Source: a virus | IMG/VR virus record: IMGVR_UViG_3300037851_000538 | Span: 1 to 64,000 of that record | DNA: 64,000 nucleotides | Strand: one strand, 5' to 3' | In this document: piece after piece, positions 1 through 64,000 of the stretch | Layout of the letters: the number at the start of each line of letters is the position of its first letter | Numbering within the stretch: position 1 is the first letter of the stretch | Translations under genes and position numbers: made by a program | Notes under the pieces: generated by a model | The model's database searches: none | What the model was told of the DNA's origin: nothing | Seen by the model: the letters and a program-made list of their open reading frames with translations, nothing else

Positions 1-1
1 G

Positions 2-1405
2 TCTAGTAACAGCTACGCCCTTATAACTGGAAGCGGTAACGTCGGTATTGGCACGGCGGCTCCGGCAGCTAAGCTGCATATTGTCACAGAGGGAAGTGCC
101 AACAACACGATAATTGGCGGGTCTTCTGATGATGCGTGGGCATCGCCTACGTCGGTCACGTTTAGGAGGGCTAGACTAACAACACCCTTCAACGTTCAGT
201 CTGGGGACGCTCTGGGTTATTTGGCGTTTCAGGGTTCTTACGGCGGAAGCATGTATCCCGGGGCGTGGATTTCTGCTCTTGTAGACGGAACTCCAGGCGC
301 GAGTGATATGCCTTCTAGGCTAGCGTTCTACACTTCTTCAGACGGGTCAGCATCCCCTACTGAGAGAATGAGAATTGCGTCCAATGGGTACGTTAGTATA
401 GGAGGTTCCGTTACCCCATCAGTGCTTTTGACTCTTACAAGCTCTACTCAGTACCAGGGTATAAGTCTGGGAAACGGGACATACGAGACCGTTAAAGTGT
501 ACGGAGAGAGCGTTAATAACGATTCGGGGTCTATAGAGCTTAAAAGTGCGGGGGCTAGCAGAGTTCTTATACGGGCTGGGTCGTATAATTACCTGTACGG
601 TAACCTGTCCGTTGCTAGTACCAGCGCTCCGTCGGCTGCCCTAGATGTTAACGGAGGGGGGATAATTAGAACCGGCCTTAATGTTGGTTTTTCTACGGCC
701 CCCTCAGACGACACTCTGTGCGTAGGGGACGCTGGATTTTTGCTGAAACCAGTATCCGGGATACCGGACTATAGGCGCATACAATTCCAGAGCCAAAACT
801 ATCTGGACTATCAAGTGGGACCATCCACGGGTTCCTATACTATTTACGCCACTCTAAACAACAAAGCGACGTGGCAGCTGGGTCCAGACGGCATCCACCC
901 TATGGCTGTTCATACGGACAACCAGTTTGTAGGTTTGCCGGCCAATAGGGCCAACCAGTGGGATGGGGTTTATGCTTCAAAAGGAATATTCCACGCCATA
1001 AACGACAACGATCCATCCTCCGCCGAGGAATCGTGCGGTAGAAACGCTTTTAACACGGTATTCGCCAGGGCGTTTGTCAACGCAGACGCCACGTACTCGT
1101 CATCCGACCATTGGAACATCGCAAACATCAATAAAAACTCGACCGGAGGGGGCTATGAGTACTCTATAACTATGGATATAGAGCCTTCTATAGATGCGGC
1201 TGTTCTTGTAACGGTTGCCGAGAAATCTTCTGTGACGGGAGGGGCTATTACTGCCGTTGCTAAAATTGCGGAATCTGGCGGGGTTAATAGGGCCGTGGTT
1301 AGTTTTCATGAAATGTCTTGGAATGGGTCCTCGCACAGCACGGCCGATTACGTATCAAAGGCTTTCAACGTCATAGTTGTTGGTCGTCCTCGGTCTAACC
1401 CGTAA
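2..1405 (+). CDS. Tail fibre / receptor-binding protein, C-terminal part (5' truncated by window edge)
   Basis: Frame is open from base 2 (SSNSYALITGSGNVGIGTAAPAAKLHIV...), upstream of the listed 221 start. GNVGIGT / ERMRIASNGYVSIG / PSAALDVNG repeats are typical of phage tail-fibre beta-repeat proteins. Confidence 0.75.
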   Translation, partial: SSNSYALITGSGNVGIGTAAPAAKLHIVTEGSANNTIIGGSSDDAWASPTSVTFRRARLTTPFNVQSGDALGYLAFQGSYGGSMYPGAWISALVDGTPGASDMPSRLAFYTSSDGSASPTERMRIASNGYVSIGGSVTPSVLLTLTSSTQYQGISLGNGTYETVKVYGESVNNDSGSIELKSAGASRVLIRAGSYNYLYGNLSVASTSAPSAALDVNGGGIIRTGLNVGFSTAPSDDTLCVGDAGFLLKPVSGIPDYRRIQFQSQNYLDYQVGPSTGSYTIYATLNNKATWQLGPDGIHPMAVHTDNQFVGLPANRANQWDGVYASKGIFHAINDNDPSSAEESCGRNAFNTVFARAFVNADATYSSSDHWNIANINKNSTGGGYEYSITMDIEPSIDAAVLVTVAEKSSVTGGAITAVAKIAESGGVNRAVVSFHEMSWNGSSHSTADYVSKAFNVIVVGRPRSNP

Positions 1406-1414
1406 GGAGAAACA

Positions 1415-1921
1415 ATGATCCTCAGTGCTCATCTGTTACTAGTCTTATTGTGCGCAGAGGCTCCCTACTCTGAGCCGGGGGATCAACTATACGAAGATAG
1501 TATTCCAGCCGAGTGTGCCGTTAGTTCCGAGGAGCTGGTTCAGGCTAAGAACGAATACTTCAAGCTCACGAAGGAGGCGGACAGGACTAAGAGGAACCTT
1601 GCCCTGTTCGCCCTCCTGGCGGCCGTATTCAAGGTTCTTTTGAGCCTAACAAAGCTAGCATCCTCTTTCTTCAGAAGTGGGAGAGGAAAAACCGTCATAC
1701 GTTTCTCTACACTCGGAATAGGGGTGTTCGTATTTCTCTTCTCCCATCTTGCGGCGGGAGAATCATGGTTGGATTCTATCATCCTAGGAGCTTGCGGGCC
1801 GTTTTCGATAGTCGTTCACGAGTACGCTAAGCTCTTGTTCCCGTCGAAAGGAAAGGTGGATGAAGGACCAACAAGAGAAGAAGGAAGCGGGCCAGGAACT
1901 GATGAACCAACTCCTGGCTAA
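1415..1921 (+). CDS. Membrane protein, holin-like candidate
   Basis: AGGAG RBS; N-terminal hydrophobic segment plus about 3 further TM segments; charged C-tail; directly follows the tail fibre gene. Confidence 0.45.
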   Translation: MILSAHLLLVLLCAEAPYSEPGDQLYEDSIPAECAVSSEELVQAKNEYFKLTKEADRTKRNLALFALLAAVFKVLLSLTKLASSFFRSGRGKTVIRFSTLGIGVFVFLFSHLAAGESWLDSIILGACGPFSIVVHEYAKLLFPSKGKVDEGPTREEGSGPGTDEPTPG

Positions 1922-2264
1922 GAAGTGGAGCCCATCCTCTTTCCTTCCGCTGCTCCTAATCATCGTTCTTCTTGTTCTCATCTTAGCCATTTCAGGCTTC
2001 CGGGTGTTTTTGTCCAAGAAGAGCGCAGCGGAGGCCATGAGGAGGCTTAAAGAGGTGGACGATGAAAGGCTGAAGGCCATCTACGAGGCGCGTATGGGTG
2101 TTAACGAAGAGTCACGCAAGCAGGCAGAAAAAAGACTGGAGGAGTTGGATGCGCAGTTATCCAAAATCGCCGGGCAGTTGTCTGAGAGAAGAATGGCTCA
2201 TCAGAAGTATGTGCAGTCGCTTAGACACGTCACAGATTGGGACGACGTCATACTCGTCAAGTAG
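1860..2264 (+). CDS. Single-TM coiled-coil protein (i-spanin/Rz-like candidate)
   Basis: FLPLLLIIVLLVLILAISGF TM followed by heptad-rich helix; overlaps both neighbours. Confidence 0.4.
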   Translation: MKDQQEKKEAGQELMNQLLAKKWSPSSFLPLLLIIVLLVLILAISGFRVFLSKKSAAEAMRRLKEVDDERLKAIYEARMGVNEESRKQAEKRLEELDAQLSKIAGQLSERRMAHQKYVQSLRHVTDWDDVILVK

Positions 2265-2730
2265 GGTGTTCGGGGCAGTGTTTTTCTTCCTCGTACTACT
2301 GGCTCTGATCTTTTCTATATCCGCCAGAGCGGAAGAGCCCGTCCGTGTACGGTTCCAAGTGCTTCCTCCCGGAGAAGAGATGACTCTGGGGTCTAAGGGA
2401 AAGGCCCGGTGCTATTTCTTGAGTGATTGGCTTCAGCTCGCCAAGGCCGATAACGAGCTTTATACCCTTAGAGCCGAGTCGGATAATCTTAGGGAGATAG
2501 TTCGGCTTCTACAGGAGAAGCAAAAGAATCTGCACGCCGTCAATCAGTCCCTGTTCGACGACAAGACTATTCTGCTGGAAAGGTCTAGGAGTCTGGAGAC
2601 GGATATCAAAGACTGCCGGTCACGATTAGCTTCTTGCGGAAGTTATGCCCCGTGGGTGATTGCCATAATTGGCGGGACTATGGGGGTCATAGGGGTGGCT
2701 ATTGGGATAGGTGCGTGGATGGGCAGCTAA
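2098..2730 (+). CDS. Secreted/membrane coiled-coil protein with C-terminal TM (possible lysis accessory); true start probably downstream of 2098
   Basis: Signal-like VFFFLVLLALIFSISARA|EEP, central coiled coil, C-terminal WVIAIIGGTMGVIGVAIGIGAW. Confidence 0.4.
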   Translation: MLTKSHASRQKKDWRSWMRSYPKSPGSCLREEWLIRSMCSRLDTSQIGTTSYSSSRVFGAVFFFLVLLALIFSISARAEEPVRVRFQVLPPGEEMTLGSKGKARCYFLSDWLQLAKADNELYTLRAESDNLREIVRLLQEKQKNLHAVNQSLFDDKTILLERSRSLETDIKDCRSRLASCGSYAPWVIAIIGGTMGVIGVAIGIGAWMGS

Positions 2731-2747
2731 TGACCCGGACATTACGA

Positions 2748-2760
2748 GGGCTAAAAATAA
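2748..2760 (-). terminator. Conserved TTATTTTTAGCCC motif at the 3' end of the minus-strand replication block
   Basis: Exact 13-mer also at 62757-62769 (+) after the HNH gene; core TTTTTAGC also at 26166-26173 (-). Confidence 0.55.
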
Positions 2761-2765
2761 AGCGA

Positions 2766-3056
2766 TTACGGCAACTTAAGAAACTCTAGGGCGGAGAGAC
2801 ACACGGCGGCCAGCTGAGCCAGTCGTTTTCGTACCTCGTCTACGTCGTCTCCGTTTACAGCGCAGGTGGCGACTTTTCCCGCGTAGTTGGAGGCTATGAG
2901 AGCCCATTCTTTGGCGGTGTGTCGCTGGTCGTGTAGGGAGGACCACCTCCTTTTCTGGTAGCTCAGCTCGTTTAAGACCTCCTGTAGGGCCCTTTCAGCT
3001 GGAAGGAGGTTTGTGGGGTCTTGCGTGTCGTGACCTAAAAAAACCTTGTCGCTCAT
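2766..3056 (-). CDS. MazG-like / NTP-PPase-fold small protein
   Basis: EVLNELSYQKRRW...HTAKEW...VRKRLAQLAAVC resembles phage all-helical MazG-like proteins; acidic catalytic residues look partly lost. Confidence 0.4.
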   Translation of the reverse strand: MSDKVFLGHDTQDPTNLLPAERALQEVLNELSYQKRRWSSLHDQRHTAKEWALIASNYAGKVATCAVNGDDVDEVRKRLAQLAAVCLSALEFLKLP

Positions 3057-3082
3057 GTCATCCTCCGAGGGAGAAGGGGGGA

Positions 3083-3112
3083 ACCTCCCCTCGAAGATGC
3101 TCGAGGGGAGGT
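3083..3112. terminator. GC-rich stem-loop (ACCTCCCCTCGA-agatgc-TCGAGGGGAGGT)
   Basis: Perfect 12-bp inverted repeat in an intergenic gap; no clear U-tract. Confidence 0.5.
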
Positions 3113-3115
3113 GAT

Positions 3116-3268
3116 TTAGGCGACAGGCATTCCGTAGAAGCGGATTTTGGACCTGAGGGCGTTGGCATCTTCACTAGAGTATCCGATGCCGACGTAATCT
3201 GCGAACTTGTGGAGCTCGTCTATGTCGGATTCGTCAAGGTCCTCATCCGACACAACCACACAGCTCAT
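3116..3268 (-). CDS. Small acidic hypothetical protein, 50 aa (MSCVVVSDEDLDESDIDELHKFADYVGIGYSSEDANALRSKIRFYGMPVA); not in ORF track
   Basis: ATG overlaps the upstream TGA (ATGA coupling); fills the gap up to the hairpin. Confidence 0.65.
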   Translation of the reverse strand: MSCVVVSDEDLDESDIDELHKFADYVGIGYSSEDANALRSKIRFYGMPVA

Positions 3269-4338
3269 TCCTGGATATAGATCGAGATGTTCTTGTTCTC
3301 GGGAAGGAGCGGATCCAAAGGGGACTTGTCCCCGCTGTCCTGATCAACCCACTGAATGAGGCCGTTGACCGCCATAAGGTCGTGAAGAGCGGTGATGCCG
3401 TTGAGGGTGCGCTCCGTTTCTTTGGCCTGGCTGTCTGCCACTGCGCTGGTGGCCTTGTTGATCTCTTTGGTGAGGGCGGCGACCACTCGATTGACCGTCT
3501 CAGCCAACTTGGCCTCTACCACCTCCGCAACCCGAACTTGGATCTCTGGAAGAAGGAACTTGGCCAGCTCGGCAGCCAGGTCTCCACTGGGGGCGGCACT
3601 GGGTTGAACAGGAGCCTCTTCCGCCTGAACCTCTACCTTGGGACGCGACGGGGGACGACCGATCTTGGCCCCGATCTGAGGACGTGCCATCTCCGGACCC
3701 TTAGCCGGCTCTGCAGCAGCTTCTTGAGCAGGGGCTTGAGCTGAGGACTCTTCACGACGACGGGGCAACAAAATACGCTTACCTTCTGCCATGGTGTTCT
3801 CCTGTTGGACCATCTCTGGTCCTTTTTTTGCCGAAGACTTCTTTTCCTTAACCACGAGACCCTGTTCGGCTTCGGTACTCATGAGGTACTTGATGATCTG
3901 CTCTACAGTCATTCCCAAAGACTGGCCTTGGGTTAAGCCTAGCTCCTGGGCGTACTTTCTCAGCTGTAGAGCTGACCTAGGTCTTTTTCCACAAACATCA
4001 TCTGGTGATACGTTTCCATTCTCGTCCGTCTCATACCTGAGCTGATGTTCTCGCTCAGCGAACGTGATTCCGGGACGAAGCATGGCCTTGAAGTCTACGT
4101 GCTCCACATCTTCTCCTTGGAACTGCACTTGCCCATAGAACGCCAACCGAACTACGCCCGGCTCATCTAGGAGACTTCTTAGCGTCCTACGATGCTCCTC
4201 CTGTCTTTGATAGCAGGGGGACCAGTGCACACAGTCATGGACCGCTTTCCATTCGTAAGACCCGTCCTTTCCCGCTAGAATGGGGCATCCTTTGGCGTTG
4301 TTACAGGTAAAGCAGATGCCTTGAATCATGTGTGTCAC
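3265..4338 (-). CDS. Hypothetical protein (N-terminal Cys cluster, Pro/Ala/Glu linker, C-terminal helical domain)
   Basis: 357-aa ORF coupled to its neighbours in the operon. Confidence 0.6.
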   Translation of the reverse strand: MTHMIQGICFTCNNAKGCPILAGKDGSYEWKAVHDCVHWSPCYQRQEEHRRTLRSLLDEPGVVRLAFYGQVQFQGEDVEHVDFKAMLRPGITFAEREHQLRYETDENGNVSPDDVCGKRPRSALQLRKYAQELGLTQGQSLGMTVEQIIKYLMSTEAEQGLVVKEKKSSAKKGPEMVQQENTMAEGKRILLPRRREESSAQAPAQEAAAEPAKGPEMARPQIGAKIGRPPSRPKVEVQAEEAPVQPSAAPSGDLAAELAKFLLPEIQVRVAEVVEAKLAETVNRVVAALTKEINKATSAVADSQAKETERTLNGITALHDLMAVNGLIQWVDQDSGDKSPLDPLLPENKNISIYIQE

Positions 4339-4652
4339 TCGAAGTAGGACCGGTTGAGGTCATAGCACGCTATGACTTGAAGGTCTCTACATTCGCCGCA
4401 TCTTGGACACACTTTTTTGGGAGCCTGCATGCGGATTCTGTCCCAATACTTTTGCTGGAAAACCTCCATCTTTCTTCTTCGGACATCTACGGGATTCTTA
4501 ATGTCCGGGTCATTAAGCCCTTCGATGCACTGAAGAATAAGCTCTCGGGGCCACCCGCGCGTGACGTTCTTGATTCCAATCCATCTAGCCAAGCCCACCA
4601 GTTCTGTATGGTTCAGCTCCGATAGTACAAAACCCTCCTCCTTAATCTTCAT
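4335..4652 (-). CDS. Hypothetical Cys-rich protein
   Basis: 105 aa; CPRCGEC...C; ATGA overlap with the downstream gene. Confidence 0.6.
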   Translation of the reverse strand: MKIKEEGFVLSELNHTELVGLARWIGIKNVTRGWPRELILQCIEGLNDPDIKNPVDVRRRKMEVFQQKYWDRIRMQAPKKVCPRCGECRDLQVIACYDLNRSYFE

Positions 4653-5227
4653 CTAGGCCTCCTAATAATGAAGTCGTCGATGTCTGCTACCGAGATTTCC
4701 ACCTCCGCTCTAGGGTTGAGGGGGTCCTCTCTCTTCTCCTGAAGACCCCTAAATATCTGGCTGTCGTCGATGCCAAGAGAACCAGACAGACAGTCTTGAA
4801 CAAACTTAATTCGATTGTCGTAGTCGATCCTCTTATACCTAGTCTTGGCCTGTTTTTCTCCATCGTTCCCAGTGCGGTACCAACCCTCATTTTCTAGTGC
4901 CGGAAAGAATAACGAGATACGAAACTCGTAAACAGTTTCTATCCCCGTCTTCAGGTTTCCTACTCTGGGTAGGTTCTCCGGGTCCGATACGAGAGTCTGT
5001 ACCTGCTGTTTATACAACCCGGCCTCTTTAGTAAGGTACAGACCGCCCCACTTGTTCTTTCTGTAGATACGGTTAGAGGACGGAGGGATTGGGAGCGTTA
5101 GACGAAGACTATTGCCCCTGCCTGAATATTCTGGGACCAACTCTTCTTTTGTGGGTAGGCTCCTCCTCTTCTTGGATCTGTTCAGAATCCGATTCTCCGT
5201 CATCGTTAGACACCTCCGGACGCGCAT
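4649..5227 (-). CDS. rusA: RusA-family Holliday junction resolvase
   Basis: LPIPPSSNRIY, DYDNRIKFVQDCL, GIDDSQI and NPRAEVEI match RusA catalytic Asp/Lys motifs. Confidence 0.85.
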   Translation of the reverse strand: MRVRRCLTMTENRILNRSKKRRSLPTKEELVPEYSGRGNSLRLTLPIPPSSNRIYRKNKWGGLYLTKEAGLYKQQVQTLVSDPENLPRVGNLKTGIETVYEFRISLFFPALENEGWYRTGNDGEKQAKTRYKRIDYDNRIKFVQDCLSGSLGIDDSQIFRGLQEKREDPLNPRAEVEISVADIDDFIIRRPR

Positions 5228-5885
5228 AGGACCTAAAGGGTTTAGGGAACGGATTACTCAGACGATTGCCCATGTTGTTTCCCATATACTCGGCCTCTAG
5301 TTTGGCCTGATGGATGGTAACCTCTCGGGAAATCACCTTCATATCCTGATGCGCTACTTCTAAGGCAGCTAGCATACAGCTGTACAGAGAGTTCAGCTCT
5401 TCGTAGTGGGCGCTTGCCTTAACGTACCTGTAGTCTTTTCTGGCCAGGTCGCTTTGGGTCTGGGCGCTATTCTTTTTACCGTCTGAGTCTACTCTGAATT
5501 GCTGACGAATACGCGCCCACAGGAATTCCTTTTGGCGCAAAGCCTCTGACCTTTCGGCGGCTATCAGATTGGTTTGGTACGCGAGATACCTGTACCAACC
5601 ACCAAACAGGGAGTACAGGGCAGACAGCTGGTCTAGACTTAGCCTTCGGATGACCGTAGGGAGCTGACCGGTAAAGTAATCTCCAGGCATCAGACCCGGA
5701 AATATTCCTCGGTGCTCTTCCTCGAGAGTAGGTCGGTCCCCGGTTCTTCCTACGATCTCTACGAACCTGCTCTTTACCTTGTCAGAAAACTGGTATGTAC
5801 TGAGTCCGGTTACCTCGTCTGTAGAAAATGCTTCAGGAGCTACGTCCGATTCTTCTCGACCACGTCCTGGAAATGGTTTCGGCAT
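5109..5885 (-). CDS. Helical protein, possible UvsY-like recombination mediator
   Basis: Long amphipathic helices (LSALYSLFGGWYRY...DYRYVKASAHYEEL...ALEVAHQDMKVISR); lies inside the RecA/exonuclease/resolvase cluster. Confidence 0.4.
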   Translation of the reverse strand: MPKPFPGRGREESDVAPEAFSTDEVTGLSTYQFSDKVKSRFVEIVGRTGDRPTLEEEHRGIFPGLMPGDYFTGQLPTVIRRLSLDQLSALYSLFGGWYRYLAYQTNLIAAERSEALRQKEFLWARIRQQFRVDSDGKKNSAQTQSDLARKDYRYVKASAHYEELNSLYSCMLAALEVAHQDMKVISREVTIHQAKLEAEYMGNNMGNRLSNPFPKPFRSYARPEVSNDDGESDSEQIQEEEEPTHKRRVGPRIFRQGQ

Positions 5886-6711
5886 GAGCTTTCTCCTTTT
5901 CTGCTTTGTTCTTCTTTAGGGCGGGGCACCCATGCTCGTAGTCGCAGTATCTACACCCAAACCCCGGACTTCCTTCTGGCGGGCTCTTTGACCTAACTGC
6001 CTCAATGACCGGATTCAGCACGCTGTCGACAATGTTCTCCCAGATTGAAAAGTCGAACGCCACCGCGTGCTCTTTGAAGATGCCCCTGTTCTTGTTCAGG
6101 TAGAGGATAAGTGCAAAAGGCACGTCGGCTAGTTTCATGTAGAAGTGCGCTTGCCGAACGTTATCGTCCATTGGCTTTTTCTGAATCGTCTCCCAGCCGA
6201 AGTTTCCTCCTTCCTTGATGGACTTCATCTCAAGAATGAATTTAAGGTGGGAAAAGGTGAAGATGCCGTCTGTGCTGCTTTTTACCAGTAGGGTGTTGTC
6301 TTGTAGAGGAACTTCATACCGGAACTGGTCCTGGTACATGTTCTTGAAGTGCATCTGCCATGTGTCGTGAAGAAGGGTTCCGATATCCCAGGTCAACTGG
6401 CTCTCTTGGCAGTAGGACCTTTTTGGTTCTACTTCCCCCGTGCACCCAAAATACAAGGCCAGGTGGCACACTCCGGTCTTACAGGCGCTAGAGGGGTGTA
6501 TGCCCGAGCTTCGTGTCTTGGTCCTCCTCAGATTCGTAACTACAGAGGTAGACGTCTCTGTACTGGACAGCCAGTAGAAGTACTTCTCGACATCGGCCTG
6601 AACCGTCACCTGTCTACGCCAGTAGTCGATTCTGTCCTTCTCTCCGTTTTTAAGAGCTTGTTCCAGATCTTGAAGAGTCTTTATGGGGTCCATTGGCAAT
6701 GTCCGGGTCAT
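5833..6711 (-). CDS. Cas4/RecB-like PD-(D/E)xK exonuclease
   Basis: HPSSAC, GTLLHD, TDGI...ILEMKS, QAHFYM and C-terminal CRYCDYEHGC Fe-S-type Cys cluster. Confidence 0.85.
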   Translation of the reverse strand: MTRTLPMDPIKTLQDLEQALKNGEKDRIDYWRRQVTVQADVEKYFYWLSSTETSTSVVTNLRRTKTRSSGIHPSSACKTGVCHLALYFGCTGEVEPKRSYCQESQLTWDIGTLLHDTWQMHFKNMYQDQFRYEVPLQDNTLLVKSSTDGIFTFSHLKFILEMKSIKEGGNFGWETIQKKPMDDNVRQAHFYMKLADVPFALILYLNKNRGIFKEHAVAFDFSIWENIVDSVLNPVIEAVRSKSPPEGSPGFGCRYCDYEHGCPALKKNKAEKEKAHAETISRTWSRRIGRSS

Positions 6712-7216
6712 TACGTTTACGTTCTAGATAGGAATCGTAGACCCAACCAGGCAGAACTACGTACCTCTTGCTCGGATATACCCCCTGAAACTCTATCTCG
6801 AAGACGGGCTCCTCATTCAGAGCCGCCTGCTTTTCTAGAGTCTCTAGGTCCTTCAGCTTGAGTGTGTAGCTAGAAGACCTGGTCAGTTTACACTCTCCTC
6901 TCACTACTCCTTTTACGCGAACGTCTCCTTTCTCCGTTCCAGCACCAGAGGCGGGCTGCCTCTTTCCTCCCCATCGAGAGGCCGCCCTTTTCTCCTGCGC
7001 CCTACTTCTTTTTTGGCTGTCCGTCTTGCCCGGGCTGGCGGCTTCCCTGCACGATTTGTACATCTCTTTTCCGCACGATGTGCAGTAGGGAGAGAGCCCT
7101 GCAATGTTCAGAGCCCTTTCCCTGACGCCATCTATAGATATGCCCAGCTTGCACTTAGGGCATTCCCAAATACTCATGAGGTATACGCCACAGGCAGCTT
7201 GGCTTCCGACAAGCAC
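6650..7216 (-). CDS. PD-(D/E)xK Holliday junction resolvase with N-terminal Zn ribbon
   Basis: QEKRAASRWGGKRQPASGAG..KGDVR...ECK motif typical of phage resolvases; CPKC/CTSC. Confidence 0.75.
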   Translation of the reverse strand: MLVGSQAACGVYLMSIWECPKCKLGISIDGVRERALNIAGLSPYCTSCGKEMYKSCREAASPGKTDSQKRSRAQEKRAASRWGGKRQPASGAGTEKGDVRVKGVVRGECKLTRSSSYTLKLKDLETLEKQAALNEEPVFEIEFQGVYPSKRYVVLPGWVYDSYLERKRNDPDIANGPHKDSSRSGTSS

Positions 7217-8460
7217 CTTTTTCTCAGTTGTTCTTGGAGCTCAGGGTCCGACACCAGCTTGTCCGCAAACTTGTCAGATCCCTGACAATGAACCAGTAGA
7301 TTGCCGTTGACCGAGAACTTCAGCCAAGCCCCGGCTGCCTCAATCACCCCAAGCCCCTTAGCTGTCTCCACCATTTCGGTAATGGAGTCTATGCCCCATT
7401 CATGAATCCTGTTCTCCACATCCTTCCAAAAGATTGGGTCTTCTTTAGGGACGTGGTAGTAGTTGTAGTAACCTCTTTTTCCATCATGAGTCCCCGCCTT
7501 TCCCTTGGTCAGGTCCCATCGGACCTCTCTTCCAATGATAGGTCCGTCACCTGAAGCCTTAATGGGGGAACTCTTGTTGAGCTCTAGGCTGGCTAGCTGC
7601 GCGTGCTTCCAGGAATAGGCCCCCGCTGCAGCGTGTGTTTTAGGTCCCCTAGGACTTCCTCCAATCTCCGCTCGAGCTTGGTTGATCCCTATGAGGGTGG
7701 TCTCGAGCATGGTGCCGTCAGGACGGTCCATCATGTACAGAGGGTATATCTTGTTCATGAAGTTGGTGAGCATGACAGAGCTTCCACCGTACACGCGGTC
7801 ACCGACATCTCCAGCCTCTTGGTCAGCCGAAAGTAGAGCGCCTAGAGACTCTATAACTATGAGCTGGAATGCCCCCTCTTTTACAGCCTCGTAGGCCACG
7901 TCTAGGGCCTCTTCTCCGTTGCTTCCTGAGATGATTACCACCTCACCTATTTGCCTTTTCAGGTCGCTCACCTCCTCTGCGGTGTAGGGAGGAAGGCCCT
8001 CTGAGGCTCTTAGTGTCTCGAAGTGCTCTATCTCTGAGTTTGAGTACCCGACGCAGAACCCTGCTTTCCTGGCGAAGGTTTTATCAATACGGATCTCGGT
8101 GCAGACGATGAGGACGGCAGCTCTATTACCGTAATTTTTCTGGACCATCCCCGCCGTTCGGTACGCCAGATATGTTTTGCCCACGGATTCCGCGCCGTGA
8201 ATTTGCGCACAGCCGCCCGCATGGAATCCTCCCGCCAAAGCAATATCAAGCCCAAGAATCCCAGTGGGACGACGAAGGCGGTAAGGAGTACCAACATCGC
8301 AAGCGCGTTGGACTTGAACGAGACCTTTGAATTTCTCCATCTTGGCCATTTTGGCGATCCAAGAGGCGACTCCGGGTGCCGGTTTTTCACTGGAGGGGTT
8401 CTCTTGCTCTTTCTTTAGCTGACGTTTAGAGAGTTTGGGGTCTGCTTTCTTAGGGGACAT
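7174..8460 (-). CDS. recA: RecA/UvsX-like recombinase
   Basis: PTGILGLDIALAGG, Walker A GAESVGKT, LIVIESLGAL, INQAR. Confidence 0.92.
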   Translation of the reverse strand: MSPKKADPKLSKRQLKKEQENPSSEKPAPGVASWIAKMAKMEKFKGLVQVQRACDVGTPYRLRRPTGILGLDIALAGGFHAGGCAQIHGAESVGKTYLAYRTAGMVQKNYGNRAAVLIVCTEIRIDKTFARKAGFCVGYSNSEIEHFETLRASEGLPPYTAEEVSDLKRQIGEVVIISGSNGEEALDVAYEAVKEGAFQLIVIESLGALLSADQEAGDVGDRVYGGSSVMLTNFMNKIYPLYMMDRPDGTMLETTLIGINQARAEIGGSPRGPKTHAAAGAYSWKHAQLASLELNKSSPIKASGDGPIIGREVRWDLTKGKAGTHDGKRGYYNYYHVPKEDPIFWKDVENRIHEWGIDSITEMVETAKGLGVIEAAGAWLKFSVNGNLLVHCQGSDKFADKLVSDPELQEQLRKRCLSEAKLPVAYTS

Positions 8461-8462
8461 TT

Positions 8463-8894
8463 CTACTTCCTAGGTTCAAAAGGTTCCGTGCCGTGAGTGG
8501 GGCAAGCCCCGCCCTTGTCCAATCCCTTGTCGCATTCTGGGCAATGACCGGGACGTTTCTTGGAAGCTGTTTTGGCTTTATCGTCGTCCAGAACAACGGC
8601 GTACTTGGTCATCCCTTCTTCTTCTTCTGAACACATGATGGTCCTCCTGTACTGAAGTCTTTTGGCAGGCTTGAACTTAAGCTTTCTGCCCGCCGCGTAT
8701 GATCGCCCATTAGGCATCTCTTTACTTGGAACGTCTACCCAGAAAAACGTACCAAGTCCTCGTATTTTTACATCCACCCCGTGGTCGAGCTGTCCTACTA
8801 CAGAGTCAATCAGGGCCTGGGCAAAACCCCAAAACAGTTTGGGGTCTGCCCCTACCCTTTCTGCCGCTAGTTCTACTACTTCGGTGATCGTCAT
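8463..8894 (-). CDS. HU/IHF-like DNA-binding protein with C-terminal Zn-ribbon extension
   Basis: MTITEVVELAAE...VKIRGLGTF...AGRKLKFKPAK HU signature, then CPEC...CPTHG. Confidence 0.75.
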   Translation of the reverse strand: MTITEVVELAAERVGADPKLFWGFAQALIDSVVGQLDHGVDVKIRGLGTFFWVDVPSKEMPNGRSYAAGRKLKFKPAKRLQYRRTIMCSEEEEGMTKYAVVLDDDKAKTASKKRPGHCPECDKGLDKGGACPTHGTEPFEPRK

Positions 8895-11059
8895 TTCGCG
8901 TCGGCCCAGTTGGTCACGATCTTCAGGTCTGCTGGGATTGGAACCACTAAGGCCTCTTCAGGGTAGAACGGATGCTCCATATGCTCCTTGATGATAGGAG
9001 CGGCCCTGTCCGCGTGCTCCTTTGGAACCTCGAAGACCAACTCGTCATGAACCTGATTGATAAGCTCCACTCCCAACATAGTCAGCTCCATATTATCCCC
9101 TATTCTCAACATAGCGGCTTTTATTATATCAGCCGCGCTGCCCTGTATAGTTGCGTTGACCGCCTGCCTTTTAGCTTCAGCAGCATTGGGTCCTGTGCCG
9201 TCGATGTCTTCTAGACGACGAAGACGCCCAGTGAGCGTTCGGACGTACCCAAACGGCTTTGTATGCCCTGATTTGGACATGAGACGGGCCCCGGGATATC
9301 GGGGGTCCACGTCGAAATCCCAGTCCTGTCTCAGAAGCTCCATTCTGCATTGAAGAGGGGTCTCTTCCATGTACTGCTTCACTTTTGGAAAGACCTTGAA
9401 GTAGTCCTCTATTTTGATGGCTGCGTAGGCGTATCTACCTACTAGCTCCACGGACTTTTCTTCTGTTAGCAGGGGGTTATTTTTCATGAGACGGGTGGCC
9501 TTACGTTCCAACTCACGTCCAGACATCTGCCTTACCTGGTTTTTCCAGTCCTCTTCACTGATCTGAATCTGCTCAGAGATGGTTGGTGGTCCTGCCCCGT
9601 AGATGATACCGAACCCGACTGCCTTGTTATCCTGTCTAAGAGTCTTTAGCCATTTCTGACGAGCGTCCGGCTGCTTGGCTTTTTTGGCCGCCACTACCTC
9701 CTCGTACATAACTCCGGGGGTCATCTTGGACACGGTAAAGGAGTGAAGATCCTTGCCGTCATTGATGGCTCCGAGCATGTTTTCGTCCCCTGCCCGGTCT
9801 GCCATGATCCTCATCTCTATCTGCTCATAGTCGGCAACGATATACACGTACCCTTCTCGTGGAATGAACGATCGGCGGATCCCCCACTCGTCATTGTCGG
9901 GCCTCGGCATATTGGTGCTGTTTGGGTCTTTTGAAGATAGACGTCCCGTTCGAGCACCGAGCTGGTTGAACGTTGGGTGTATTCTTTTGTCAGGATAGTA
10001 GTCGGCCAGAGCTATCAAGGAGTCCATATAGGTGCCCTTGATTTTTCCGAGATGCCTGCACTCCAGCACGTCTTTAGCTACTTCAACTCCGGCTTCAGCA
10101 AGGGCATTCATTACCTCCTCATCTACGGACGGAGCCCCCTTACCCGTTACTTTTATCGGAGTGAGACCCAGACCTGTTTCTGAGAAGAAGTACTTTGCTA
10201 GCTGAGAAGGGGAGTTTAGGTTTATGGGCTCTCCTACAGTCTTGAAAACTTTTCTTTCTAGCTCGGCCATCTTGGCCTCAATAGGCTTGACCTGAGACTT
10301 TAGATACGGGACGTCTATACCCATCCCTATACGTTCCATGATCCACAGTCGTTTAGTGTACGGGACCTCTGTCTTGTAGAAGTAGTCCCACAAGGTGCGG
10401 TTTCCTATAGGTACCATCTTGGTCTTCTCTATTAGCCATTCGACAAGTCGCAGGTGTGCGTAAGCATCCAAGGACGCATAGTCAGCGACCCTATCTCTGT
10501 GCCCTAGCTCTACGAGCTCTACTAGACTTGTCTCGTACTCTTTAGCTTTCTTACCTTTAGAGTCCCTAACCCCGTCAAATAGGGACAGGTAACTGGTCAT
10601 GTTTATCCCTATCCAATCTGGGGCGCAGGATTTGAGTCCGTGGCTGTGTCTGTTTTCGTCGTGTGTCTGGGCCAGAGCGACGCCGTCTATGACGGCCCCA
10701 CATTGAAATATATCTATGCCGCAGTTCCAGCTGACATGAGCATCATACTTCGCATTCCATCCGGCAAGTCGTGTCTTAGGGTTTTCCAGTAAAGGGGAGA
10801 AGAGTTGAAGATGCTCTACCGGAAGACACCACCGTCCGTACTCTCCGTTGTGCTTGAAGGACAACGACCAGTAGGTAACGGTATCCGTAAAAGCATCTAG
10901 CGGAGCAGACTTGATGGGTATCTTCTTGCCCTTTGTTTCTGTGTCGTACCCAATCAGATTGTCCGGGTCATTAACAACGTCTAAAGCCTTCTTCAGTAGT
11001 TGCTTAGCCTGTTCTTGCGTTTCTACGTATTCAGAACGCGGAACACTTACGTCGTACAT
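8891..11059 (-). CDS. polA: Family A DNA polymerase (3'-5' exo + pol, no 5'-3' exo)
   Basis: YDTET exoI, NAKYD exoII, YASLDA exoIII, TGRLSS, ADYEQIEMRI motif A, RQDNKAVGFGIIYG motif B, QVHDELVFE motif C. Confidence 0.95.
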   Translation of the reverse strand: MYDVSVPRSEYVETQEQAKQLLKKALDVVNDPDNLIGYDTETKGKKIPIKSAPLDAFTDTVTYWSLSFKHNGEYGRWCLPVEHLQLFSPLLENPKTRLAGWNAKYDAHVSWNCGIDIFQCGAVIDGVALAQTHDENRHSHGLKSCAPDWIGINMTSYLSLFDGVRDSKGKKAKEYETSLVELVELGHRDRVADYASLDAYAHLRLVEWLIEKTKMVPIGNRTLWDYFYKTEVPYTKRLWIMERIGMGIDVPYLKSQVKPIEAKMAELERKVFKTVGEPINLNSPSQLAKYFFSETGLGLTPIKVTGKGAPSVDEEVMNALAEAGVEVAKDVLECRHLGKIKGTYMDSLIALADYYPDKRIHPTFNQLGARTGRLSSKDPNSTNMPRPDNDEWGIRRSFIPREGYVYIVADYEQIEMRIMADRAGDENMLGAINDGKDLHSFTVSKMTPGVMYEEVVAAKKAKQPDARQKWLKTLRQDNKAVGFGIIYGAGPPTISEQIQISEEDWKNQVRQMSGRELERKATRLMKNNPLLTEEKSVELVGRYAYAAIKIEDYFKVFPKVKQYMEETPLQCRMELLRQDWDFDVDPRYPGARLMSKSGHTKPFGYVRTLTGRLRRLEDIDGTGPNAAEAKRQAVNATIQGSAADIIKAAMLRIGDNMELTMLGVELINQVHDELVFEVPKEHADRAAPIIKEHMEHPFYPEEALVVPIPADLKIVTNWADAK

Positions 11060-11078
11060 CGTTACCTCTGATAGGGGG

Positions 11079-11109
11079 CCCGATGAGGCTCGCGGAGAGC
11101 CTCATCGGG
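11079..11109. terminator. 13-bp stem-loop between the SSB-like gene and pol
   Basis: CCCGATGAGGCTC-gcgga-GAGCCTCATCGGG perfect inverted repeat; no U-tract, so it may be an mRNA stabiliser/attenuator. Confidence 0.5.
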
Positions 11110-11121
11110 AGTGCCTAGGTA

Positions 11122-12393
11122 CTAGAACGGAATGCTATCGTCATCGACGGGGGGACTTTGGTTGAGCCCTCGAGGACGAAGGAGAGTGCGCTGACTCCTA
11201 TCCTCCTCTTCTTTAGGATCTTCTTCAGTGTGGGCGCCGTATTGGGCGTATCCCGAGGACTTTACGCTGTCAGAAAACGGATTAGCGATGCCCAAGGAGC
11301 TGGCTTCTTCCTCGGGTCCTAGTGGCGCCAGCAGTTGGTCCAAGTCAACAGGAGATGACATGAACTTTGCTCCGCGCTCCCCGTCCTCTTTTGACAACCC
11401 TTGGTGGGTAGGATCAAAGAGCCTGGGGTCTGGAGGTTGAATTCGGATGTCGTCAATCCGAAGCTCTTTGTTCTTGCCTGAAGGGCTGGCCACTAGGCTG
11501 ACGCGCATTTGGCAGTCGTAAATGCTGTGCGGGATACCCGAGCACTTTTCGGTGGAACACACCTGTACTGGAACCGGATAACCCTTATGCTTGCATTTAC
11601 CGCAGATGACCTCCTCACTAACCTCTTTGCGGATTTCTGGATTGTCTACCTCATAAACACTCCACACTGATTTGCATTTCTGGCAAACCGCTTCTGCGTT
11701 GTCCGGGTCAATACCGATATCTGTGCTACGGCACGAGAAGCAGCTGTTGGTTACGTCAACGAGCTGGTTCTTGCACTTTTCGCACTCGTAGTGGGTGGTG
11801 TAGATGAACCCGCCACATTTGCACGTACTGGAGACCTTTTCTTGGATCCCGTAAACGGTCTGGTTCCAGTGGGACATTGAGATGTCCAGGTACACCTTTC
11901 GACCGAACACTTTTGGTACGCGATTAGCACAGTGCGGACACCCTCTTTTGGTGCAGCGCTCGCGTTCCTTGTACGTCCCGTCTCCGGTGTTGGCCTTCTT
12001 TTCTACGAGGTGGAACTCCTCCTCAATCCAAGCGGCCGTAGAATAGTAGATCTGAGGACGAAGGTCCTTGAACTTTTTGATCGGGGATATGTCCATACCG
12101 AACTTGGCCGGATTCCTGTAGACGTCGATGATGCATTTATCCCCGACCTCCAAGAACGTGCCTTTCTTGTTTGGACCTCCCCAAGGAACCCAGTACCGGC
12201 ACCCAGCCCGGAAGGGGAATTCTTCTCCCGACGGGTGCCTATACATCTTCTCTGGTAGCATGAGGTGGATCCTGGTAGGTGTCTCGTCCAGTTTCCACAT
12301 TAACCCATAGCGACGATTTCTGGAGCTGCTCATAGTGGATCGACGCTGAGAGTCGTCATGCTGAGCCTTTTTCCAACTTCTTGAAAAACTCAT
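11122..12393 (-). CDS. Putative single-stranded DNA-binding protein with multiple Zn ribbons
   Basis: Located between primase and pol; C-terminus PVDDDSIPF resembles the bacterial SSB tail; about 7 Cys pairs. Confidence 0.6.
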   Translation of the reverse strand: MSFSRSWKKAQHDDSQRRSTMSSSRNRRYGLMWKLDETPTRIHLMLPEKMYRHPSGEEFPFRAGCRYWVPWGGPNKKGTFLEVGDKCIIDVYRNPAKFGMDISPIKKFKDLRPQIYYSTAAWIEEEFHLVEKKANTGDGTYKERERCTKRGCPHCANRVPKVFGRKVYLDISMSHWNQTVYGIQEKVSSTCKCGGFIYTTHYECEKCKNQLVDVTNSCFSCRSTDIGIDPDNAEAVCQKCKSVWSVYEVDNPEIRKEVSEEVICGKCKHKGYPVPVQVCSTEKCSGIPHSIYDCQMRVSLVASPSGKNKELRIDDIRIQPPDPRLFDPTHQGLSKEDGERGAKFMSSPVDLDQLLAPLGPEEEASSLGIANPFSDSVKSSGYAQYGAHTEEDPKEEEDRSQRTLLRPRGLNQSPPVDDDSIPF

Positions 12394-13402
12394 GCTTTCT
12401 TCCTACAAACTGTTTTGATCCCCGGAACATTTCTTCTAGTTCCTCACGGGATAAGTTATCTGGCTGCGTGGACTCGTCGCAGTAGTCTGGGTACTTGACC
12501 TCATAGACGGGAAACGACGAAGAAGAAAGCCGACGACACCACATCTTGGAAGCCTCTCTTCCGGGATTGTTGTTGTCGGCCAAGACGAATACCTCAGCCC
12601 CAAACCGTCTTATAATTCTTTCTTGGGCTTGGCTCATGCTAGTGCCCATAATCGCGACGGTGTGGTACCAGCCGTTCTGGACAAGCCAAAGGGCCGCCTT
12701 AAATCCTTCTACGACGATTAACTGGTCCCAGGACCCCTCGAGGAGGTCATTAGACACGAAGTTGCCTCGCCACAGGTGGTCTCGTACTGACTCGTTGCTG
12801 TAGTCCGGATACCACTCTCCTAGCTCTCGGTAGTCTTCCTTCCCGTTTACTAGCCTCCTTCCACTGTAGAAGAGGTACTTGGGCATATCTCCCGGTAGCG
12901 TCGCTCGGCCGCTTATGCCTACCAGATTTCCGAACATGTCCCTTACCGGAAAAGTTATCCTCGAGTACCTACGGTCAAACCCTATGTCGTGTTCTCGAAG
13001 CAATCTCTCGCTGAACCCGGAATTTTTCAAGTCCATTGGGAGAAAGTCGAAAACCCCAAGTAAAGACTCGGGCAGTATATGCGTTCCACGAAATTCTGCT
13101 CGAGCCTTTTTGGTCCGAGCCGCTTTTTGTACGAATTCTCTTTCCTTGTCTTCTTTGGACGCCTCCTCAATGACATCTTCAAGGGCTCGATTCTTTACTC
13201 CGAGCTCTCGCAGAAGCTGTTTGAGGTCTCGTCCTTTGGAGGAACAAGCGAAGCATCCCCAAGCTCCAGTCCTCTTGTTTACCCAAAAGGAGGGATGCTG
13301 TTCTTTACCGCCTTTATGGAACGGACAGGCGGCAGAGATGAACTCGTCTTTTGAGCGGACACGTTCCAGATACTTTTCTGCTATCTGGTCGGCAACACTC
13401 AT
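12356..13402 (-). CDS. dnaG: DnaG-type primase
   Basis: CPFH...CFAC CHC2 zinc finger; RITFPVRD..GNLVGISGR, PKYL, TOPRIM VVEGFKAA and LADNN..G. Confidence 0.9.
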   Translation of the reverse strand: MSVADQIAEKYLERVRSKDEFISAACPFHKGGKEQHPSFWVNKRTGAWGCFACSSKGRDLKQLLRELGVKNRALEDVIEEASKEDKEREFVQKAARTKKARAEFRGTHILPESLLGVFDFLPMDLKNSGFSERLLREHDIGFDRRYSRITFPVRDMFGNLVGISGRATLPGDMPKYLFYSGRRLVNGKEDYRELGEWYPDYSNESVRDHLWRGNFVSNDLLEGSWDQLIVVEGFKAALWLVQNGWYHTVAIMGTSMSQAQERIIRRFGAEVFVLADNNNPGREASKMWCRRLSSSSFPVYEVKYPDYCDESTQPDNLSREELEEMFRGSKQFVGRKHEFFKKLEKGSA

Positions 13403-15798
13403 CAGTTACTCTTAAGGTATTGCCTGAACGCGTTCTTATTGAACTTCCCGTCTGCCTCCTTTTCAGGACGAGGAGCCGCTTTTAGGGGCTTAGGCTCCTC
13501 GTCCTCTTTAAGCCACTGAGATATTTCCTGGGTGGAGTAGTCTGAGCTGATTAGGGAGAAGTTGTACCCAGGCACGGCATGAACCGTAAGGGCTTCTAGA
13601 ACACCCTCTCTGTTACCTCCCAAGACAATGGCTAGCTCTGCTCCTACACGAGGGGCGTCGTCTTCTGTAGTAGGAGCTCTAGATTCCAAGACAATTTCTG
13701 GCCCCTTCTTTCTGAATACCCGAGGAGATGGGGCGACTGGCTCTGGATTGTCTTTAACCACCTCGTACTCGTCCTCGTACAACTCCTTGCCTCTCCTTTT
13801 TAGTATTCTCATAATCAAGTCGGCTTCTCGACCAAGAACGTCAGTATCCGCCAGGTCCGCTAGGGTATTCCCGTGGGTCTTTTCTCCTAGACGGTTGGCC
13901 TGGTGTACAGCCACGAAGGGAATGTCATTGTCCTGTGCCATTGCCTTGATTATCTCGGATAGCTTTGCCAGGCGTTCCCACCTCTGCATCTTGTTGGAGG
14001 CACCGGTGGGGTCCATGTGATAAAAGCTGTCCAGATAGACAATGCTCGGCTGATACTTGTCTATGACTACTTGAAGAGACGCGGTGTCTTTAGGGACGTT
14101 TCTGCCTGCTAGTAGAAGCATGTGCCTTCTTCCCTTAGACGCTCCTTCTCTCATCTCTTTTCCGTCTAGGTCGTCTTCTTGGTCTAGAAGGGTCTGTAGT
14201 ACATCAAACATTTCCTTTTCTTTTCTTGGAGGAAGACGACCCTTCTTGAATAGCTGGTAGTCCACTCTGGCCATTAGAGACGCAACTCGAAGACACAGAT
14301 CCTCCTTAGACATCTCTCTAGACCAGATCAGAACTCTACAGTTATTGACCATGTAGTCATGGACTGCGCAGTGCAAAGTCAGCCACGTGTTATGTACGAT
14401 GAACCCCTCTACGACGAAGTTGGGGTCTTGCCCATCCTCGATGCAGATGTCGTAGCACGGGACTTCCCCTATTGATGTTATGGACTCAATACGCTCCCAG
14501 ATTATGTCGTCATCTGGTCCCCGGTCTTTTTCTGAGGAAGGATCGCTGGACTGTAGAGATACGAGGTCCATTAGGGACAGGAGGAACTCTCTTTCTGCTT
14601 TTACCCAAGGAGTGTCTGTAATGTACCGTACAAGCCCTCCTAACTGGCAACACTGACGGACAACTACTCGGAACTCATTTTTACCGTTCTCGATATAACC
14701 CCTTACCCCGAACCTCATTAGAAAGTGCTGAATGTCGTAGGCCAGCTCTTCGTGAGGCATGACCCACACTGCTCTTCTTTCGGACATGCTGGCATCTACG
14801 TCCATCAGGCCCAGGAGATACTGCGCGATGGTGTATCTATCTGAGGAGAATAGACAGCGTAACACATCCTGCTTATACTGATGATTTCTTCCAAACCAGA
14901 AAGCGTAGTCGCAGGATAGAGTTTTTGTGACTGTCCAGTCAGGCAGCCTACGAGACGTGGCAACATAGTTCCCAGGTTTTAGATGCCGTATTCTTTTGTA
15001 TTTTCCTCCCGGGGTCATATACAGATGGTCTTCACTGGTCCTGAGCTTTAGACCGGACTCTGTCTTAACCTCCACGCACTCCTTGACGCCGCTTACTACC
15101 CTACGAGCCTTAGCTACGCGAATCTTCCCGTTGCTGGCCGTGTAGGAGGGCACCCAAGTAACCTCGTCTAGTTTTTCTATGGGCTCTAAGAGTCCGGAGG
15201 GGGTCATTATCTTCTGACCTGCGCACACGCATTTCATGCTCTTCATTCGAGCATAAAAGACTATCAAGTTACCCTTTCTTTTTCCCAGAGTGTCGTGGGT
15301 CAGGCAGTCCCACGGCCAGGGTATTCCATACACTGCGCCGCTCTTAGCATTTGCATAGTGCTCCTTGGCGTACTTCACCACGTCTTTTATGGTGTACTCT
15401 TCAGACTTCTCGGCTTTGGATAGCAGCTCGTTAATCTTGTCCCGCATCTTTCGGATAGCGTCGCAAGATGTATCGAAAGTAACCAGCTCCTCAAATTCGG
15501 CCGCAATCCTTTTAGCGTCCAGGTCCAATGACCTAGACCGCAGGTCTTCGATAAGAGCGGTTAGAGCCTCTCTCCCCTCCCCCGTCGGCTGAAAGGACGG
15601 CCACTTTCTTTGTATGGACTCTAGCGTTGGGATAGTTCGGAACGTGTTCTGGTTGTACCAGTGCTGGTTGAAGAACCTCCAAATCTGCCGAGATTCTATG
15701 TCCTCGAAGTAGTCTTCCTTTAGACCTGCTACGAGTGCTGGATGCAGCGTCCCTTCCTTAAGAATCTTTGTTAGGATTCGGTACTCTAGGTTAGACAT
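13402..15798 (-). CDS. dnaB: DnaB-like replicative helicase containing an intein
   Basis: GIPWPW..L...TLG, Walker A YARMKSMK|T after splicing, SREMS, VYLDSFY, VHQANR, EADLI. Confidence 0.88.
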   Translation of the reverse strand: MSNLEYRILTKILKEGTLHPALVAGLKEDYFEDIESRQIWRFFNQHWYNQNTFRTIPTLESIQRKWPSFQPTGEGREALTALIEDLRSRSLDLDAKRIAAEFEELVTFDTSCDAIRKMRDKINELLSKAEKSEEYTIKDVVKYAKEHYANAKSGAVYGIPWPWDCLTHDTLGKRKGNLIVFYARMKSMKCVCAGQKIMTPSGLLEPIEKLDEVTWVPSYTASNGKIRVAKARRVVSGVKECVEVKTESGLKLRTSEDHLYMTPGGKYKRIRHLKPGNYVATSRRLPDWTVTKTLSCDYAFWFGRNHQYKQDVLRCLFSSDRYTIAQYLLGLMDVDASMSERRAVWVMPHEELAYDIQHFLMRFGVRGYIENGKNEFRVVVRQCCQLGGLVRYITDTPWVKAEREFLLSLMDLVSLQSSDPSSEKDRGPDDDIIWERIESITSIGEVPCYDICIEDGQDPNFVVEGFIVHNTWLTLHCAVHDYMVNNCRVLIWSREMSKEDLCLRVASLMARVDYQLFKKGRLPPRKEKEMFDVLQTLLDQEDDLDGKEMREGASKGRRHMLLLAGRNVPKDTASLQVVIDKYQPSIVYLDSFYHMDPTGASNKMQRWERLAKLSEIIKAMAQDNDIPFVAVHQANRLGEKTHGNTLADLADTDVLGREADLIMRILKRRGKELYEDEYEVVKDNPEPVAPSPRVFRKKGPEIVLESRAPTTEDDAPRVGAELAIVLGGNREGVLEALTVHAVPGYNFSLISSDYSTQEISQWLKEDEEPKPLKAAPRPEKEADGKFNKNAFRQYLKSN
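14389..15231 (-). mobile_element. Intein (281 aa) in DnaB P-loop with degenerate LAGLIDADG remnant
   Basis: Starts CVCAGQKIMT; block B LRTSEDHLY; ends CYDICI...NFVVEGFIVHN followed by +1 Thr; YLLGLMDVDA remnant. Confidence 0.92.
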
Positions 15799-16146
15799 TT
15801 ACAGTCCTCCAAGATAACGAGCACGAACTCCTTGCGATGTTTCTGCCTGGGCATAGGAACCTGGGTCTGTATCACTTCTTTCCGTACTCTCTTCTCCAAA
15901 GAAGGCTCTTCCGAAGTCTTCTTCTGCACTCTTGAGGAAGTTCAGAAGAGCCTCTTTGGTTTTTGAGCTGAACATTGTGGATAGCATCGGGCAGGTTCCG
16001 TAGGTTATCCCGGTGCTTTTGTTGGAATACACTGCGACTAGTTCAGCCACCGGCTCCGGATCTAGTCCCGGAGAGAACCTTAGCTTCCCTTCTACCACGC
16101 TAATAGAGTCTGCTCTGGGTATTCCAGAACCGGTCTTCGTATACAC
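15799..16146 (-). CDS. Hypothetical protein
   Basis: 115-aa ORF abutting neighbours in the operon. Confidence 0.6.
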   Translation of the reverse strand: MYTKTGSGIPRADSISVVEGKLRFSPGLDPEPVAELVAVYSNKSTGITYGTCPMLSTMFSSKTKEALLNFLKSAEEDFGRAFFGEESTERSDTDPGSYAQAETSQGVRARYLGGL

Positions 16147-16148
16147 TA

Positions 16149-16652
16149 CTACCTCCTGAAAGACGGTCGGTTGATTACCTTGGCGGGTGTTTCTTGATCT
16201 TGAATAGCTGTTTTGCTGGATGGGCCTTTAGGAGGGAGACTTCCTTTTTTGGAGGAGTCTCTAAGGCCTTTCATAGTCTCTAGATCTTCTATAAGAAGAT
16301 CGTTAACAAACGCCCGCACTATGTCATGCGCTTTTCGGATGTGGTCTAGGCTGGTTCCACACGGAACCGACACGCTGACGAAGGCCTCGGCCTTTTGATA
16401 GTCTACAGTGCTGGACAAGGTTCCGCTTACGATGATGCGGGATTCCCCGTCACCAATGAACGGCTCTAGCTGTTCCACTAGCTCCTCCGGTATGGGGTCT
16501 GAAGATGTTTCTTCTTCCACGCGGCCGTTTTTGTATATCCTTCTGGCCGACGTGACTAGATGTTCTAGGGTAGGGTCTTCATACAGCACTAGAACCCCGC
16601 TACGATCTTTGGGCAAGTTACGGCCGCTGTAGACTCTGCTCGATCTTTCCAC
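16149..16652 (-). CDS. Hypothetical protein
   Basis: 167-aa ORF within the operon. Confidence 0.55.
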   Translation of the reverse strand: MERSSRVYSGRNLPKDRSGVLVLYEDPTLEHLVTSARRIYKNGRVEEETSSDPIPEELVEQLEPFIGDGESRIIVSGTLSSTVDYQKAEAFVSVSVPCGTSLDHIRKAHDIVRAFVNDLLIEDLETMKGLRDSSKKGSLPPKGPSSKTAIQDQETPAKVINRPSFRR

Positions 16653-17095
16653 GCGTTCTGGAAGTGGGAGCTCGCTTCGGGATTGGTAGAAAAATACTCC
16701 TGGGCTCGGTCAGACAAGACAATCTTTTCAACCGCACCCGCCTTGACCATCTCTTCAACCACCTTTCCGGCTTTCTTGTACTCAGCCAGAAGGTTCACGA
16801 ACTCGACAGGGTCGTATCCCGCACTTTTCCATTTGCGGACGCATTTGAACTCGCCCACAGATTCCTTAGACTCCTGCACAAGGCTGTGTGCTTCTTTGAT
16901 GCGCTCTTGAACCTCGTCCATCTGAGCCAGGATATTCAGAAAGGCCCGGTAGGCTTCTGGATATGACCTCTTAAACGATTCCTGCATGCTGTCCAGAAGC
17001 TGCTTTGCTTCCTGATACCGCTCTACCGCCTCCGAGGCGCGGTAAAGAGGTGATTCTTCACTGGATTCTTTGCGCTTGAATACCTTGGCGGTCAT
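16589..17095 (-). CDS. Hypothetical coiled-coil protein
   Basis: 168-aa ORF with AAAGGT RBS-like sequence; helical. Confidence 0.6.
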   Translation of the reverse strand: MTAKVFKRKESSEESPLYRASEAVERYQEAKQLLDSMQESFKRSYPEAYRAFLNILAQMDEVQERIKEAHSLVQESKESVGEFKCVRKWKSAGYDPVEFVNLLAEYKKAGKVVEEMVKAGAVEKIVLSDRAQEYFSTNPEASSHFQNAWKDRAESTAAVTCPKIVAGF

Positions 17096-17099
17096 GTCA

Positions 17100-17903
17100 C
17101 TACCTTTCCAAAGACTTGTAGTCTTTTTTAAGCTCCGCGATTCGCTTTCTTGCGTAGCGCAGGTCTTGGACCGTTAGTTCCCCAGGACCTCTGGGGTTGA
17201 ACTTTCTTGTTTTTTGGTTGAACTGGTCCACTCTACAGATGTACGCCGGGTGGTAAATTGGCATTACGTCGTAGGTTAGATGGTAGTCTTTTTTGTCGTC
17301 TCCTTTTCTGGGAAAGAACTTGCCCGGTATCTCAGCTCCCTTTCTTTCTCCCGTAACTTCAAAGGTAGGGGACGGAGAGCTGAATATCTTTCCATGCTCA
17401 GCCTCAATGCTAAAAGACCGCCCGCCGAGAAGGGCCGTTAAGGCGAACTTACCAACTGTGACGATGAGCAACGGGTCTACGATGTATATGACCTGGAACA
17501 GCCTTTCTATGCAGCAGTCTTTCTCGTTTCCATAAGGCTCTCTATTACCTGGAGGTCGGCATGCAACTACGTTGTCGATGAACACCTCGTCTCGGTCTTC
17601 TCCTCCGGACATGGGCCAAATGATATCGAACAACAAACTGCCGGATTCCCCAACGAAAGGCGTACCTATTTTGTCTTCGTGTTCTCCCGGACCTTCTCCG
17701 ACGAACATGATATCTGTCGCCACGTTACCGGTCCCGAACACTATGTTGGTTCTCTCCTCTCTAAGCGAGCACCTTTTACAGCCGCTCCAGCTGTCGTAAA
17801 GTTCTAGCAGCCGCTCTGTTTTCCATTCTGCTGACCAAGGTTCCACTACTGCACCACGATCCCTGCGTTTCTTGCTCGAGCTATCGACTCGTTCTTTTGG
17901 CAC
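17100..17903 (-). CDS. Family-4 uracil-DNA glycosylase
   Basis: CKRCSL Fe-S ligands, FVGEGPGEHED..GTPFVGESG, NVVACRPPGNREP, YHPAY. Confidence 0.92.
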   Translation of the reverse strand: MPKERVDSSSKKRRDRGAVVEPWSAEWKTERLLELYDSWSGCKRCSLREERTNIVFGTGNVATDIMFVGEGPGEHEDKIGTPFVGESGSLLFDIIWPMSGGEDRDEVFIDNVVACRPPGNREPYGNEKDCCIERLFQVIYIVDPLLIVTVGKFALTALLGGRSFSIEAEHGKIFSSPSPTFEVTGERKGAEIPGKFFPRKGDDKKDYHLTYDVMPIYHPAYICRVDQFNQKTRKFNPRGPGELTVQDLRYARKRIAELKKDYKSLER

Positions 17904-18241
17904 AGGGCGATAAGGTCAATGATCTTTTTGTAGATGTCTGGATCTACGTGCGGAAAATACCAAGACGAGGGGCGGATCCATAACCTCGGTATAGCGCTAG
18001 ACGCTACATCTATGGGAACGATTAGGGAGAACGATGACACAGACGTGCCAGAAGCTTTTTGCTCAGAAACTCGCACTTGTCCGATCAAACACCTAGCGTC
18101 GTCCAGCTCTATGCAGTCTTCCTCCTCCATATAGGAGAAGGCATCTACTACGTCTTCCGGAACGTTCCCAACGTACTTTTCTCCGCTTTGAGACGTGACT
18201 ACTACAAGATGGCTGGGGTCTATTGTCTTTGAAGAGTCCAT
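17846..18241 (-). CDS. Hypothetical protein (possible Sm/SH3-like fold)
   Basis: GGAGG RBS; VVVTSQSGEKYVG...IELDDARCL beta pattern. Confidence 0.55.
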   Translation of the reverse strand: MDSSKTIDPSHLVVVTSQSGEKYVGNVPEDVVDAFSYMEEEDCIELDDARCLIGQVRVSEQKASGTSVSSFSLIVPIDVASSAIPRLWIRPSSWYFPHVDPDIYKKIIDLIALCQKNESIARARNAGIVVQ

Positions 18242-19659
18242 GTTTCCTCCGTGTTGATGTCCCGCTTTCTAAACGGGTACGACCATTTGTTGAGAAAGTT
18301 TCTCAGGTTTCTGCAAGAGCTAACGCAACAGTTGAGTGGCATATCTTCATATACCCTAACAAGGGGGTCTTTTTTCTCGGGGTGTATCCGTTGGATTCTT
18401 CCCCACGACTGCTGAAGATCGTTTGGGCTAGAAAACGGCGTAGTTACATACAGAGTGTCCAGCTCAGGTCGATTAAGCCCCTCTCGGGCTAACTGAAACG
18501 TGCCTACTACGGGGTTAGACGTTCTGAGGATCGGCATCCTGTCTTTCTGAGGGGTAGACCCCGTTATGGATCCTACAGATCCTACCCCGTAGGACTCTAT
18601 TAGCCGTTTGAGTGCCTCTACGTGCTCTACTCCATGGCTAAGTACGAGAACCTTTCTGCCCTCTTCAAGGTCTTTGAGGACGTTTTGGGCTATGAGTCGG
18701 TTTCTCCACTCTAGGGTTCCTAGAAAGGTTCTTACTTTGGACAGGTTGACGTCTCCGCTAGAGTCGGTAACCAAGTTCTTTTGGCATGGATCAAACGTCC
18801 ATTTGAGGCGGTGGAAGATGGTAAGCGGTATTAGGTCTTGCTTTAGGTTGGTGTATATGACACGGCCGAGATGATACTGGTATATCCTTTCTAGCCCATC
18901 TAGTCTCTTGGCGGTTGCGGTAAGAGAGTACCTTCTTCCTAGAAACAAGTCGGCACTTTTTACGAATAGTGGGGCGCTGACGTGATGGGCCTCATCGAAC
19001 AAAGCCACGCCGAAGTGCCGTCTGAATTCCCAGGGCCACCTGTCTTTTCTTCCAGATAGAGTATGAATCATGGCTATTGTGACAGGGTGTTTCCAATCGA
19101 ATGTTGTTCCCTGAACTACCCCGACCTGTTTAAGACCTAGATGCTTTTCAACCTCTTCTTTCCATTGCTCTAGAAGAGCGGTTGTGTTGACTACCACTAC
19201 GGCGGGTATTTTCAACGTCGCTATTAACTTTAAGGCCAGAACCGTTTTCCCTCTTCCGCAGCTAAGATTCAGCGTTCCGCTGTAGTTTCTTGCTAGGGCG
19301 TCGAAGGCCTCTCTTTGTTCTTCGTCTCTAAAGGTTATGGTGTCCCTGAACTCAAAACTACCGAAGTCCGAGTCCTTCAAACGAAGGTCTACGAACGGGA
19401 ATCTGAATTCGCTGTAGTGGCTTTTTGGGATGAACTCCCTTGGAACTATCAGATGGTTTTTGCTCTCCTCCCACAGCAGCAGATTCCCAGTAGTGGTTCT
19501 TAAAAGTTCCCCGGTCTCTTTGTCAAATTCCTGGGCCTCTCCAAAAGGGATGGTCAATGTGGACCTAAACAGTGCAGCGTTGACCATCCTTTTGGGTAGG
19601 ATCAGGTTGTTAGATACATATCCTTTGTCGTTTTCCTTGGGTACAAACGAGTACTGCAT
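18220..19659 (-). CDS. Superfamily 2 (UvsW/XPB-like) helicase
   Basis: LSCGRGKT, FDEAHH, LTAT, REGLN, QQSWGRIQR. Confidence 0.92.
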   Translation of the reverse strand: MQYSFVPKENDKGYVSNNLILPKRMVNAALFRSTLTIPFGEAQEFDKETGELLRTTTGNLLLWEESKNHLIVPREFIPKSHYSEFRFPFVDLRLKDSDFGSFEFRDTITFRDEEQREAFDALARNYSGTLNLSCGRGKTVLALKLIATLKIPAVVVVNTTALLEQWKEEVEKHLGLKQVGVVQGTTFDWKHPVTIAMIHTLSGRKDRWPWEFRRHFGVALFDEAHHVSAPLFVKSADLFLGRRYSLTATAKRLDGLERIYQYHLGRVIYTNLKQDLIPLTIFHRLKWTFDPCQKNLVTDSSGDVNLSKVRTFLGTLEWRNRLIAQNVLKDLEEGRKVLVLSHGVEHVEALKRLIESYGVGSVGSITGSTPQKDRMPILRTSNPVVGTFQLAREGLNRPELDTLYVTTPFSSPNDLQQSWGRIQRIHPEKKDPLVRVYEDMPLNCCVSSCRNLRNFLNKWSYPFRKRDINTEETWTLQRQ

Positions 19660-19721
19660 TGGCCCTTCCTATGTGGTTGATAGCTAGGTGTCTAAGGTTA
19701 GGGCCCCACAGTCAATCTAAA

Positions 19722-20168
19722 TTAGAACGGCCTTTTGGTTCTAAAGAAGCCCAGAATCATCTCAAGGGACCCCTCTACGGCGCCCCAAAGGGCCCTAATA
19801 CCTAGCTGTTTGGCAAAACTTTGTTCTGTAGTTTCTGTCTTTACGAAACCGCTTCTGTTGTTTTCGTTATTTTTAATAAGAGGCTCGTTGGGTTTGGAGG
19901 AGGAGGAGGAGTTCGGTCGTATGTACTGGGAGCTGGAAGTCTTGAACACGTGACTGGATTTCTGGGCAGACCATGCAAAGGTTTCTTGTCGGCATTGGTG
20001 AGAGTAGGGACAGGCGCGGCAGCTATCGTCGTCATCCTCATATCTGTGACCAAAACAACATATTCCTCCGGGCTGTTTATGGTGGGCTGGGCAATTTGTG
20101 CAGTTTCTGTACCTCGTCCCGTCAAAGCACTCTTGCATTATTTGGCGCATCCGGGTGTCGTTAGTCAC
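19722..20168 (-). CDS. Cys-rich hypothetical protein, first gene of the minus-strand block
   Basis: GGAGG RBS before GTG; CTNCP, CCFG...CRACPYSHQC. Confidence 0.65.
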   Translation of the reverse strand: MTNDTRMRQIMQECFDGTRYRNCTNCPAHHKQPGGICCFGHRYEDDDDSCRACPYSHQCRQETFAWSAQKSSHVFKTSSSQYIRPNSSSSSKPNEPLIKNNENNRSGFVKTETTEQSFAKQLGIRALWGAVEGSLEMILGFFRTKRPF

Positions 20169-20216
20169 TAAATGCCTCCATTCTGGGCTAAGTTGGTGGG
20201 TTAAGGTTCTATTAAC

Positions 20217-20224
20217 CTTGTACC
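20217..20224 (-). promoter_or_regulatory. GGTACAAG, 1-mismatch variant of the GGTATAAG putative phage promoter
   Basis: Intergenic, about 50 nt upstream of the first gene of the 17-kb minus block, in matching orientation. Confidence 0.4.
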
Positions 20225-20332
20225 TAAAAAACCGTCATCTTTTAGGGACCTCGTTGGGGGTGTATACGTGTTATTGGCCTCAGTTCTAGTGGCCTATTTT
20301 TGTGCGTAAACTGCCCTAGAAGGAGAAAATCC

Positions 20333-22606
20333 ATGCCCAATTTAGGTGAGTTACGGTCTGCTGCAGAGAACCTGGCAGGGAGAATATCTCGTGCTGGTTC
20401 TTCGGCTTCTACGATTCCGGGTAGGGTAGTTGGTAAAAACATTGGCGAGGCCGCTAAAGAGAGCTTGAGGCCGGCAAAACAGGAGCTTGAAGACTTAAGC
20501 CGGCAGGCCCAAGAAGAGCTGGACAATTTTACTCAGCAGGTTCGTAAGTCAATAAACGATTTGGGGTCAGAGGCTAGAGATCAGATTAACGAGTTTGGGT
20601 CTCTTAGCGAGGACGCAGTCAGGGGGGCTGGCGATGTTGTTTCCAACGAAGTCGTTAGGCATCTTGTGGGGTTTACCAAGCAGGTAGCTCCTGGAATGGC
20701 CGCTGGGGCGGTGTCTGGGGGTTTGGGCGGTTGGTCGCACGATGACCCTAGGCTTGGGGCTGGCCGAGGTCTTATTGCAGGCGGTATTGGTGGTCTGGGT
20801 GGTAGGGCTTTGGGGCCCGGCATGGTTCGTTCCGCTATCGGCGGTGGACTTTTGGGAGGAGCAGCTGGTACCTTCTTTGGGAAAGACAAGTCTGAAGTAC
20901 AGGAAGCTCCTAAGGGTAAAAACATGTCATCCAAGAACAAGTACGCTGGCGTTACTTTAGACTGGTACGACGATGAAGGGGAAACTCTGAAGGCGGTGTT
21001 TCCTACGTTGAACGACGTCCCAGAGGTCATCAAGACGGCGTCTATCAGACCCAAGAGCTCTTTGTCTTCTGAAGACTTTGCTCTCGTAATGATTGACGGT
21101 GGTACGGCGTTTCATAAGTACGCCTGCTATGATCCTGGTACTACAGCAATGTCCATGATCTACCTTGCGGAGCATGGAGACAAGCTTCCAGAAGATGCTC
21201 AGAAGACAGCGTCGGCTAACATACTAACCGCCTGTGAAAAATACGGCCTTACGAAAGAGGCAATTATAGGCCCCGCTATGTCTTTAAGTTTTGCAGGCAT
21301 TCCTGACGTAGTTGGGTATGTTTTGGGGAATTCGCATGGTAGGGAGGATTATCGTGCAGGCAGACAAAGACCTCACGGTGTAAGAGCAGTAGATGCGGCG
21401 GGGGGCTTAATAGTACCTGGGTACATTGGTTATCAGCTCGGGTACCGATCTGGTTATGACGAGCTTAAAGACCTAGAAAAGAAAAATCTTGAGAAGGACA
21501 ATAGATTTTCGGGCTCTACGGAAGAGGACGCTCTAAGAGCGGTCGTTATGTCGGATCTTAGAGAAGGAAAAGCCGTAGGTGCTTCTAAGTCCCAGCAAAG
21601 AAAAGAGTACGAAGCGTTTAGTAAAAACCCAGAAACTTTGGGCGTGGATTCAGAAAAAACATCGAGCGCCTTTGTAGATGTTACCGGTAAGAGCCCTGCC
21701 TTTGTTATTAAGGCAGCCAGTCCTTCTGACCCAAACGACTACGCGGTGGTTCTTTCAGACGGTACGAGAAAATACCCTATCCATACGTGGGATATGGTGA
21801 AGACCGCTGAGGCCTACTTCAAAGAAAATTCCGTACGGATGGAGGCTCCGATACGTCGGCACTTTGCCGTAAAGCTGGCGTCTAAGGCGGAGTCAATGGG
21901 CTATCCTATTGACCCGGACATTAGGGTACGGGGGTCCAGTTCTTACGCCGATAGCGGGCGTCTTCGTTCGGCATTAGATATGCGTAAGCTATCTTTTTCC
22001 AAGAACAGCCCGGAGTCTGGTTTCCTGGATGAGCTGTTTGAGAAAAGGGCAGAAGTATCTCCGTTTGTTTACTCCGAGTGCCTTCGCAGGTTCGACTTGG
22101 AGAACGGGCTTGATCGTCATTGGGACGTGAACATTCCAGACCCTTGGGCGTCCACCTTTGGGATCAAGACCGCTTCGGTAGTTTGGGAAGACGGCGCGGA
22201 TCGTGTTACGGAAGAGGAACTTAATAACCTCTCGTTGAATCATAGCGAGCTCAATCAAACAGCATTTACTCCGGAGATGGTTAGAGAGTTTCAAAAAGAT
22301 CCGGTTGGAGTGTTTCAGTCTCTCCCCTTGCCTCAGAAAAGAATGCTGGCTCGTTTGGCGGCTGACTGTGCCAATGGTGGGGAATCAGAGGGTGGTACCA
22401 AATCTGCTGGGGTTTTTGGTAAGGTTATGTCGAAGAGTCTGAGCCAGGGGGCAAAACCTAGGGGGACGTTTTACGGGAGAACGGTTTCCGCGGACCCAGA
22501 GGTTCAGGCCTTTCTGAAGTCTCCTTATGTTGCCGGCGCCAAGCCCTCTGTTGCCAAGAGGCCGTCTTCTGATGTTTGGGCTATGCTTCATCCTCAAAAG
22601 GTCTAG
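20333..22606 (+). CDS. Putative head-associated polyprotein with many K-x-A/S motifs
   Basis: AAGGAG RBS before ATG 20333; N-terminal glycine-zipper module; IKTAS, QKTAS, TKEA, EKTSS, IKAAS, VKLAS, TKSAG. Confidence 0.65.
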   Translation: MPNLGELRSAAENLAGRISRAGSSASTIPGRVVGKNIGEAAKESLRPAKQELEDLSRQAQEELDNFTQQVRKSINDLGSEARDQINEFGSLSEDAVRGAGDVVSNEVVRHLVGFTKQVAPGMAAGAVSGGLGGWSHDDPRLGAGRGLIAGGIGGLGGRALGPGMVRSAIGGGLLGGAAGTFFGKDKSEVQEAPKGKNMSSKNKYAGVTLDWYDDEGETLKAVFPTLNDVPEVIKTASIRPKSSLSSEDFALVMIDGGTAFHKYACYDPGTTAMSMIYLAEHGDKLPEDAQKTASANILTACEKYGLTKEAIIGPAMSLSFAGIPDVVGYVLGNSHGREDYRAGRQRPHGVRAVDAAGGLIVPGYIGYQLGYRSGYDELKDLEKKNLEKDNRFSGSTEEDALRAVVMSDLREGKAVGASKSQQRKEYEAFSKNPETLGVDSEKTSSAFVDVTGKSPAFVIKAASPSDPNDYAVVLSDGTRKYPIHTWDMVKTAEAYFKENSVRMEAPIRRHFAVKLASKAESMGYPIDPDIRVRGSSSYADSGRLRSALDMRKLSFSKNSPESGFLDELFEKRAEVSPFVYSECLRRFDLENGLDRHWDVNIPDPWASTFGIKTASVVWEDGADRVTEEELNNLSLNHSELNQTAFTPEMVREFQKDPVGVFQSLPLPQKRMLARLAADCANGGESEGGTKSAGVFGKVMSKSLSQGAKPRGTFYGRTVSADPEVQAFLKSPYVAGAKPSVAKRPSSDVWAMLHPQKV

Positions 22607-22611
22607 AAGTA

Positions 22612-23484
22612 ATGTCCTCGAATTTGAAATGGGGGGTAGATCTGACAACGCTCCCCGCCAAAGTCGCTTCGTCTAAAGAGCCCATTGTCCGGTTCTTTGG
22701 GTATCACGATGCCCATCCGGTGGCCTTGGTGATGAGTTTATTAGGGCAGTTCGACACCGACTGGGTTGATTGGGAGCCAGACACTCTAAGAAAAGAAATC
22801 CTAACCACGTTTGAGGCTCCTTCCATAAGCCCGCACAATTGGGAGAAGATACAGGCGGCCAGAACCCTGATGACCGCCTCTACCTATTGGAATGAGTGGC
22901 ACGTCTTCGAGAAAATAAACCAGGCCCTTAACAACAACATCCCAGTGTTCGATATCTCTCAAAGGTGCACTGTAGCTCAGTTGATGGCTGGGGTAGACAT
23001 AGCGTCTCAAATACGAGAAGAACCCTTTGATGAGGACGAGGTAGGTAGATATATAGCATGTTGCGCCCTTGACGAGTTTATTGTGTATCTTCCTCCGCCC
23101 ATCGACTTTGCTCAGAAGTATTTGAGCCAGCCGATGTACCGATGCAAGATATGCGGAAACGTAGATAACGACGACCTGGACGGTAGGTGTGATTTTTGCA
23201 CAGCTCGGTTTCAAGACGAGCACCCACTTAACTTCAAGCCGTCTGTCCACGTTTCGGATTCTGCGGGGACCGAGGTGGAGCGGTTTTTAATGCGCGACCA
23301 CCTCCCGTCCAAACTACGCTTCGACGAGGTTATCTCTCGTGGGGTCAATTCGGTTAAGCTTAGTGACGAGTCTCCAGAAGACGTTCAGGCCTTAAAGCTG
23401 TTTGTTGCTCACAGCTACATGCAAATGCGAAGATCTCAGCTTGTGGAGCAGTTGGAGGAGATAAAATCGTGGGTAGCCCATTAA
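22612..23484 (+). CDS. Hypothetical virion-module protein
   Basis: AKVAS near N-terminus; CKICG...CDFC Zn motif. Confidence 0.6.
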   Translation: MSSNLKWGVDLTTLPAKVASSKEPIVRFFGYHDAHPVALVMSLLGQFDTDWVDWEPDTLRKEILTTFEAPSISPHNWEKIQAARTLMTASTYWNEWHVFEKINQALNNNIPVFDISQRCTVAQLMAGVDIASQIREEPFDEDEVGRYIACCALDEFIVYLPPPIDFAQKYLSQPMYRCKICGNVDNDDLDGRCDFCTARFQDEHPLNFKPSVHVSDSAGTEVERFLMRDHLPSKLRFDEVISRGVNSVKLSDESPEDVQALKLFVAHSYMQMRRSQLVEQLEEIKSWVAH

Positions 23485-24200
23485 GCCAGGTGGTTCTCAG
23501 AGCTTTTGTGGACGAGATGCAGAGCATTGAAAAATCTGCGGGACCTATCAGCTACTTTAAGAACTGGGCGAACAAGCTTCCTCAAGAGATAGGTACCGCG
23601 GCCGACAGACTTATCCACCCCATTAGGGGGGTTAGAGAGGGGTGGAAAGAGCTTAGCGGAACTGCCCACGCGGCTTCTTTATCTCCTGAGGAGAAGGCCA
23701 ATCTAGTCTCTAGGGGTTCTGGACATCTTTTTCAGCCGTCTGTGCCCTTGTCCCAGGCCGCTAGGTCTCCAAACCGCGTTAGTTCTGTTGCCGAGGAGCT
23801 ATCTCGTCGTGGATGGACGGGGCAGGGAAAGATCACCAAGTATCTTCCAGTGGGGCAAAAAGGACTTACGGTAGGGCTTGGTGGCGGATTTGCAGTTCCC
23901 TCTGTGTATGAAGCGTACAAACAGGGCCCTGTAGGTCCTACAGGGGAAGGTGGATTAGCAGAGCGAGGTCTAGGAGAACTGGCCGGTAACGCTGCCTTCA
24001 TCGCGGCCGGGAAGATGGGTATTGCCCCGGCCCTGGCAATGCATGCTTTGGGTTCTGGCGTGGCTGGGAAAGCTGGACGTGTTATAGACCGATTAAGAGG
24101 TGGCGCTTCGTTGCGTCAAGCCTTGTATGCCCCGTCTCCTGTAGAAGCTCAGGAGCAGATAGCGAACATCGCGGAGAACTATAGTTATGGCAATGCTTGA
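23469..24200 (+). CDS. Putative internal head (cargo) protein with FVDEM...EKSAG leader
   Basis: Leader AFVDEMQSIEKSA|G followed by a basic, Gly/Ala-rich amphipathic body. Confidence 0.6.
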   Translation: MGSPLSQVVLRAFVDEMQSIEKSAGPISYFKNWANKLPQEIGTAADRLIHPIRGVREGWKELSGTAHAASLSPEEKANLVSRGSGHLFQPSVPLSQAARSPNRVSSVAEELSRRGWTGQGKITKYLPVGQKGLTVGLGGGFAVPSVYEAYKQGPVGPTGEGGLAERGLGELAGNAAFIAAGKMGIAPALAMHALGSGVAGKAGRVIDRLRGGASLRQALYAPSPVEAQEQIANIAENYSYGNA

Positions 24201-26163
24201 TGCATTGAACTTCGGGCCCAGCGGGGCTCTTAGGTTCTCTAGAAATACAGGACGCTCTTTAACCGGGGAAGGTCTTGGGGCCATAAGGTACCCATCCCCG
24301 TTTTTCGACATAGCCCAAACGTACCTGCCCACATCGTTCAAAACGATGCTCAGGTGGTGCCGTTACTACTTTCTCACTAACCCCTTAATCAACGCTGTCT
24401 GCTATAAGATGGCGGAGTATCCCGTAACTGACCTGATATTCGATTCCAAGAGCACGCACGACAACGAGCGCTGGCGGGTATTCTTTAACGAGGTTTTACA
24501 CTTTAAGAAGTTTGAAGTGGAAATGGGGTTAGACTACAATTGCTACGGTAATTCTTTTGTTAGCATCTATTTCCCATTTCATAAGATGCTGTCTTGCAAG
24601 AAGTGCGGACACGCTCGTGACGTTAGAAAGCAGAAGTACATATTCAGAGAGTATAAGTTCGTTGGAGAGTGCGAGCGCTGTAAGAGCTACGGTGAGTTCG
24701 ATGTTAGGGACCATTACGTACAGTCCGCTAAGCAGATACGACTTATTAGGTGGAACCCTGAGTACATCACTATAGAACACAACGAGGCCACGGAAGAGAG
24801 CCGCTACTACTACGTCATACCCCCCTCTCTGGCCAACGACGTTCGCATGGCCAAGCGCCACGTCATAGAGACTATTCCGCAGGCCTTTATTGAAGCCCTA
24901 CGACAGAACAAGGCGCTTCTTTTTAGTCGAAGCAACATTTACCACATGGCCCGCCCCACAATCGCTCAGAAGGATCGCGGTTGGGGTATGCCGATGATTC
25001 TTCCTGTGCTCAAAGACACCTTCTACCTACAGGTACTTCGTAAGGCTCAGGAGGCTATCGCGATTGAGCATGTAGTTCCTTTGAGGCTCTTGTTCCCTCA
25101 AACGTCTTCCGCAAGTGCCGACGTTTACAGTTCCATCAATTTATCCCAATGGAGAGATAAGGTTGAGCAGGAGCTGATTCGTTGGAGGCTGGATAACAAC
25201 TACATACCGATTCTTCCTGTCCCTATTGGTCAGCAGACTCTAGGTGGTGATGGTAGAGCTTTAATGCTGGCTCAAGAGTATCGTCAGTGGTCAGAGCACA
25301 TTGTTTCTGGAATGGGAGCACCCGTTGAGTTCATCTTTGGTGGTCTTAGTTTTTCTGGGTCGAACGTGTCTTTGAGAATGCTGGAAAACCATTTTCTAGA
25401 CGTTAAGTCCTTCCGCCTTCGTTTGGTTACCGAGTTCTTGATGCCTCAGATAGGCGCGTTTATGGGGTGGGAGCCTGTTCCGTGCCACTACAAGCGTTTT
25501 AGGATGGCGGACGACCTTCAGCGTAGTGCTCTGTTCCTTCAGTACAATCAGGCTGGGAAGATCTCCGACCGGTCTCTGTTAGAGGACACTGATTGGGATT
25601 CTGAAAAGGAGATGGAGCTCATCGAGCTCGAGCGTCGAGCGGTTCTGGAAAGTCAGAGGAGGCAGGCTCTGTCGCAGGCGGCAATACAGGGCGAGTCTCA
25701 GCTCATCATGTCTAAGTATCAGACTAGGGCTCAAAAGGTTATGCAAGAGATGATGGCCCCGCCGCCGCCCCCACAAGAGATGCAGGCTACAGACCCGGGG
25801 GCGGTTCCCGCAGAAGCCAGCCCTGCCCCGACCATGGAAATACCTCCTGGTCCTTTGGAGGACCCAAGCCAGGCACAGAACCAAGACTCTATTCAGTCTC
25901 AACTTCAATCACAGATAGGTCAAGCTCCTGCAGGAGGGTATGACGTGATGATGCTGGCTAACAAAATAGTTAGCTGGTTGAATCAACTTCCGGACCACGA
26001 AAAGGCCCGAGAGCTGTCTGCCATGCAGGCTAACAACCCGCATTTGTATAGCATCATACTTCCTATGCTTCAGGCGTCGTCAGGAGCTGAAAGAAGTTCG
26101 GCAGCCATGCCTCTTCCGGAACAAAAACCCCCTAGAAGGGGCCCGGAGTCTGCTTTGGTCTAA
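24187..26163 (+). CDS. Portal protein (putative)
   Basis: 658 aa in the head module; NPLINAVCYKMAEYP, YGNSFV, IYHMARP..GWGMPMI, GAPVEFIFGG pattern and Gln/Pro-rich C-tail as in large-phage portals. Confidence 0.65.
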   Translation: MAMLDALNFGPSGALRFSRNTGRSLTGEGLGAIRYPSPFFDIAQTYLPTSFKTMLRWCRYYFLTNPLINAVCYKMAEYPVTDLIFDSKSTHDNERWRVFFNEVLHFKKFEVEMGLDYNCYGNSFVSIYFPFHKMLSCKKCGHARDVRKQKYIFREYKFVGECERCKSYGEFDVRDHYVQSAKQIRLIRWNPEYITIEHNEATEESRYYYVIPPSLANDVRMAKRHVIETIPQAFIEALRQNKALLFSRSNIYHMARPTIAQKDRGWGMPMILPVLKDTFYLQVLRKAQEAIAIEHVVPLRLLFPQTSSASADVYSSINLSQWRDKVEQELIRWRLDNNYIPILPVPIGQQTLGGDGRALMLAQEYRQWSEHIVSGMGAPVEFIFGGLSFSGSNVSLRMLENHFLDVKSFRLRLVTEFLMPQIGAFMGWEPVPCHYKRFRMADDLQRSALFLQYNQAGKISDRSLLEDTDWDSEKEMELIELERRAVLESQRRQALSQAAIQGESQLIMSKYQTRAQKVMQEMMAPPPPPQEMQATDPGAVPAEASPAPTMEIPPGPLEDPSQAQNQDSIQSQLQSQIGQAPAGGYDVMMLANKIVSWLNQLPDHEKARELSAMQANNPHLYSIILPMLQASSGAERSSAAMPLPEQKPPRRGPESALV

Positions 26164-26165
26164 GA

Positions 26166-26202
26166 GCTAAAAAAGAGGGTCCTAGAGCTAGTAGGACCCT
26201 CT
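26166..26202 (-). terminator. 11-bp hairpin followed by TTTTTTAGC (minus strand), between convergent genes
   Basis: AGAGGGTCCTA-gagctag-TAGGACCCTCT at 26174-26202 then GCTAAAAAA (+). Confidence 0.75.
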
Positions 26203-26210
26203 CTGGAACG

Positions 26211-26447
26211 TCACAGGAACTTTTTCTGCAGACGCCTTTTGCACGCTGGGCATACTTCCTTGTACAGAAGGTTGCACTCGCGTCTAAAGCGCCTATCCGC
26301 TTCTAAAGTTATCCTGTCCTCGAATCCCAGGAACTCTTTTAGATGTTCCATGGAGCAGAAGGACCGTTCCTTTCTGGAGTCTCCTTCTCTTAATGTGACT
26401 ACGTCTTCTCCGCAGGCTAGCCCACAGTAGTCACAAGTTTGGATCAT
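26211..26447 (-). CDS. TRASH/YHS-like Zn-binding small protein
   Basis: AAGGA RBS before ATG 26447; CDYCG...RSFCSMEHLKEF, CPAC. Confidence 0.6.
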   Translation of the reverse strand: MIQTCDYCGLACGEDVVTLREGDSRKERSFCSMEHLKEFLGFEDRITLEADRRFRRECNLLYKEVCPACKRRLQKKFL

Positions 26448-26460
26448 GCCTAATCCTTTT

Positions 26461-26883
26461 TTAGAAGTCGTCGGCATGTCCAAGATTCCAAAGAGGGAGT
26501 CCCCAGATGTCACACGCACAAGCAAAGTGCGCGTGCGCAAAGGAGTCCGGACAAAATACGCTGTCCGGCCCTTTACCTGTCTTATTTTTCTTGATGTACC
26601 CCCACTCGAACCGTATTACTGATTCGGAGAGGTAAGAATCCCGAGGGACGAACTGCTGCTTGCACAATTCGCAGCAATCTACGCTGAGCTCGTCCAGGTA
26701 CAGGCCTGCTGATTCAGAACATGCACGGCAGACCCATTTTATGAAGGTCCTATCCTCAAAAGACCCCTCGCCTTCGTCCGGGTAGAAGACGACATCGTCC
26801 TTCTCGTATTGGACCCCACCTATGGTTATCTTGAAGAGCTCGCTTTCCACTATGCCTTCATCACACAGAAGGCATATCCTCAC
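26461..26883 (-). CDS. Cys-rich protein with two CxxC-led repeats (start re-assigned to GTG 26883)
   Basis: AGGAGG RBS before GTG; CLLC...CRAC; CELC...HFAC. Confidence 0.6.
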   Translation of the reverse strand: MRICLLCDEGIVESELFKITIGGVQYEKDDVVFYPDEGEGSFEDRTFIKWVCRACSESAGLYLDELSVDCCELCKQQFVPRDSYLSESVIRFEWGYIKKNKTGKGPDSVFCPDSFAHAHFACACDIWGLPLWNLGHADDF

Positions 26884-26954
26884 TCCATCCTCCTGGTACC
26901 GAACAGAACCAGGGTACCTATGAAGGATGCCACTATTATTGTGACCACCCACAT
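26880..26954 (-). CDS. 24-aa single-TM peptide (MWVVTIIVASFIGTLVLFGTRRME); not in ORF track
   Basis: TGATG coupling upstream and GTGA coupling downstream. Confidence 0.55.
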   Translation of the reverse strand: MWVVTIIVASFIGTLVLFGTRRME

Positions 26955-27088
26955 CAGTTATCTTCTCTCTCTGTATTGTTCTCCCAGTATCCTGGGAGCT
27001 CATTCCCTATTTTTTCACAACAGTTGTGGGCATCGAGGTCGGCCATCTCGACCTCTACGTCTTCTCGTGGCTCCACTTGTGGCTCCAT
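26954..27088 (-). CDS. Small acidic protein, 44-47 aa (MEPQVEPREDVEVEMADLDAHNCCEK...); not in ORF track
   Basis: AGGAGG RBS at 27101-27106 just downstream of the GGTATAAG motif; alternative TTG start at 27097. Confidence 0.55.
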   Translation of the reverse strand: MEPQVEPREDVEVEMADLDAHNCCEKIGNELPGYWENNTEREDN

Positions 27089-27138
27089 TTGATCCAATTT
27101 CCTCCTGTTAGGTAACTAATAGCCAGCTCTTCAATATT

Positions 27139-27146
27139 CTTATACC
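27139..27146 (-). promoter_or_regulatory. GGTATAAG putative phage promoter element
   Basis: Intergenic, upstream of the RBS of the minus-strand island; same octamer at 61858 (+) and 63116 (-). Confidence 0.55.
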
Positions 27147-27230
27147 CGATTGATGTGCGTTTCTTTCCGAAGTAGGATTCGGTCAAAATGCTCTCTGCAT
27201 AGGCACTTTCAGGAAATCCAGGAGTTAGCT

Positions 27231-30200
27231 GTGGCTTATTACAATCCGACCGAGCCTTTCGAGACGATGAAGAAGCGTTTGAGCGAGACGGTAAAATCTC
27301 AGTTTCCTGTTGAGGGTCGTCGGCACACGTTAAGAGCGTCTAAGGTCTGGATTGAGGACGATAAGGCGATCACGGATATCCATTCTCAAGAAGAGGCTAA
27401 GCTCAAGGAGAGGTCTTGGACTGTCCCCATGAAGGCTCATCTAGAGCTCGTGGACAAAGAGACAGGAAAGGTCAAGGACCAGAAAGTCGTAGTGCTGGGA
27501 CAGCTGCCAAAGATAACTAATAGGTGGACTTACATCGTAGACGGACAAGAGCGCCAGATCGCGAACCAATTTCGTTTGCGCTCTGGGGTCTATACGCACG
27601 TCAGAGAAAACGGAGAACTAACCTCTCAATGGAACCTAGCCAAGGGTCTAGGATTCAATATGAATATAGACCCGTCTTCAAAGATTATGTCTATCACTTT
27701 TACCAATAAGGCGTCTAAGATACCCATATACTCTGTTTTGAAACTTATGGGTGTTCCTGACTCGGACATTGAAAAGTCCTTGGGTAAGGCCTTTTATGAA
27801 GCTAACAAGAACGTAAAGTCCGACAAGGTCGAAGAACTGTACCGCGCATTTAAGGGAACCCCCCCTCCCTCTAAGGAAGAGGCTAGGAAGGTTGTTCTTC
27901 AAGAGTTCGAGCGCATGGCTCTTCTTCCGGACACTACTAAAGTTACGTTGGGCTCTTCTTTTGAAAAAGTAAACGGAAGCTCTTTGTTGGCTGGAGCCTC
28001 TAAGCTGTCCAAAGTGTTTCGTAAGGAAGAAGATCCAGACGATAGAGACTCTTTGGTGTTCAAAGACCTATACTCGGCCGAAGACCTTTTAACGGAGCGC
28101 CTATCCAAAAAGAACGTAAAGGACATACAGAGGAAGATCCTCAACAACGTAGACAAGAAGTCTAGTGTTTCAGAGATCGTCCACCCTGATATTTTCGGCA
28201 AGCCTATTCGTCAGTTTTTCATTAGCCCTCTATCAGAGTTTCCAGACCAGCTTAATCCGATGAGCTACCTGTCTGGTAATCGGAGAACAACCATTCTGAA
28301 AGAGCATGGCATATCGGACCCCGTAATGATTTCTTTGGGGGCCAAGGCCATTAACCCTTCCCATATAGGGTTTCTTGACCCAATCCAAACTCCTGAGTCG
28401 GAAGCCCTAGGAGCGACTTTGCAGCTTGCTTTGGGGGTTAGGAAATCAGGACACAAAGTCTATATAAAGCTCCGAAACGTCAAGACCGGAAAGTACGAAG
28501 AGGTGGACGCGGCCAAAGCGCTGGGGACTACTTTTGCCTTTCCTGACCAAGTAAAGAAGACAGATAAAGGCCTGTTTCCCGTAGACAAGCTTATCAAAGC
28601 GAGTGACAAAAAGGGTAACATCGTTATGGTAAAGCCCTCGGAGGTCACTCATGTTTTGGACTCTCCTAAGGCACTGTTCGATTTCTCATCTAACCTGATA
28701 CCGTTCTTGCAGAACAATCAGGGCAATAGAGCTATGATGGCGTCAAAACAGCTCGAGCAGGCAATGCCCTTGAAGAATAGAGAGGAGCCTTTAATCCAGG
28801 TCAAAGAGGAGTCTGGTTCCACTTTTGAAAATATTCTGGGGCGTATAGCGGCCGCTCACGTTTCAAGAGTAGACGGGGTGGTTCAAAAGGTTACAGACAA
28901 GTCCATCTTTATCAAAGAAGACAAAACGGGTAAGCCCTATGAGGTAAAGCTCTACAACAATTTCCCCCTCAACAATGACAAGTCCTTAATACACTCTGAG
29001 CCTATAGTTAAGGTGGGGGACAAGGTTTCCAAAAACCAGCCGGTGGCCGATACCAACTTTTCCAAGAACGGCACCATGGCTTTAGGCACTAATTTGAGAG
29101 TGGCCTATATGCCGTGGAGAGGCTATAACTTTGATGACGGAATAGTTATCTCTGAATCCGCTGCCAAGAAGTTGACCTCCACTCATCTGTTTAGGGAGCA
29201 GGTGGCGCAGGAGAAGAATGTCATTCTGGACAAGAAAAAACTTTTAGCACACGTCGGGGCTACGGTTTCCAAGTCGTCAACAGATAAGCTGGACGATAGG
29301 GGGGTGGTTCAAGTAGGGCAGACAGTCTATCCTGGAGATATTCTTATTGGGGCCTTGAAGCACGAAGAAATAACTCCAGAACAGCGCCAGCTGGCTGTGT
29401 TCTCAAAGAAGCTCATAAAGCCAGTGAAGCCCAACCTGGTGACTTGGGACCGAGAGGTTCCGGGAACTGTAGTGCGCGTAGTCAAGCACGGTAAGAACAC
29501 TACAGTATACGTGAGGGCGGACGAGCCTGCAGACGTTGGGGACAAGATAGTAGGTAGGTATGGAAACAAGGGGGTAATAACAACAGTACTTCCAGACCAT
29601 GAGATGCCGTTAGACCAAGAAGAAAAGCCCCTGGAGGTTCTTCTAAACCCGTCAGGGGTTCCTTCTCGTATCAACATGGGGCAGATACTAGAGACTGCTG
29701 CCTCTAAAATAGCTAGAAAGACTAACACTCCGTACGTGGTCAACAACTTTGACCAAGACATTCCGGACTACACTAGACATTTGAAGGACGAACTTAAAAA
29801 GCACGGGTTATCGGACGTAGAGAATCTTAAAGACCCTTCTACGGGTAGGGTCTTTAAGGATGTTTTGGCCGGGGAGCAATACATACTTAAGCTGCACCAC
29901 ACCGCGGAGAAGAAGCTGTCTTCCAGGTCTAGAGATGCCTATGACTCTAATCTTATGCCTAGAGGTGGAGGGGATGCTAGCGGACAGAAGATGGACGCTA
30001 TGGGCCTTTACGCATTATTGGCTCACAACGCGCGGTCAGTGATTCGTGAAGCCCAGACTCAAAAGAGTGAGCGTAACGACGATTACTGGGCTGCGTTGCA
30101 GGCTGGAGACTCCTTGCCGGCACCTAAAGTGCCCTTTGTTTTTAAGAAGTTTGAAGGTTACCTGAAAGCCATGGGGCTGGACACCGTGAAGGAAGGCAAC

Positions 30201-33200
30201 CACCTCATTCTTCAGCCCTTGACCGACAAGGCCATTCTAAAAACCAGCGCAGGAGAGATTAAAGACCCCGGTGTCTCTTTTCAAGGCAGCACACTGAAGC
30301 CAGAAAAAGGAGGCATATTTGATCCGTCCATTACTGGAACTAAAGGCGCTGGTAAGTCTCTGGAGCTGGGAACAAACTGGGCTCACATCACTCTAGCGGA
30401 TAGAATGCCCAACCCTGTTTTCCAGAAGCCCATATCTAGTCTGTTGGGCATGAGCGGAACGCAGTTCAACGACGTTGTTAAAGGCCACTCTAAGTTAAAC
30501 GGGGCCACAGGTCCTGGAGCCATAGTCTCTGCCCTGAAATCCATAGACGTAGAAAAAAGACTGTCTGAATTGGAGTCTAAGCTGCGCTCCTTGCGCGGAA
30601 CTAAGTTGGATATAGCAAACAAGGAGCTGAAGTATCTGAGGGCTCTTAAATCCAGCGGCCTCAGCCCTCAAGAAGCTTACACTATAAAACATCTTCCGGT
30701 TCTTCCTCCCAATATGAGGCCAGTGTCAGTACAGGAGAACGGCGCTCTTGCCGAAGACCTTGTAAACAAAATGTACAACATGATTGGTAACACCAATTAC
30801 CAGCTCAAGACATTTGATCCGAAGGTACATCCGGAAGAGGAAGTAGCCGTTCCTTTGCGCGCAGAGCTGTACGACGGTCTTAAGGCGCTAATGCTGTTAG
30901 GCACCAAGGTGGCTAAGGGAAAAGAGTTTGCGGGTATTGCCAACATCATTTCCGGAGGCGGTTCCCCTAAAGAGGGGTTCTTTCAGGACAAGGTGATTGG
31001 AAAAAGGCAAGACCTGTCCATGCGAGGCACTATCATCCCAGAACCTTCTATGTCTTTGGACGAGGTTGGTATCCCTAGGAAGGCCGCTCAGGAGCTCTAC
31101 AAGCCTTTTATCATGTCTAGACTCATCCGGTCGGGGATCAGCCCAGCTCAAGCATTGAAAGAAATAAAGAACAACTCTGACATGGCCTTTATGGCGTTAC
31201 AGAGCGTACTGAACGAGAGGCCCATAATTTTGAAAAGAGACCCGGTTCTGCATAAGTACGGGGTACAGGCTTTTCGTCCTAGAATCATAGAGGGTAAGGC
31301 CGTACGCATTCACCCTCTGGCAACAAGCGGTTACAACGCTGACTTCGACGGTGACGCAATGAGCGCGTACGTCCCGGTCAGTTCAAAGGCGGTGGAGGAG
31401 GCTTTCAAGATGATGCCTTCTCACAACATCTTCAATCCTGCTACTGGAAACGTCATGTATAAACCGAGTCAGGAGTCCCTGTTTGGCTTATACAAGCTAA
31501 CTGAGATGGGTTCTGGCCCCGCTAAGAAGTTTTCTGGCCTAGACCAGTTGGCCAAAGCGACGATGGCAGGAGAAATTGATTTCAATACCCCTGTCAGCCT
31601 CAAGAGCATAGACAAAGACATATCCAAGTTGATCAAGATCGGAGCCCCCGAGGTAAAAACCACGGTAGGTCGGCTCCTTGTTTACAATGCCCTTCCAGAA
31701 GATTTGAGAGACCCGGCCATTCTGTCAGATCCTTCGTTTAAGATGACTTCTTCCAGTCTCAACAAGCTTCTAGGCGCAGTTGCCATTAAACGGCCCCACG
31801 ATTTTGGAAAAGTGGCAGACGCTCTGAAGAATCTTGGCAACGAATTTTCTACGGGTTCCTCGGTTGGCCTAGACGATTTTATTTCTCACAAGCACGACCG
31901 AGATAGAATTCTTCGGGAGGCTCGCGATCTAGAGAAGGCTATTACCGCCAAGGACAAAGACAAAAGGGAAGAAGAGACGATCAAGATCTACAACAAGGCT
32001 GGTGGTAAAATAGAGGAAGCAGCCTTGGGGTCTATCGAAAAGTCTAAGAACCGCATGTACGATTGGGTTAAGGCGGGTGCTAAGGGAAACTGGGACCAGT
32101 TTCGACAAATGGCAGTAGCACCCCTATTAGTGGTGGACTCTTACGGGAAGACAGTCCCGGTTCCTATCACCAAGTCCTATTCTGAGGGCCTGGACGTAGC
32201 TTCATATTGGGCATCAATGCACGGAGCTCGTATGGGAACTCTGAGTCGCGTGGAGGGTACATGGCGCCCCGGTCTTTTGAGCAAAGAGATCATGCAGGCC
32301 ACTATGGGCCAAATGGTGGTTAGCGAGGATTGCGGAACAGAAAAAGGCATATTGATGCCCATTGAGGACAAAAACGTCCTAAACCGATTTCTAAGTCAGG
32401 CCGTCTCCTTAGGCCAGAAGACCGGAAAGGACAAGGGGGTCCTGCCCGCAGGGACTCTGGTGACTCCAGATGTTCTAAATCGTCTAAGAAACAACAAAGT
32501 AACCGAGGTTCGAGTTCGTAGTCCTTTGAAATGCGCGCACGGAGAGGGGTTGTGCGCAAAGTGCTATGGGATTAACGAGAACGGAAAACTACATCAAAAA
32601 GGAACAAACGTAGGAGTCATCGCCTCTCAGGCTCTTGGGGAGCCTATGACGCAGCTGAGCATGAACTCTTTTCATACGGGTGGCATAGCCGGTTCCGTGG
32701 GCGCTAAAGCCACTAGCGTGTTTGACAGAATAGACCAGCTGACCAAGATTCCTAGTATACTTCCAGGATCTGCCGTCTTGTCCACCGCGGAGGGAGTAGT
32801 TAGCAGTATTTCTAAGGACCCGGCCGGCGGATGGTCGGTGTTTGTTGGAGGGGAAAAGCACTATGTACCCCCATCTCGGGAGATTGTTGTTAAGAAGGGC
32901 GACTCTTTGAAAAAAGGGGACGCTGTCTCTTCAGGAGTTAAAAATCCGAGGGACATACTTAGGCTACAGGGGATAGGCGCGGTTCAGAATTATCTTACGA
33001 CCGAGCTTGAGAAAAACTACGGAAAGGCCCAGACGCCCCTATTTAGACGTAACGTAGAAACATTTGTTCGATCCATGACCAACCTGTGCGAGGTGGTGGA
33101 CCCAGGAAGCCACGAGTCTTACGTGAAGGGAGACACTGCTCCCACGTCTGTCATCCTAGAGTACAACTCCAAAGCTTCTAAGGAGGGTAAAGCCCCCGTA

Positions 33201-33416
33201 AAGTTCTCTCCAATCCTCAAGAGCGTAGAAACTCTTCCTTTGGACATGCACGAAGACTGGGTGGCTCGCCTTCAGTCCCGTAGGTTGAAGTCTACAATAC
33301 TGGATGCGGCCGCCGAGGGGTGGAGGTCTTCGTTACACAGCACCCACCCTATACCAGCAATGGCGTACGGCGCAGAGTTTGGACAGGGAACTCCTGATAA
33401 ACCCTGGCTTTACTAG
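27231..33416 (+). CDS. rpoBC: Single-chain DNA-directed RNA polymerase, fused beta + beta' (bacterial-type two-barrel)
   Basis: beta motifs: IVDGQERQI, HIGFLDPIQTPE, LIPFLQNNQGNRAMM, YMPWRGYNFDD, GDKIVGRYGNKGV, NPSGVPSRINMGQ, YILKLHH. beta' motifs: LPVLPPNMRP, GKRQDLSMR, RDPVLH, NADFDGD, DCGT, RSPLKC..CAKCYG, GEPMTQLSMNSFHTGG. AGGAG RBS before GTG 27231. Confidence 0.95.
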   Translation: MAYYNPTEPFETMKKRLSETVKSQFPVEGRRHTLRASKVWIEDDKAITDIHSQEEAKLKERSWTVPMKAHLELVDKETGKVKDQKVVVLGQLPKITNRWTYIVDGQERQIANQFRLRSGVYTHVRENGELTSQWNLAKGLGFNMNIDPSSKIMSITFTNKASKIPIYSVLKLMGVPDSDIEKSLGKAFYEANKNVKSDKVEELYRAFKGTPPPSKEEARKVVLQEFERMALLPDTTKVTLGSSFEKVNGSSLLAGASKLSKVFRKEEDPDDRDSLVFKDLYSAEDLLTERLSKKNVKDIQRKILNNVDKKSSVSEIVHPDIFGKPIRQFFISPLSEFPDQLNPMSYLSGNRRTTILKEHGISDPVMISLGAKAINPSHIGFLDPIQTPESEALGATLQLALGVRKSGHKVYIKLRNVKTGKYEEVDAAKALGTTFAFPDQVKKTDKGLFPVDKLIKASDKKGNIVMVKPSEVTHVLDSPKALFDFSSNLIPFLQNNQGNRAMMASKQLEQAMPLKNREEPLIQVKEESGSTFENILGRIAAAHVSRVDGVVQKVTDKSIFIKEDKTGKPYEVKLYNNFPLNNDKSLIHSEPIVKVGDKVSKNQPVADTNFSKNGTMALGTNLRVAYMPWRGYNFDDGIVISESAAKKLTSTHLFREQVAQEKNVILDKKKLLAHVGATVSKSSTDKLDDRGVVQVGQTVYPGDILIGALKHEEITPEQRQLAVFSKKLIKPVKPNLVTWDREVPGTVVRVVKHGKNTTVYVRADEPADVGDKIVGRYGNKGVITTVLPDHEMPLDQEEKPLEVLLNPSGVPSRINMGQILETAASKIARKTNTPYVVNNFDQDIPDYTRHLKDELKKHGLSDVENLKDPSTGRVFKDVLAGEQYILKLHHTAEKKLSSRSRDAYDSNLMPRGGGDASGQKMDAMGLYALLAHNARSVIREAQTQKSERNDDYWAALQAGDSLPAPKVPFVFKKFEGYLKAMGLDTVKEGNHLILQPLTDKAILKTSAGEIKDPGVSFQGSTLKPEKGGIFDPSITGTKGAGKSLELGTNWAHITLADRMPNPVFQKPISSLLGMSGTQFNDVVKGHSKLNGATGPGAIVSALKSIDVEKRLSELESKLRSLRGTKLDIANKELKYLRALKSSGLSPQEAYTIKHLPVLPPNMRPVSVQENGALAEDLVNKMYNMIGNTNYQLKTFDPKVHPEEEVAVPLRAELYDGLKALMLLGTKVAKGKEFAGIANIISGGGSPKEGFFQDKVIGKRQDLSMRGTIIPEPSMSLDEVGIPRKAAQELYKPFIMSRLIRSGISPAQALKEIKNNSDMAFMALQSVLNERPIILKRDPVLHKYGVQAFRPRIIEGKAVRIHPLATSGYNADFDGDAMSAYVPVSSKAVEEAFKMMPSHNIFNPATGNVMYKPSQESLFGLYKLTEMGSGPAKKFSGLDQLAKATMAGEIDFNTPVSLKSIDKDISKLIKIGAPEVKTTVGRLLVYNALPEDLRDPAILSDPSFKMTSSSLNKLLGAVAIKRPHDFGKVADALKNLGNEFSTGSSVGLDDFISHKHDRDRILREARDLEKAITAKDKDKREEETIKIYNKAGGKIEEAALGSIEKSKNRMYDWVKAGAKGNWDQFRQMAVAPLLVVDSYGKTVPVPITKSYSEGLDVASYWASMHGARMGTLSRVEGTWRPGLLSKEIMQATMGQMVVSEDCGTEKGILMPIEDKNVLNRFLSQAVSLGQKTGKDKGVLPAGTLVTPDVLNRLRNNKVTEVRVRSPLKCAHGEGLCAKCYGINENGKLHQKGTNVGVIASQALGEPMTQLSMNSFHTGGIAGSVGAKATSVFDRIDQLTKIPSILPGSAVLSTAEGVVSSISKDPAGGWSVFVGGEKHYVPPSREIVVKKGDSLKKGDAVSSGVKNPRDILRLQGIGAVQNYLTTELEKNYGKAQTPLFRRNVETFVRSMTNLCEVVDPGSHESYVKGDTAPTSVILEYNSKASKEGKAPVKFSPILKSVETLPLDMHEDWVARLQSRRLKSTILDAAAEGWRSSLHSTHPIPAMAYGAEFGQGTPDKPWLY

Positions 33417-33426
33417 GACTTAGATA

Positions 33427-34524
33427 ATGACCCGGACAATCGCCGAGACAGAGTACGTACCGTCACACGTAGAGGTGGTGCGTATAGTAAACGTAAACAT
33501 CGTGGACTGGTCTGTAGACTGCGTGTCTGAAAAGGGCGGAAAGCGCTATTTCGATATCCAGGTCATGTCCCCCTACTTCCACTATATGAACGGGGAGGGG
33601 ATATACGCTGTTCCAGAGGTCGGGGCCGTGGCTTGGCTATGTCTCCCTAGCGAAGGAAGGTTTGCTGCCCCTTTTCTTTTAGGGTTCATGTCTCCTTTCG
33701 AGCAGGACACACAGAGTTTTAGGAGTGGTCGTCAGAACCTAAACCCCGGTGACATTATGCTTCGGACGAGAGATGAGAACTTTGTAGTTCTCCGTCGCGG
33801 CGGTGTTCTTCAGATGGGCGCAACCCCGGTTGCTCAAAGGATGTTTATACCTATCCGGAACTATATCAAGGACTTCTGCGAGAACTACGAGCTGGCTACT
33901 TTTGGTGGCACTCTTTCTTGGACTACTGAACGAGACGACCAGACTACGGACGGAAGTTCTCCTACTGTTTTGAGAATTTCTGCTAAAGAGAAGGCGAACG
34001 ACTCTGGGAATGCCGTGGAGCTGTCTTTAGGTTCCCATGGAGAGGACAGCCCTACTACACTAGAGCTGGTTGTTAGGTCTTCTGGAGATAAAAACGCTGA
34101 GGCAAAAGTGACTTTGACAATCACCAAAGAAGGAGACGTGGTCTGGGACGTTAAGAAATCAATCTCCGTAACGGCCTACGGGGACATTGATATATCTACC
34201 ACGGACGGCTCCCTGAACGTGTCTTCTGGAAAAGACGTCTCGTTGTCGGCCAGTGGTTCCCTCAGCGCAGATTTTGCCCAGGACGCCAAGATATCGACAT
34301 CGGGGTCGTTGCTGATGTCTGGAGATCAGGGGGCCACCTTGGACAGCCCCACTATCTGCCTTGGCCGAGGAGCCTCCAACCCGGTAGTTAAAGGAACAGA
34401 GCTGATGCAGTTTTTGGGGCAGCTGATAGCTACCTTGTCCGCTTACCCACCTACTGCAGGAGTGGGTTCTTTGACCCCACTGATTCCAAACATTGTGTCT
34501 ACGCAGTCATTTCTTTCTCGATGA
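33427..34524 (+). CDS. Baseplate spike / gpV-gp5-like protein
   Basis: OB-fold-like IQVMSPY...GIYAVPEVGAVAWL, followed by Ser/Thr/Gly beta-helix repeats and C-terminal LG..A..PVVKG. Confidence 0.65.
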   Translation: MTRTIAETEYVPSHVEVVRIVNVNIVDWSVDCVSEKGGKRYFDIQVMSPYFHYMNGEGIYAVPEVGAVAWLCLPSEGRFAAPFLLGFMSPFEQDTQSFRSGRQNLNPGDIMLRTRDENFVVLRRGGVLQMGATPVAQRMFIPIRNYIKDFCENYELATFGGTLSWTTERDDQTTDGSSPTVLRISAKEKANDSGNAVELSLGSHGEDSPTTLELVVRSSGDKNAEAKVTLTITKEGDVVWDVKKSISVTAYGDIDISTTDGSLNVSSGKDVSLSASGSLSADFAQDAKISTSGSLLMSGDQGATLDSPTICLGRGASNPVVKGTELMQFLGQLIATLSAYPPTAGVGSLTPLIPNIVSTQSFLSR

Positions 34525-34536
34525 CAGGAGATACCT

Positions 34537-36555
34537 ATGGCGAGCGCTTCTTTGTTTTTGGACCGTCCACTTCAATTTGAGGGAGAGGAAAAGCTCGCAG
34601 GGTCTTTGACTCGCCTCAGCGACAATGTCGAGATGTGGCCTCGGGAGATTACTCAAGAGGCTTATCGGCAGATCCCGTACATCAGTGACTTCGATATCAA
34701 TGTCGTTCTGGACAAGGTTGACGAGCAGAAGGGTTTTGCTTTTGGATCCATCGAGGTCAAGGCGAAGTCCGAGATGACTATGGAGGAGCGGAAGGGCGGA
34801 GACCTTCCTCGAGTCCATGTTCCTATCGTCGTTAAAGACCAGATGCTCTATCCGCTCGACGTCTTTTTGAACGGAAAGTCCTACGCCTACCTTACTGAGC
34901 CCCGTCTACGGTCCGCGCTGTTCCGTCCAGAAACTATGGATGCTGCTCGGACTCGCCCGTACGACCCCTCGCTAGTCCACGACCTTCAACCGCCTATTAG
35001 GGCGGGTTATGGTGGTTTTGGAGCCGGAGGGGTGAAGACGGGGTCTGCGGCTTCAGACGAGCTGGAACACCTTCCCATTCTCCCGATGCTTCAAGGTAGG
35101 GTTTTGGGAGACCACGTGACGCGTTTGAAGGTTGCGTGCCAAGACCCCAGTCTGCGGTCTCAGGTATTGGGAGGCAGTTTAGGTGTTCGTGCTGCGTTCA
35201 ATTCTGCTTTGGGCCTTAAAGAGACTTCTCAGGAGAAGTGGGCCAGTTCTATTAGAAACAGCGTGGTTCCTAAGGTAGTTCAGCTCAAGAAACACGGAAG
35301 TAATAGCCTCCTGCTCAAAACAGCGGATCCGGATTTCTACGCCCCGGAGATTGAGATCATTCCAGAGAGCCTGGCTAGGGATTTGGCCGGAGAAGAGGAC
35401 ATCTCTGGCATCATGGAGAGCGACGGTACTATGACCGTCAGTCCAGACACTCCCGTGAAGTCTACTTTGGAGGCTGAAGAGATTCGAGTTGCTGACTCCT
35501 TTGGCCTTTGGAAGGTTCAGGACCTCAGCGGAAACACTCTCATAGGGTGGGTTTTTCCTCAGCTTCTTTCTATGGACATGCAGCCTTTGCCGTTGAGCCT
35601 ATTCAACAATGGGTCTCAACACGCTGTCCAAGAGCACGTAGCCGGGGAAATGGCTGGTAAGTCTACAGACCTACCAAAAGGACACCCTCAGGGTTACGGG
35701 TGTTTGTATTTTATTGATCACGGCACAGCTAAGGCCTTCGTTCCTATGCGAGTCACCTCTACCATGCGCGGGCCTGACGGTCTGATTAGGTATGTGGCCG
35801 AAGATGACATGGGCGCCCACTTCACGTTCTACTTCTCTGACGCGGTGAAAACCATTTTGCGCGTAGGGGGATCCGAGTACTGTATACCGTCTCAAGTTTC
35901 TTGGATGCCGTTAAGGGGAAAAACCGAGCTGGTCAATACCCCTGCGTACTTCTCAAAAGTAGCGTCGGATAGATTCTTGTCCAACAGGGCAGAGCTTGTC
36001 GGTGACGGGAACTTGTTTAGCTGGAGGGGTCCAGCTGTCTCCAAACTGGCCAGTGCGGACAGGGCGTTTTTGAATAGGGACGATGCCTTGTTTCTTGGAG
36101 TGTCTTTGGGGATTGACCCGTCATTTTGCAAGGAGGCTTTAGATAGAGCTTCTAAGGGAGAGCTTCTAAAGTTTGGAAGCGTACGGGTTATCACTCCGAC
36201 ATGGGAGAAGCTGGCGAAGGCCCACGAGTCCGTTAAGGCTGAATTGGCATCTATTCCTAGGCCTATTAGAAACTATTTCTTGGCTAAGGAAGCGGCTCTT
36301 CTGGACGATGCTCTTACTGCGGACAAGATACTGGGTCTTGGGTTTTTAACGGCAGAAAACATTTCTACGTTCGTGGATATGATCCCCGCATTGGAAGCAG
36401 CCTCGTCAAAAGTGGCTGAGATGCTGGTCGCCGCGCGTATCGGGTTGAGAGATGTTCCGGAGGTGGCTCTTGAGCGTATGTTGGCGGCCTTGGAGGATGT
36501 GATCCAGGGATTGAAGAGTCTCAAGCAGAAAGAAACGTCCAGGTTCTCTATTTAA
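34537..36555 (+). CDS. Large virion-module protein with K-x-A motifs
   Basis: AGGAG RBS; EKLAG, VKTGS, SKVAS, SKLAS, AKEAA. Confidence 0.65.
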   Translation: MASASLFLDRPLQFEGEEKLAGSLTRLSDNVEMWPREITQEAYRQIPYISDFDINVVLDKVDEQKGFAFGSIEVKAKSEMTMEERKGGDLPRVHVPIVVKDQMLYPLDVFLNGKSYAYLTEPRLRSALFRPETMDAARTRPYDPSLVHDLQPPIRAGYGGFGAGGVKTGSAASDELEHLPILPMLQGRVLGDHVTRLKVACQDPSLRSQVLGGSLGVRAAFNSALGLKETSQEKWASSIRNSVVPKVVQLKKHGSNSLLLKTADPDFYAPEIEIIPESLARDLAGEEDISGIMESDGTMTVSPDTPVKSTLEAEEIRVADSFGLWKVQDLSGNTLIGWVFPQLLSMDMQPLPLSLFNNGSQHAVQEHVAGEMAGKSTDLPKGHPQGYGCLYFIDHGTAKAFVPMRVTSTMRGPDGLIRYVAEDDMGAHFTFYFSDAVKTILRVGGSEYCIPSQVSWMPLRGKTELVNTPAYFSKVASDRFLSNRAELVGDGNLFSWRGPAVSKLASADRAFLNRDDALFLGVSLGIDPSFCKEALDRASKGELLKFGSVRVITPTWEKLAKAHESVKAELASIPRPIRNYFLAKEAALLDDALTADKILGLGFLTAENISTFVDMIPALEAASSKVAEMLVAARIGLRDVPEVALERMLAALEDVIQGLKSLKQKETSRFSI

Positions 36556-36566
36556 GGATTAGATCC

Positions 36567-37430
36567 ATGGCACACCCCTGTGATTATTTTGCCAAGTACG
36601 TTCTTGCACAGAACTGGGATTCGGACCTCAGCGTGGACCACATCAATCGGGTCTTCAAGTCCTACGACCTGCCTTTTTACAAAGAGGACAGCTTCAATGA
36701 ACTCATGGGCGGGTTTCATGTGCCCAACGGGTTCGACTTTGCGGACAAAGGCAGTTCTAAGACTCGGCAGTTCATGGAAGAAGAAAAAATATCTGCTCTT
36801 TGGGACCCAAAGGGCGACGATGAGCGAGTTTTTTCTGATGTAGTAGAGGGTTCAGCTTTGATGAAGCTGGACATTCACACTCTTATCATGGGTGGGGTTC
36901 CTTCGGACGTAATTTCCGACAAGGTCAACGGCAAGTATGGGCTTATGGTGCACCCTATTACAGCCAGAATGGTAGAAACATACGCTCACTATTTCTGGAA
37001 CAGAGACAGGGTGTCCCTGTACGACTGGGTAGATATTTTGGGCGGGTACCCTAGCGAGGATAGGCTTAAGGAGGCTCTGTACGGAGGTCCGCAGCAGGCT
37101 CTTTACCAGTGCGGATTCAAGCCTAAGGTGGATGTTTACGCTGCGGTTCGAGAAGTACACCGCCAAGCCTATTTTAGGCTTGAGGGGCTGCGAAGCTCTG
37201 CAACGAATCAGAGAACCACACAGGTGTTTTCTGCTTTGTCGTCTAAGATTCTGGCCTCCCATGAGATTATGACTGCGCACGGTGCAGGGTTGCAAGACCA
37301 GCTCAAGCAGTTCAGACAAATCATGATGAAGCATCAGGACCCGGACATTAAGCAGGTGGATACCCTTATCAACAAGCTAGAAGGGGGAAGCTATAGCGGG
37401 GAAGTAAAGCAGGCCTCTTCAGAAGATTGA
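36567..37430 (+). CDS. Hypothetical protein
   Basis: 287-aa ORF with AAGGA RBS. Confidence 0.6.
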   Translation: MAHPCDYFAKYVLAQNWDSDLSVDHINRVFKSYDLPFYKEDSFNELMGGFHVPNGFDFADKGSSKTRQFMEEEKISALWDPKGDDERVFSDVVEGSALMKLDIHTLIMGGVPSDVISDKVNGKYGLMVHPITARMVETYAHYFWNRDRVSLYDWVDILGGYPSEDRLKEALYGGPQQALYQCGFKPKVDVYAAVREVHRQAYFRLEGLRSSATNQRTTQVFSALSSKILASHEIMTAHGAGLQDQLKQFRQIMMKHQDPDIKQVDTLINKLEGGSYSGEVKQASSED

Positions 37431-37457
37431 CCCTCTTTTCCTCTAAGGCTCAAAACC

Positions 37458-37934
37458 ATGGACTGGTGTTCTAAAATCAAGGGTCTGATGGACAAGTGGG
37501 AAAATACTTCAGAAAAGTCTGCCACTCTAAAGCCCTTGGAAAAAAACGTGGTAGATTCTTTCAGCACTCATTTTTTGGAGTATGAGCTAAAGAAAGAAGA
37601 CTTATTGATTCACTTGTTCCCTAGAGCGGGTGGGTCGGATAGGTACTATCCCAGCTCCACATCCAAGGACGGTAAATACATTCCTGGTCGTTTAGAGGAG
37701 CCTGTAGATGGTCTATCCTTCCCGGAAAACGCTCTAGACTGCATAGAAAGAGCCGCGGAGTGCGTTTGGGCAGGTGATGTTACTGCGGATTACGTTCCAG
37801 AGCTTAAGTCCTACGCCGTTCAGTTTATTGGAGCCGCTAACACTTTATGTTCCGAGGCCTCGATGAGCTCTGGAGCTCTTTCCAAATTCATAGACTTGTT
37901 CTCGGAAGCCTTAGACAGAAATTTGGAGCCGTAA
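37458..37934 (+). CDS. Hypothetical protein
   Basis: 158-aa ORF; N-terminal SEKSAT. Confidence 0.55.
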   Translation: MDWCSKIKGLMDKWENTSEKSATLKPLEKNVVDSFSTHFLEYELKKEDLLIHLFPRAGGSDRYYPSSTSKDGKYIPGRLEEPVDGLSFPENALDCIERAAECVWAGDVTADYVPELKSYAVQFIGAANTLCSEASMSSGALSKFIDLFSEALDRNLEP

Positions 37935-37952
37935 CCCTCTCTGGAGTTTTAG

Positions 37953-40900
37953 ATGGGCCTCCTCTTGTTCTCTAAGCAGGCTTCAAGGATATCTGAGGCC
38001 GCATCCTCTTCAAAAAAGAACTCGTCGTATTTAGAAGAGGGCTATATTGGTCCGGGACTTCCTAAAAAGAAGGTATCGGACCTCCCTAAAGTAGACCTAC
38101 CCGAGCGTTGGGAATTTTCTGCCCATCCGCACGACGCTAAAAAAAGCGGCCTACACGTAGACGTTCGTCTGGGAGACCCCGTATCTGGCATAGCTCATTC
38201 ATTCGTTATTCCTAAGACAGACAAGCTTCCTGAACCCGGGTCTAATGTCCGGGTCATTCCAACCTTCGATCACAAGATACCGTACATGGATTTTACCGGT
38301 ACGATATCCACTCCGTACGGTAAAGGAGAAGTCATTCCTGGTCGAAGAGAGGTAGCAGAGGTCTATCATTCCACTCCAGAAAAGGACCCAGGCACCAAGG
38401 TCAGATTCAACCTATACTCAGGCTCTCATCCAGAAGAATTCGCTATACGAAAAGATGAGAGAGGCCGTTGGTATCTTCACAATAAGACCCAGACCAGAGA
38501 AAGACGGCCGGATATACCGGACTACAAGCCCAAGTACAAAGAGGTATCTGTAGATTCAATAGACCCTTCTGACGAATCCCAAGCCATGATGCCCAAGCTA
38601 GACGGAGCTCATGGGATAATAGATTTGAAGGCTGGTAGGTCTCCGAGAGTGTATTCTTACCGAGTGGGGGTCAAGACTCCTACAGGACTAATTGAGCACA
38701 CCCATAAGATACCAGAACTTCTAAAGACCAAAGTCCCTAAAGAGCTAGACGGAACTATTATACGGGCCGAGATATTGGGCAGAGACAAAGACGGTAAGGC
38801 CATTCCTGCTCAAGAGATTGGAGGACTACTTAACTCCAAAGTTTGGGAGAGCCGAAAGAAGCAAGAGCAGTCGGGGGTAAAACTGTGGGCTTTTCCATTC
38901 GACGTTGTGAAGCATAAAGGAAAAGACGTTTCCCATCTGCCTTTTGAGGACAAGGTCAAAATACTCAAAAAGGTAGAAGAGTCCTTTGGGCCTGTAGAAC
39001 TTCCTGAGATTGTTTCTGGAACTTTAGAGAAGATAGAGCTTTTGAACAAGATTCGTTCAAAGGCGCATCCTTTAACTGAAGAGGGTGTAGTTCTTATAGA
39101 CCCTAAAAAGCCCTCTGCTCCTATAAAGGCCAAGTTCTCTCCTGACTTCGATGTGTTCGTTAGGGATATACACCCGGCCATCAGCGGAAAGACTGGAGAG
39201 AAGCATGATAGGGCTGGGTCAATCAGTTATTCCTGGACTCCTAATGGCCCGATAGTTGGCCAGCTTGGTGGTTTCTCTCATGGAGAAGCCAGAGAGATGA
39301 TTAAGAACCCGGACAGGTACATTGGCCGAGTCGCAAAGGTGAAGGCTATGAAAGTGTTTAAGTCGGAGTCCGGAGATCCGGGAGCTTTGTTTCAGCCTCG
39401 GTTCAAAGAGTGGCACTTGGACAAGGGCGACATCGAAAAGAGCTCAGCGGCTTCTATGCTGACAAAGGTTTCAGAGATGAAGAAAAAGGCAGATAACTCC
39501 AGTCTGAAAAAAGACGTGTCTCTCTACGACCATCAGAAAAGAGCTATTGAAAAGGTAAAGAGCCACGATGGCAATCTTATCCTTAGCCACGGAACTGGTT
39601 CTGGAAAGACCCTTACTGCGATAGCTGCCTTTGAATCTCTTCGTGAAGACGGAAAAGCCACTAAGGCCCTGGTTGTTACTCCAGCTTCTTTGAGGGCTAA
39701 CTTTATAGACAACGGGGTCAGGAAGTTTACTACTTCTAGGGCATCTATCATTGGAAATAGCGAGGAAGCTAAAAAGGGCATAGCTCGTTCTTTAGACGAT
39801 CCCGATCCTGGTTCTAGGTACCATGTCATCTCCTACGAGATGTTTTCCAAAGACCCTGAAAAGGCGATCAAGGCTACTGGGGCAGATACGGTCATTTATG
39901 ACGAGCTTCACCGAATTCGTAACGATCAGGGGGTGACATACAAGACCATTAAGGACGCCAGGAAGCACCACAGGAACTTCATAGGTCTTACTGGGTCTTT
40001 GATGAACAACACTCCTGCGGATTTGGTCCCTTTAGTTGACGCTATGACGGATGGCAATCACCGTCTTGGGACCAAGGCCCGTTTCGAGACTCGTTTTATT
40101 TCTGAGTCTAAGGGGGGTAAGAAGATAAACAAACCGCAGGTGGTGAAAGCCCTGCTCAACCCATTTGTAGACCATTTTGAAACCAAAGACCTCTCCGACG
40201 CCAAAATGCCTAAAAAAGTGGTGGAGGAAGTCAAAGTGATGATGAGCCCCTATCAAGAGGAGCTATATCGTTACGTGGTCAACAAGATGGATCCTATTAC
40301 GGCCATCAAGTTCCGTTTGGGAACTACTAAGCTGAAGACGCACGATATCAGCAACATCTTCTCTCAGATAATTCAAGCCCGGCAGGTATCTAACTCTCCG
40401 CACACCATAGACCTGAGTCTTCCTATCCAGGATGCTCCAGACAAATCCCCCAAGGTAAAGAAATTGCTAGATGATGTAGAAGAGCATCTCAAAGAGACTA
40501 GCGATGGTCAGGTGGTTATTCACTCTAACCTTATTAAGGGTGGCGTGGATGTTCTATCAGAGGGTCTTAAGCAGAGGAACATTCCCTTCTCGACCTTTGT
40601 AGGTAAAGGGCAGCCGGGAGTAACAGAGGACAAGAGGCAGAAGGGGGTAGAGGAATTCAATTCTGGGAAGAAGCGGGTGATAGTCATATCCGCTGCGGGA
40701 GGGGAGGGGTTAGACCTTAGAAACGCTACTATGTTTGCTGGGCTCGACGGCCATTTCAACCCAGAGAAAGTTAATCAGGCCGAGTCTCGGGCCGTACGAG
40801 CTGGCGGACTTTCTCATAGGCCTGAAGAAGACCGGAGAGTAATAGTAAAGAGATACGTGAGCGTGGTTCCTAGGTCTATAACCCAGACCCTATTGGATAC

Positions 40901-41750
40901 CTCTGAACTGATATCACCATCTGCGATATTCAAGCGGGTATCTACCCCCGGGACTCCTATTTTCTACAACCCTTTTAAGAGGGAAAGGTCCCCTGACGAG
41001 TGGATGTCCGAAGTTGCATCCAATAAGGATATCCTCAACAAGCAGTTTAGAGAGCAGTTAAAGACATCTGCCGCCGACGAATTTGTTCCTGTGGACTATG
41101 TTTTGGAGTCAATGTCCGGGTCATTACTTAAAGTAGCGAAGTTAAACTCTTTTTGTGAGGAGCTCGAAAAAATATCCTCGGCCGCTAGTAGTAGGATACC
41201 ATATCAGCCCTACAGGTTCGTCAAGTCCGACCACCACATCATGTCCCATTACTGGGACAAGTTAGGCCCCGAGGTGGAGAAAATGGACGACCCCTACACT
41301 GAAGAACTTAGTAAAAAAGAGGACCAGATAGAGGAACAAAAACACGTTGAAGCCTTGAGAGCGTATTATCGAGAAGCGGCCAAGTCCCCTCCTGGCACTA
41401 TGTCTGCTAAAAATCCCTTATCGGATTCTGAGTACCTTAAACCTCTTCTTTTGGGTTCGGCTGCTGGAGGGGCTGTAATGGGTATTCCTTTGTCCATGAA
41501 CGCCATTGAGGTTTTTGAGCCTAAGACTTTGAAACATACTTTGGGGATCGGGGCGGCTGCTGTTGGTGGAACAGCTCTTTTGAGCGCCGGGTTGGCGTAT
41601 CACATGGCCAGGAAAAACCCCTCGTTTACTACCGCTAAGTCCAAGGCCAAAAAGCTACATAAGCTCCCCGATCAAGATCTTAGGGCCATGCTGCGCGGGC
41701 TTTCCATTAAGGAAGAGGTTGTTAAAACCACTGAGCATTACATCAAATAA
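37953..41750 (+). CDS. Multidomain protein: LigD-type 3'-phosphoesterase + ATP-dependent DNA ligase + SNF2 helicase + Gly-rich C-domain
   Basis: PE: HDAKKSGLHVDVRL, SFVIPK, FDH..YMDF.G.I..PYGKG.V. Ligase: PKLDG, FPFDVV, EEGVVL, KAK, QPRFKEWHLDK. SNF2: HGTGSGKT, YDELH, LTGSLMNN, GGEGLDL, QAESRAVR. Confidence 0.88.
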   Translation: MGLLLFSKQASRISEAASSSKKNSSYLEEGYIGPGLPKKKVSDLPKVDLPERWEFSAHPHDAKKSGLHVDVRLGDPVSGIAHSFVIPKTDKLPEPGSNVRVIPTFDHKIPYMDFTGTISTPYGKGEVIPGRREVAEVYHSTPEKDPGTKVRFNLYSGSHPEEFAIRKDERGRWYLHNKTQTRERRPDIPDYKPKYKEVSVDSIDPSDESQAMMPKLDGAHGIIDLKAGRSPRVYSYRVGVKTPTGLIEHTHKIPELLKTKVPKELDGTIIRAEILGRDKDGKAIPAQEIGGLLNSKVWESRKKQEQSGVKLWAFPFDVVKHKGKDVSHLPFEDKVKILKKVEESFGPVELPEIVSGTLEKIELLNKIRSKAHPLTEEGVVLIDPKKPSAPIKAKFSPDFDVFVRDIHPAISGKTGEKHDRAGSISYSWTPNGPIVGQLGGFSHGEAREMIKNPDRYIGRVAKVKAMKVFKSESGDPGALFQPRFKEWHLDKGDIEKSSAASMLTKVSEMKKKADNSSLKKDVSLYDHQKRAIEKVKSHDGNLILSHGTGSGKTLTAIAAFESLREDGKATKALVVTPASLRANFIDNGVRKFTTSRASIIGNSEEAKKGIARSLDDPDPGSRYHVISYEMFSKDPEKAIKATGADTVIYDELHRIRNDQGVTYKTIKDARKHHRNFIGLTGSLMNNTPADLVPLVDAMTDGNHRLGTKARFETRFISESKGGKKINKPQVVKALLNPFVDHFETKDLSDAKMPKKVVEEVKVMMSPYQEELYRYVVNKMDPITAIKFRLGTTKLKTHDISNIFSQIIQARQVSNSPHTIDLSLPIQDAPDKSPKVKKLLDDVEEHLKETSDGQVVIHSNLIKGGVDVLSEGLKQRNIPFSTFVGKGQPGVTEDKRQKGVEEFNSGKKRVIVISAAGGEGLDLRNATMFAGLDGHFNPEKVNQAESRAVRAGGLSHRPEEDRRVIVKRYVSVVPRSITQTLLDTSELISPSAIFKRVSTPGTPIFYNPFKRERSPDEWMSEVASNKDILNKQFREQLKTSAADEFVPVDYVLESMSGSLLKVAKLNSFCEELEKISSAASSRIPYQPYRFVKSDHHIMSHYWDKLGPEVEKMDDPYTEELSKKEDQIEEQKHVEALRAYYREAAKSPPGTMSAKNPLSDSEYLKPLLLGSAAGGAVMGIPLSMNAIEVFEPKTLKHTLGIGAAAVGGTALLSAGLAYHMARKNPSFTTAKSKAKKLHKLPDQDLRAMLRGLSIKEEVVKTTEHYIK

Positions 41751-41797
41751 CGACTCAAGAAACGAATCGTAGAGGGCCTTTCGGCACGAAAAAGATT

Positions 41798-42655
41798 TTG
41801 AAGAAAACTTTATCAAAGCGGCGGAGCGACATCTTGAAATACACCCAAAGGGAAGAAAGCGTCGTCAAAAAGGCTGAGAACTCCGAGATGGGTTCCGCAG
41901 AACGAGCAGTTGCTTTTGGAGTTCCCACATCCCTCGCTTCTTATCTTTCATGGAGAGCGGGTAAGGAACTAGCCGGAGACATTGCATCCCGAACGGTTAG
42001 ACATATTTCTCCCTTTGATTTTAGGGACTACAAGAACCTAAAGAGAGAGATGGGGATAACAGAAAAAGTCCCCATGTATCACAGCGATACTGGCCTTTTT
42101 GTTTCTGGAGAACAAGATCCAGACTTTCTCAAGCACCCTTTAAGGGACAAGTACACGGAGCAAGCTCGAAAAAACATAGCAGCTCAAAAGGGCCCTAGAA
42201 TATTTGTTCGTAAAAATGATCCGTTATTGGCGGCACATGAATTAGGCCACGCTCGGTTTATGTTGGATAACCCTCGTCTTAGCAGAGCAGTGGATATTTT
42301 GGGCAAGATTACGTCTAAGGCCGCCCTTCCTGCTGGAATTCTCATGGCGGCAGCGGGAGAAGAGGACTCTCCTGTTGTTAAGGCAGCCCCTTTCGTTGCG
42401 GCTGCCGCAGGCGCCCCTGGACTTTTTGAGGAGGCTGAAGCTAGTTGGAGGGGCTTGTCGGCTCTGAAAAGGTTAGGGAAGTACTCTCCCGAGGAGCTGA
42501 GAAGAATGTCCCTTCGAGCTTTACGAAATTTGGGCATATACTCTCTACCCACATTTGCCGCTGCAATACCTGTAGGGGTCTTGTCTCTTATACGGTCTAG
42601 ATCTTCTTCAGAAAAGAAAGACGATGGTGCCCAGGAACAGGGCCAAGCCTCTTGA
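41798..42655 (+). CDS. Zn-dependent metallopeptidase (HExxH), membrane-associated
   Basis: LAAHELGHA plus downstream EAEASWRG third-ligand motif and hydrophobic helices; start uncertain (TTG). Confidence 0.7.
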   Translation: MKKTLSKRRSDILKYTQREESVVKKAENSEMGSAERAVAFGVPTSLASYLSWRAGKELAGDIASRTVRHISPFDFRDYKNLKREMGITEKVPMYHSDTGLFVSGEQDPDFLKHPLRDKYTEQARKNIAAQKGPRIFVRKNDPLLAAHELGHARFMLDNPRLSRAVDILGKITSKAALPAGILMAAAGEEDSPVVKAAPFVAAAAGAPGLFEEAEASWRGLSALKRLGKYSPEELRRMSLRALRNLGIYSLPTFAAAIPVGVLSLIRSRSSSEKKDDGAQEQGQAS

Positions 42656-43190
42656 TAGCTTCAATATGGTCCTCTGTCCCATACCCAGAATTCTTGTCCC
42701 ATCCGTACTCAGGGTACGTTCTGCTCAAAGCCCGCATGAACGTGTCTCTAGCGACCTTGGCCAAAATGCTTGCCGCAGAAACCTGCCAGAAATTAGCGTC
42801 TGCCTTGGGCTCGGCATTTATCGTTTCAAAGAACGCTTTGTCTGAAGGCGAACGTACCCCATCGACGATGAGAGTGGTTTTGCTTCCTACGGATATTTTA
42901 CCGTATAGACTGCGAAGAGCCTCTGACGCGGCTCTTTGCCAAGATTCAGCTATGCCCGCGGAATCAACAACAGGGGGACTTGCCCACCCCAATCCGTAAC
43001 AAATGGCAGCTTCTCTGATGGCTAGAACCAGGCTCTCTCTTTTCTTCGACGTGAGCTTTTTGGAGTCCACTACTTCTAACATCTGGGGATGTTCTTTTGG
43101 GAATACTGCTACGCAAACCACTAGAGGGCCGGCAAGGCAGCCCATCCCTACTTCGTCCATACCAGCTATGACTTCTTTACACGTGTCCAT
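42597..43190 (-). CDS. rnhB: Ribonuclease HII
   Basis: GMDEVGMGCLAGPLVV, DSKKL, IVDG, KAD...VSAASILAKVARD, YGWDKNSGYGT..H, HRLSF. Confidence 0.95.
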   Translation of the reverse strand: MDTCKEVIAGMDEVGMGCLAGPLVVCVAVFPKEHPQMLEVVDSKKLTSKKRESLVLAIREAAICYGLGWASPPVVDSAGIAESWQRAASEALRSLYGKISVGSKTTLIVDGVRSPSDKAFFETINAEPKADANFWQVSAASILAKVARDTFMRALSRTYPEYGWDKNSGYGTEDHIEAIKRLGPVPGHHRLSFLKKI

Positions 43191-43518
43191 GAAAATGTCT
43201 TCCTTTCGTATAGACTTCTGCTTTTATGCCCGAATCGGATATGTTGATGATTGGAACCTCGCAGTCATACATCTTGGCCCAGATCCGTATGTACTGCCTA
43301 AGAGGTGTTCTAGTGTTTTTGGACAAAGGTCTTTTGAGACTGGCTTCCAGAAAAAACTTTAGGGGGTCACTGGTGGGTAACGCTTTGAAGGTAGGGTCTA
43401 TGACATCATCTCCTACGGCGGCTAGGATTCCTTCTCTGGCCTTTTCTATCCATTCTAGCCTTCTTCTAACTACGTCTCTTTGGTAGTTCATAGGGTGCAT
43501 TATGCAAGTTAGCTTCAA
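43177..43518 (-). CDS. Hypothetical protein (true start probably near 43500)
   Basis: Co-oriented with and overlapping rnhB. Confidence 0.5.
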   Translation of the reverse strand: MKLTCIMHPMNYQRDVVRRRLEWIEKAREGILAAVGDDVIDPTFKALPTSDPLKFFLEASLKRPLSKNTRTPLRQYIRIWAKMYDCEVPIINISDSGIKAEVYTKGRHFHGHV

Positions 43519-45307
43519 ATCCTGTCCATATGACGTCTACGATTGCGAAGATAACGACACCACCAAGTCGGAGTCTTTATACCAAGAAGACATACAGATT
43601 TTAGAGTCTACGTCCCTGATACCAGCGACACCGTCTCAGTTTGTAGAGTTCGCCGTCTTCATTCCAGAAAAAGGTCGATTGGAAAGGTTCAACTTTGCAA
43701 AACGTCCGTATCTAAGAGCCATATACGACACCCCCACCAAGAGGAGACTTCTGCTCGCTGGACGTCAGGTCGAGAAAAGTACACTTTTAGGTAATACCTG
43801 CCTCACCTACTCAGCTATGAACCCGTTTTTCAGAACCTTGTACGTCAGCCCGTCTAATCAGCAGACTAAGGTGTTTAGTAGAGACCGTATCAAGGAGCCC
43901 ATTAACATATCTCCCGTACTTAAGACGTTTACGGACTCTAGACTACTAGACAATGTCTTGGAGAAGTCTTTCACCAACCAAGCCAAAATCATTCTTCGAT
44001 TTGCCTTTCTGAATGCTGACCGCGTTCGAGGTAATCCTGCTGACCTAGTTATGATCGACGAGTTTCAGGACATTGTTCTGGATAATGTCCCGGTCATTGA
44101 GGAGTGCGCGTCTCACTCGTCATGGAAGATGTTTCTTTATAGTGGGACTCCTAAGTCCTTGGACAACACCCTTGAGTATTACTGGAGCAGATTCTCTACG
44201 CAGAACGAGTGGGTGGTTCCTTGTAAGAGACATGGACTTCCTAGCAGTCCGGGAAGTTGGCACTGGAACATACTAGACGAGGACAATATTAGCCCGTCAG
44301 GTCTCATATGCGACAAGTGCGGTAGCCCTATTCATGCAGACGACCCAGACTGCTGTTGGATGGCTTTGAATCCAAAGCCGCGTGTAGAAAAGCCATATGA
44401 GGGATACAGACTTCCTCAGATTATGGTCCCTTGGGTAGATTTCTCTGACATTGCAGACAAGCAGCGTAAGTATTCACGAGCCAAATTCTACAATGAGGTT
44501 CTTGGTAGAAGCTATGACTCTGGAACTCGTCCTCTGACCCGTCAGGACGTATTTCAGAACTGCCGAGAAGATTTGTCGATGGAGTATTACCATCTAGTCG
44601 AGCAGCTATCGACATCATACCCCATATTCTTGGGCGCCGACTGGGGATCTGGAGAGAATACTTACACAGTGATATCTTTGGGCGGATACCTTCCTTTTGA
44701 CCCAGAGCACTTCACATATTTTTATCTAAAGAGGTTTGAAGGTGTAGAGTCCGACCCCCAGTTTCAGATCAAAGCTATCAAAGATCTGGCGCGAAGGTTC
44801 AATGTTAGGTTTATTGGCGTAGACTACGGAGGAGGTCATTGGCCTAACGACGAACTGGTTCGGGAGTTCGGCGCTGAGAAGATAAAGAAATACCAGTACG
44901 TCGGAAACGTAAAGAAAAAGATAGCGTTTGAACCGCGTTTGGGAGTTCCTCGGTACCTGTGTCATAGAACCGAAGTTATGTCTGACGTTATGAACGCTGT
45001 GAAAAGGGCTAACGTCTTTCGCTACCCTAGGTGGGAAGAGTTTGAAGACCCATTCGGCATGGACTTCTTGAACATCTTTTCCGAGTATAACGACCGCCTA
45101 CGTATGAACGTGTACCGGCATGCCCCGGGCATGACAGATGACTCTTTTCATTCGTGCCTGTATTGTTTTTTGGCGTCGTTCTTTTACAAGCCTCGACCGG
45201 ACGTCATTCTTCCGACTCGAGAGGTTGATCGTTCTCGGAAGGTTCAGGAGACTCGGGACGCCTACGAGGGGGCGGAAGATTCCATGGACGATCTTGACGT
45301 TTCATAG
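43502..45307 (+). CDS. terL: Terminase large subunit (lambda gpA-like)
   Basis: RPYLRAIYD, Walker A-like AGRQVEKST, DRVRG..ADLVMIDE, SGTP, Zn finger C..H/CDKC, nuclease LGADWG and DDSFHS. Confidence 0.88.
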   Translation: MQVSFKSCPYDVYDCEDNDTTKSESLYQEDIQILESTSLIPATPSQFVEFAVFIPEKGRLERFNFAKRPYLRAIYDTPTKRRLLLAGRQVEKSTLLGNTCLTYSAMNPFFRTLYVSPSNQQTKVFSRDRIKEPINISPVLKTFTDSRLLDNVLEKSFTNQAKIILRFAFLNADRVRGNPADLVMIDEFQDIVLDNVPVIEECASHSSWKMFLYSGTPKSLDNTLEYYWSRFSTQNEWVVPCKRHGLPSSPGSWHWNILDEDNISPSGLICDKCGSPIHADDPDCCWMALNPKPRVEKPYEGYRLPQIMVPWVDFSDIADKQRKYSRAKFYNEVLGRSYDSGTRPLTRQDVFQNCREDLSMEYYHLVEQLSTSYPIFLGADWGSGENTYTVISLGGYLPFDPEHFTYFYLKRFEGVESDPQFQIKAIKDLARRFNVRFIGVDYGGGHWPNDELVREFGAEKIKKYQYVGNVKKKIAFEPRLGVPRYLCHRTEVMSDVMNAVKRANVFRYPRWEEFEDPFGMDFLNIFSEYNDRLRMNVYRHAPGMTDDSFHSCLYCFLASFFYKPRPDVILPTREVDRSRKVQETRDAYEGAEDSMDDLDVS

Positions 45308-45602
45308 ACTCCTGGTACTTCTTAAAAGCCTCTGGGTAGCTCTTTATCATCTCAGCGCTTCGTGGGCTGAGTAGGTCTTCTGGATACAGCACTTTAACGG
45401 TTTCTTGGGGCTGCTTGGCTAAAGTTACGCTGTCTTGCGTAATATAGGTGTTCATTGCTCCGGCCACGTGGACCGCTACCAACCTTCCGGAGTCGATCAT
45501 CCGATAGATAGTGGCCCTGGAAACCCCAAGCTGTTTTTTTGCTTCATCTATGTCTATTAGGTTTTCTCCTTCGACCTTGATTCTTCCCATTCTAATCTCC
45601 AC
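45204..45602 (-). CDS. Excisionase-like / HTH_17 DNA-binding protein
   Basis: LIDIDEAKKQLGVSRATIYRMIDSGRL winged-HTH. Confidence 0.75.
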   Translation of the reverse strand: MEIRMGRIKVEGENLIDIDEAKKQLGVSRATIYRMIDSGRLVAVHVAGAMNTYITQDSVTLAKQPQETVKVLYPEDLLSPRSAEMIKSYPEAFKKYQESMKRQDRPWNLPPPRRRPESPEPSENDQPLESEE

Positions 45603-45654
45603 ATGTTAGCGTTTGAATCAATCTTTTGTGGGTCATCAACAATGCGAGGCCGAA

Positions 45655-47199
45655 ATGGCGGATGAATTCAGCTTTTTCTCCAACGCTTCTTCCTACGCCA
45701 AGCTTTCTTCCGACGATTTGAAGTCGTTGGGTAAAGAGGCGGCTTTAGACTTTCTTCAAGAAGGAATCCCTTTGAACGACGCCGTTGTCAAGGTGGCCCA
45801 AAGGTATCCTAGCATTTCAACGCACCAAGTTCGTCGCGTTGTAGAGTTTGCCAACCAGGAAGCGTTCGCCAATCTGTTTGAGAAACAGGCTGGAGACAAG
45901 AACGTTGACTTCGACATTGCGGACCCGGCTGAGGTTCTTCACATCATCAATAGCGGGGTTAGGCCTGTGGAGGTATCGGCGTTTCCTGAAGAGTACGCCT
46001 CATGCCCAATCAAGATGGCCTCTTATGACGTAGAGTCGGACTTAACTCTGTGTCGAGAATTTGGGGTAGAGGTTACGTCTCCCGCCATGCGAAAGGTGGC
46101 CTCTTTACCCCAGCTGCAGCCGTCTCCTGCTGACCGTGTTTTGGCCAAGATAGCTTCTCTGAATGCTAGGTCTAAGAAAGGCTACGCAGGGGTTATTACC
46201 AAGATGGCGTTTGGAGAGGCGGCCCCAATGGCCGGTTCCAATCCCAACGATGGTATGTCTGCGGATGAACATCACGAAAGAATGCTGGCTCTTCAGCGAG
46301 AGATCGAACTGGCCAAGAAAAGGGAAGAACTGGCCAAAATTCAGCAGAAGGCCAATCAGGATTTGGGCCTGGCTCCTCCAGATCAGGCAGCTGGGGACCC
46401 TAATGCCGCAGGCGCAGGTCAGACCGGTATGCCTATGGAGCAGATGCAGCAGGATCCTTCTCAAGGAATGGCTCCTCCTATGCCGGCACAGACACAGCCA
46501 GCGCCCGAACAGCCCATGCCTTTTGCAGGGCCCATGCTCTCTCCTCCGGGTGGCGGAGTCCCGAAAACGGCTGCGAGCCTTCTTTCTTCTGCGCTTGCTC
46601 ATGCTAAGGCTGGAAGGCCTATGTCTCGGGAGGTGGTTGAGGACTTGCAGAAATCTGCTTCGTTGGAAGAAATACGCTCATCCGTCCGTTCTAAAGAGAC
46701 GCCTTATCCAAGCGCTGATCCTTATCGAGAGTTGGTAGAGACCAGACAAAAAGTTGCCAAGCTTCGGGAAGAAGCTGTCTGCGCTGCCGACACGAATAAG
46801 TTCATGGCTAAAGAGGCCGCAGACCTGTTCTACAAAGAAGCAGAACAGTTCCTTTGGAATGGTGGCCGGTTGGGTGAAGTTCTGCACATGATGGAATCTA
46901 TTTCTCCCTCCTCGGAGATTTTGAAGGCTGCTTCTATTTCTTTGACGAAGAGGTTGAAAGACAGAGGGTTGGACAAGGTGGCCGCTAGGACAGACCTCAT
47001 CGAGTATGAGATGTCTAATAAAGGCAAGCACCGTGTCGTAGACGATTCTCATCCAGTGGCTCAGTCTTTCGGGGCTTTTTGCAAACTAGCCTCCAACCAG
47101 CCTGTGCTGGAAACGTCTCGTAACGAGTTGAACCTCCTAAGTCAAAAGCTGGATTCTGCCTTGTCGGAGGTGTGGAGATTCAATGCTTCGTGCCAGTAA
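45655..47199 (+). CDS. Head-module protein rich in K-x-A motifs (scaffold/core-like)
   Basis: EKQAG, IKMAS, RKVAS, AKIAS, TKMAF, PKTAA, QKSAS, LKAAS, CKLAS; Gln/Pro/Met-rich linker. Confidence 0.65.
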   Translation: MADEFSFFSNASSYAKLSSDDLKSLGKEAALDFLQEGIPLNDAVVKVAQRYPSISTHQVRRVVEFANQEAFANLFEKQAGDKNVDFDIADPAEVLHIINSGVRPVEVSAFPEEYASCPIKMASYDVESDLTLCREFGVEVTSPAMRKVASLPQLQPSPADRVLAKIASLNARSKKGYAGVITKMAFGEAAPMAGSNPNDGMSADEHHERMLALQREIELAKKREELAKIQQKANQDLGLAPPDQAAGDPNAAGAGQTGMPMEQMQQDPSQGMAPPMPAQTQPAPEQPMPFAGPMLSPPGGGVPKTAASLLSSALAHAKAGRPMSREVVEDLQKSASLEEIRSSVRSKETPYPSADPYRELVETRQKVAKLREEAVCAADTNKFMAKEAADLFYKEAEQFLWNGGRLGEVLHMMESISPSSEILKAASISLTKRLKDRGLDKVAARTDLIEYEMSNKGKHRVVDDSHPVAQSFGAFCKLASNQPVLETSRNELNLLSQKLDSALSEVWRFNASCQ

Positions 47200-47470
47200 C
47201 GCAGCGTCCTTGCTGACTAAAGAAGCCTTGATTGGAAGGGCTTTGAGGTTGGGCGGAAGAGTCGCTGACGCATCATTGCGAGGCGTGGGTGGTTTCATTC
47301 GTAAACACCCAGTGGCCTCCGTTGCTGCGGCGGGTGCTATTGGAACCTCCGTTCCTGTGGTGTCGGAGGGATTCAGGTCGGGTGCTAGAGGCGTGTCTCC
47401 TGACTACGCAAGGGCTCAAAGAATGGGGTATGCCGAAGACCCTAAGGCTCCATACCCGTATTCGTATTGA
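47183..47470 (+). CDS. Small internal-head candidate (LTKEA leader, Gly/Ala-rich basic body)
   Basis: MLRASNAASLLTKEA|LIGRALRLGG... Confidence 0.6.
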   Translation: MLRASNAASLLTKEALIGRALRLGGRVADASLRGVGGFIRKHPVASVAAAGAIGTSVPVVSEGFRSGARGVSPDYARAQRMGYAEDPKAPYPYSY

Positions 47471-47484
47471 AAAAGGGGATTCAA

Positions 47485-49320
47485 ATGCCGATCAGTAATT
47501 ACCTTATAGGGGGCGGGCTAGGTGCTCTAGGCGGGGCAGCCGGCGGTTATCTCTCTAGCAGTTCTGTAAGAAGTCCTTCAGACGTATGGGCCCCAACTGG
47601 GATTGGGGCTTTGACTGGAGCAGGAGTCGGTCTTTTAGGAGCTCGTCTCTCTAAGTCCAAGCTCGAGCAGATAGGGTCGGCGCTACGAGAATCCGTTAAT
47701 GAGGCTAGTTTTTCTAGGAGGCAATCGGCAGCTAATAGAGCTCATGCCGAAAAGGGGCAGCTTATAGTAGATGAGCTTCGTCCTAGTATTCTCAAACGTG
47801 AATCTAGCCTTCCGGTTTTGGAAGAAGGTCTCGCTAAGTTTGAGGACAGGCTAACTAACGCTCAGTTGGTGGGTTCTCCTAAAACCATAGCGAAGGCTAA
47901 AATAAACTATGACCTAGCCAAACAAGTCGTAGATAAAGAGAGGCGCCTGTTAAAAGAAGAACGAGACGAGGCGTTCCGTATTTCTAAAGGCGTACGGGGT
48001 CTTTTAGAAGAAGCCCGCAATCTTGATAAGGCGTACGAAGAAGCCAGACAGGCCACTGCTAAGAATCTTAAGTCTGATATCCTTACTCGCGTTCTGTACT
48101 CTGGAGTTCCGTCTGCCTTGTCCGGTTTTGCCGCCGGAAGTTTGGCTTCTCAGAAAGAAAAAGCTGCTGCTTTTACAGTAAACCCCTCTCTAAAGTCCAG
48201 ACTTCAAGGTATTTTGGACAAGGCGAGAACTCAGTTAGTTGAGACTTATAGAGGTCCAGGAACCGTGGCCGGTGCTACAATGGGCGCCACTACGGGCGCC
48301 TCCGCTGAAGGACTTTTTTCGGATGATAGTGGTTATCCCTATAAAGGACTTTTAGCTGGTGCTATCGGAGGGGCCATACTGGGAGGACCTGTTGGAAGGT
48401 ACGTTAGGGAGAGGGGCAATAAATGGCGTATCCAGCAAGAATTTGATCTGCTGTCTGGACAATACGGTCAGACTATGAAGAGACAATCCGAAGAAATAAG
48501 AGCCAGAGAAGCAGCCCTTGAGGCTGTTAAGAAGAAAAGGGAGGACCTTATAGCCCATTTAAATGATTTAAGCGCGAAGATTAAGGAAGAGAGCCCAGAC
48601 CCAGAGCTAGGCCCCCTTTTGAATCTAGAGCACGAACAGAAGAGTAGGCTCTTAAAAGGTTTAGATTCCAGTATTCGTAATGATATGGCAGATATTGAAA
48701 ATATTAGGCTTTCGCGTCAAAGAATGCAGTCTCAAGTTGATAGAGACATTGCAGAGCTCGAGAGTAAAGTATTCATTAACGAGGCTGTAGGGGGACTGGC
48801 TGCTGGTGCGGTTGGAGGTTCACTGGCAGGTGCCGCAGTGGCACCTAAGGAGAAGACGTCGGCCATGAAAGACTTGGCAATCTCTGCTGGCAAGGGCGCT
48901 TTGATGGGGTTGGGGGTAGCTGCCGGAGGGGCATTGGTCAACGCCGCTATTAGTAAGGCCAAAGACATACGCCAGGATATGAACAAGGCGACTTACTACA
49001 AGAATATGCTGGATGCGAATCCTACTTTACAGTCTGAGGATGTCAACCCGACGGAAGTTCAGCGACATTTCGACACCTTGTTCAAATTCAACCCAGAGTA
49101 CGCATCCGACCCGGTAGTTTCAGGATCGTATGTTCGCAACGCTTTGGACTACGCCCGTCCGAGTTTGGAAACGGTTAACAACATAGTCAACGCTCGAAGG
49201 AACATCGTTCAGACTAGACGGGATGAAGGGGGAGGGGGGTCTCCTAGACTTCAAGAAGCCGCCCTGAAAAATGTTATGTCAAACGCGCCAGAGTACGTTG
49301 AGATGATGGGCTGGAGCTGA
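47485..49320 (+). CDS. Three-module glycine-zipper/coiled-coil protein (ejection/internal protein candidate)
   Basis: GGGLGALGGAAGG, GAIGGAILGG, GGLAAGAVGGSLAG; modules separated by EKAAA and EKTSA. Confidence 0.65.
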   Translation: MPISNYLIGGGLGALGGAAGGYLSSSSVRSPSDVWAPTGIGALTGAGVGLLGARLSKSKLEQIGSALRESVNEASFSRRQSAANRAHAEKGQLIVDELRPSILKRESSLPVLEEGLAKFEDRLTNAQLVGSPKTIAKAKINYDLAKQVVDKERRLLKEERDEAFRISKGVRGLLEEARNLDKAYEEARQATAKNLKSDILTRVLYSGVPSALSGFAAGSLASQKEKAAAFTVNPSLKSRLQGILDKARTQLVETYRGPGTVAGATMGATTGASAEGLFSDDSGYPYKGLLAGAIGGAILGGPVGRYVRERGNKWRIQQEFDLLSGQYGQTMKRQSEEIRAREAALEAVKKKREDLIAHLNDLSAKIKEESPDPELGPLLNLEHEQKSRLLKGLDSSIRNDMADIENIRLSRQRMQSQVDRDIAELESKVFINEAVGGLAAGAVGGSLAGAAVAPKEKTSAMKDLAISAGKGALMGLGVAAGGALVNAAISKAKDIRQDMNKATYYKNMLDANPTLQSEDVNPTEVQRHFDTLFKFNPEYASDPVVSGSYVRNALDYARPSLETVNNIVNARRNIVQTRRDEGGGGSPRLQEAALKNVMSNAPEYVEMMGWS

Positions 49321-49323
49321 CCT

Positions 49324-52300
49324 ATGATTACCAAGCTAGCGACTTTTCGAGGGGTATCTACGGACGGGGAGCCCCTGGTAAGGGTCTTTCATCCCGGCGA
49401 CTCTATCAAAAAGGTTGCTGGCGTTTTGATGCCAGATGTTCAGAACTGGCTATCATCCTATAAAAAGCAAGACGGAAAGATAGCTGTTCTAGTCAACGCG
49501 ATGGGCGCTTCAGAGTACTGGGGTCAAAACATCAACGGCGACATATTCTACGAGTCGTCGTTGATCCACGACTGCCGTCGACACTCTAGCGTAGCTCATC
49601 CTATCGACGACTTTACCGGTAAGACCATTCCTCCTTACGGGTACTGGACCTTTTTGAACGCGTTGCCCTACGTTCACCATAAAAACAAGGACCCTAGCCG
49701 CGCCTTTGGAAAAGTCGTAGTGGCGTGCTGGAATCCTAAAATGCGTCGGGTAGAGATCGTGGTCATCTTAGACCGAGCTCTAGCCATGCAACATGGGGCA
49801 CAGGGCGTTATAGACAGGATAGACGCCGGAGAACACCCAGATGTTAGCATGGGATGCCTGCCTGCCGGTTCTCGTATTCTTATGGGGGACGGGTCTATTT
49901 CCGCTATAGAGTGCATTAGAGAAGGCGATTACGTCATTACGCACAGAGGGAGACCCAATAAGGTTACCTCTGTTATGCAGAGGAAGACCTCTGAGACTTT
50001 ATACAGCATAAAGGTGTATGGGTTCTCTAGGCCTCTGGAATTAACTGGAGAGCACCCCCTGTGGCTTGTTCGTGGTGATCAGTTAGAGTGCTCTCCGTCT
50101 CCTAAAAAAGCTAATTCCGGAAGGAAACAAAGACACTGCACTCCTTTCGTTAAGGAATCCTCGAAGGGGTGTGCTGGATGTCTTACGGTGCCCTCTTTTC
50201 AATTCCAGTGGACTCGGACAGACCAGGCTGAGGTTGGAGACTATTTAGCCTTTCCCATTCCTACCCAAGTGGTAGACACAGTTTCTTCAAAAGAAGAGGC
50301 CGAGTTTCTTGGGTACTACCTAGCCGAAGGGTTCGTCAAGAAATACAACTCTGAAAAAGAGCAGATTGTATTCTGCCTCGGTCTGGACGAGGTAGAGCTA
50401 TCTTTAAGAATTGAAAGCCTAGCTCGGCAATTAGGGTCTCTTGTAGTCTGGCATAACGAGGACCCCGAAGGCGGTGGAAGATACGTTAACGTGGTTAGTA
50501 AGCGGCTAGCAGACCGATGTATCGAGTTCTGCGGAAAAGGTGCTAAGTACAAAAGCCTTTCTTCTGACATCGTATATATGTCACCAGACCTTCAGCTTTC
50601 GTTCCTCGGAGCTTATTTGGACGGGGACGGCGGATCTTACAAAGGGTCTGCATATTTTTCTACGGCCTCTGAGGAGCTTGCCAATCAACTATTTGTGATT
50701 CTGTCTCGTTGCGGAATCATATCTTCAGTAAATAGAATTAGGCACTATCCGTCCAAAAACTCAGTCGTTCAGAAAGAAACTGTAGAGTACCAGGTGTGGG
50801 TAGGAACGGACTTTGCCCACCTGCTCGCTCCTTATACTAGAAAGCCTGTAGGTAAGTCTCTTAAGATTAGGGGCCAGAGATTTTTCTACGAGGACGACTC
50901 TGGTCGGTACATCCTGTCTCCTATTTTAGAGATCAAAGAAGACCCAGACTACGATAACTACGTTTACAATTTCTCTGTAGAGGAAGATGAAAGCTATGTC
51001 GCTGAGGGTCTGGCCGTGCACAATTGCCGGGTTCCGTACGACCGTTGTTCTCTTTGCAACAAGAAGAGCAAGACTAGGAACGACTACTGCTCTTGCCTTA
51101 AAGAGGTGGGAGTCAACAAGATTCTAGATGATGGTCGTCAGATCGGAATGATCAACGACTACCCACGCTTCTTTGACATCAGCTTCGTCTTTATCGGGGC
51201 GGATAAGACGGCGAAGATGATGTGCAAGCTGGGGTCCGCGTCTTCTAACATCCCCCAATCGGTGTTGGATGCGGAGTACATTTATGGAGAGTCAGACGAG
51301 TTAGTTAAAGCAGCTTCAAGTTTGGATAAAGAGAAAGATGCAGACTACGACCTGCTTAAGAGGGTTTTTACGGGAGCCGCTATTGGTGCTTTAGGGGGGG
51401 CTGGTTATCACGCTCTTAAAGGACCGGTTTCAGCAAACATCCCACTGGTAACTAGGAGCCAGGCTTTGGACAACAAGGGGATTGACCCAGTTTTTGAGGC
51501 TGGCAAACGTCTAACGGAAGATTCTCCTCGTCAGGCAGCCGTATCTCGATCTTCTAAGGCATGGCGGAGGGGTAAAAATATACCTATTTCTGGGATGGAC
51601 GTTAGGGTTTATAGAGGGCAGTTCGTAGCAGAGGTGTCTCCCGATGGACGAGTAGATGTAGCAGGGAGAAAAGCCCCTGTTGTCGTAGAGGGATCTTTGC
51701 CTAAAGGGTGGACGCCTGAATCTTTGAAAACAAAAATCCAAAAGCACGTAGATGAGCACCTGTTCCAGATAGGCGACTCTGGGAGCCCCGTAAAAACTTC
51801 TGCAGGAAGTATGGCCTTAGTGAAAGAGGCTTACGAGTCGCAGGACTATTCAAGACGCGGGGGCAAGATATACTCCGACATTGTCACCAATCGCCCCGAC
51901 ATTGCTGAAGGCTGGAAGTCTAGAGGATTAAATCCGAAATGGTCTGAAGAGGGTTATTGGGAGGTTTCTGAAGAGGTAACAGACCCCCAAGAGCTTCAAA
52001 GCGCTAGTAAGTATGTTTCCGAGATGGAAAGACTCTCTAAGCGCATGTTTAGGGGCTACAACATCGCGGGTTCAACTGCCGCGGGGGCCACCATGGGTGG
52101 TCTTCTAGGGGCCGCCGCGTCTCGTAAGAAACCAATTATCGCTGCGGGGGCGGCATTGGGGGCCGTGGGTGGTGGTCTTCTAGGGAACAAACTTGCTGAA
52201 GCTAATGACCCGGACATTGCTCTTCGTGACTTGGTCAGAAAAGGCCCACCCATAAAGCTCTACGTAGGGAAAAACGATACGCAAGATACTCCCGGACGTT

Positions 52301-55300
52301 CTTTAGTGGGGGACGGACTTCTACGCACCAACGCCGCTCAAGATGAGAGGGATACGTTTCCACAGCCGTTGACCCCCAGCAAAGGCAAGACAGCTTCCCC
52401 CTACGACTACGTTTTGTGGATGAAGCGGAAGACTGCGGCAGACGTTCTTGCTGGTGGTAAAGCAGACGGAAAACCCGCGTCTGATTTTTCCCAGTCTCAG
52501 CTTGAGATGGGAGCCAAGGTAGAAAAAGAGCATACCCATAGCGGTGAGCTAGCTGAAGAGATTGCTCGAGACCATCTGGAAGAGATTCCGGACTACTACA
52601 CCCGTCTTAAGAAGATGGAAGAGCGAGCTAAGAGCGAGGGTAAGTTAAAAGAAGCTTCTTTTCGATTTCCCGGGCCCACCCTTTCTGAAGAACTATTTAA
52701 CGAGGCTGTTCTTAAAAGAGCTTTGATTGGTGGGGCTCTGGGTGGAGCTGGAGGTGCCGCAGCTGACTCGGATAACAGATTAAGGGGCGGTCTTATAGGG
52801 GCGGGTTCTGGAGCAACTCTGGGAGTTTTGGGTGGAAGAGTTGCTAGAGACATTTCTAAGAAAAACATACTGAAACAGTTCAAAGATCAGCATCGTAAGT
52901 GGCAGGAGGCTCGTGTTTCTCTACGTGATCTAGACAATGAATCTGGTCGTCTTCGTCTTATGGGTAAAGAAATAAAGAACCGCCCATTTGATGCGAAAGC
53001 GTATGACGATCTTAACGCGGCATACAACAGACTTGGCGAGGAAAGAAGTGCCAGGAATCGAGCATATTTGGCTTCTAGACCCGATCCTCTATTAAGATAC
53101 AACTGGCACCAAAAAAGTCATCCAGAGTGGGGAACCCTAAAAGAAGATTATATTGGAGGGCTGGCTGGTGGAGTTTTAGGGGCAGGCACCGCGGGAGTCG
53201 TTGGGGGGGTATCTCCTTCTGAGAAAACTGCCGCTGTTGTAGATAAAGTTATCCTTACAAGCACGCCAGATAAGGTAAAAAAGCTAGTTGATGTTCTTTA
53301 CCGCATGGAAGGGGTACGCCCACCCAGTTTGTCCTCTAGAAATTATACTCCAGAAAAGACTAGAGAGATTATTAAGAGCTTGAGAAGTTTAAGAAACTCT
53401 CAAGCCATAAATCCTGTTCCTCGCGGTTCAGATTTATGGCGTAGAGCCATGAGGGATATAAAAGAGTCCCGTTTCACAGACTTGGAATCTGGAATAAGCA
53501 GTTCTCAGGCTCCTAGCATTTTGAAGTACGGCCCCTCGTCTTCTATAGGAATTCCATCAGAAAATATGCCTGAAATCCGTAAGGCCATATCCAAATCTTT
53601 AGACTCTGCTAGTGAAGGTTCTTTGAGAAAATCAACGCACGGGATTTATAGCGCTCGTAAAGGAACTGACCGAACCAAGATGGACTATGCCTCGAGGGCC
53701 GCAGAAATAACAAACAGCCGCCCGGAGGTCCTTAGTTTTTCTTTACCTCAGTCCCTGGCGATCCCTAATAGCCCTGAGGAATATCGAGTACCCCACTCCG
53801 TATTTAGACAGTGGGCTAGAAATACAAAAGTGGCATCTGAGAAAACTGCTTCAGGTTCTCTACAAAAGGTCTTTTCAGATGCCGCCTCTATTGAAATAGG
53901 ACCTCCCCCAACTCCTAATCGTAAAGAGTTCCCGTTTGTCGGCACGATCAACTTCAACGGACTGACCATACATATAGAAAACGCTCCTGGGGACGTTAGG
54001 GAGGGCACTGACCCTAGAGGCAAAAAATGGCGTACGGAGATGAAACTCCCTTACGGGGAGATTAACGGTACTCTTGGTGTGGACCAGGACAAGCTAGACG
54101 CCTATGTTGGTCCGTATGAGGATGCCGACAATGTTTACATCATTCACCAGAACAAGGTGACTGGTGAAGACAAGGGCACGTACGATGAAGACAAGGTCAT
54201 GCTTGGATTCAAAGATGCTGAACAGGCTAAAGACGCGTACCTAGCTCATTACAATCGACCCGACTATTTTAGGTCTATGACGGTCATGTCTTTAGACCTA
54301 TTCAAGAAGGCTCTTAGGACTAAAGAAGTGCATGGGGAAAAGGTAGCGTCAGCTTATTCCCACATGATGGAAAAGGTTGCTCTTGATATTCGACTGGAAG
54401 ACCTGTTCGTAAATAGCGGAACGGATTCTAGAAGGGTTCGCGTCTGGAAAGACAAAGAGTCTGGTAAGGAAACCGTAAAAGTCGATTCCGGCATGGGGTC
54501 TTTCGATAAAACAAAGACGGCTTCAGCTCCTCGTAAGATAGCAGCTCAGTTAAAGAGCGCGGACATAGAGAAGGAGATTCCTCCGTACAAAGCGGTTGGT
54601 CGTGCTTCTGCCCTATCTAGGTCTGAGGAAGATCTTCCTCCAGATGTTTTAGACTCCGTGGCGTCATCTGGAGTGGAGAGGGCTTTAGCTACTCCTTCTC
54701 TTATGGGCATGGTTTTGAAGCCCGAAGAATTCCAGAGGATGGTGCTCGTATGCAACGGTCACAAGGGGTTGGCCGATGATCTAGACTCCCGCGGAGCAGT
54801 GTTTGGCCCTACTGAGGGGGAAGAGCCTCTTACTAGAACTTTGTCCGATTCAGACTTTTCCGATGAGGTTCTTAGGAAGCTTTTGCCCTATCTAGAAAAC
54901 CGGTCCTACTTCGGTCCTGTGGTTCGCAGGAGGGTTATACGAATTATCGTAAGGGACCCTAAGCCTGTGGAGACCCAAAGAACAGAAGAAACCTCTCCTC
55001 TTCTATCTAAGATTGGTGCTGCCTACAATTGGTACCGCAAGGAGCAAGTTAAGTTAGCTTCTGCTGCTGACCGGGTCATTAGGGATAAATCAGACCTCGG
55101 CAGAGCTATTTTGGGAGTAACTGACGTGGACTTGTTTAAAGGCGCTTCTCATTACGTTTCAGTAGACCCTAAGCTCCTGGGCGTGATGGTGGGTAGTGTT
55201 CCTTTGTCTTTGATGTACTCTGCACACTTGAGGGATGCGCGAGAGGGTGGCCAAGACCTTCCTTTGTGGAAGGACTTGATAGCGGACCATCCGGTATTGT

Positions 55301-55419
55301 CCACGATTGGTTCTTTGGCTGCTTTAAGAAAGGTTCTTCAGACTCCGCAAGGAAGGCAGGCGGTGGAGGAGATCTTTTCTGCTGGAAAGAGGATCTGGAC
55401 GGGGAAGTCCAGTGAATAG
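49324..55419 (+). CDS. Prohead (capsid maturation) protease polyprotein with intein and multiple cargo domains
   Basis: NINGDIF, YVHHKN (His), DVSMG|C (Ser), CSLC..YCSC, FFDISFV..GAD; then Gly-zipper modules, DUF5661-like GAKVEKEHT..IARDHLEEIPDYY and PPase-like GLTIHIEN...YG.I.GT.G.D.D.LD...DEDKVMLGF. Confidence 0.8.
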   Translation: MITKLATFRGVSTDGEPLVRVFHPGDSIKKVAGVLMPDVQNWLSSYKKQDGKIAVLVNAMGASEYWGQNINGDIFYESSLIHDCRRHSSVAHPIDDFTGKTIPPYGYWTFLNALPYVHHKNKDPSRAFGKVVVACWNPKMRRVEIVVILDRALAMQHGAQGVIDRIDAGEHPDVSMGCLPAGSRILMGDGSISAIECIREGDYVITHRGRPNKVTSVMQRKTSETLYSIKVYGFSRPLELTGEHPLWLVRGDQLECSPSPKKANSGRKQRHCTPFVKESSKGCAGCLTVPSFQFQWTRTDQAEVGDYLAFPIPTQVVDTVSSKEEAEFLGYYLAEGFVKKYNSEKEQIVFCLGLDEVELSLRIESLARQLGSLVVWHNEDPEGGGRYVNVVSKRLADRCIEFCGKGAKYKSLSSDIVYMSPDLQLSFLGAYLDGDGGSYKGSAYFSTASEELANQLFVILSRCGIISSVNRIRHYPSKNSVVQKETVEYQVWVGTDFAHLLAPYTRKPVGKSLKIRGQRFFYEDDSGRYILSPILEIKEDPDYDNYVYNFSVEEDESYVAEGLAVHNCRVPYDRCSLCNKKSKTRNDYCSCLKEVGVNKILDDGRQIGMINDYPRFFDISFVFIGADKTAKMMCKLGSASSNIPQSVLDAEYIYGESDELVKAASSLDKEKDADYDLLKRVFTGAAIGALGGAGYHALKGPVSANIPLVTRSQALDNKGIDPVFEAGKRLTEDSPRQAAVSRSSKAWRRGKNIPISGMDVRVYRGQFVAEVSPDGRVDVAGRKAPVVVEGSLPKGWTPESLKTKIQKHVDEHLFQIGDSGSPVKTSAGSMALVKEAYESQDYSRRGGKIYSDIVTNRPDIAEGWKSRGLNPKWSEEGYWEVSEEVTDPQELQSASKYVSEMERLSKRMFRGYNIAGSTAAGATMGGLLGAAASRKKPIIAAGAALGAVGGGLLGNKLAEANDPDIALRDLVRKGPPIKLYVGKNDTQDTPGRSLVGDGLLRTNAAQDERDTFPQPLTPSKGKTASPYDYVLWMKRKTAADVLAGGKADGKPASDFSQSQLEMGAKVEKEHTHSGELAEEIARDHLEEIPDYYTRLKKMEERAKSEGKLKEASFRFPGPTLSEELFNEAVLKRALIGGALGGAGGAAADSDNRLRGGLIGAGSGATLGVLGGRVARDISKKNILKQFKDQHRKWQEARVSLRDLDNESGRLRLMGKEIKNRPFDAKAYDDLNAAYNRLGEERSARNRAYLASRPDPLLRYNWHQKSHPEWGTLKEDYIGGLAGGVLGAGTAGVVGGVSPSEKTAAVVDKVILTSTPDKVKKLVDVLYRMEGVRPPSLSSRNYTPEKTREIIKSLRSLRNSQAINPVPRGSDLWRRAMRDIKESRFTDLESGISSSQAPSILKYGPSSSIGIPSENMPEIRKAISKSLDSASEGSLRKSTHGIYSARKGTDRTKMDYASRAAEITNSRPEVLSFSLPQSLAIPNSPEEYRVPHSVFRQWARNTKVASEKTASGSLQKVFSDAASIEIGPPPTPNRKEFPFVGTINFNGLTIHIENAPGDVREGTDPRGKKWRTEMKLPYGEINGTLGVDQDKLDAYVGPYEDADNVYIIHQNKVTGEDKGTYDEDKVMLGFKDAEQAKDAYLAHYNRPDYFRSMTVMSLDLFKKALRTKEVHGEKVASAYSHMMEKVALDIRLEDLFVNSGTDSRRVRVWKDKESGKETVKVDSGMGSFDKTKTASAPRKIAAQLKSADIEKEIPPYKAVGRASALSRSEEDLPPDVLDSVASSGVERALATPSLMGMVLKPEEFQRMVLVCNGHKGLADDLDSRGAVFGPTEGEEPLTRTLSDSDFSDEVLRKLLPYLENRSYFGPVVRRRVIRIIVRDPKPVETQRTEETSPLLSKIGAAYNWYRKEQVKLASAADRVIRDKSDLGRAILGVTDVDLFKGASHYVSVDPKLLGVMVGSVPLSLMYSAHLRDAREGGQDLPLWKDLIADHPVLSTIGSLAALRKVLQTPQGRQAVEEIFSAGKRIWTGKSSE
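49855..51024 (+). mobile_element. Intein (390 aa) with LAGLIDADG homing endonuclease in the prohead protease
   Basis: CLPAGSRILMGDG start, LTGEHPLW block B, FLGYYLAEG and FLGAYLDGDG, VYNFSVEEDESYVAEGLAVHN|C. Confidence 0.95.
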
Positions 55420-55501
55420 TAACTCGGCATTAGAGGAACGTCATCCTTGAGAGAGTGCCGATTGGGTTTTTAGGTGACAACGTTTTCTTGAGGAGACAAC
55501 C

Positions 55502-56128
55502 ATGAACTCTTTTTTGGCGAATCTTTACGGTACTGGTCAGGACATCGGCACTAACGCTGAGGTTGAGAAGCTCGCAGAGGCTCAGGTGATTGACGAGCAG
55601 CTTCGGAGTGAGGGCATCGACGTCAATAGCCTCAGCGGCGAGGACATCTTGAAGTGCGCCTACGCCCTTTTTGGCGACGAGAGTGCTCTCGTCAAGTCGG
55701 CTCAAGAAGAGGGCGAAGAGGAAGAAGAGGGCGAGGAGTCAGAAGAGAAGGAAGAGAGCGCCGAGGAGAAGGTGGCTGAGGCGGACTTCCTTGGTCGTGT
55801 GATGGCTCACGCCTACTATCAAGAGAAGAACCTGATCGAGAAGCAGGCTGGCATCAAGGATTCCTTAAAGAGCATCCCTGGGCACATAAAGAGCCTTCCG
55901 GGGAAGTTGGGGGATAAGGCCCGAAGAATGCGCATGTCTCATCAGGATGCTTGGTTGGAGAGCCAGGCCTTGGGGTCAGGGCGTCTTAAGGCTCACATGA
56001 AGGGTTTAGCTAACGTAGCGAAGGAACATCCGAAGACCGTGGCAGGTCTTGCGGGAGGAGCGGCATTGGCAGGGGGCGGTGGGTACGCTGTTAGCCGGAA
56101 GAAGAAGAAGAACACTCAGCAGAGCTAG
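55502..56128 (+). CDS. Acidic head-module protein with basic C-terminal cargo after EKQAG
   Basis: GAGGAG RBS; EKLAE, VKSAQ, EKVAE, DFLGRVMAHAYYQE..EKQAG; Gly-rich C-terminal helix. Confidence 0.7.
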   Translation: MNSFLANLYGTGQDIGTNAEVEKLAEAQVIDEQLRSEGIDVNSLSGEDILKCAYALFGDESALVKSAQEEGEEEEEGEESEEKEESAEEKVAEADFLGRVMAHAYYQEKNLIEKQAGIKDSLKSIPGHIKSLPGKLGDKARRMRMSHQDAWLESQALGSGRLKAHMKGLANVAKEHPKTVAGLAGGAALAGGGGYAVSRKKKKNTQQS

Positions 56129-56130
56129 TC

Positions 56131-56415
56131 ATGATCAAGACGCTGGCTTCTTTCATAGACGAGCTGCAAAAGATTTCGGCAGCTACCAACGTGGCTTCGG
56201 TAATGTCCGGGTCATTAGGTAGGGCCAAGTCTGTGCAGAACGTGATGGGGAAGCCAGCGTTCTCTAAGCCCAACGTACAAACCATGCGCTTTGGGTCTAG
56301 GGATATGACCGCGAAGCCCACTAACTATTCGATTGTTAACACTGAAGCGCCAACGGCGGCGTATGATGCGGCAGCTACGAGTAAATCGGTGCCACCGCCG
56401 CCTGTGAGAACGTAA
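56131..56415 (+). CDS. Small internal-head candidate with SFIDELQKISA leader
   Basis: Leader matches those of 23469 and 63162. Confidence 0.6.
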   Translation: MIKTLASFIDELQKISAATNVASVMSGSLGRAKSVQNVMGKPAFSKPNVQTMRFGSRDMTAKPTNYSIVNTEAPTAAYDAAATSKSVPPPPVRT

Positions 56416-56427
56416 GGAGACCGAGCC

Positions 56428-58320
56428 ATGGCAGGTGACCGCACTTCGGTGTACGCGATGGTCCATCAGGTTCTGGCGGATTCCAAGAAGAAGCTCGAGG
56501 AAGGCCAGACCAAGGTGGCGTCGTCTACACAACGCTCGGCTGCTTCTCATACGGTGAGTGGCAGACGTAGCGGATTTTCAAAGATCGCCGACGCTTGTGA
56601 TCGTCTTGCCGAGTGTATTCACTTGGTGAACGACGACCGCTCGCCTCGAGAGAAGTTGGCTGAGTACGCAGCCATCCACCAAGCCCTGACGAAGCGGGCC
56701 TTTGACGTTGGGAACGATGCTCCTAAGGAGCCGTCGTTGTCTGCGTACCAAGGTACCGGCAACAAGGGTGAGCATCAGGATCAGGAAGCTGAGGGTTCTA
56801 GCCAGCCCCCGGTTTCGGTTCCGCTGGACGATGGAAGCCCCAACCCAGGTGGCCCCGACAGTGCGCTTTTGGCCGTCCCGGCTATGACTCCTGGAGAGTC
56901 TTTGGATGCTGGGGAGAGTGGCGAGGCCACAGACGCGCATCAGTCCCCCGATGAAGTGACTCCGAACGAGAGTCCTCAGCCTCTTGATGCGGCAAACGCT
57001 CTGGAAACTAATCAAGACATGATGATGCCAGAGCAGCCCGAGGACGTTCTTAAGCAGTCTGCCGCAATGCGCAAGCACGCGTATATGCGTGCTTTGTCCA
57101 AGCAAGCCGATTTGAGCTCTGGTAATCTTTTGAACGTTCGTGAAACGGGTGCGGCAACTCCTGGAGAGCTACAGGGAGAGCGGGCAGGCAGAAGAGTGGG
57201 AGCAGTCAGCGGATTAGCGGCTGGAGCATTGGGAGGAGCGGCCCTTGGTGCTGGAGTTCCTTTGGCAGCCAGGGACATATCTCCTATGTTTCTGACGGGA
57301 TTACATCCTGAGGAGGCAAGGAATGCGGCTCAACTTCTTAAGCGTGCTCCCTTCAAGACTTTAGCAGCTTTGGGTAGCGTTGGAGGCCTACTTGCCGGAG
57401 GTGCGCTGGGAACTAGTTTGGGTAGAGGCATAGGCGGAAATCTTGGTTTAACGGTCGGGTCAATTAAAGGACCTTCTCAATTTGACAAAACATCGAGTTT
57501 GAAGAAGGCGTCTTCTGTCCGTAAGCTCCAAATCATGGCCAAGATTGCTGAAGATGCTCTTAACCCGGCTCAAATCGAGGCCGGTACGGAGCCCGAGCTT
57601 CAGTCGGCAGATGGGATTCCGAATCAGCTTTCTCAGGGCTCTGAGGTTGGGGAGCTGACTCCTCGGGAAACAGCTCCCAATGTTGGTGAAGGCTCTGGTC
57701 GAGAGCTCTTGAGCAGCATTGAGGCGGCTATCAACGCTACGAAGTCTGACGCTAAGGGCCAGAACAAGGGTCCTTTGTCTGAGGTTTTGACTGAGCCGGC
57801 AATGTCTGAGGCTCATGATGAGACGTTGGCCGAGTCGTTGGACAATACGGACAGTGCGGGCGTGAAGATCTCTTCGGCGCAAGTCAGCGCGGCTCGAGAG
57901 CTTCTTCGCCGGTACATCAACTCGGCTCCTGGCAACGCTATGAAGGTGGCTGCCATCTTGAAGATGTCGGCAGACGGTGCGGATGCCGCGGACATTGCTC
58001 CGGGTGGTGGAGGAGCTCCCATGCCGACGGGTGGAGAGATGACCTCTTACCCCACTGATGCCGAAGTCGCTCCTATGGAGGAGGAGGGTGTCGGTGAGGT
58101 TTCGGAAGAGGCATTAGCTGCCGCGTCTCAGGGAGTGACACCGGAAGAGGTTGAACAGGCGCAACAGCTCTTGGCCATGCAAGAGCTTGCTGGTGGTATG
58201 GAAGGCCAGCAAGAGGCTCCGGCAGCAGGGGCAGAAAACATGGAAGTCACCAGCCAAATGGGCGGTATGGGAATGTCATCCCAACCGACACCGTCACCTT
58301 GGTCCGGTGGTGGGATGTAA
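56428..58320 (+). CDS. Acidic scaffold/core-like head protein with internal glycine-zipper insert
   Basis: AAGGAG RBS; TKVAS, TKRAF, LKQSA, SKQAD, DKTSS, AKIAE, VKISS, LKMSA; upstream of the capsid genes. Confidence 0.7.
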   Translation: MAGDRTSVYAMVHQVLADSKKKLEEGQTKVASSTQRSAASHTVSGRRSGFSKIADACDRLAECIHLVNDDRSPREKLAEYAAIHQALTKRAFDVGNDAPKEPSLSAYQGTGNKGEHQDQEAEGSSQPPVSVPLDDGSPNPGGPDSALLAVPAMTPGESLDAGESGEATDAHQSPDEVTPNESPQPLDAANALETNQDMMMPEQPEDVLKQSAAMRKHAYMRALSKQADLSSGNLLNVRETGAATPGELQGERAGRRVGAVSGLAAGALGGAALGAGVPLAARDISPMFLTGLHPEEARNAAQLLKRAPFKTLAALGSVGGLLAGGALGTSLGRGIGGNLGLTVGSIKGPSQFDKTSSLKKASSVRKLQIMAKIAEDALNPAQIEAGTEPELQSADGIPNQLSQGSEVGELTPRETAPNVGEGSGRELLSSIEAAINATKSDAKGQNKGPLSEVLTEPAMSEAHDETLAESLDNTDSAGVKISSAQVSAARELLRRYINSAPGNAMKVAAILKMSADGADAADIAPGGGGAPMPTGGEMTSYPTDAEVAPMEEEGVGEVSEEALAAASQGVTPEEVEQAQQLLAMQELAGGMEGQQEAPAAGAENMEVTSQMGGMGMSSQPTPSPWSGGGM

Positions 58321-58348
58321 TCGCTGCCAACAAAGAAGGAGAACCGCG

Positions 58349-58702
58349 ATGACCATGAAGAAGATTAGTTCCCAAGACGCGGCTGCCCTCCTGAAGCAGG
58401 CGGCAGCGGCAATTCGGTCTCTTGAAACTCAAAATGTGCAGCTTCAAGAGAAGCTGGCGTTTCGAGATCGAGACGACCGGATTGTGAAGATTGCTCGTGA
58501 CATGGAGACGAAGGGTCTCCTTCCGGACATGACGCTTCCTGAGAAGGTTGCCCATCTCCGTAAGGCCCAGAACCTCGAGGTCACGGAAGAGGCGGTCAAG
58601 CTTGCGGCCCCGCAGGGTCGTGGGTTTGGCGATGTCGTTGATGTTCCTGGTAGTTCGTCTCACCCGTTTGAGACGTTCATCATGACGGGCGACGACCTGT
58701 AG
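58349..58702 (+). CDS. Small scaffold-like coiled-coil protein (start re-assigned)
   Basis: AAGGAG RBS before ATG 58349; helical; six K-x-A/S motifs; conserved position before decoration + MCP. Confidence 0.65.
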   Translation: MTMKKISSQDAAALLKQAAAAIRSLETQNVQLQEKLAFRDRDDRIVKIARDMETKGLLPDMTLPEKVAHLRKAQNLEVTEEAVKLAAPQGRGFGDVVDVPGSSSHPFETFIMTGDDL

Positions 58703-58739
58703 GACTGAGGAACGAAACCCCATTTGGAGGTAAGGTAAC

Positions 58740-59189
58740 ATGCCGGTTTATTTCAAGCTTGTGAGTGAGTTTCAGACGATTCATCGTCGTCCCTTTGAGC
58801 TCGATGACGCCACGATTCTCAACCCGGTCAGCAGCAATCCGTTGATCGAGGGCGAGTTTCTGGAGTTCACGACCACGACGTACAAGATGAAGCGTGGCGC
58901 TGGCGCTCCTGCGTTGATTCCGTCGTTCGCGTACTTTGCGGAGCAGGGTCGTTACGAGACGCAGGCTCTTGGCAAGGGTCCGTTCTTGTACCTCGGCCCG
59001 TATGAGGCCGATACGATGATCATGGACGCCACGAGTCTGGCGGTCGGCGACGCTCTTGAGGTGTCGAACGTGACGATCGGCGGTCTCACGCGTCGTGGTT
59101 TGGTGAAGTACACGTCGGGCTTCAAGGTTGGGTACGTGACTCGTCTCCCGGCCGACAACCGCGGCTATCTTCGGTTCATTCGGGCGTAG
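58740..59189 (+). CDS. Capsid decoration/cement-like protein
   Basis: 149-aa beta-rich ORF immediately before MCP; strong RBS; high-expression codon bias. Confidence 0.55.
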   Translation: MPVYFKLVSEFQTIHRRPFELDDATILNPVSSNPLIEGEFLEFTTTTYKMKRGAGAPALIPSFAYFAEQGRYETQALGKGPFLYLGPYEADTMIMDATSLAVGDALEVSNVTIGGLTRRGLVKYTSGFKVGYVTRLPADNRGYLRFIRA

Positions 59190-59231
59190 TTGAGACTGAA
59201 AGAGTCACGAGGAAGGTAAGGAGAAAACACC

Positions 59232-60356
59232 ATGAGTATGGTTCAGGCTTCCATCGAGATGTTCAATCAGCGTCTCGACTCGCAAGAAGGCAAGGACAAG
59301 TTGGCTGAGCTGGGCGGTTCGTGGATTCGCGACCGTCTGCGTGAAGTGTCGTTCATGCGGCACTTGCTTCCTCCGGAGCAGGTTACGCGGGCTGACTGTC
59401 AGCGTTCGGTGAATCACGACACGCTGGTCAAGATCGTTGACATCGAGCCGCAAAGCCGCGCGATGGCGATCACGTTCCGCGACCAGCCCACGGCCCGGTT
59501 CATCCGCGCCCCGAAGGCTGAGATTCCGTTCTTCACGATCTCATCGGAGAAGTTCGAGAAGACGGAGCAGGAGCTCCTCGCCTACGAAATGCCCATCACC
59601 AAGGTCATCGAAGACAACACGGTGAAGGACATTCAGGAGATCGAGGACCGCGAGGGTCTTCGTCACCTCGAGGCCGGCGTCCAGGCGATGCAGACAGAGG
59701 TCAACACGACTACGACGGTTGCGTACAACGCTACCAATATTCGTGCTCTGAATGCCAATGCCCAGGTCGTTTCGGTTGTGAAGGGCGAGCTCGCTCTTGC
59801 GGCTGACGGTACGGACTTTGTGGTTCGTCCGGTGCAGCGTCCTGACTTCGTGAATCTCTTCAAGATCCTCGACGGCCGGCGTCTCCGTTCGGAGCGCGTT
59901 CTGATCACCGAAGTGGACCACGACGACGTTCTTCAGTGGACGGTCGAGGACTTTGGCGATCGCATCCAGTCCGAGACGGTTGTTGACGGCTACAAGTACA
60001 ACACGCTGCTCGGCCGCAAGGTTGTTCGTACGGTGAAGACGGACCTTCTCCGCCCGGGCAACATCTTCGTCTTCACGGCGCCGCAGTTCTTCGGGAAGTT
60101 CTACATCCTGAACAACACGAAGTTCTACATCGACAAGATCGCGAACGTCATCACGTGGCAGTCGTGGGAAGACATCGGCATCGGCCTCATCAACGTGTCG
60201 GCTTGGGCGAAGCTCGAGCTCTACCGCGGCTCGGTTCGTCCGACTGCGTATGACACCGGCTGGACTGCGAAGCTTCCTGTGTCCGAGGAAGATCTGGGCG
60301 CAGAGAACAATCGGGTTGACCGCGGGCTGCACTACCCGAGTGTTCAGCAGTATTAG
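59232..60356 (+). CDS. Major capsid protein (HK97-fold, putative)
   Basis: 374 aa; strongest codon bias in the window; IRDRLREVSFMRHLLPP, DIQEIEDR helix, TLLGRKVV; scaffold-decoration-MCP order; followed by hairpins. Confidence 0.8.
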   Translation: MSMVQASIEMFNQRLDSQEGKDKLAELGGSWIRDRLREVSFMRHLLPPEQVTRADCQRSVNHDTLVKIVDIEPQSRAMAITFRDQPTARFIRAPKAEIPFFTISSEKFEKTEQELLAYEMPITKVIEDNTVKDIQEIEDREGLRHLEAGVQAMQTEVNTTTTVAYNATNIRALNANAQVVSVVKGELALAADGTDFVVRPVQRPDFVNLFKILDGRRLRSERVLITEVDHDDVLQWTVEDFGDRIQSETVVDGYKYNTLLGRKVVRTVKTDLLRPGNIFVFTAPQFFGKFYILNNTKFYIDKIANVITWQSWEDIGIGLINVSAWAKLELYRGSVRPTAYDTGWTAKLPVSEEDLGAENNRVDRGLHYPSVQQY

Positions 60357-60361
60357 AGTCT

Positions 60362-60454
60362 AAGACCAGGAGTATCCTTCTGGTCTTGGTACGCCCCCAG
60401 AGGTGGTAGGGATTCCACCACAACTTGCTCTTCTTACCACTTCTGGGGGCTTTT
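60362..60454 (+). terminator. Two consecutive stem-loops after MCP, the second followed by a T run
   Basis: AAGACCAG...CTGGTCTT and GCCCCCAGAGGTGGTAGG...CTTACCACTTCTGGGGGC-TTTT. Confidence 0.65.
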
Positions 60455-60467
60455 CATTGGAGGAGTT

Positions 60468-60884
60468 ATGTACCTCATTCGTAACCTTTCTCGGAGTCCT
60501 TCTACCAAGCGTATTCGAGCGCAGAGAAACGGTCGTTGGACAAGTTTTATGCTGGATACTGGCACCCGTATTCGGCGCAAAGGTCCTCGGTACACGGAGA
60601 TTGACGAGTCTACTCTTCGTGCCAATATCGAGGACATCATTTGGGGAGTCGAGGAAGGGTACATTGAGTTGTTCTCTTCCGACGAGAAGCCTCTTTCAGT
60701 GAACGACATTTTGGCACTCGTACCTAAAACAAAGAGTGCTGACTCGGTTCCTCAGCCTGTCCGTGTCCAGGTTCCTAATGACCCGGACATTAAGGCTAAG
60801 GAATCCCCTGAAACAACAACCACTTCCACGGCATCGCCAGCGAAACCGGTTCAGGTCTTTGCCAAGAAGAAGACTGGAGCGTGA
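60468..60884 (+). CDS. Hypothetical virion-module protein
   Basis: GGAGGAG RBS; 138 aa. Confidence 0.65.
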   Translation: MYLIRNLSRSPSTKRIRAQRNGRWTSFMLDTGTRIRRKGPRYTEIDESTLRANIEDIIWGVEEGYIELFSSDEKPLSVNDILALVPKTKSADSVPQPVRVQVPNDPDIKAKESPETTTTSTASPAKPVQVFAKKKTGA

Positions 60885-60885
60885 G

Positions 60886-61299
60886 ATGAGCACCAAGATC
60901 TGGAATGCGTCAAACACAAGCCGAGTCCTTTTGGGTCGGACCGTTAAGCCTGGTCGTTGCGTGGTGACGGGTGAGTCTGTATCGAGTCTTCACAAGCTGG
61001 CTACCGGAATTGAGTCTCGCAACGTGATGGTTGGTGATTCGGCTCCGTACGGCAAGCCTCCTCGGGCCGTCGCAGATGCCCGCCTGGTGAATGGCAAGGG
61101 CGAGGTCGAGGGTCCTCGTCGAATAGCGCCGAAGGCGGCTCATGGTCAGGATTCTGTAGAGAGCTCTGCGGAGCCAAAGAACCTGGACCTGTTTCCCAAA
61201 ACCACGCCTGAACAGAAAGCTCCCGGAGAGCTAACTTCTTCGTTGCAGGCAACGGATGACGTTTCCCTTCTGAAGAAAAAAGCCAAGAAGGTGGAATAG
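60886..61299 (+). CDS. Hypothetical protein (start re-assigned to ATG 60886)
   Basis: GGAG RBS, directly after the previous stop. Confidence 0.55.
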   Translation: MSTKIWNASNTSRVLLGRTVKPGRCVVTGESVSSLHKLATGIESRNVMVGDSAPYGKPPRAVADARLVNGKGEVEGPRRIAPKAAHGQDSVESSAEPKNLDLFPKTTPEQKAPGELTSSLQATDDVSLLKKKAKKVE

Positions 61300-61823
61300 T
61301 GTCGAGCGCACTCACAGAGAATCCAGCTCCTGTCATTCCCCCAGAGATTGACGACCCCCGTTTCAATTATCTGGAGATGCGAGTTCGGGATAGGCTCCGT
61401 GATTATGCCGAGCTCAATCGTTTAACGTCTGGATACGACCACAGCCCGAGGCTGATTAAATGGGCAATCTACGACACCCTAGGCGATTGGGCATCTACTC
61501 CGCCATTTATAGGCGTTACTCTAGACAAAATTCTAGAACGCCAATGGACGAGCGTTTTTATCCTTGGCGTCACTATCGAGCTGTTGAGGTCACTGAGCAT
61601 TCTTCATATGAGGAACTACCTATCGTACTCAGACGGTGGCGTGAACGTTCAAACGGAGAATCCACAGCTCATAATGTCGTGGCTGCAGATGGCACAGTCT
61701 GAGTACGAGCAAAAGAAGCAACGCATTCTGATTGCAGCCAATATCGAAAGCTCGTTAGGTTCCAACGTATCCGGGGTTCACGGAGAATACTACTTCATTA
61801 ACTCGTTCTTCGGGTATTTATAG
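61299..61823 (+). CDS. Head-tail connector/neck protein candidate
   Basis: VRDRLRDYAELNRL...YSDGGVNV...YEQKK helical adaptor-like pattern downstream of MCP. Confidence 0.5.
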   Translation: MSSALTENPAPVIPPEIDDPRFNYLEMRVRDRLRDYAELNRLTSGYDHSPRLIKWAIYDTLGDWASTPPFIGVTLDKILERQWTSVFILGVTIELLRSLSILHMRNYLSYSDGGVNVQTENPQLIMSWLQMAQSEYEQKKQRILIAANIESSLGSNVSGVHGEYYFINSFFGYL

Positions 61824-61857
61824 GTATAGTTTCTTTAGAAATTGACTCTTAGAATTT

Positions 61858-61865
61858 GGTATAAG
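61858..61865 (+). promoter_or_regulatory. GGTATAAG putative phage promoter element
   Basis: AT-rich intergenic region about 40 nt upstream of the HNH ATG. Confidence 0.55.
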
Positions 61866-61904
61866 ACTTATAGGAAGTCTTTACCATTTTTTTAGGAGAG
61901 TAGA

Positions 61905-62711
61905 ATGCACGTCAATCCGAAACTAGAAGAAGAAACTCTTAAGCGAATGTACTCCGAGGAAATGTTGTCAGTACCCGAAATATCCAAGCGTTTGGGGTGT
62001 TCCTCCTATGGTGTTCTAAACGCTCTTAGAAGATTCAAAATACCACTACGTTCCAGAAGAGAGGCCTCTAAACTTCGCCACAGCCATACCTGGACGGCTG
62101 ACTGGGAATCTTTAGCTAAAGAGTATGAGGCCGGCCGTACCATCGAGGAGATAGCGGAAAAAGCCAACTGTTCTTTGGCCACGGTATCTGCACATCTCCG
62201 TAGACTTGGCGTTTCTGTACGCCCTAGAGGCTCTGATACACCTATTCATCCCCTGTCCCAAAGAAACAGTAAAAGGATAAACATCGACATTGAAAAAGCC
62301 GCCGCTATGAACAGGGCCGGTTCTACTCTTACTGAAATCGGAAAGGCTCTTGGAAACATCGCGGTTCAAGTAGTCTCAAAACGCTTTCGAGAAGCTAATG
62401 TCCCGGTCATTGTCAACCGTGCTTCTAAGGACGAATTCAAGAACGTTCAATTCCAAAGGAGGAAAGTAGCACGTGCCATTAACGCCACAGCTTGCGTTAT
62501 CTGTGGAGAGACGCGCGCCGTGGACCTTTGCCACATTTTTCCTCGCCATCGAGGAGGAGAGCTCGTTCCCGACAACACCATAGCTCTCTGTCAGACCCAC
62601 CACCATTGTTTTGACCGCGGAACTTTGAAGGGCGCTGAGATAAAAAAGATCAAACCGTTTTTGCAGCAAGCAGCTGCAAAAGGTTTTACCCACCCTCACT
62701 ATTCTGGATGA
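61905..62711 (+). CDS. HNH homing endonuclease with tandem N-terminal HTH repeats
   Basis: Three HTH-like repeats (LSVPEISKRLGCS, TIEEIAEKANCS, TLTEIGKALG) plus CVICG..DLCHIFP..GG...NTIALCQTHH..FD. Confidence 0.85.
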   Translation: MHVNPKLEEETLKRMYSEEMLSVPEISKRLGCSSYGVLNALRRFKIPLRSRREASKLRHSHTWTADWESLAKEYEAGRTIEEIAEKANCSLATVSAHLRRLGVSVRPRGSDTPIHPLSQRNSKRINIDIEKAAAMNRAGSTLTEIGKALGNIAVQVVSKRFREANVPVIVNRASKDEFKNVQFQRRKVARAINATACVICGETRAVDLCHIFPRHRGGELVPDNTIALCQTHHHCFDRGTLKGAEIKKIKPFLQQAAAKGFTHPHYSG

Positions 62712-62721
62712 CTTTGGAAAC

Positions 62722-62769
62722 ACTCGCCGCAGGAGTAGTGGCTTGCGGCGAGTCAGTTATTTTTAGCCC
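62722..62769 (+). terminator. Hairpin + TTATTTTTAGCCC terminator between convergent genes
   Basis: ACTCGCCGCAG...TTGCGGCGAGT followed by the 13-mer shared with 2748-2760. Confidence 0.75.
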
Positions 62770-62781
62770 CTATACTGGAGA

Positions 62782-62934
62782 CTACCTATCTTCCCACTTG
62801 CTCATCCACTGTCTGCAAGTGCCTTCTTTGTTCTTAGGAAAGAGCCATCTGGCCCTACATCCGGTAGGCCACCAATGACGACAGCTGGAGCAATCTTTTT
62901 TAGCCGCTTCCATCTTTCGTCGTTGCTCTCCCAC
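62782..62934 (-). CDS. Small Cys/Trp-rich protein, 43-50 aa (..MEAAKKDCSSCRHWWPTGCRARWLFPKNKEGTCRQWMSKWEDR); not in ORF track
   Basis: AAGGAG RBS upstream; CxxC..C..C pattern. Confidence 0.55.
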   Translation of the reverse strand: MGEQRRKMEAAKKDCSSCRHWWPTGCRARWLFPKNKEGTCRQWMSKWEDR

Positions 62935-63005
62935 GGTCTTTCTATCTCCTTCCAGACCAGTACCTAAGAAAGGGGGTTCTCCCCCTATTTAGGACACTCT
63001 ACCCA

Positions 63006-63095
63006 TCACCGGTATATGAAGTACAGAACCATCAAGAATCCCCCTATGGTTATTGCAGTCAGAGTGTTTTGCAACCATACTGGTAGATTTTTCAT
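63006..63095 (-). CDS. 29-aa single-TM peptide (MKNLPVWLQNTLTAITIGGFLMVLYFIYR); not in ORF track
   Basis: TAAGGAGG RBS immediately after the GGTATAAG motif. Confidence 0.6.
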   Translation of the reverse strand: MKNLPVWLQNTLTAITIGGFLMVLYFIYR

Positions 63096-63115
63096 GTCTC
63101 TTCCTCCTTACTTTT

Positions 63116-63123
63116 CTTATACC
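63116..63123 (-). promoter_or_regulatory. GGTATAAG putative phage promoter element
   Basis: 20 nt upstream of ATG 63095. Confidence 0.55.
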
Positions 63124-63161
63124 AGTTTCCGTTCTGATTATTGCGTATGTATAGTGTACCA

Positions 63162-64000
63162 ATGCGAAGAGAAACTTTGGTAGGCTTTTACGACGAAATT
63201 ACTTCCATTCACGATCTAGAGAAAACAGCTATCGACCCGGTCACTATGCTTCTCGGTGGGGCTGCTTCTCATATTGGAACTAATCTTGTCGCTAGGAAGC
63301 TCCACCATTCTCCGCTCTTAACTTCTGCACGTAGTAAAGGGCTGGGTAGAGGCATACGAGAAGCTATAGAGGGAAAACCTAGGGGCTTCAAAAGTAGGGC
63401 CACTGAACTCTTGGCGGGTCCGGACTTCACGGCGTCTGAAGATATTGGCCGTCTGTTGGGTAGCGGTTTGAGAAATAAAAGTAGAGGACAGCAACACAGA
63501 GCGTTGAAAAAACTGCGTAAGGCAACGGCTATGGCTCCAGAAGATGTGCGGTCCCTTCCATTTTTTGAAGATTTGGTTCCTGGTATAAATAGGGCTTTAG
63601 AAGCCCCACTTCCTAGAACCGGGAGAATCGAACAACTGTCGCGTGCTCAGAGAGCTGCTCCTTATCTCGCTGCTGCTCCTGCCGCGATCTTGGAGCCCGG
63701 CGCAGCAGTACATATGGGAGTTAATAAGCTAAGGTCCTTGGCCGCAAATTCACCTTTAGGGAAAAAGTTTGCAAAAAACTCTTTGATAGCCGGAGCTCGA
63801 GAATCTACCTTGGCGGATAGGGTTATGGGGGCTCTTCCAGGCGAGGCAAAGACAGACGTCGTCCGTGCGGGTCTATCTCCAAAGAAAAGAAGCAGGATGA
63901 GCGACTTAGCTACGGAGGTGTTTTTATCTCCTGCTTCTCAAGCACCAAAAACTATTTCAAGGGGGGTAGCGGATTCTTTATCTAATCCTGCAAACGTTAG
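63162..64000 (+). CDS. Putative internal head protein with GFYDEI...LEKTA leader (runs off window end); not in ORF track
   Basis: Open frame from ATG 63162 to the window end; MRRETLVGFYDEITSIHDLEKTA|IDP, then a basic Gly/Ala-rich body. Confidence 0.7.
   Translation, partial: MRRETLVGFYDEITSIHDLEKTAIDPVTMLLGGAASHIGTNLVARKLHHSPLLTSARSKGLGRGIREAIEGKPRGFKSRATELLAGPDFTASEDIGRLLGSGLRNKSRGQQHRALKKLRKATAMAPEDVRSLPFFEDLVPGINRALEAPLPRTGRIEQLSRAQRAAPYLAAAPAAILEPGAAVHMGVNKLRSLAANSPLGKKFAKNSLIAGARESTLADRVMGALPGEAKTDVVRAGLSPKKRSRMSDLATEVFLSPASQAPKTISRGVADSLSNPANV

Follow-up and report, generated by a model that had tools for sequence, protein, structure and literature searches.

Related phage and cellular RNA polymerases

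Textbooks ascribe bacterial transcription to a core enzyme of five subunits. Natural rpoB-rpoC fusions are found in Helicobacter and Wolbachia, and like the enzyme described here they carry beta and beta' head to tail in one polypeptide, but those cellular enzymes are of full size and have retained alpha, omega and the zinc finger. Among phages, the N4 polymerase is a T7-like single-subunit enzyme and that of the crAss-like phages is distantly related to RNAi-type polymerases, and to our knowledge neither uses sigma factors. The N4-like and crAss-like virion polymerases have the same role as is proposed here, being very large capsid-carried enzymes that are injected and transcribe the early genes. 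The phiKZ-like and AR9/PBS2 phages encode two-barrel enzymes without alpha and omega, of which a virion-packaged form exists, and according to reviews the phiKZ and AR9 enzymes consist of four or five polypeptides in two paralogous sets, are very divergent and have no sigma70 homologue. In contrast, the enzyme described here is a single chain that is readily recognised by Pfam and PDB searches, and its relatives have one polymerase locus and a sigma factor of their own, which places it outside the phiKZ/AR9 type with its split polypeptides, paralogous sets and lack of sigma.

A phage clade with bacterial-type subunits (loci L051–L065), 25–29% identical to the present enzyme, is also found on the phage side of the split between bacteria and phages, but there beta' and beta are encoded by two unfused genes, beta' being the upstream one, and the loci form a separate clade (support 1.0 / 100). 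The types represented by YerA41, Rhizobium phage RHph_TM30 and Cobetia phage Carin-5 probably belong to it. Among cultured phages, the closest relatives are Salmonella phage Arash and Vibrio phages D69, D148 and D181, which have the same enzyme in two pieces. In Arash and D69 one gene encodes beta and the N-terminal part of beta' (positions 1–1450 of the family model, of which Arash gp206 covers 6–1450), and the other the C-terminal part of beta' (1465 to the end). The Arash paper, in the text available to us, labels the pieces 'beta' and 'beta'' and does not remark on a fusion, and no description of the architecture of the family was found in full-text literature searches or in the available portions of reviews.

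The gene analysed here belongs to an uncultured large tailed phage and is located in a window of 64,000 nucleotides (positions 1 to 64,000 of IMG/VR record IMGVR_UViG_3300037851_000538); the record comprises 84,367 b, about 42% of a genome. It probably encodes the phage's own sigma-partnered, capsid-packed transcription enzyme, with a bacterial-type two-barrel catalytic core in one polypeptide where beta is joined to beta'.

The RNA polymerase gene and its neighbourhood

The open frame extends over 27150..33416 on the plus strand, and the GTG at 27231, which is preceded by a ribosomal binding site (Table 1) and agrees with the family N-terminal consensus MAxxxPxExFExLK, is the real start of the gene. 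As had been read from the letters, the C-terminus of beta runs straight into the N-terminus of beta' in one uninterrupted chain, and all peptide strings cited in the original prediction are present in the translation. Pfam finds, in one frame, Rpb2 domains 3 and 6 (residues 338–905) followed by Rpb1 domains 1–5 (1136–1834), with E-values of 1e-61 for PF00562 and 4e-29 for PF00623. Solved beta' chains in the PDB match with an E-value of 1e-120, and the alignments start at their residue ~164–175. The protein thus contains the bacterial-type beta and beta' barrels, including Rpb2 domain 6 and NADFDGD, in one ORF and not as two separate polypeptides.

Table 1. Features of the RNA polymerase gene and its surroundings in the 64,000-nucleotide window.
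Feature	Position	Strand	Evidence or remark
Portal protein gene	24187..26163	+	tblastn to Arash gp204: 31% identity, 567 aa, E 1e-83
Ribosome-binding site AGGAG	27220..27224	+	6 nt 5' of GTG; read directly
Single-chain beta-beta' RNA polymerase gene, 2,061 codons and stop	27231..33416	+	ORF, Pfam and PDB matches, homologues, contigs
Beta module, residues 1–983	27231..30179	+	Aligns with RpoB 49–1338 (Salmonella); lacks SI1, SI2 and the 1126–1206 insertion
Rifampicin-pocket region	28215..28298	+	Alignment: RpoB D516 kept, H526 = Gly, S531 = Thr
Equivalent of beta flap-tip helix	29370..29411	+	Aligned to RpoB flap tip
Beta/beta' junction	30180..30269	+	Beta C-terminus, 8 residues, then conserved beta' N-terminal strand
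Site of missing beta' zinc finger	30297..30398	+	Cys-free loop flanked by the motifs KPEKGG.FD and W.H..L, both conserved
Beta' clamp helices (coiled coil), canonical docking site of sigma region 2	30756..30896	+	Alignment
Catalytic motif YNADFDGD	31332..31355	+	Translation, alignment
Surface loop, ~18-residue insertion	31596..31679	+	Otherwise present only in L011 and L010, the closest relatives
Bridge helix region	32202..32306	+	Alignment
Second zinc site, four Cys = RpoC C814, C888, C895, C898	32325..32570	+	Alignment
Trigger loop, without SI3	32637..32693	+	Alignment
1,265-aa LigD-phosphoesterase, ATP-dependent ligase and SNF2 helicase protein	37953..41750	+	Homology

The gene comes right after the portal gene, which is followed by a hairpin terminator-like sequence (read in the sequence), and it has the same orientation as head genes, which is the case in Arash and D69 as well. 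Homologues of the Arash portal, large terminase, head-protein and major capsid genes surround it, and its predicted position amid structural genes is thereby borne out. The helicase part of the 1,265-aa protein is homologous to Arash gp217, whose gene adjoins that of gp216 and whose product was detected in virions according to the Arash paper. The portal-RNAP-helicase neighbourhood is common to the window and Arash, and the position directly downstream of the portal gene is the same in Arash and D69; in Arash, however, the two polymerase genes are several genes apart, where the window has one uninterrupted chain. Three small proteins of the head region share an N-terminal leader, which the polymerase of the window does not carry.

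Architecture of the enzyme

The 2,061 aa of the enzyme compare with 1342 + 1407 = 2749 aa for RpoB and RpoC of Salmonella, in agreement with the predicted difference between ~2060 and ~2750 aa. In the alignment to Salmonella, RpoB 230–422 (SI1 and part of the lobe) shrinks to 61 positions, RpoB 1126–1206 to 28 and RpoC 66–166 (including the zinc finger) to 39; RpoB 933–1047 (SI2) and RpoC 950–1137 (SI3) are missing. Both termini are shorter than their Salmonella counterparts, and at the junction the first ~20–28 residues of beta' are absent. The enzyme had been called minimal, and it is indeed compact, but most of the missing length corresponds to lineage-specific insertions that are absent from many bacteria too.

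The absence of the beta' N-terminal zinc domain was predicted correctly: the zinc-finger cysteines 70, 72, 85 and 88 have no counterpart columns in the family model, and no cysteine occurs at model positions 985–1080 in 37 of the 39 family rows. The elements that the original prediction described as intact are conserved as well, with D460, D462 and D464 present in all 39 rows, H936 in 38, and the cysteines of the second zinc site in 33, the window among them, while the bridge helix and the trigger loop align to Salmonella RpoC. The sigma docking sites, i.e. the clamp helices and the flap tip, the latter presumably the docking site for sigma region 4, are also conserved in the alignment to Salmonella. 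As judged from these alignments, the enzyme has retained all catalytic elements and both sigma docking sites, whereas the N-terminal zinc finger of beta' is missing along with all lineage-specific insertions.

Phylogeny of the single-chain family

Forty-five IMG/VR loci of the clade were sorted by architecture: 29 are single ORFs, two are single frames with an in-frame TGA, ten are of the two-piece type, and four are cut or unclear. A phylogeny, which had been named as a check, showed the fused phage clade to be monophyletic, with a support of 0.989 in FastTree (86 taxa, 1,545 columns) and an aLRT of 100 in IQ-TREE (60 taxa). A supported split (1.0 / 94.1) separates it from the bacteria, which come from ~12 phyla; the fused clade is nested within none of the sampled phyla, and the best bacterial identity to the window enzyme is just 27–33%. 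The two-piece enzymes form a monophyletic subclade (0.975 in FastTree, 99.4 in IQ-TREE), and the single-chain lineage L048 branches below it. Arash was left out of both trees because its locus was cut; it is represented there by Vibrio phage D69 together with six uncultured two-piece loci, and Arash is placed with D69 by architecture and similarity.

The window enzyme is ~31–33% identical to those of Arash and D69. It belongs to one clade with the D69-type enzymes and shares with Arash and D69 the beta-beta' junction, the trimmed design, the location just downstream of the portal gene and the nearby helicase gene. Its beta' C-terminal third is not a separate gene, the chain being continuous through model positions 1450–1465, and it has an extra loop at the Arash-type split point. 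The fusion is ancestral to a large phage clade, in which one subclade, including D69 and other two-piece enzymes of the Arash type, later split off the C-terminal third of beta'.

Alpha, omega and sigma factors

No alpha gene had been recognised in the window, which holds also for the 84,367-b record, about 42% of the genome, where PF01000 was not found. Among five near-complete relatives, each with one RNAP locus, none has PF01000, PF01193 (alpha) or PF01192 (omega) above the cut-off, the result for alpha being silent on the use of host alpha. The single chain might be assembled on the alpha dimer of the host, perhaps with omega too, and so form a hybrid phage-host enzyme, which we consider a real possibility though not the leading one. 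It resembles bacterial beta and beta' much more closely than do the enzymes of phiKZ or AR9, as the match to solved beta' chains illustrates, the natural cellular beta-beta' fusions keep alpha, and a phage substitute for alpha was not identified. Three considerations speak against a need for host alpha, none of them decisive: a packaged enzyme acting on arrival must bring or find alpha, the C-terminal tail of beta' and the N-terminus are trimmed, and the phiKZ and AR9 enzymes function without alpha or omega according to reviews.

As predicted for the window, no sigma factor is recognisable; searches of the 84,367-b record (~42% of the genome) for sigma regions 2 and 3 (PF04542, PF04539) and for a gp10-like sigma were all negative. 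This is probably due to the record being incomplete. A gp10-like sigma, homologous to the sigma of the Arash virion, is present in all five near-complete relatives, and the hint that the polymerase might work without sigma is therefore not supported. Sigma70_r3 was above the Pfam cut-off in three of the four gp10-type proteins scanned, and Arash gp196, the fifth protein of the same scan, had Sigma70_r2 above it instead. For one relative, a predicted complex between the clamp region and its own sigma scored 0.81 against 0.00 for the best control, a mark that 58 of 80 solved complexes reach, as do 2 of 110 mismatched pairs, although a similar complex has already been solved and the pass may mean likeness only. 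The runs shared at least 77% of contacts with a partner pLDDT of at least 79, and the modelled interface lies on the clamp helices in the canonical manner, at residues equivalent to those listed for the window in Table 1. The conserved docking sites and this modelled cognate pair likewise speak against a sigma-independent enzyme. The idea of a GGTATAAG promoter is weak, with 5 matches against 1.22 expected, and no k-mers were enriched upstream of genes.

Probable presence in the virion

In Arash, virion mass spectrometry gave 100% coverage and 3,516 spectra for gp206, the most-detected protein, together with 1,210 spectra for gp216, 1,148 for the helicase gp217 and 467 for the sigma gp10; the second sigma, gp196, is not listed there among the virion proteins. 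In YerA41, which probably falls in the more distant clade with unfused genes, the RNAP subunits and a sigma are particle-associated and the RNAP genes are of the early expression class. A virion-packaged polymerase, as was originally suggested, is plausible by analogy, given the abundance of the orthologues gp206 and gp216 in Arash particles and the conserved portal-RNAP-helicase neighbourhood. Members of the single-chain family probably carry the enzyme inside the particle as the Arash and YerA41 particles appear to do.

Alternatively, the polymerase could be a non-virion enzyme only, made after infection for the middle or late genes, with the host polymerase starting the infection, and the Arash signal would then be carry-over of an abundant protein. 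The 116 proteins of the published Arash 'structural proteome' include many metabolic enzymes, such as ribonucleotide reductase and a nucleotide kinase, and the authors themselves raise possible contamination by abundant infection proteins; the early class of the YerA41 genes and the lack of a leader like that of the small head proteins are also in favour. Carry-over would have to account for the complete coverage and first rank of gp206, its company of one of the two sigmas only, the gene position after the portal shared by window, Arash and D69, and particle association in two independent studies, and we consider this alternative unlikely.

The loop at the split site

The ~18-residue insertion sits exactly where the Arash-type phages divide the gene. 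The chain might be cut there (residues ~1456–1476) after synthesis, for example by the head protease, to give a two-chain enzyme. The position of the insertion in the window and its two closest relatives would suit such a cut, and in all three the insertion ends in [LM]-x-K-x-[AG], which resembles the end of the leader of the three small head-region proteins. So short a motif carries little information, however, and the three sequences are closely related, the complete leader pattern fails to match the loop, and most single-chain relatives lack an insertion at the split site; we know of no cleavage specificity in this phage family, and we regard such processing as distinctly improbable.

Integrity of the sequence

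The sequence was confirmed with contigs from two public runs. A contig made by an independent assembler, which may stem from the source sample, covers 27100–33500 with 0 differences. From another study, a contig of 247 letters extends over 30137–30382 and bridges the junction. Among the 120 metagenomic matches listed, 89 are 2030–2110 aa long, three are shorter, and the 28 longer ones contain intein or homing-endonuclease domains. Nothing was found in favour of an artefact of assembly or binning, or of a cellular rpoBC gene on a contig wrongly called viral; this reading is refuted as far as the sequence data reach, with practically no probability left to it, by these two contigs, the same-length homologues from separate assemblies, the flanking portal, terminase and capsid genes and the identity of at most 33% to bacterial genes.

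Proposed function

In the sigma-partnered, capsid-packed enzyme that we favour, the core would have as its partner a sigma70-family factor encoded by the phage and akin to Arash gp10; the gene for this factor would, in the window phage, sit in the unsampled ~58% of the genome. Core, sigma and SNF2 helicase would be packed inside the capsid and enter the cell along with the injected DNA, and the early genes could then be transcribed without the host polymerase. This would probably occur despite rifampicin, as suggested by the two substitutions at H526 and S531, which together with D516 are positions that govern rifampicin sensitivity. Newly made enzyme with a second sigma probably transcribes later genes too, since the relatives have one polymerase locus. 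The covalent beta-beta' link may substitute for the alpha-dimer assembly platform. More tentatively, and with less confidence than the above, the enzyme might be a self-sufficient, capsid-borne core of ~230 kDa for which a small phage sigma suffices, alpha and omega being dispensable, from a lineage that parted from the cellular enzyme before the sampled bacterial phyla diverged and not a recent capture.

Significance

Hundreds of phage genomes have a natural core in one gene, without the zinc finger or lineage insertions and with the canonical sigma docking sites kept, and the cultured members Arash and Vibrio phages D69, D148 and D181 make the family testable now. If self-sufficient, the enzyme would be the smallest natural sigma-dependent RNA polymerase of the cellular type and a natural test of the roles of the alpha platform and the beta' zinc finger. 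If it works alone, it would offer a compact, probably rifampicin-insensitive and sigma-programmable polymerase for structural work and orthogonal gene expression, it would reveal how large a part of the cellular enzyme can be spared, and it would constitute a third, bacterial-like solution beside the injected phage polymerases of the N4, phiKZ and crAss types.

Gene structure and validity of the fusion

A single long open frame covers the polymerase interval on the plus strand (see table), and the upstream sequence contains a ribosome binding motif followed by a GTG start codon, after which the residues agree with the N-terminal consensus of the family; because of this placement and match the coordinates of the original prediction, with 2,061 codons, are correct. 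The gene caller's version of the protein on the record (P0002) uses a later ATG and has 2,049 aa. All peptides quoted in the prediction are present in the translation. By Pfam, Rpb2 domains 3 and 6 occupy residues 338–905 of the single chain and Rpb1 domains 1–5 residues 1136–1834, and solved bacterial beta' chains align to it from their residue ~164–175 onwards with E about 1e-120.

An independently assembled contig from one public run, which may be the source sample, spans 27100–33500 with no differences, and a second contig, of 247 letters and from another study, spans 30137–30382, covering the junction between beta and beta'. Among the best 120 metagenomic homologues listed, 89 are 2,030–2,110 aa long, with an identity of 43–72% if the window's own protein is excepted, and three are shorter. 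Since contigs bridge the junction and most of the homologues listed have the same length, the beta-beta' fusion is, on this sequence evidence, a conserved design, and the two contigs together with the 89 homologues rule out the assembly artefact that the prediction had considered.

The remaining 28 of the 120 listed homologues (among P0010–P0119) are 230–880 aa longer, 2,294–2,929 aa in all, and Pfam detects intein or homing-endonuclease domains in them. Their family has insertions of 160–510 aa that cluster at a few positions of the family profile, after the catalytic NADFDGD (~1369), within the trigger loop (~1805) and at others, and are found in the IMG/VR loci L004, L018, L021, L026, L037, L041, L042, L044, L046, L054 and L064. 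In two other loci, L029 (10154–15925) and L043 (10109–16015), the polymerase frame is broken only by in-frame TGA codons, three and two respectively; two of these are located at conserved Trp positions of the family, and both phages probably read TGA as tryptophan.

Features around the polymerase gene in the window, and one further along its contig
Feature	Position	Strand	Observation
Large protein	20300–22606		internal copy of leader pattern
Small head-region protein	23469		leader pattern at residues 8–13
Portal	24187–26163		directly upstream of polymerase; tblastn with Arash, E 1e-83
GC-rich hairpin	26171–26200		flanking A/T runs; after portal stop, in region 26164–27146
GGTATAAG copy	27139–27146	−	in portal–polymerase gap
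Long open frame	27150–33416	+	the only one over the polymerase interval
Ribosome binding motif AGGAG	27220–27224	+	read from upstream sequence
Start codon GTG	27231	+	read from upstream sequence
Polymerase gene	27231–33416	+	beta joined to beta'
Beta-beta' junction	30180–30269
Ligase-helicase protein	37953–41750	+	1,265 aa; helicase part gp217-like, tblastn with Arash; internal copy of leader pattern
Large terminase	43502–45307		tblastn with Arash
Head protein	49324–55419	+	2,031-aa ORF; tblastn with Arash
Small head-region protein	56131		leader pattern at residues 8–13
Major capsid protein	59232–60356		tblastn with Arash
Small head-region protein	67297 (contig)		leader pattern at residues 8–13

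Lost and conserved regions of the polymerase

Profile A1, built from 42 full-length family members, was aligned to Salmonella RpoB (1,342 aa) and RpoC (1,407 aa) from a public contig. The shortfall of ~700 residues falls mostly in four stretches: beta 230–422 is cut to 61 positions, beta 933–1047 is absent, beta 1126–1206 is cut to 28 positions, and beta' 950–1137 is absent. In enterobacteria these stretches hold the insertions SI1, SI2, In11 and SI3. The tail at the C-terminus of beta' is shortened as well. Mapping against twelve other bacteria shows that in Actinobacteria and one Parcubacteria genome beta is of similar compactness to that of the phage, and in beta the minimal design is thus nothing unusual. 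The distinguishing feature of the phage enzyme among the bacteria compared here is the beta' N-terminus: about 20–28 leading residues are gone, eight residues join the beta C-terminus to the first conserved beta' strand, and the place of the zinc finger is taken by a short loop without cysteines, in agreement with the predicted loss of the N-terminal zinc domain. The AlphaFold model of residues 902–1352 (pLDDT 81.4, pTM 0.72) matches solely bacterial beta' N-terminal regions (TMq 0.50–0.56), and confirms the fold and nothing beyond it.

The catalytic machinery was predicted to be intact, and is so in the alignment and the family rows, with the three catalytic aspartates present in 39 of 39 rows, the trigger-loop histidine in 38 and the second zinc site in 33, the window among them; the bridge helix, clamp helices and flap tip are also conserved. 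In the rifampicin pocket there is a Gly at H526 and a Thr at S531, the latter shared by 36 of the 39 rows. H526 and S531 are positions of resistance, and the substitutions therefore predict that the polymerase is insensitive to rifampicin.

Relatives and phylogeny

The best matches in the phage collection are Vibrio phages D181, D148 and D69 and Salmonella phage Arash, with 31–33% identity. Arash and D69 each encode the enzyme in two genes, where beta with the N-terminal part of beta' ends at model position ~1450 and the C-terminal part of beta' starts at ~1465, whereas the window encodes one chain. Of 45 IMG/VR loci in the clade, 29 have a single uninterrupted ORF, two the frame with in-frame TGA only, and 10 are of the two-piece type, with four cut or unclear. 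In a more distant phage group beta' and beta are separate genes in the reverse order, and the bacterial genomes contain only ordinary rpoB-rpoC pairs, with 27–33% identity and from many phyla.

Both trees rest on profile-anchored columns. FastTree was run on 86 taxa and 1,545 columns, and IQ-TREE, under LG+G4, on a subset of 60 taxa (39 clade, 6 reverse-order and 15 bacterial rows). Clade loci below 1,800 model columns (L001, L023, L024, L027, L033, L039, L046, L049 and L064), reverse-order loci below 900 columns, bacterial loci that were unlabelled or below 1,550 columns, and all giant-virus loci (L066–L088) were excluded. In these trees, which have no outgroup, a bacterial sampling biased to best hits and fast methods only, the fused clade is monophyletic (support 0.989 in FastTree and 100 in IQ-TREE), the two-piece forms constitute one monophyletic subclade within it (0.975 and 99.4) beneath which a single-chain lineage branches, and all sampled bacteria are on the opposite side of a supported split from the phage clades. 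The most parsimonious history is that beta and beta' fused once, at the clade's base, and that beta' was later split once.

At the Arash-type split point an insertion of about 18–30 residues, ending in [LM]-x-K-x-[AG], is shared by the window and the two relatives nearest to it. This loop might be a site where the polymerase is cleaved after synthesis, a reading of low probability. The fuller pattern of head-protein leaders in the window's genome, F-x-[DE]-E-[LM]..K-x-[AGS], does not fit the loop. The two-piece relatives end and restart cleanly there, without leaders. In the polymerase the leader pattern has a single, chance-like match, in the beta part. Across the 80 predicted proteins it occurs six times, where shuffles predict 2.1 and reach 6 at most; the other matches are at the N-termini of three small head-region proteins and inside two large ones (see table). 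The sequence KTSA at the beta-beta' junction is no protease site, because the family consensus there, x-M-S-N-G-E, is the conserved beta' N-terminal strand.

Genomic neighbourhood

Neighbouring genes were identified by local tblastn against Arash. With homologues of its portal, terminase, head and capsid proteins around it, the polymerase is located within the head gene block, and the predicted position among structural genes is borne out. Between portal and polymerase there is only a hairpin resembling a terminator and, on the minus strand, a short cassette of small ORFs, some of them Cys-rich, with no Pfam or PHROG matches. In the ligase-helicase protein a LigD-type 3'-phosphoesterase and an ATP-dependent DNA ligase domain are joined to a SNF2 helicase, which is homologous to Arash gp217, a protein reported from virions. 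In the large head protein, residues 39–179 and 496–690 match the far shorter Arash structural protein gp222, the counterpart of which would here form one portion of a giant head protein with multiple domains.

The motif GGTATAAG, suggested earlier as a promoter, has five exact matches against 1.22 expected (five were reached in 1 of 100 shuffles). It is rejected as a promoter, since the orientations are mixed, only about half of the matches are intergenic and no 6- to 8-mer recurs in at least 5 of the 30 upstream regions.

Sigma factors and other subunits

No sigma, alpha or omega was found in the 84,367-b viral record whose first 64 kb make up the window, a result that is uninformative because the record is judged about 42% complete. 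Five related records of 178–210 kb (93–100% complete) were compared. Each has one polymerase locus, the N-terminal and dimerisation domains of alpha have no match in any of them, nor does omega have one above the cut-off, and all five encode a homologue of the Arash sigma factor gp10 (E 5e-17 or better). Three of four gp10-type proteins scanned are above the Pfam cut-off for sigma-70 region 3, with regions 2 and 4 weak; the second Arash sigma, gp196 (345 aa), is instead above it on region 2 (Sigma70_r2, E 6e-10).

The clamp region of one relative modelled with its own sigma scores 0.81, against 0.00 for the best control. Solved complexes reach this mark in 58 of 80 cases and mismatched pairs in 2 of 110. 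At least 77% of contacts agree between runs, the partner pLDDT is at least 79, and the predicted interface is at the clamp helices. As sigma-core complexes are already solved, the model shows likeness to them and is not proof of binding by this copy.

Packaging and proposed role

In the published account of purified Arash particles, the polymerase piece gp206 is the most-detected protein (100% coverage, 128 peptides, 3,516 spectra), and the other piece gp216, helicase gp217 and the 234-aa gp10 are represented by 1,210, 1,148 and 467 spectra respectively; its authors caution that the preparation may be contaminated by abundant infection proteins. gp196 does not figure in the particle list, which suggests that gp10 is a virion sigma and gp196 a later one. 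Polymerase subunits and a sigma are also reported among the particle-associated proteins of phage YerA41. The single-chain core is probably packaged in the particle with a gp10-type sigma and a helicase. Once injected, these would allow early transcription independent of the host, possibly also of alpha, and newly made core with another sigma would serve the later phases. In this model the enzyme's identity, its conservation, the gene's surroundings and the occurrence of a sigma in relatives are shown; packaging, independence from alpha and insensitivity to the drug are inferred.

A fused phage beta-beta' enzyme is not described in the article passages searched, including those from PMC7824862, PMC13282480, PMC13374769 and PMC12451628, nor do the passages searched from two jumbo-phage reviews and a review on alpha-like subunits describe a phage polymerase of this kind, whether fused or bacterial-like and sigma-using. 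In cultured relatives the pieces are annotated merely as 'beta' and 'beta''. The enzyme is a variant of known parts: its large subunits are of cellular type, fusions of this kind are known, and so is the strategy of injecting a polymerase. The phage family is large and biochemically untouched. To this family the window contributes an independent example, a tree-based order of fusion and then split, and the split-site loop.

What the first reader, a model, noticed from the sequence alone, without database searches (positions are those of the whole stretch)
37953..41750. LigD phosphoesterase + DNA ligase + SNF2 helicase in one ORF inside the virion module
Seen: an N-terminal LigD-type 3'-phosphoesterase (~38100-38490), a KxDG ATP-dependent ligase with OB domain (~38560-39430), a full SNF2 helicase (~39510-40860) and a Gly-rich tail, joined by K-x-[AS] linkers after an SKQAS leader. 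Known: LigD PE heals 3'-phosphate/ribonucleotide ends in bacterial NHEJ and normally works with Ku; no Ku is visible in this window. Inference: a head-packaged end-healing/sealing kit that could circularise the incoming genome or repair restriction/Cas cuts before any phage gene is expressed.
Basis: partly seen in the sequence, partly recalled or inferred. Interest (0 to 1): 0.85.

Follow-up and report, generated by a model that had tools for sequence, protein, structure and literature searches.

The report
Phage end-repair ligase fused to DNA motor
A large uncultured freshwater phage encodes one 1,265-residue protein that joins a DNA-end-cleaning enzyme, a DNA ligase and a SNF2 DNA motor, in a swappable gene slot among its head genes, so it is probably carried in the virus particle, though no experiment shows this.

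Summary
ORF 37953-41750 (+) is one intact 1,265-aa gene. It contains a LigD-type 3'-phosphoesterase (PE) with all six catalytic residues, a complete ATP-dependent DNA ligase, a Rad54/ISWI-like SNF2 ATPase, and a conserved tail with a Gly-rich hydrophobic hairpin.

- It is not a LigD/NHEJ system. There is no Prim-Pol domain and no Ku, and the ligase is nearer to archaeal/Lig1-type ligases.
- The gene fills a variable slot just upstream of the terminase. In two complete ~200-kb relatives, that slot holds PE-ligase alone or SNF2-tail alone.
- PE-ligase is a large, uncharacterised, mobile module: 574 cluster representatives at E<=1e-30. SNF2 is its commonest partner (13 of the 45 longest members), in either order.
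- In the nearest cultured phage, Salmonella phage Arash, the SNF2 homologue is an abundant virion protein.
- Module ends carry K-x-[A/S] motifs far more often than background.

My best reading is a "polyvalent" virion-cargo protein with a new domain set. Packaging, cleavage and substrate are all inferred, not shown.

The scan has noted similar fusions on at least 8 other genomes.

Verdict: new variant of a known kind; interest 0.6.

The parts
37953..41750 (+). Whole ORF, 1265 aa plus stop (P0001)
   Evidence: homologue P0002 has the same architecture
37953..38084 (+). N-terminal leader, aa 1-44. It is a low-confidence helix followed by a disordered stretch, and contains FSKQAS. Close relatives have L-S-K-[LI]-A-[AS] here.
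   Evidence: AF2 pLDDT 38-56 over aa 1-40; relatives' N-termini
38085..38492 (+). LigD-type 3'-phosphoesterase (PE) beta-barrel, aa 45-180. Catalytic residues H60, H68, D70, R72, H107, Y111.
   Evidence: catalytic residues of MbaPE/CkoPE from PMC3082917
38538..39431 (+). ATP-dependent DNA ligase, nucleotidyltransferase plus OB domain, aa 196-493. Contains K215 (KxDG), E273, E377-G378, K392/K394, and ends with ...FQPRFKEWHLDK.
39432..39512 (+). Junction 1, aa 494-520, containing EKSSAAS. It is disordered at the model ends.
39513..41057 (+). SNF2 (Rad54/ISWI-like) two-lobe ATPase with its C-terminal helices, aa 521-1035. Walker A G549-T553, DExH D650-H653, motif VI Q942/R946/R949. Ends in ...LKTSAA.
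41058..41189 (+). Junction 2, aa 1036-1079. Low-confidence linker with the leader-like box SFCEELEKISSAAS.
   Evidence: pLDDT below 50 at model residues 539-579; motif scans; conserved in SNF2-tail homologues
41190..41747 (+). Conserved C-terminal tail, aa 1080-1265: a helical part (VKSD..IM..YW, YYREAAK), a Gly/Ala-rich hydrophobic helical hairpin (about aa 1158-1221, nt 41424-41615), and an invariant LRG near the end.
   Evidence: no Pfam, atlas or window paralogue
27150..33416 (+). Context: 2088-aa single-chain beta+beta' RNA polymerase, 4.5 kb upstream in the same strand block.
43502..45307 (+). Context: large terminase, 1.75 kb downstream. It bounds the variable slot on its downstream side.
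49324..55419 (+). Context: 2031-aa polyvalent protein with an intein, DUF5661, Gly-zipper and InPase domain.
59232..60356 (+). Context: major capsid protein candidate.
   Evidence: phrog_2522, E 7e-8

Best explanation
The gene encodes a polyvalent phage protein made by fusing two independently mobile modules that compete for one variable slot in the head/packaging operon.

Module 1 is a PE-ligase 'heal and seal' unit. It has a Mn-type 3'-phosphoesterase that should remove 3'-phosphates or 3'-ribonucleotides, followed by an ATP-dependent DNA ligase that seals the resulting 3'-OH/5'-P nick.

Module 2 is a SNF2 double-strand-DNA translocase with its own conserved tail, which ends in a hydrophobic Gly-rich hairpin.

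The protein is most likely made late, loaded into the capsid with the other large cargo proteins (the single-chain RNA polymerase and the 2031-aa InPase protein), and delivered with the genome. It may be cut at the K-x-[A/S] junctions. In the newly infected cell, PE-ligase would repair nicks or breaks in the single incoming genome copy, and the SNF2 motor would act on the same DNA.

Shown: the domains, the intact catalytic residues, the slot synteny, the modularity, the recurrent fusion, and the virion presence of a 29%-identical SNF2 homologue in phage Arash.

Inferred: packaging of this protein, cleavage, timing, substrate and biological role.
For: Domains and active sites:
- establish the three enzyme modules.
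- H60, H68, D70, R72, H107 and K215 are invariant in 34 homologues.

Slot and synteny:
- In 7 of 7 related loci the flanking genes are conserved. These are the homologues of w37458 upstream and of w42652/w43003/TerL downstream.
- The slot holds PE-ligase with or without variable extensions in 6 loci and SNF2-tail in 1.

Accessory nature:
- Complete relative G001 has PE-ligase in the slot plus a second ATP ligase 95 kb away, and no SNF2-tail.
- Complete relative G006 has SNF2-tail and no ligase.

Recurrent coupling:
- SNF2 occurs in 13 of the 45 longest PE-ligase family representatives.
- Both domain orders exist: P0020 and P0071 have SNF2 first; P0011, P0002 and this ORF have PE-ligase first.

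Polyvalent behaviour:
- Other partners are NUDIX 4, GNAT 3, SET 1, HD 1 and DUF5661 1 of 45. A J-domain with Gly-zipper occurs in L007.
- The neighbouring 2031-aa protein carries InPase and DUF5661. The InPase domain also occurs on a solved portal protein, 9b41.

Virion evidence:
- Arash Gp217 is the best cultured-phage match of this SNF2 (E 6e-50 pairwise) and does not match the replication-block helicase.
- It gave 38 unique peptides and 1148 spectra. RNAP beta' gave 40/1210 and the capsid protein 30/1333. Two other Arash helicases gave only 2 peptides each (PMC10585845, Table 2 passages).

Junction motifs:
- K-x-[AS] lies within 14 aa after the ligase end in 47 of 66 members and within 14 aa before the module in 57 of 91.
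- The background is 9.8% of 2820 random windows.

Intergenic gaps of 18 and 47 nt, with no promoter or terminator excess, fit co-transcription with the neighbouring genes.
Against: - No data show that this protein, or any PE-ligase, is in a virion.
- Arash is distant: TerL is 31% identical and the SNF2 29%. Arash has no PE-ligase. Its proteome lists 116 proteins, including ribonucleotide reductases, so it is not very selective.
- The EK.[AS][AS] motif is also enriched in the replication block: 5 observed against 0.6 expected. Part of the signal may therefore be compositional.
- The junction counts come from homologues and are not independent.
- The leader-like box is rare: 3 hits in the window and 3 in the complete genome G001.
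- No prohead protease was identified.
- The hydrophobic hairpin is only borderline for a membrane span (Kyte-Doolittle maxima 1.41 and 1.64).
- Restriction and Cas cuts leave 3'-OH ends (recalled), so they would not need a 3'-phosphoesterase.
- No 5'-kinase is present.
Confidence: 0.55

Rival explanations
1. The protein is an ordinary intracellular enzyme that is not packaged. It would be a late-expressed recombination/repair protein that heals and seals nicks in replicating or concatemeric DNA before packaging. The SNF2 part would act like Rad54/UvsW alongside the phage UvsX-like recombinase. Its position among head genes would be incidental.
For: - The SNF2 is closest to SsoRad54 among solved structures (1z63, E 9e-18).
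- The phage encodes a UvsX-like recombinase and a Cas4-like exonuclease.
- Iyer et al. 2021 propose that jumbo-phage SNF2 helicases substitute for UvsW (PMC7824862, passages).
- A nick-free genome is needed for packaging, and the gene lies next to the terminase.
Against: - G001 already has a separate ATP ligase elsewhere.
- The module is swapped in and out of a hypervariable slot. It is fused to J-domain, Nudix, GNAT, SET and Gly-zipper modules that have no role in recombination.
- The replication block has its own SNF2-type helicase.
- The Arash homologue is abundant in virions.
- The hydrophobic tail is hard to explain for a soluble repair enzyme.
Confidence: 0.25
2. The SNF2 part is chiefly a cofactor of the virion RNA polymerase, like RapA or the poxvirus early-transcription ATPases. 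It would be co-packaged to start, recycle or terminate early transcription on the incoming genome. PE-ligase would be an unrelated passenger fused by chance.
For: - In Arash the SNF2 gene directly follows the beta' gene, and the two proteins have near-equal spectral counts.
- Iyer et al. 2021 report an RNAP-linked SNF2 in group 1 jumbo phages and suggest a RapA-like role (PMC7824862).
- Giant-virus 'early transcription factor 70 kDa subunit' models rank 4 and 22 among viral fold matches.
- The RNAP gene lies 4.5 kb upstream.
Against: - Complete relative G001 keeps the RNAP (55% identical) but has no SNF2-tail, so the polymerase does not need it.
- RapA is not among the PDB matches at E<=1e-5.
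- SNF2 is the commonest fusion partner of PE-ligase, in both orders, which argues for a link with PE-ligase rather than chance.
Confidence: 0.12
3. It is an RNA-repair kit. PE would remove 3'-phosphates from tRNA or mRNA cut by host anticodon nucleases or HEPN RNases, and the ligase would reseal them, in analogy with T4 Pnkp plus Rnl1.
For: PE enzymes act on 3'-ribonucleotide and 3'-phosphate ends (PMC3082917). Heal-and-seal logic is established in phages (PMC7824862, passages on RNA repair).
Against: - The ligase has the DNA-ligase OB domain and its best matches are DNA ligases.
- There is no 5'-kinase or 2H/cyclic phosphodiesterase domain.
- SNF2 motors track double-stranded DNA (PMC5512222).
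Confidence: 0.05

Closest known systems
Polyvalent proteins of phages and conjugative elements (Iyer, Burroughs, Anand, de Souza, Aravind 2017, PMC5512222), with P1 DarB as the archetype
   Same: It is a large multi-domain protein encoded with head/packaging genes. Its domains are shuffled between relatives and it includes a SNF2 ATPase. A neighbouring protein carries the InPase and DUF5661 domains typical of this class. DarB is a head component that protects incoming DNA (passages).
   Different: There is no DNA methylase, which is the usual SNF2 partner there. The PE-ligase pair is not mentioned in that paper: 'LigD' occurs 0 times and 'ligase' 3 times, the one occurrence seen in the passages shown concerning ATP-grasp RNA ligases. 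It is also absent from the 2021 jumbo-phage survey, where 'LigD' occurs 0 times. Supplements were closed, so their tables could not be checked.
Bacterial LigD (Ku-LigD non-homologous end joining) and stand-alone archaeal PE enzymes (PMC3082917)
   Same: The PE fold has all six catalytic residues and sits directly N-terminal to an ATP-dependent ligase, as in Pseudomonas LigD. As in archaea, no Ku is present.
   Different: There is no Prim-Pol domain and no Ku. The ligase profile is closer to archaeal/Lig1-type ligases (E 4e-10) than to M. tuberculosis LigD ligase (E 1.5e-3). The gene is phage-encoded, lies in the head operon, and is fused to SNF2 and a hydrophobic tail.
Salmonella phage Arash Gp217 (PMC10585845)
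   Same: It is the best cultured-phage homologue of the SNF2 module. It is encoded in the structural block near the RNAP genes and is abundant in virions.
   Different: It has 472 aa with no PE-ligase and no tail, is only 29% identical, and its gene directly follows beta'.
T4 internal proteins and Alt with the capsid-targeting sequence and gp21 processing; phiKZ inner-body proteins (recalled, not read here)
   Same: The proposed logic is the same: a short N-terminal or junction peptide shared by unrelated head-module proteins, removed by the prohead protease, with enzymes injected alongside the DNA.
   Different: The motif is different (K-x-[A/S], F-x-[DE]-E-[LMI]..K). No protease was identified here, and neither cleavage nor packaging has been shown.
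Mycobacteriophage Omega/Corndog Ku, which recruits host LigD to circularise the genome (recalled, not read here)
   Same: A phage uses NHEJ-type end joining on its own genome at entry.
   Different: Those phages carry Ku and borrow the host ligase. This phage carries the PE-ligase and has no Ku.

Membership tests
LigD 3'-phosphoesterase (PE) superfamily | Eight-stranded beta-barrel with the six active-site residues (2 His + Asp for Mn; Arg + His for phosphate; Tyr) | tested here: met
   H60, H68, D70, R72, H107 and Y111 align to MbaPE H36, H42, D44, R46, H78 and Y82. Five are invariant and Y111 is >=90% conserved in 34 homologues. The profile hits 3p4h at E 4e-27. AF2 predicts beta-strands at aa 51-177 with pLDDT above 90.
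Bacterial LigD (NHEJ ligase D) | ATP-dependent ligase domain (NTase + OB, motifs I-VI) | tested here: met
   K215 is invariant. E273, E377/G378, K392/K394 and the RF..WHLDK end are conserved. The fold matches T4, archaeal and Lig1 ligases.
Bacterial LigD (NHEJ ligase D) | Prim-Pol polymerase domain | tested here: not met
   No Pfam hit in P0001. PF21686 is absent from G000, G001 and G006.
Bacterial LigD (NHEJ ligase D) | Works with Ku | tested here: not met
   PF02735 is absent from G000 (42% complete) and from the complete relatives G001 and G006. A host Ku cannot be tested because the host is unknown.
Bacterial LigD (NHEJ ligase D) | Ligase domain of the LigD clade | tested here: inconclusive
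   Profile E-values are 4e-10 to archaeal ligases and 1.5e-3 to Mtb LigD ligase 1vs0. No tree was built.
SWI2/SNF2 ATPases | Two RecA-like lobes with Walker A, DExH, motif III and motif VI, plus SNF2-specific helical inserts | tested here: met
   PF00176 at E 3e-23 and PF00271. GxGKT, DExH, TGS and Q..R..R are invariant in 20 homologues. 1z63 matches at E 9e-18. The model core has pLDDT 85-95.
Polyvalent proteins (Iyer et al. 2017) | Two or more unrelated effector domains in one phage polypeptide, with combinatorial domain variation among relatives | tested here: met
Polyvalent proteins (Iyer et al. 2017) | Encoded with portal/terminase/head genes | tested here: met
   TerL is 1.75 kb downstream, the capsid gene and an InPase protein are in the same strand block, and synteny holds in 7 of 7 loci.
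Polyvalent proteins (Iyer et al. 2017) | Packaged in the capsid and delivered with the DNA | not testable with these tools
   The only evidence is by analogy with Arash Gp217.
DarB-like antirestriction proteins | DNA adenine methylase coupled to the SNF2 helicase | tested here: not met
   No methylase domain. The phrog_10089 hit is weak (E 1.7e-4) and covers only the helicase N-lobe.
T4-type capsid-targeted, protease-processed cargo | Shared targeting/cleavage peptide on head proteins and a prohead protease that cuts it | tested here: inconclusive
   Junction motif enrichment. Leader-like box: 3 hits against 0.3 expected in the window and 3 against 0.8 in G001, with 5 of the 6 at residues 9-16. 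The minus block is also enriched for EK.[AS][AS], and no protease was found.
RapA-like RNAP-associated SNF2 | Specific similarity to RapA and obligate linkage to RNAP | tested here: not met
   RapA is not among the 35 PDB matches at E<=1e-5. G001 has the RNAP without SNF2-tail.

The most novel reading that the evidence does not exclude
The protein is an injected DNA-entry-and-repair machine. After the head protease cuts it at the K-x-[A/S] joints, the SNF2 motor stays anchored by its Gly-rich hairpin at the membrane or ejection channel and reels or clears the incoming double-stranded genome. The freed PE-ligase heals 3'-blocked nicks and seals them before any phage gene is expressed. PE-ligase would then be the first DNA ligase known to be delivered inside a virion, and the founding member of a large family (hundreds of clusters) of capsid-borne heal-and-seal enzymes.
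Probability: 0.12. Interest if true: 0.85.

Novelty: new variant of a known kind. Interest (0 to 1): 0.6.

Why it matters
Phages are most exposed when a single genome copy enters the cell. Known injected proteins include polymerases, methylase-helicases such as DarB, and ADP-ribosyltransferases. A virion-borne 3'-end-healing enzyme plus DNA ligase would add direct repair of the incoming genome to that list.

The PE-ligase module found here is common in uncultured large phages (574 cluster representatives at E<=1e-30). I did not find it described in the papers I searched. It offers a compact, Ku-independent PE-ligase for biochemistry.

The variable slot next to the terminase is also a practical place to look for new phage cargo or counter-defence domains.

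Tried and rejected
- **Close phage relatives:** megablast found none. tblastn found only partial SNF2 or ligase matches, with 0 of 48 records covering 80% or more of the query.
- **LigD/NHEJ reading:** rejected. There is no Prim-Pol domain and no Ku.
- **DarB-like reading:** rejected. There is no methylase.
- **Defence-system models (PADLOC):** only generic SNF2 matches such as DpdE and ZorD, so uninformative.
- **Tail (aa 975-1265):** no atlas hit, no paralogue in the window, and no Pfam family.
- **Prohead protease:** searched for in the 2031-aa protein and its relatives. None was found, only InPase, an intein and DUF5661.
- **Promoter/terminator scan of 33000-46000:** no excess over shuffles.
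- **tRNA scan of the window:** none found.
- **Prokaryotic genome collection:** 164 pattern matches, none confirmed as a relative, so no host lead.
- **Protein searches of relatives' records** returned nothing and have no internal control. I rely instead on the family searches, which did have positive controls.
- **The 672-aa neighbour (34537-36555):** no match in Arash.
- **Strict leader regex:** too strict, with 2 hits in G001. Replaced by a looser one.
- **Sequencing runs:** no RNA holder listed.
- **Literature:**
  - 'LigD + phosphoesterase + bacteriophage + SNF2' gave 1 paper, apparently unrelated by its title and abstract.
  - 'DNA ligase / virion proteome / packaged / jumbo phage / ejected' gave 3 papers, none seen to describe this (listing only).
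  - Weinheimer & Aylward 2020 (PMC7481178) has 0 mentions of ligase, helicase, virion or SNF2.
- **Supplements** of all papers were closed. The tables of Iyer et al. 2017 and 2021 might list such architectures.

Full report
**What is there.** The window is part of an IMG/VR virus record of 84,367 bp. The record is linear, and CheckV estimates it to be 42% complete. Complete relatives are 192-202 kb with terminal repeats. ORF 37953-41750 on the + strand is open for 1265 codons.

Pfam finds the following in the ORF:
- LigD_N at aa 58-129 (26.7 bits, below the 31.1 cut-off)
- DNA_ligase_A_M at aa 214-385 (27.6 bits against a 26.2 cut-off)
- SNF2-rel_dom at aa 539-817 (E 3e-23)
- Helicase_C at aa 840-951

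PHROGs agree, with phrog_114 (ATP-dependent ligase) at aa 213-493 and phrog_62 (helicase).

**The two weak N-terminal hits are real.**
- A phmmer search of aa 1-500 hits the archaeal PE structures 3p43 and 3p4h.
- A profile of 34 stand-alone homologues (A1) hits 3p4h at 4e-27, 3p43 at 3e-22 and Pseudomonas LigD PE 3n9b at 4e-17. It also hits archaeal DNA ligases at 4e-10, Chlorella-virus ligase and human Lig1. It hits M. tuberculosis LigD ligase only at 1.5e-3.
- H60, H68, D70, R72 and H107 are invariant, and Y111 is at least 90% conserved. They align with the six residues shown by mutagenesis to be needed in MbaPE and CkoPE (PMC3082917, passages read).
- The ligase lysine K215 is invariant. 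The other nucleotidyltransferase and OB motifs are conserved (motif names recalled).
- An AlphaFold2 model of aa 1-500 has pLDDT 88.9 and pTM 0.79. Its best PDB fold matches are T4 DNA ligase, archaeal ligases and Lig1.

**The SNF2 part.**
- It has invariant Walker A, DExH, motif III and motif VI residues in 20 homologues.
- Its closest solved relatives are SsoRad54 (1z63, 9e-18) and ISWI.
- It models well, with the core at pLDDT 85-95.

**The end of the protein.**
- After about aa 1035 comes a low-confidence linker (model residues 539-579).
- A conserved helical tail follows. It includes two Gly/Ala-rich hydrophobic helices and a conserved C-terminus.
- The tail has no known family.

**Surroundings.**
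- The minus-strand block 3265-20168 encodes replication and recombination functions: DNA polymerase, primase, a DnaB-like helicase, a UvsX-like recombinase, a Cas4-like exonuclease and a second SNF2-type helicase.
- The plus-strand block from 20300 onward holds a 2088-aa single-chain beta+beta' RNA polymerase, a weak baseplate-like protein, the ORF under study, the large terminase, and a 2031-aa protein with an intein, DUF5661, a Gly-zipper and an InPase domain. It also holds a capsid-protein candidate.
- The gaps to the neighbouring ORFs are 18 and 47 nt. There is no excess of promoter-like or terminator-like sites.

**Relatives and modularity.**
- Word-seeded search found 91 proteins at E<=1e-3 among 8000 scored candidates. 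Only P0002 (73% identical, 99% coverage) shares the whole architecture. P0011 has PE-ligase-SNF2 without the tail. Most others match either the SNF2-tail part (about 59% coverage) or the PE-ligase part (about 40%).
- An exhaustive phmmer search of aa 1-500 against 1.84 billion representatives found 1157 proteins at E<=1e-3 and 574 at E<=1e-30. In the 150 listed, aa ~32-493 usually match as one unit. That unit lies at the N-terminus, inside, or at the C-terminus of proteins of 205-1682 aa.
- I scanned the 45 longest PE-ligase family members against Pfam. They were chosen from 91 members of at least 640 aa that I held. The other 46 were left out because of the residue limit. Results: 13 carry SNF2, 4 NUDIX, 3 GNAT, 2 AAA_18, and 1 each SET, HD and DUF5661.
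- Both domain orders occur.

**Synteny.** In 7 of 7 related loci the flanking genes are conserved. Between them lies one of the following:
- PE-ligase alone: 504 aa in the complete genome G001.
- PE-ligase with different C-terminal extensions (L002-L005, L007). The L007 extension has a Gly-zipper and a J-domain.
- SNF2-tail alone: 767 aa in the complete genome G006.

Family searches with positive controls confirm the picture:
- G001 has only the replication-type SNF2.
- G001 has a second ATP-dependent ligase elsewhere.
- G006 has no ATP-dependent or NAD-dependent ligase at all.
- None of the three records has Ku or LigD Prim-Pol.

The window's gene is therefore a fusion of two accessory modules that otherwise alternate in one variable slot.

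**Evidence on packaging.**
- The nearest cultured phages by terminase are Salmonella phage Arash (31%) and three ~187-kb Vibrio phages.
- Arash Gp217 (472 aa) is the best cultured-phage match of this SNF2: E 2e-36 by tblastn and 6e-50 pairwise. It does not match the replication-block helicase.
- Its gene directly follows the RNAP beta' gene inside the structural block.
- In the published virion proteome it gave 38 unique peptides and 1148 spectra, against 40/1210 for beta' and 30/1333 for the capsid protein. Helicases Gp193 and Gp197 gave 2 peptides each (PMC10585845, text and Table 2 passages).
- That proteome lists 116 proteins, and the authors themselves note possible carry-over.
- The InPase domain of the neighbouring giant protein matches the C-terminus of a solved portal protein (9b41_L, E 9e-18). 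This shows that such domains do sit inside capsids.
- Iyer et al. 2017 define polyvalent proteins, predict that about 35% of them are phage proteins likely to be packaged in the capsid, and cite DarB as a head component (PMC5512222, passages).

**Junction motifs.**
- Across the family, K-x-[AS] lies within 14 aa after the ligase end in 47 of 66 members that continue for at least 30 aa. It lies within 14 aa before the module in 57 of 91 members with at least 12 aa upstream. The background is 9.8% of 2820 random 14-aa windows.
- These are homologues, so the counts are not independent. Diverged clades do use different sequences, such as DIEK-x-A, PELMKE-[GSA], GKQAS and EKTSA.
- In close relatives the next module often starts with an F-x-D-E-L-x-K-I-A box. 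The same box is found near the N-terminus of some separately encoded SNF2 proteins.
- EK.[AS][AS] is enriched in the head block (11 observed against 2.0 expected). It is also enriched in the replication block (5 against 0.6), where the hits are not at domain borders.
- The leader-like box is rare: 3 hits against 0.3 expected in the window and 3 against 0.8 in G001. Five of these six start at residues 9-16 of their ORF.
- No protease was identified. Cleavage is therefore plausible but not shown.

**Reading.** The best-supported view is a polyvalent virion-cargo protein with a domain set not yet described: a Ku-independent PE-ligase heal-and-seal unit, a SNF2 DNA motor, and a hydrophobic tail.
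- The recurrent PE-ligase/SNF2 fusion in both orders suggests the two act on the same DNA. They are nevertheless separable.
- The rivals are an unpackaged late repair/recombination enzyme, an RNAP cofactor role for the SNF2 part (Iyer et al. 2021), and RNA repair.
The relevant lesions would be 3'-phosphate or 3'-ribonucleotide nicks, whose source is unknown.

**Earlier notes of this scan.** Other agents reported PE/ligase/SNF2 fusions or operons with the same cargo reading on at least 8 other genomes. I reached the same class independently. New here are the Arash proteome link, the slot alternation in two complete genomes, and the partner census. In the papers I could search and read, I found no description of this PE-ligase cargo family. 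Supplements were closed.

Noticed in passing
window 49324-55419 (+): This 2031-aa protein has an intein near its N-terminus: Hint at aa 177-246, LAGLIDADG_3 at 423-479, and the splicing domain at 530-567. It also has DUF5661, a Gly-zipper and an InPase (PF18823) domain. Aa 1-200 are 65-73% identical in relatives that lack the intein. No protease family was detected, contrary to another first-reader note.
   Followed up: partly
L004:18529-21456 (relative of window 49324-55419): Its InPase domain matches residues 629-751 of a solved portal protein (PDB 9b41 chain L, 'gp19 Portal', E 9e-18). This polyvalent-protein domain therefore occurs fused to a portal inside a capsid.
   Followed up: no
window 27150-33416 (+): A single 2088-aa chain carries both beta (Rpb2_6, Rpb2_3) and beta' (Rpb1 domains 1-5) parts of a multisubunit RNA polymerase, encoded among structural genes. 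In Arash the homologous subunits are the most abundant virion proteins by spectra.
   Followed up: partly
L007:10049-12205: A relative's PE-ligase continues into a Gly-zipper and a DnaJ J-domain (PF00226, E 2e-4). P0018 shows the same with an HPD motif. A J-domain as phage cargo would imply hijacking of host Hsp70.
   Followed up: no
P0022, P0041, P0059, P0070 (relatives): Some SNF2 or PE-ligase homologues carry LAGLIDADG or intein-type homing endonuclease domains (PF14528, PF03161). Selfish elements therefore target these genes as well.
   Followed up: no
window 3265-20168 (-): The motif EK.[AS][AS] is also over-represented in the replication block (5 observed against 0.6 expected from shuffles), at places that are not domain borders. 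This weakens the idea of a head-specific 'K-x-A/S code'.
   Followed up: partly
window 23469-24200 and 63141-63998 (+); G001 52328-53022 and 147774-148037 (-): Small or medium ORFs start with an F-x-[DE]-E-[LMI]...K-x-[AS] box at residues 9-16. This is the same box that lies inside the studied protein at aa 1067-1079.
   Followed up: partly
window 45613-47199 (+): The 528-aa protein after the terminase has no portal family match. Its N-part (aa 30-112) resembles Arash gp220, a mass-spectrometry-detected 'structural protein' (E 6e-7). The portal gene of this phage was not identified.
   Followed up: no
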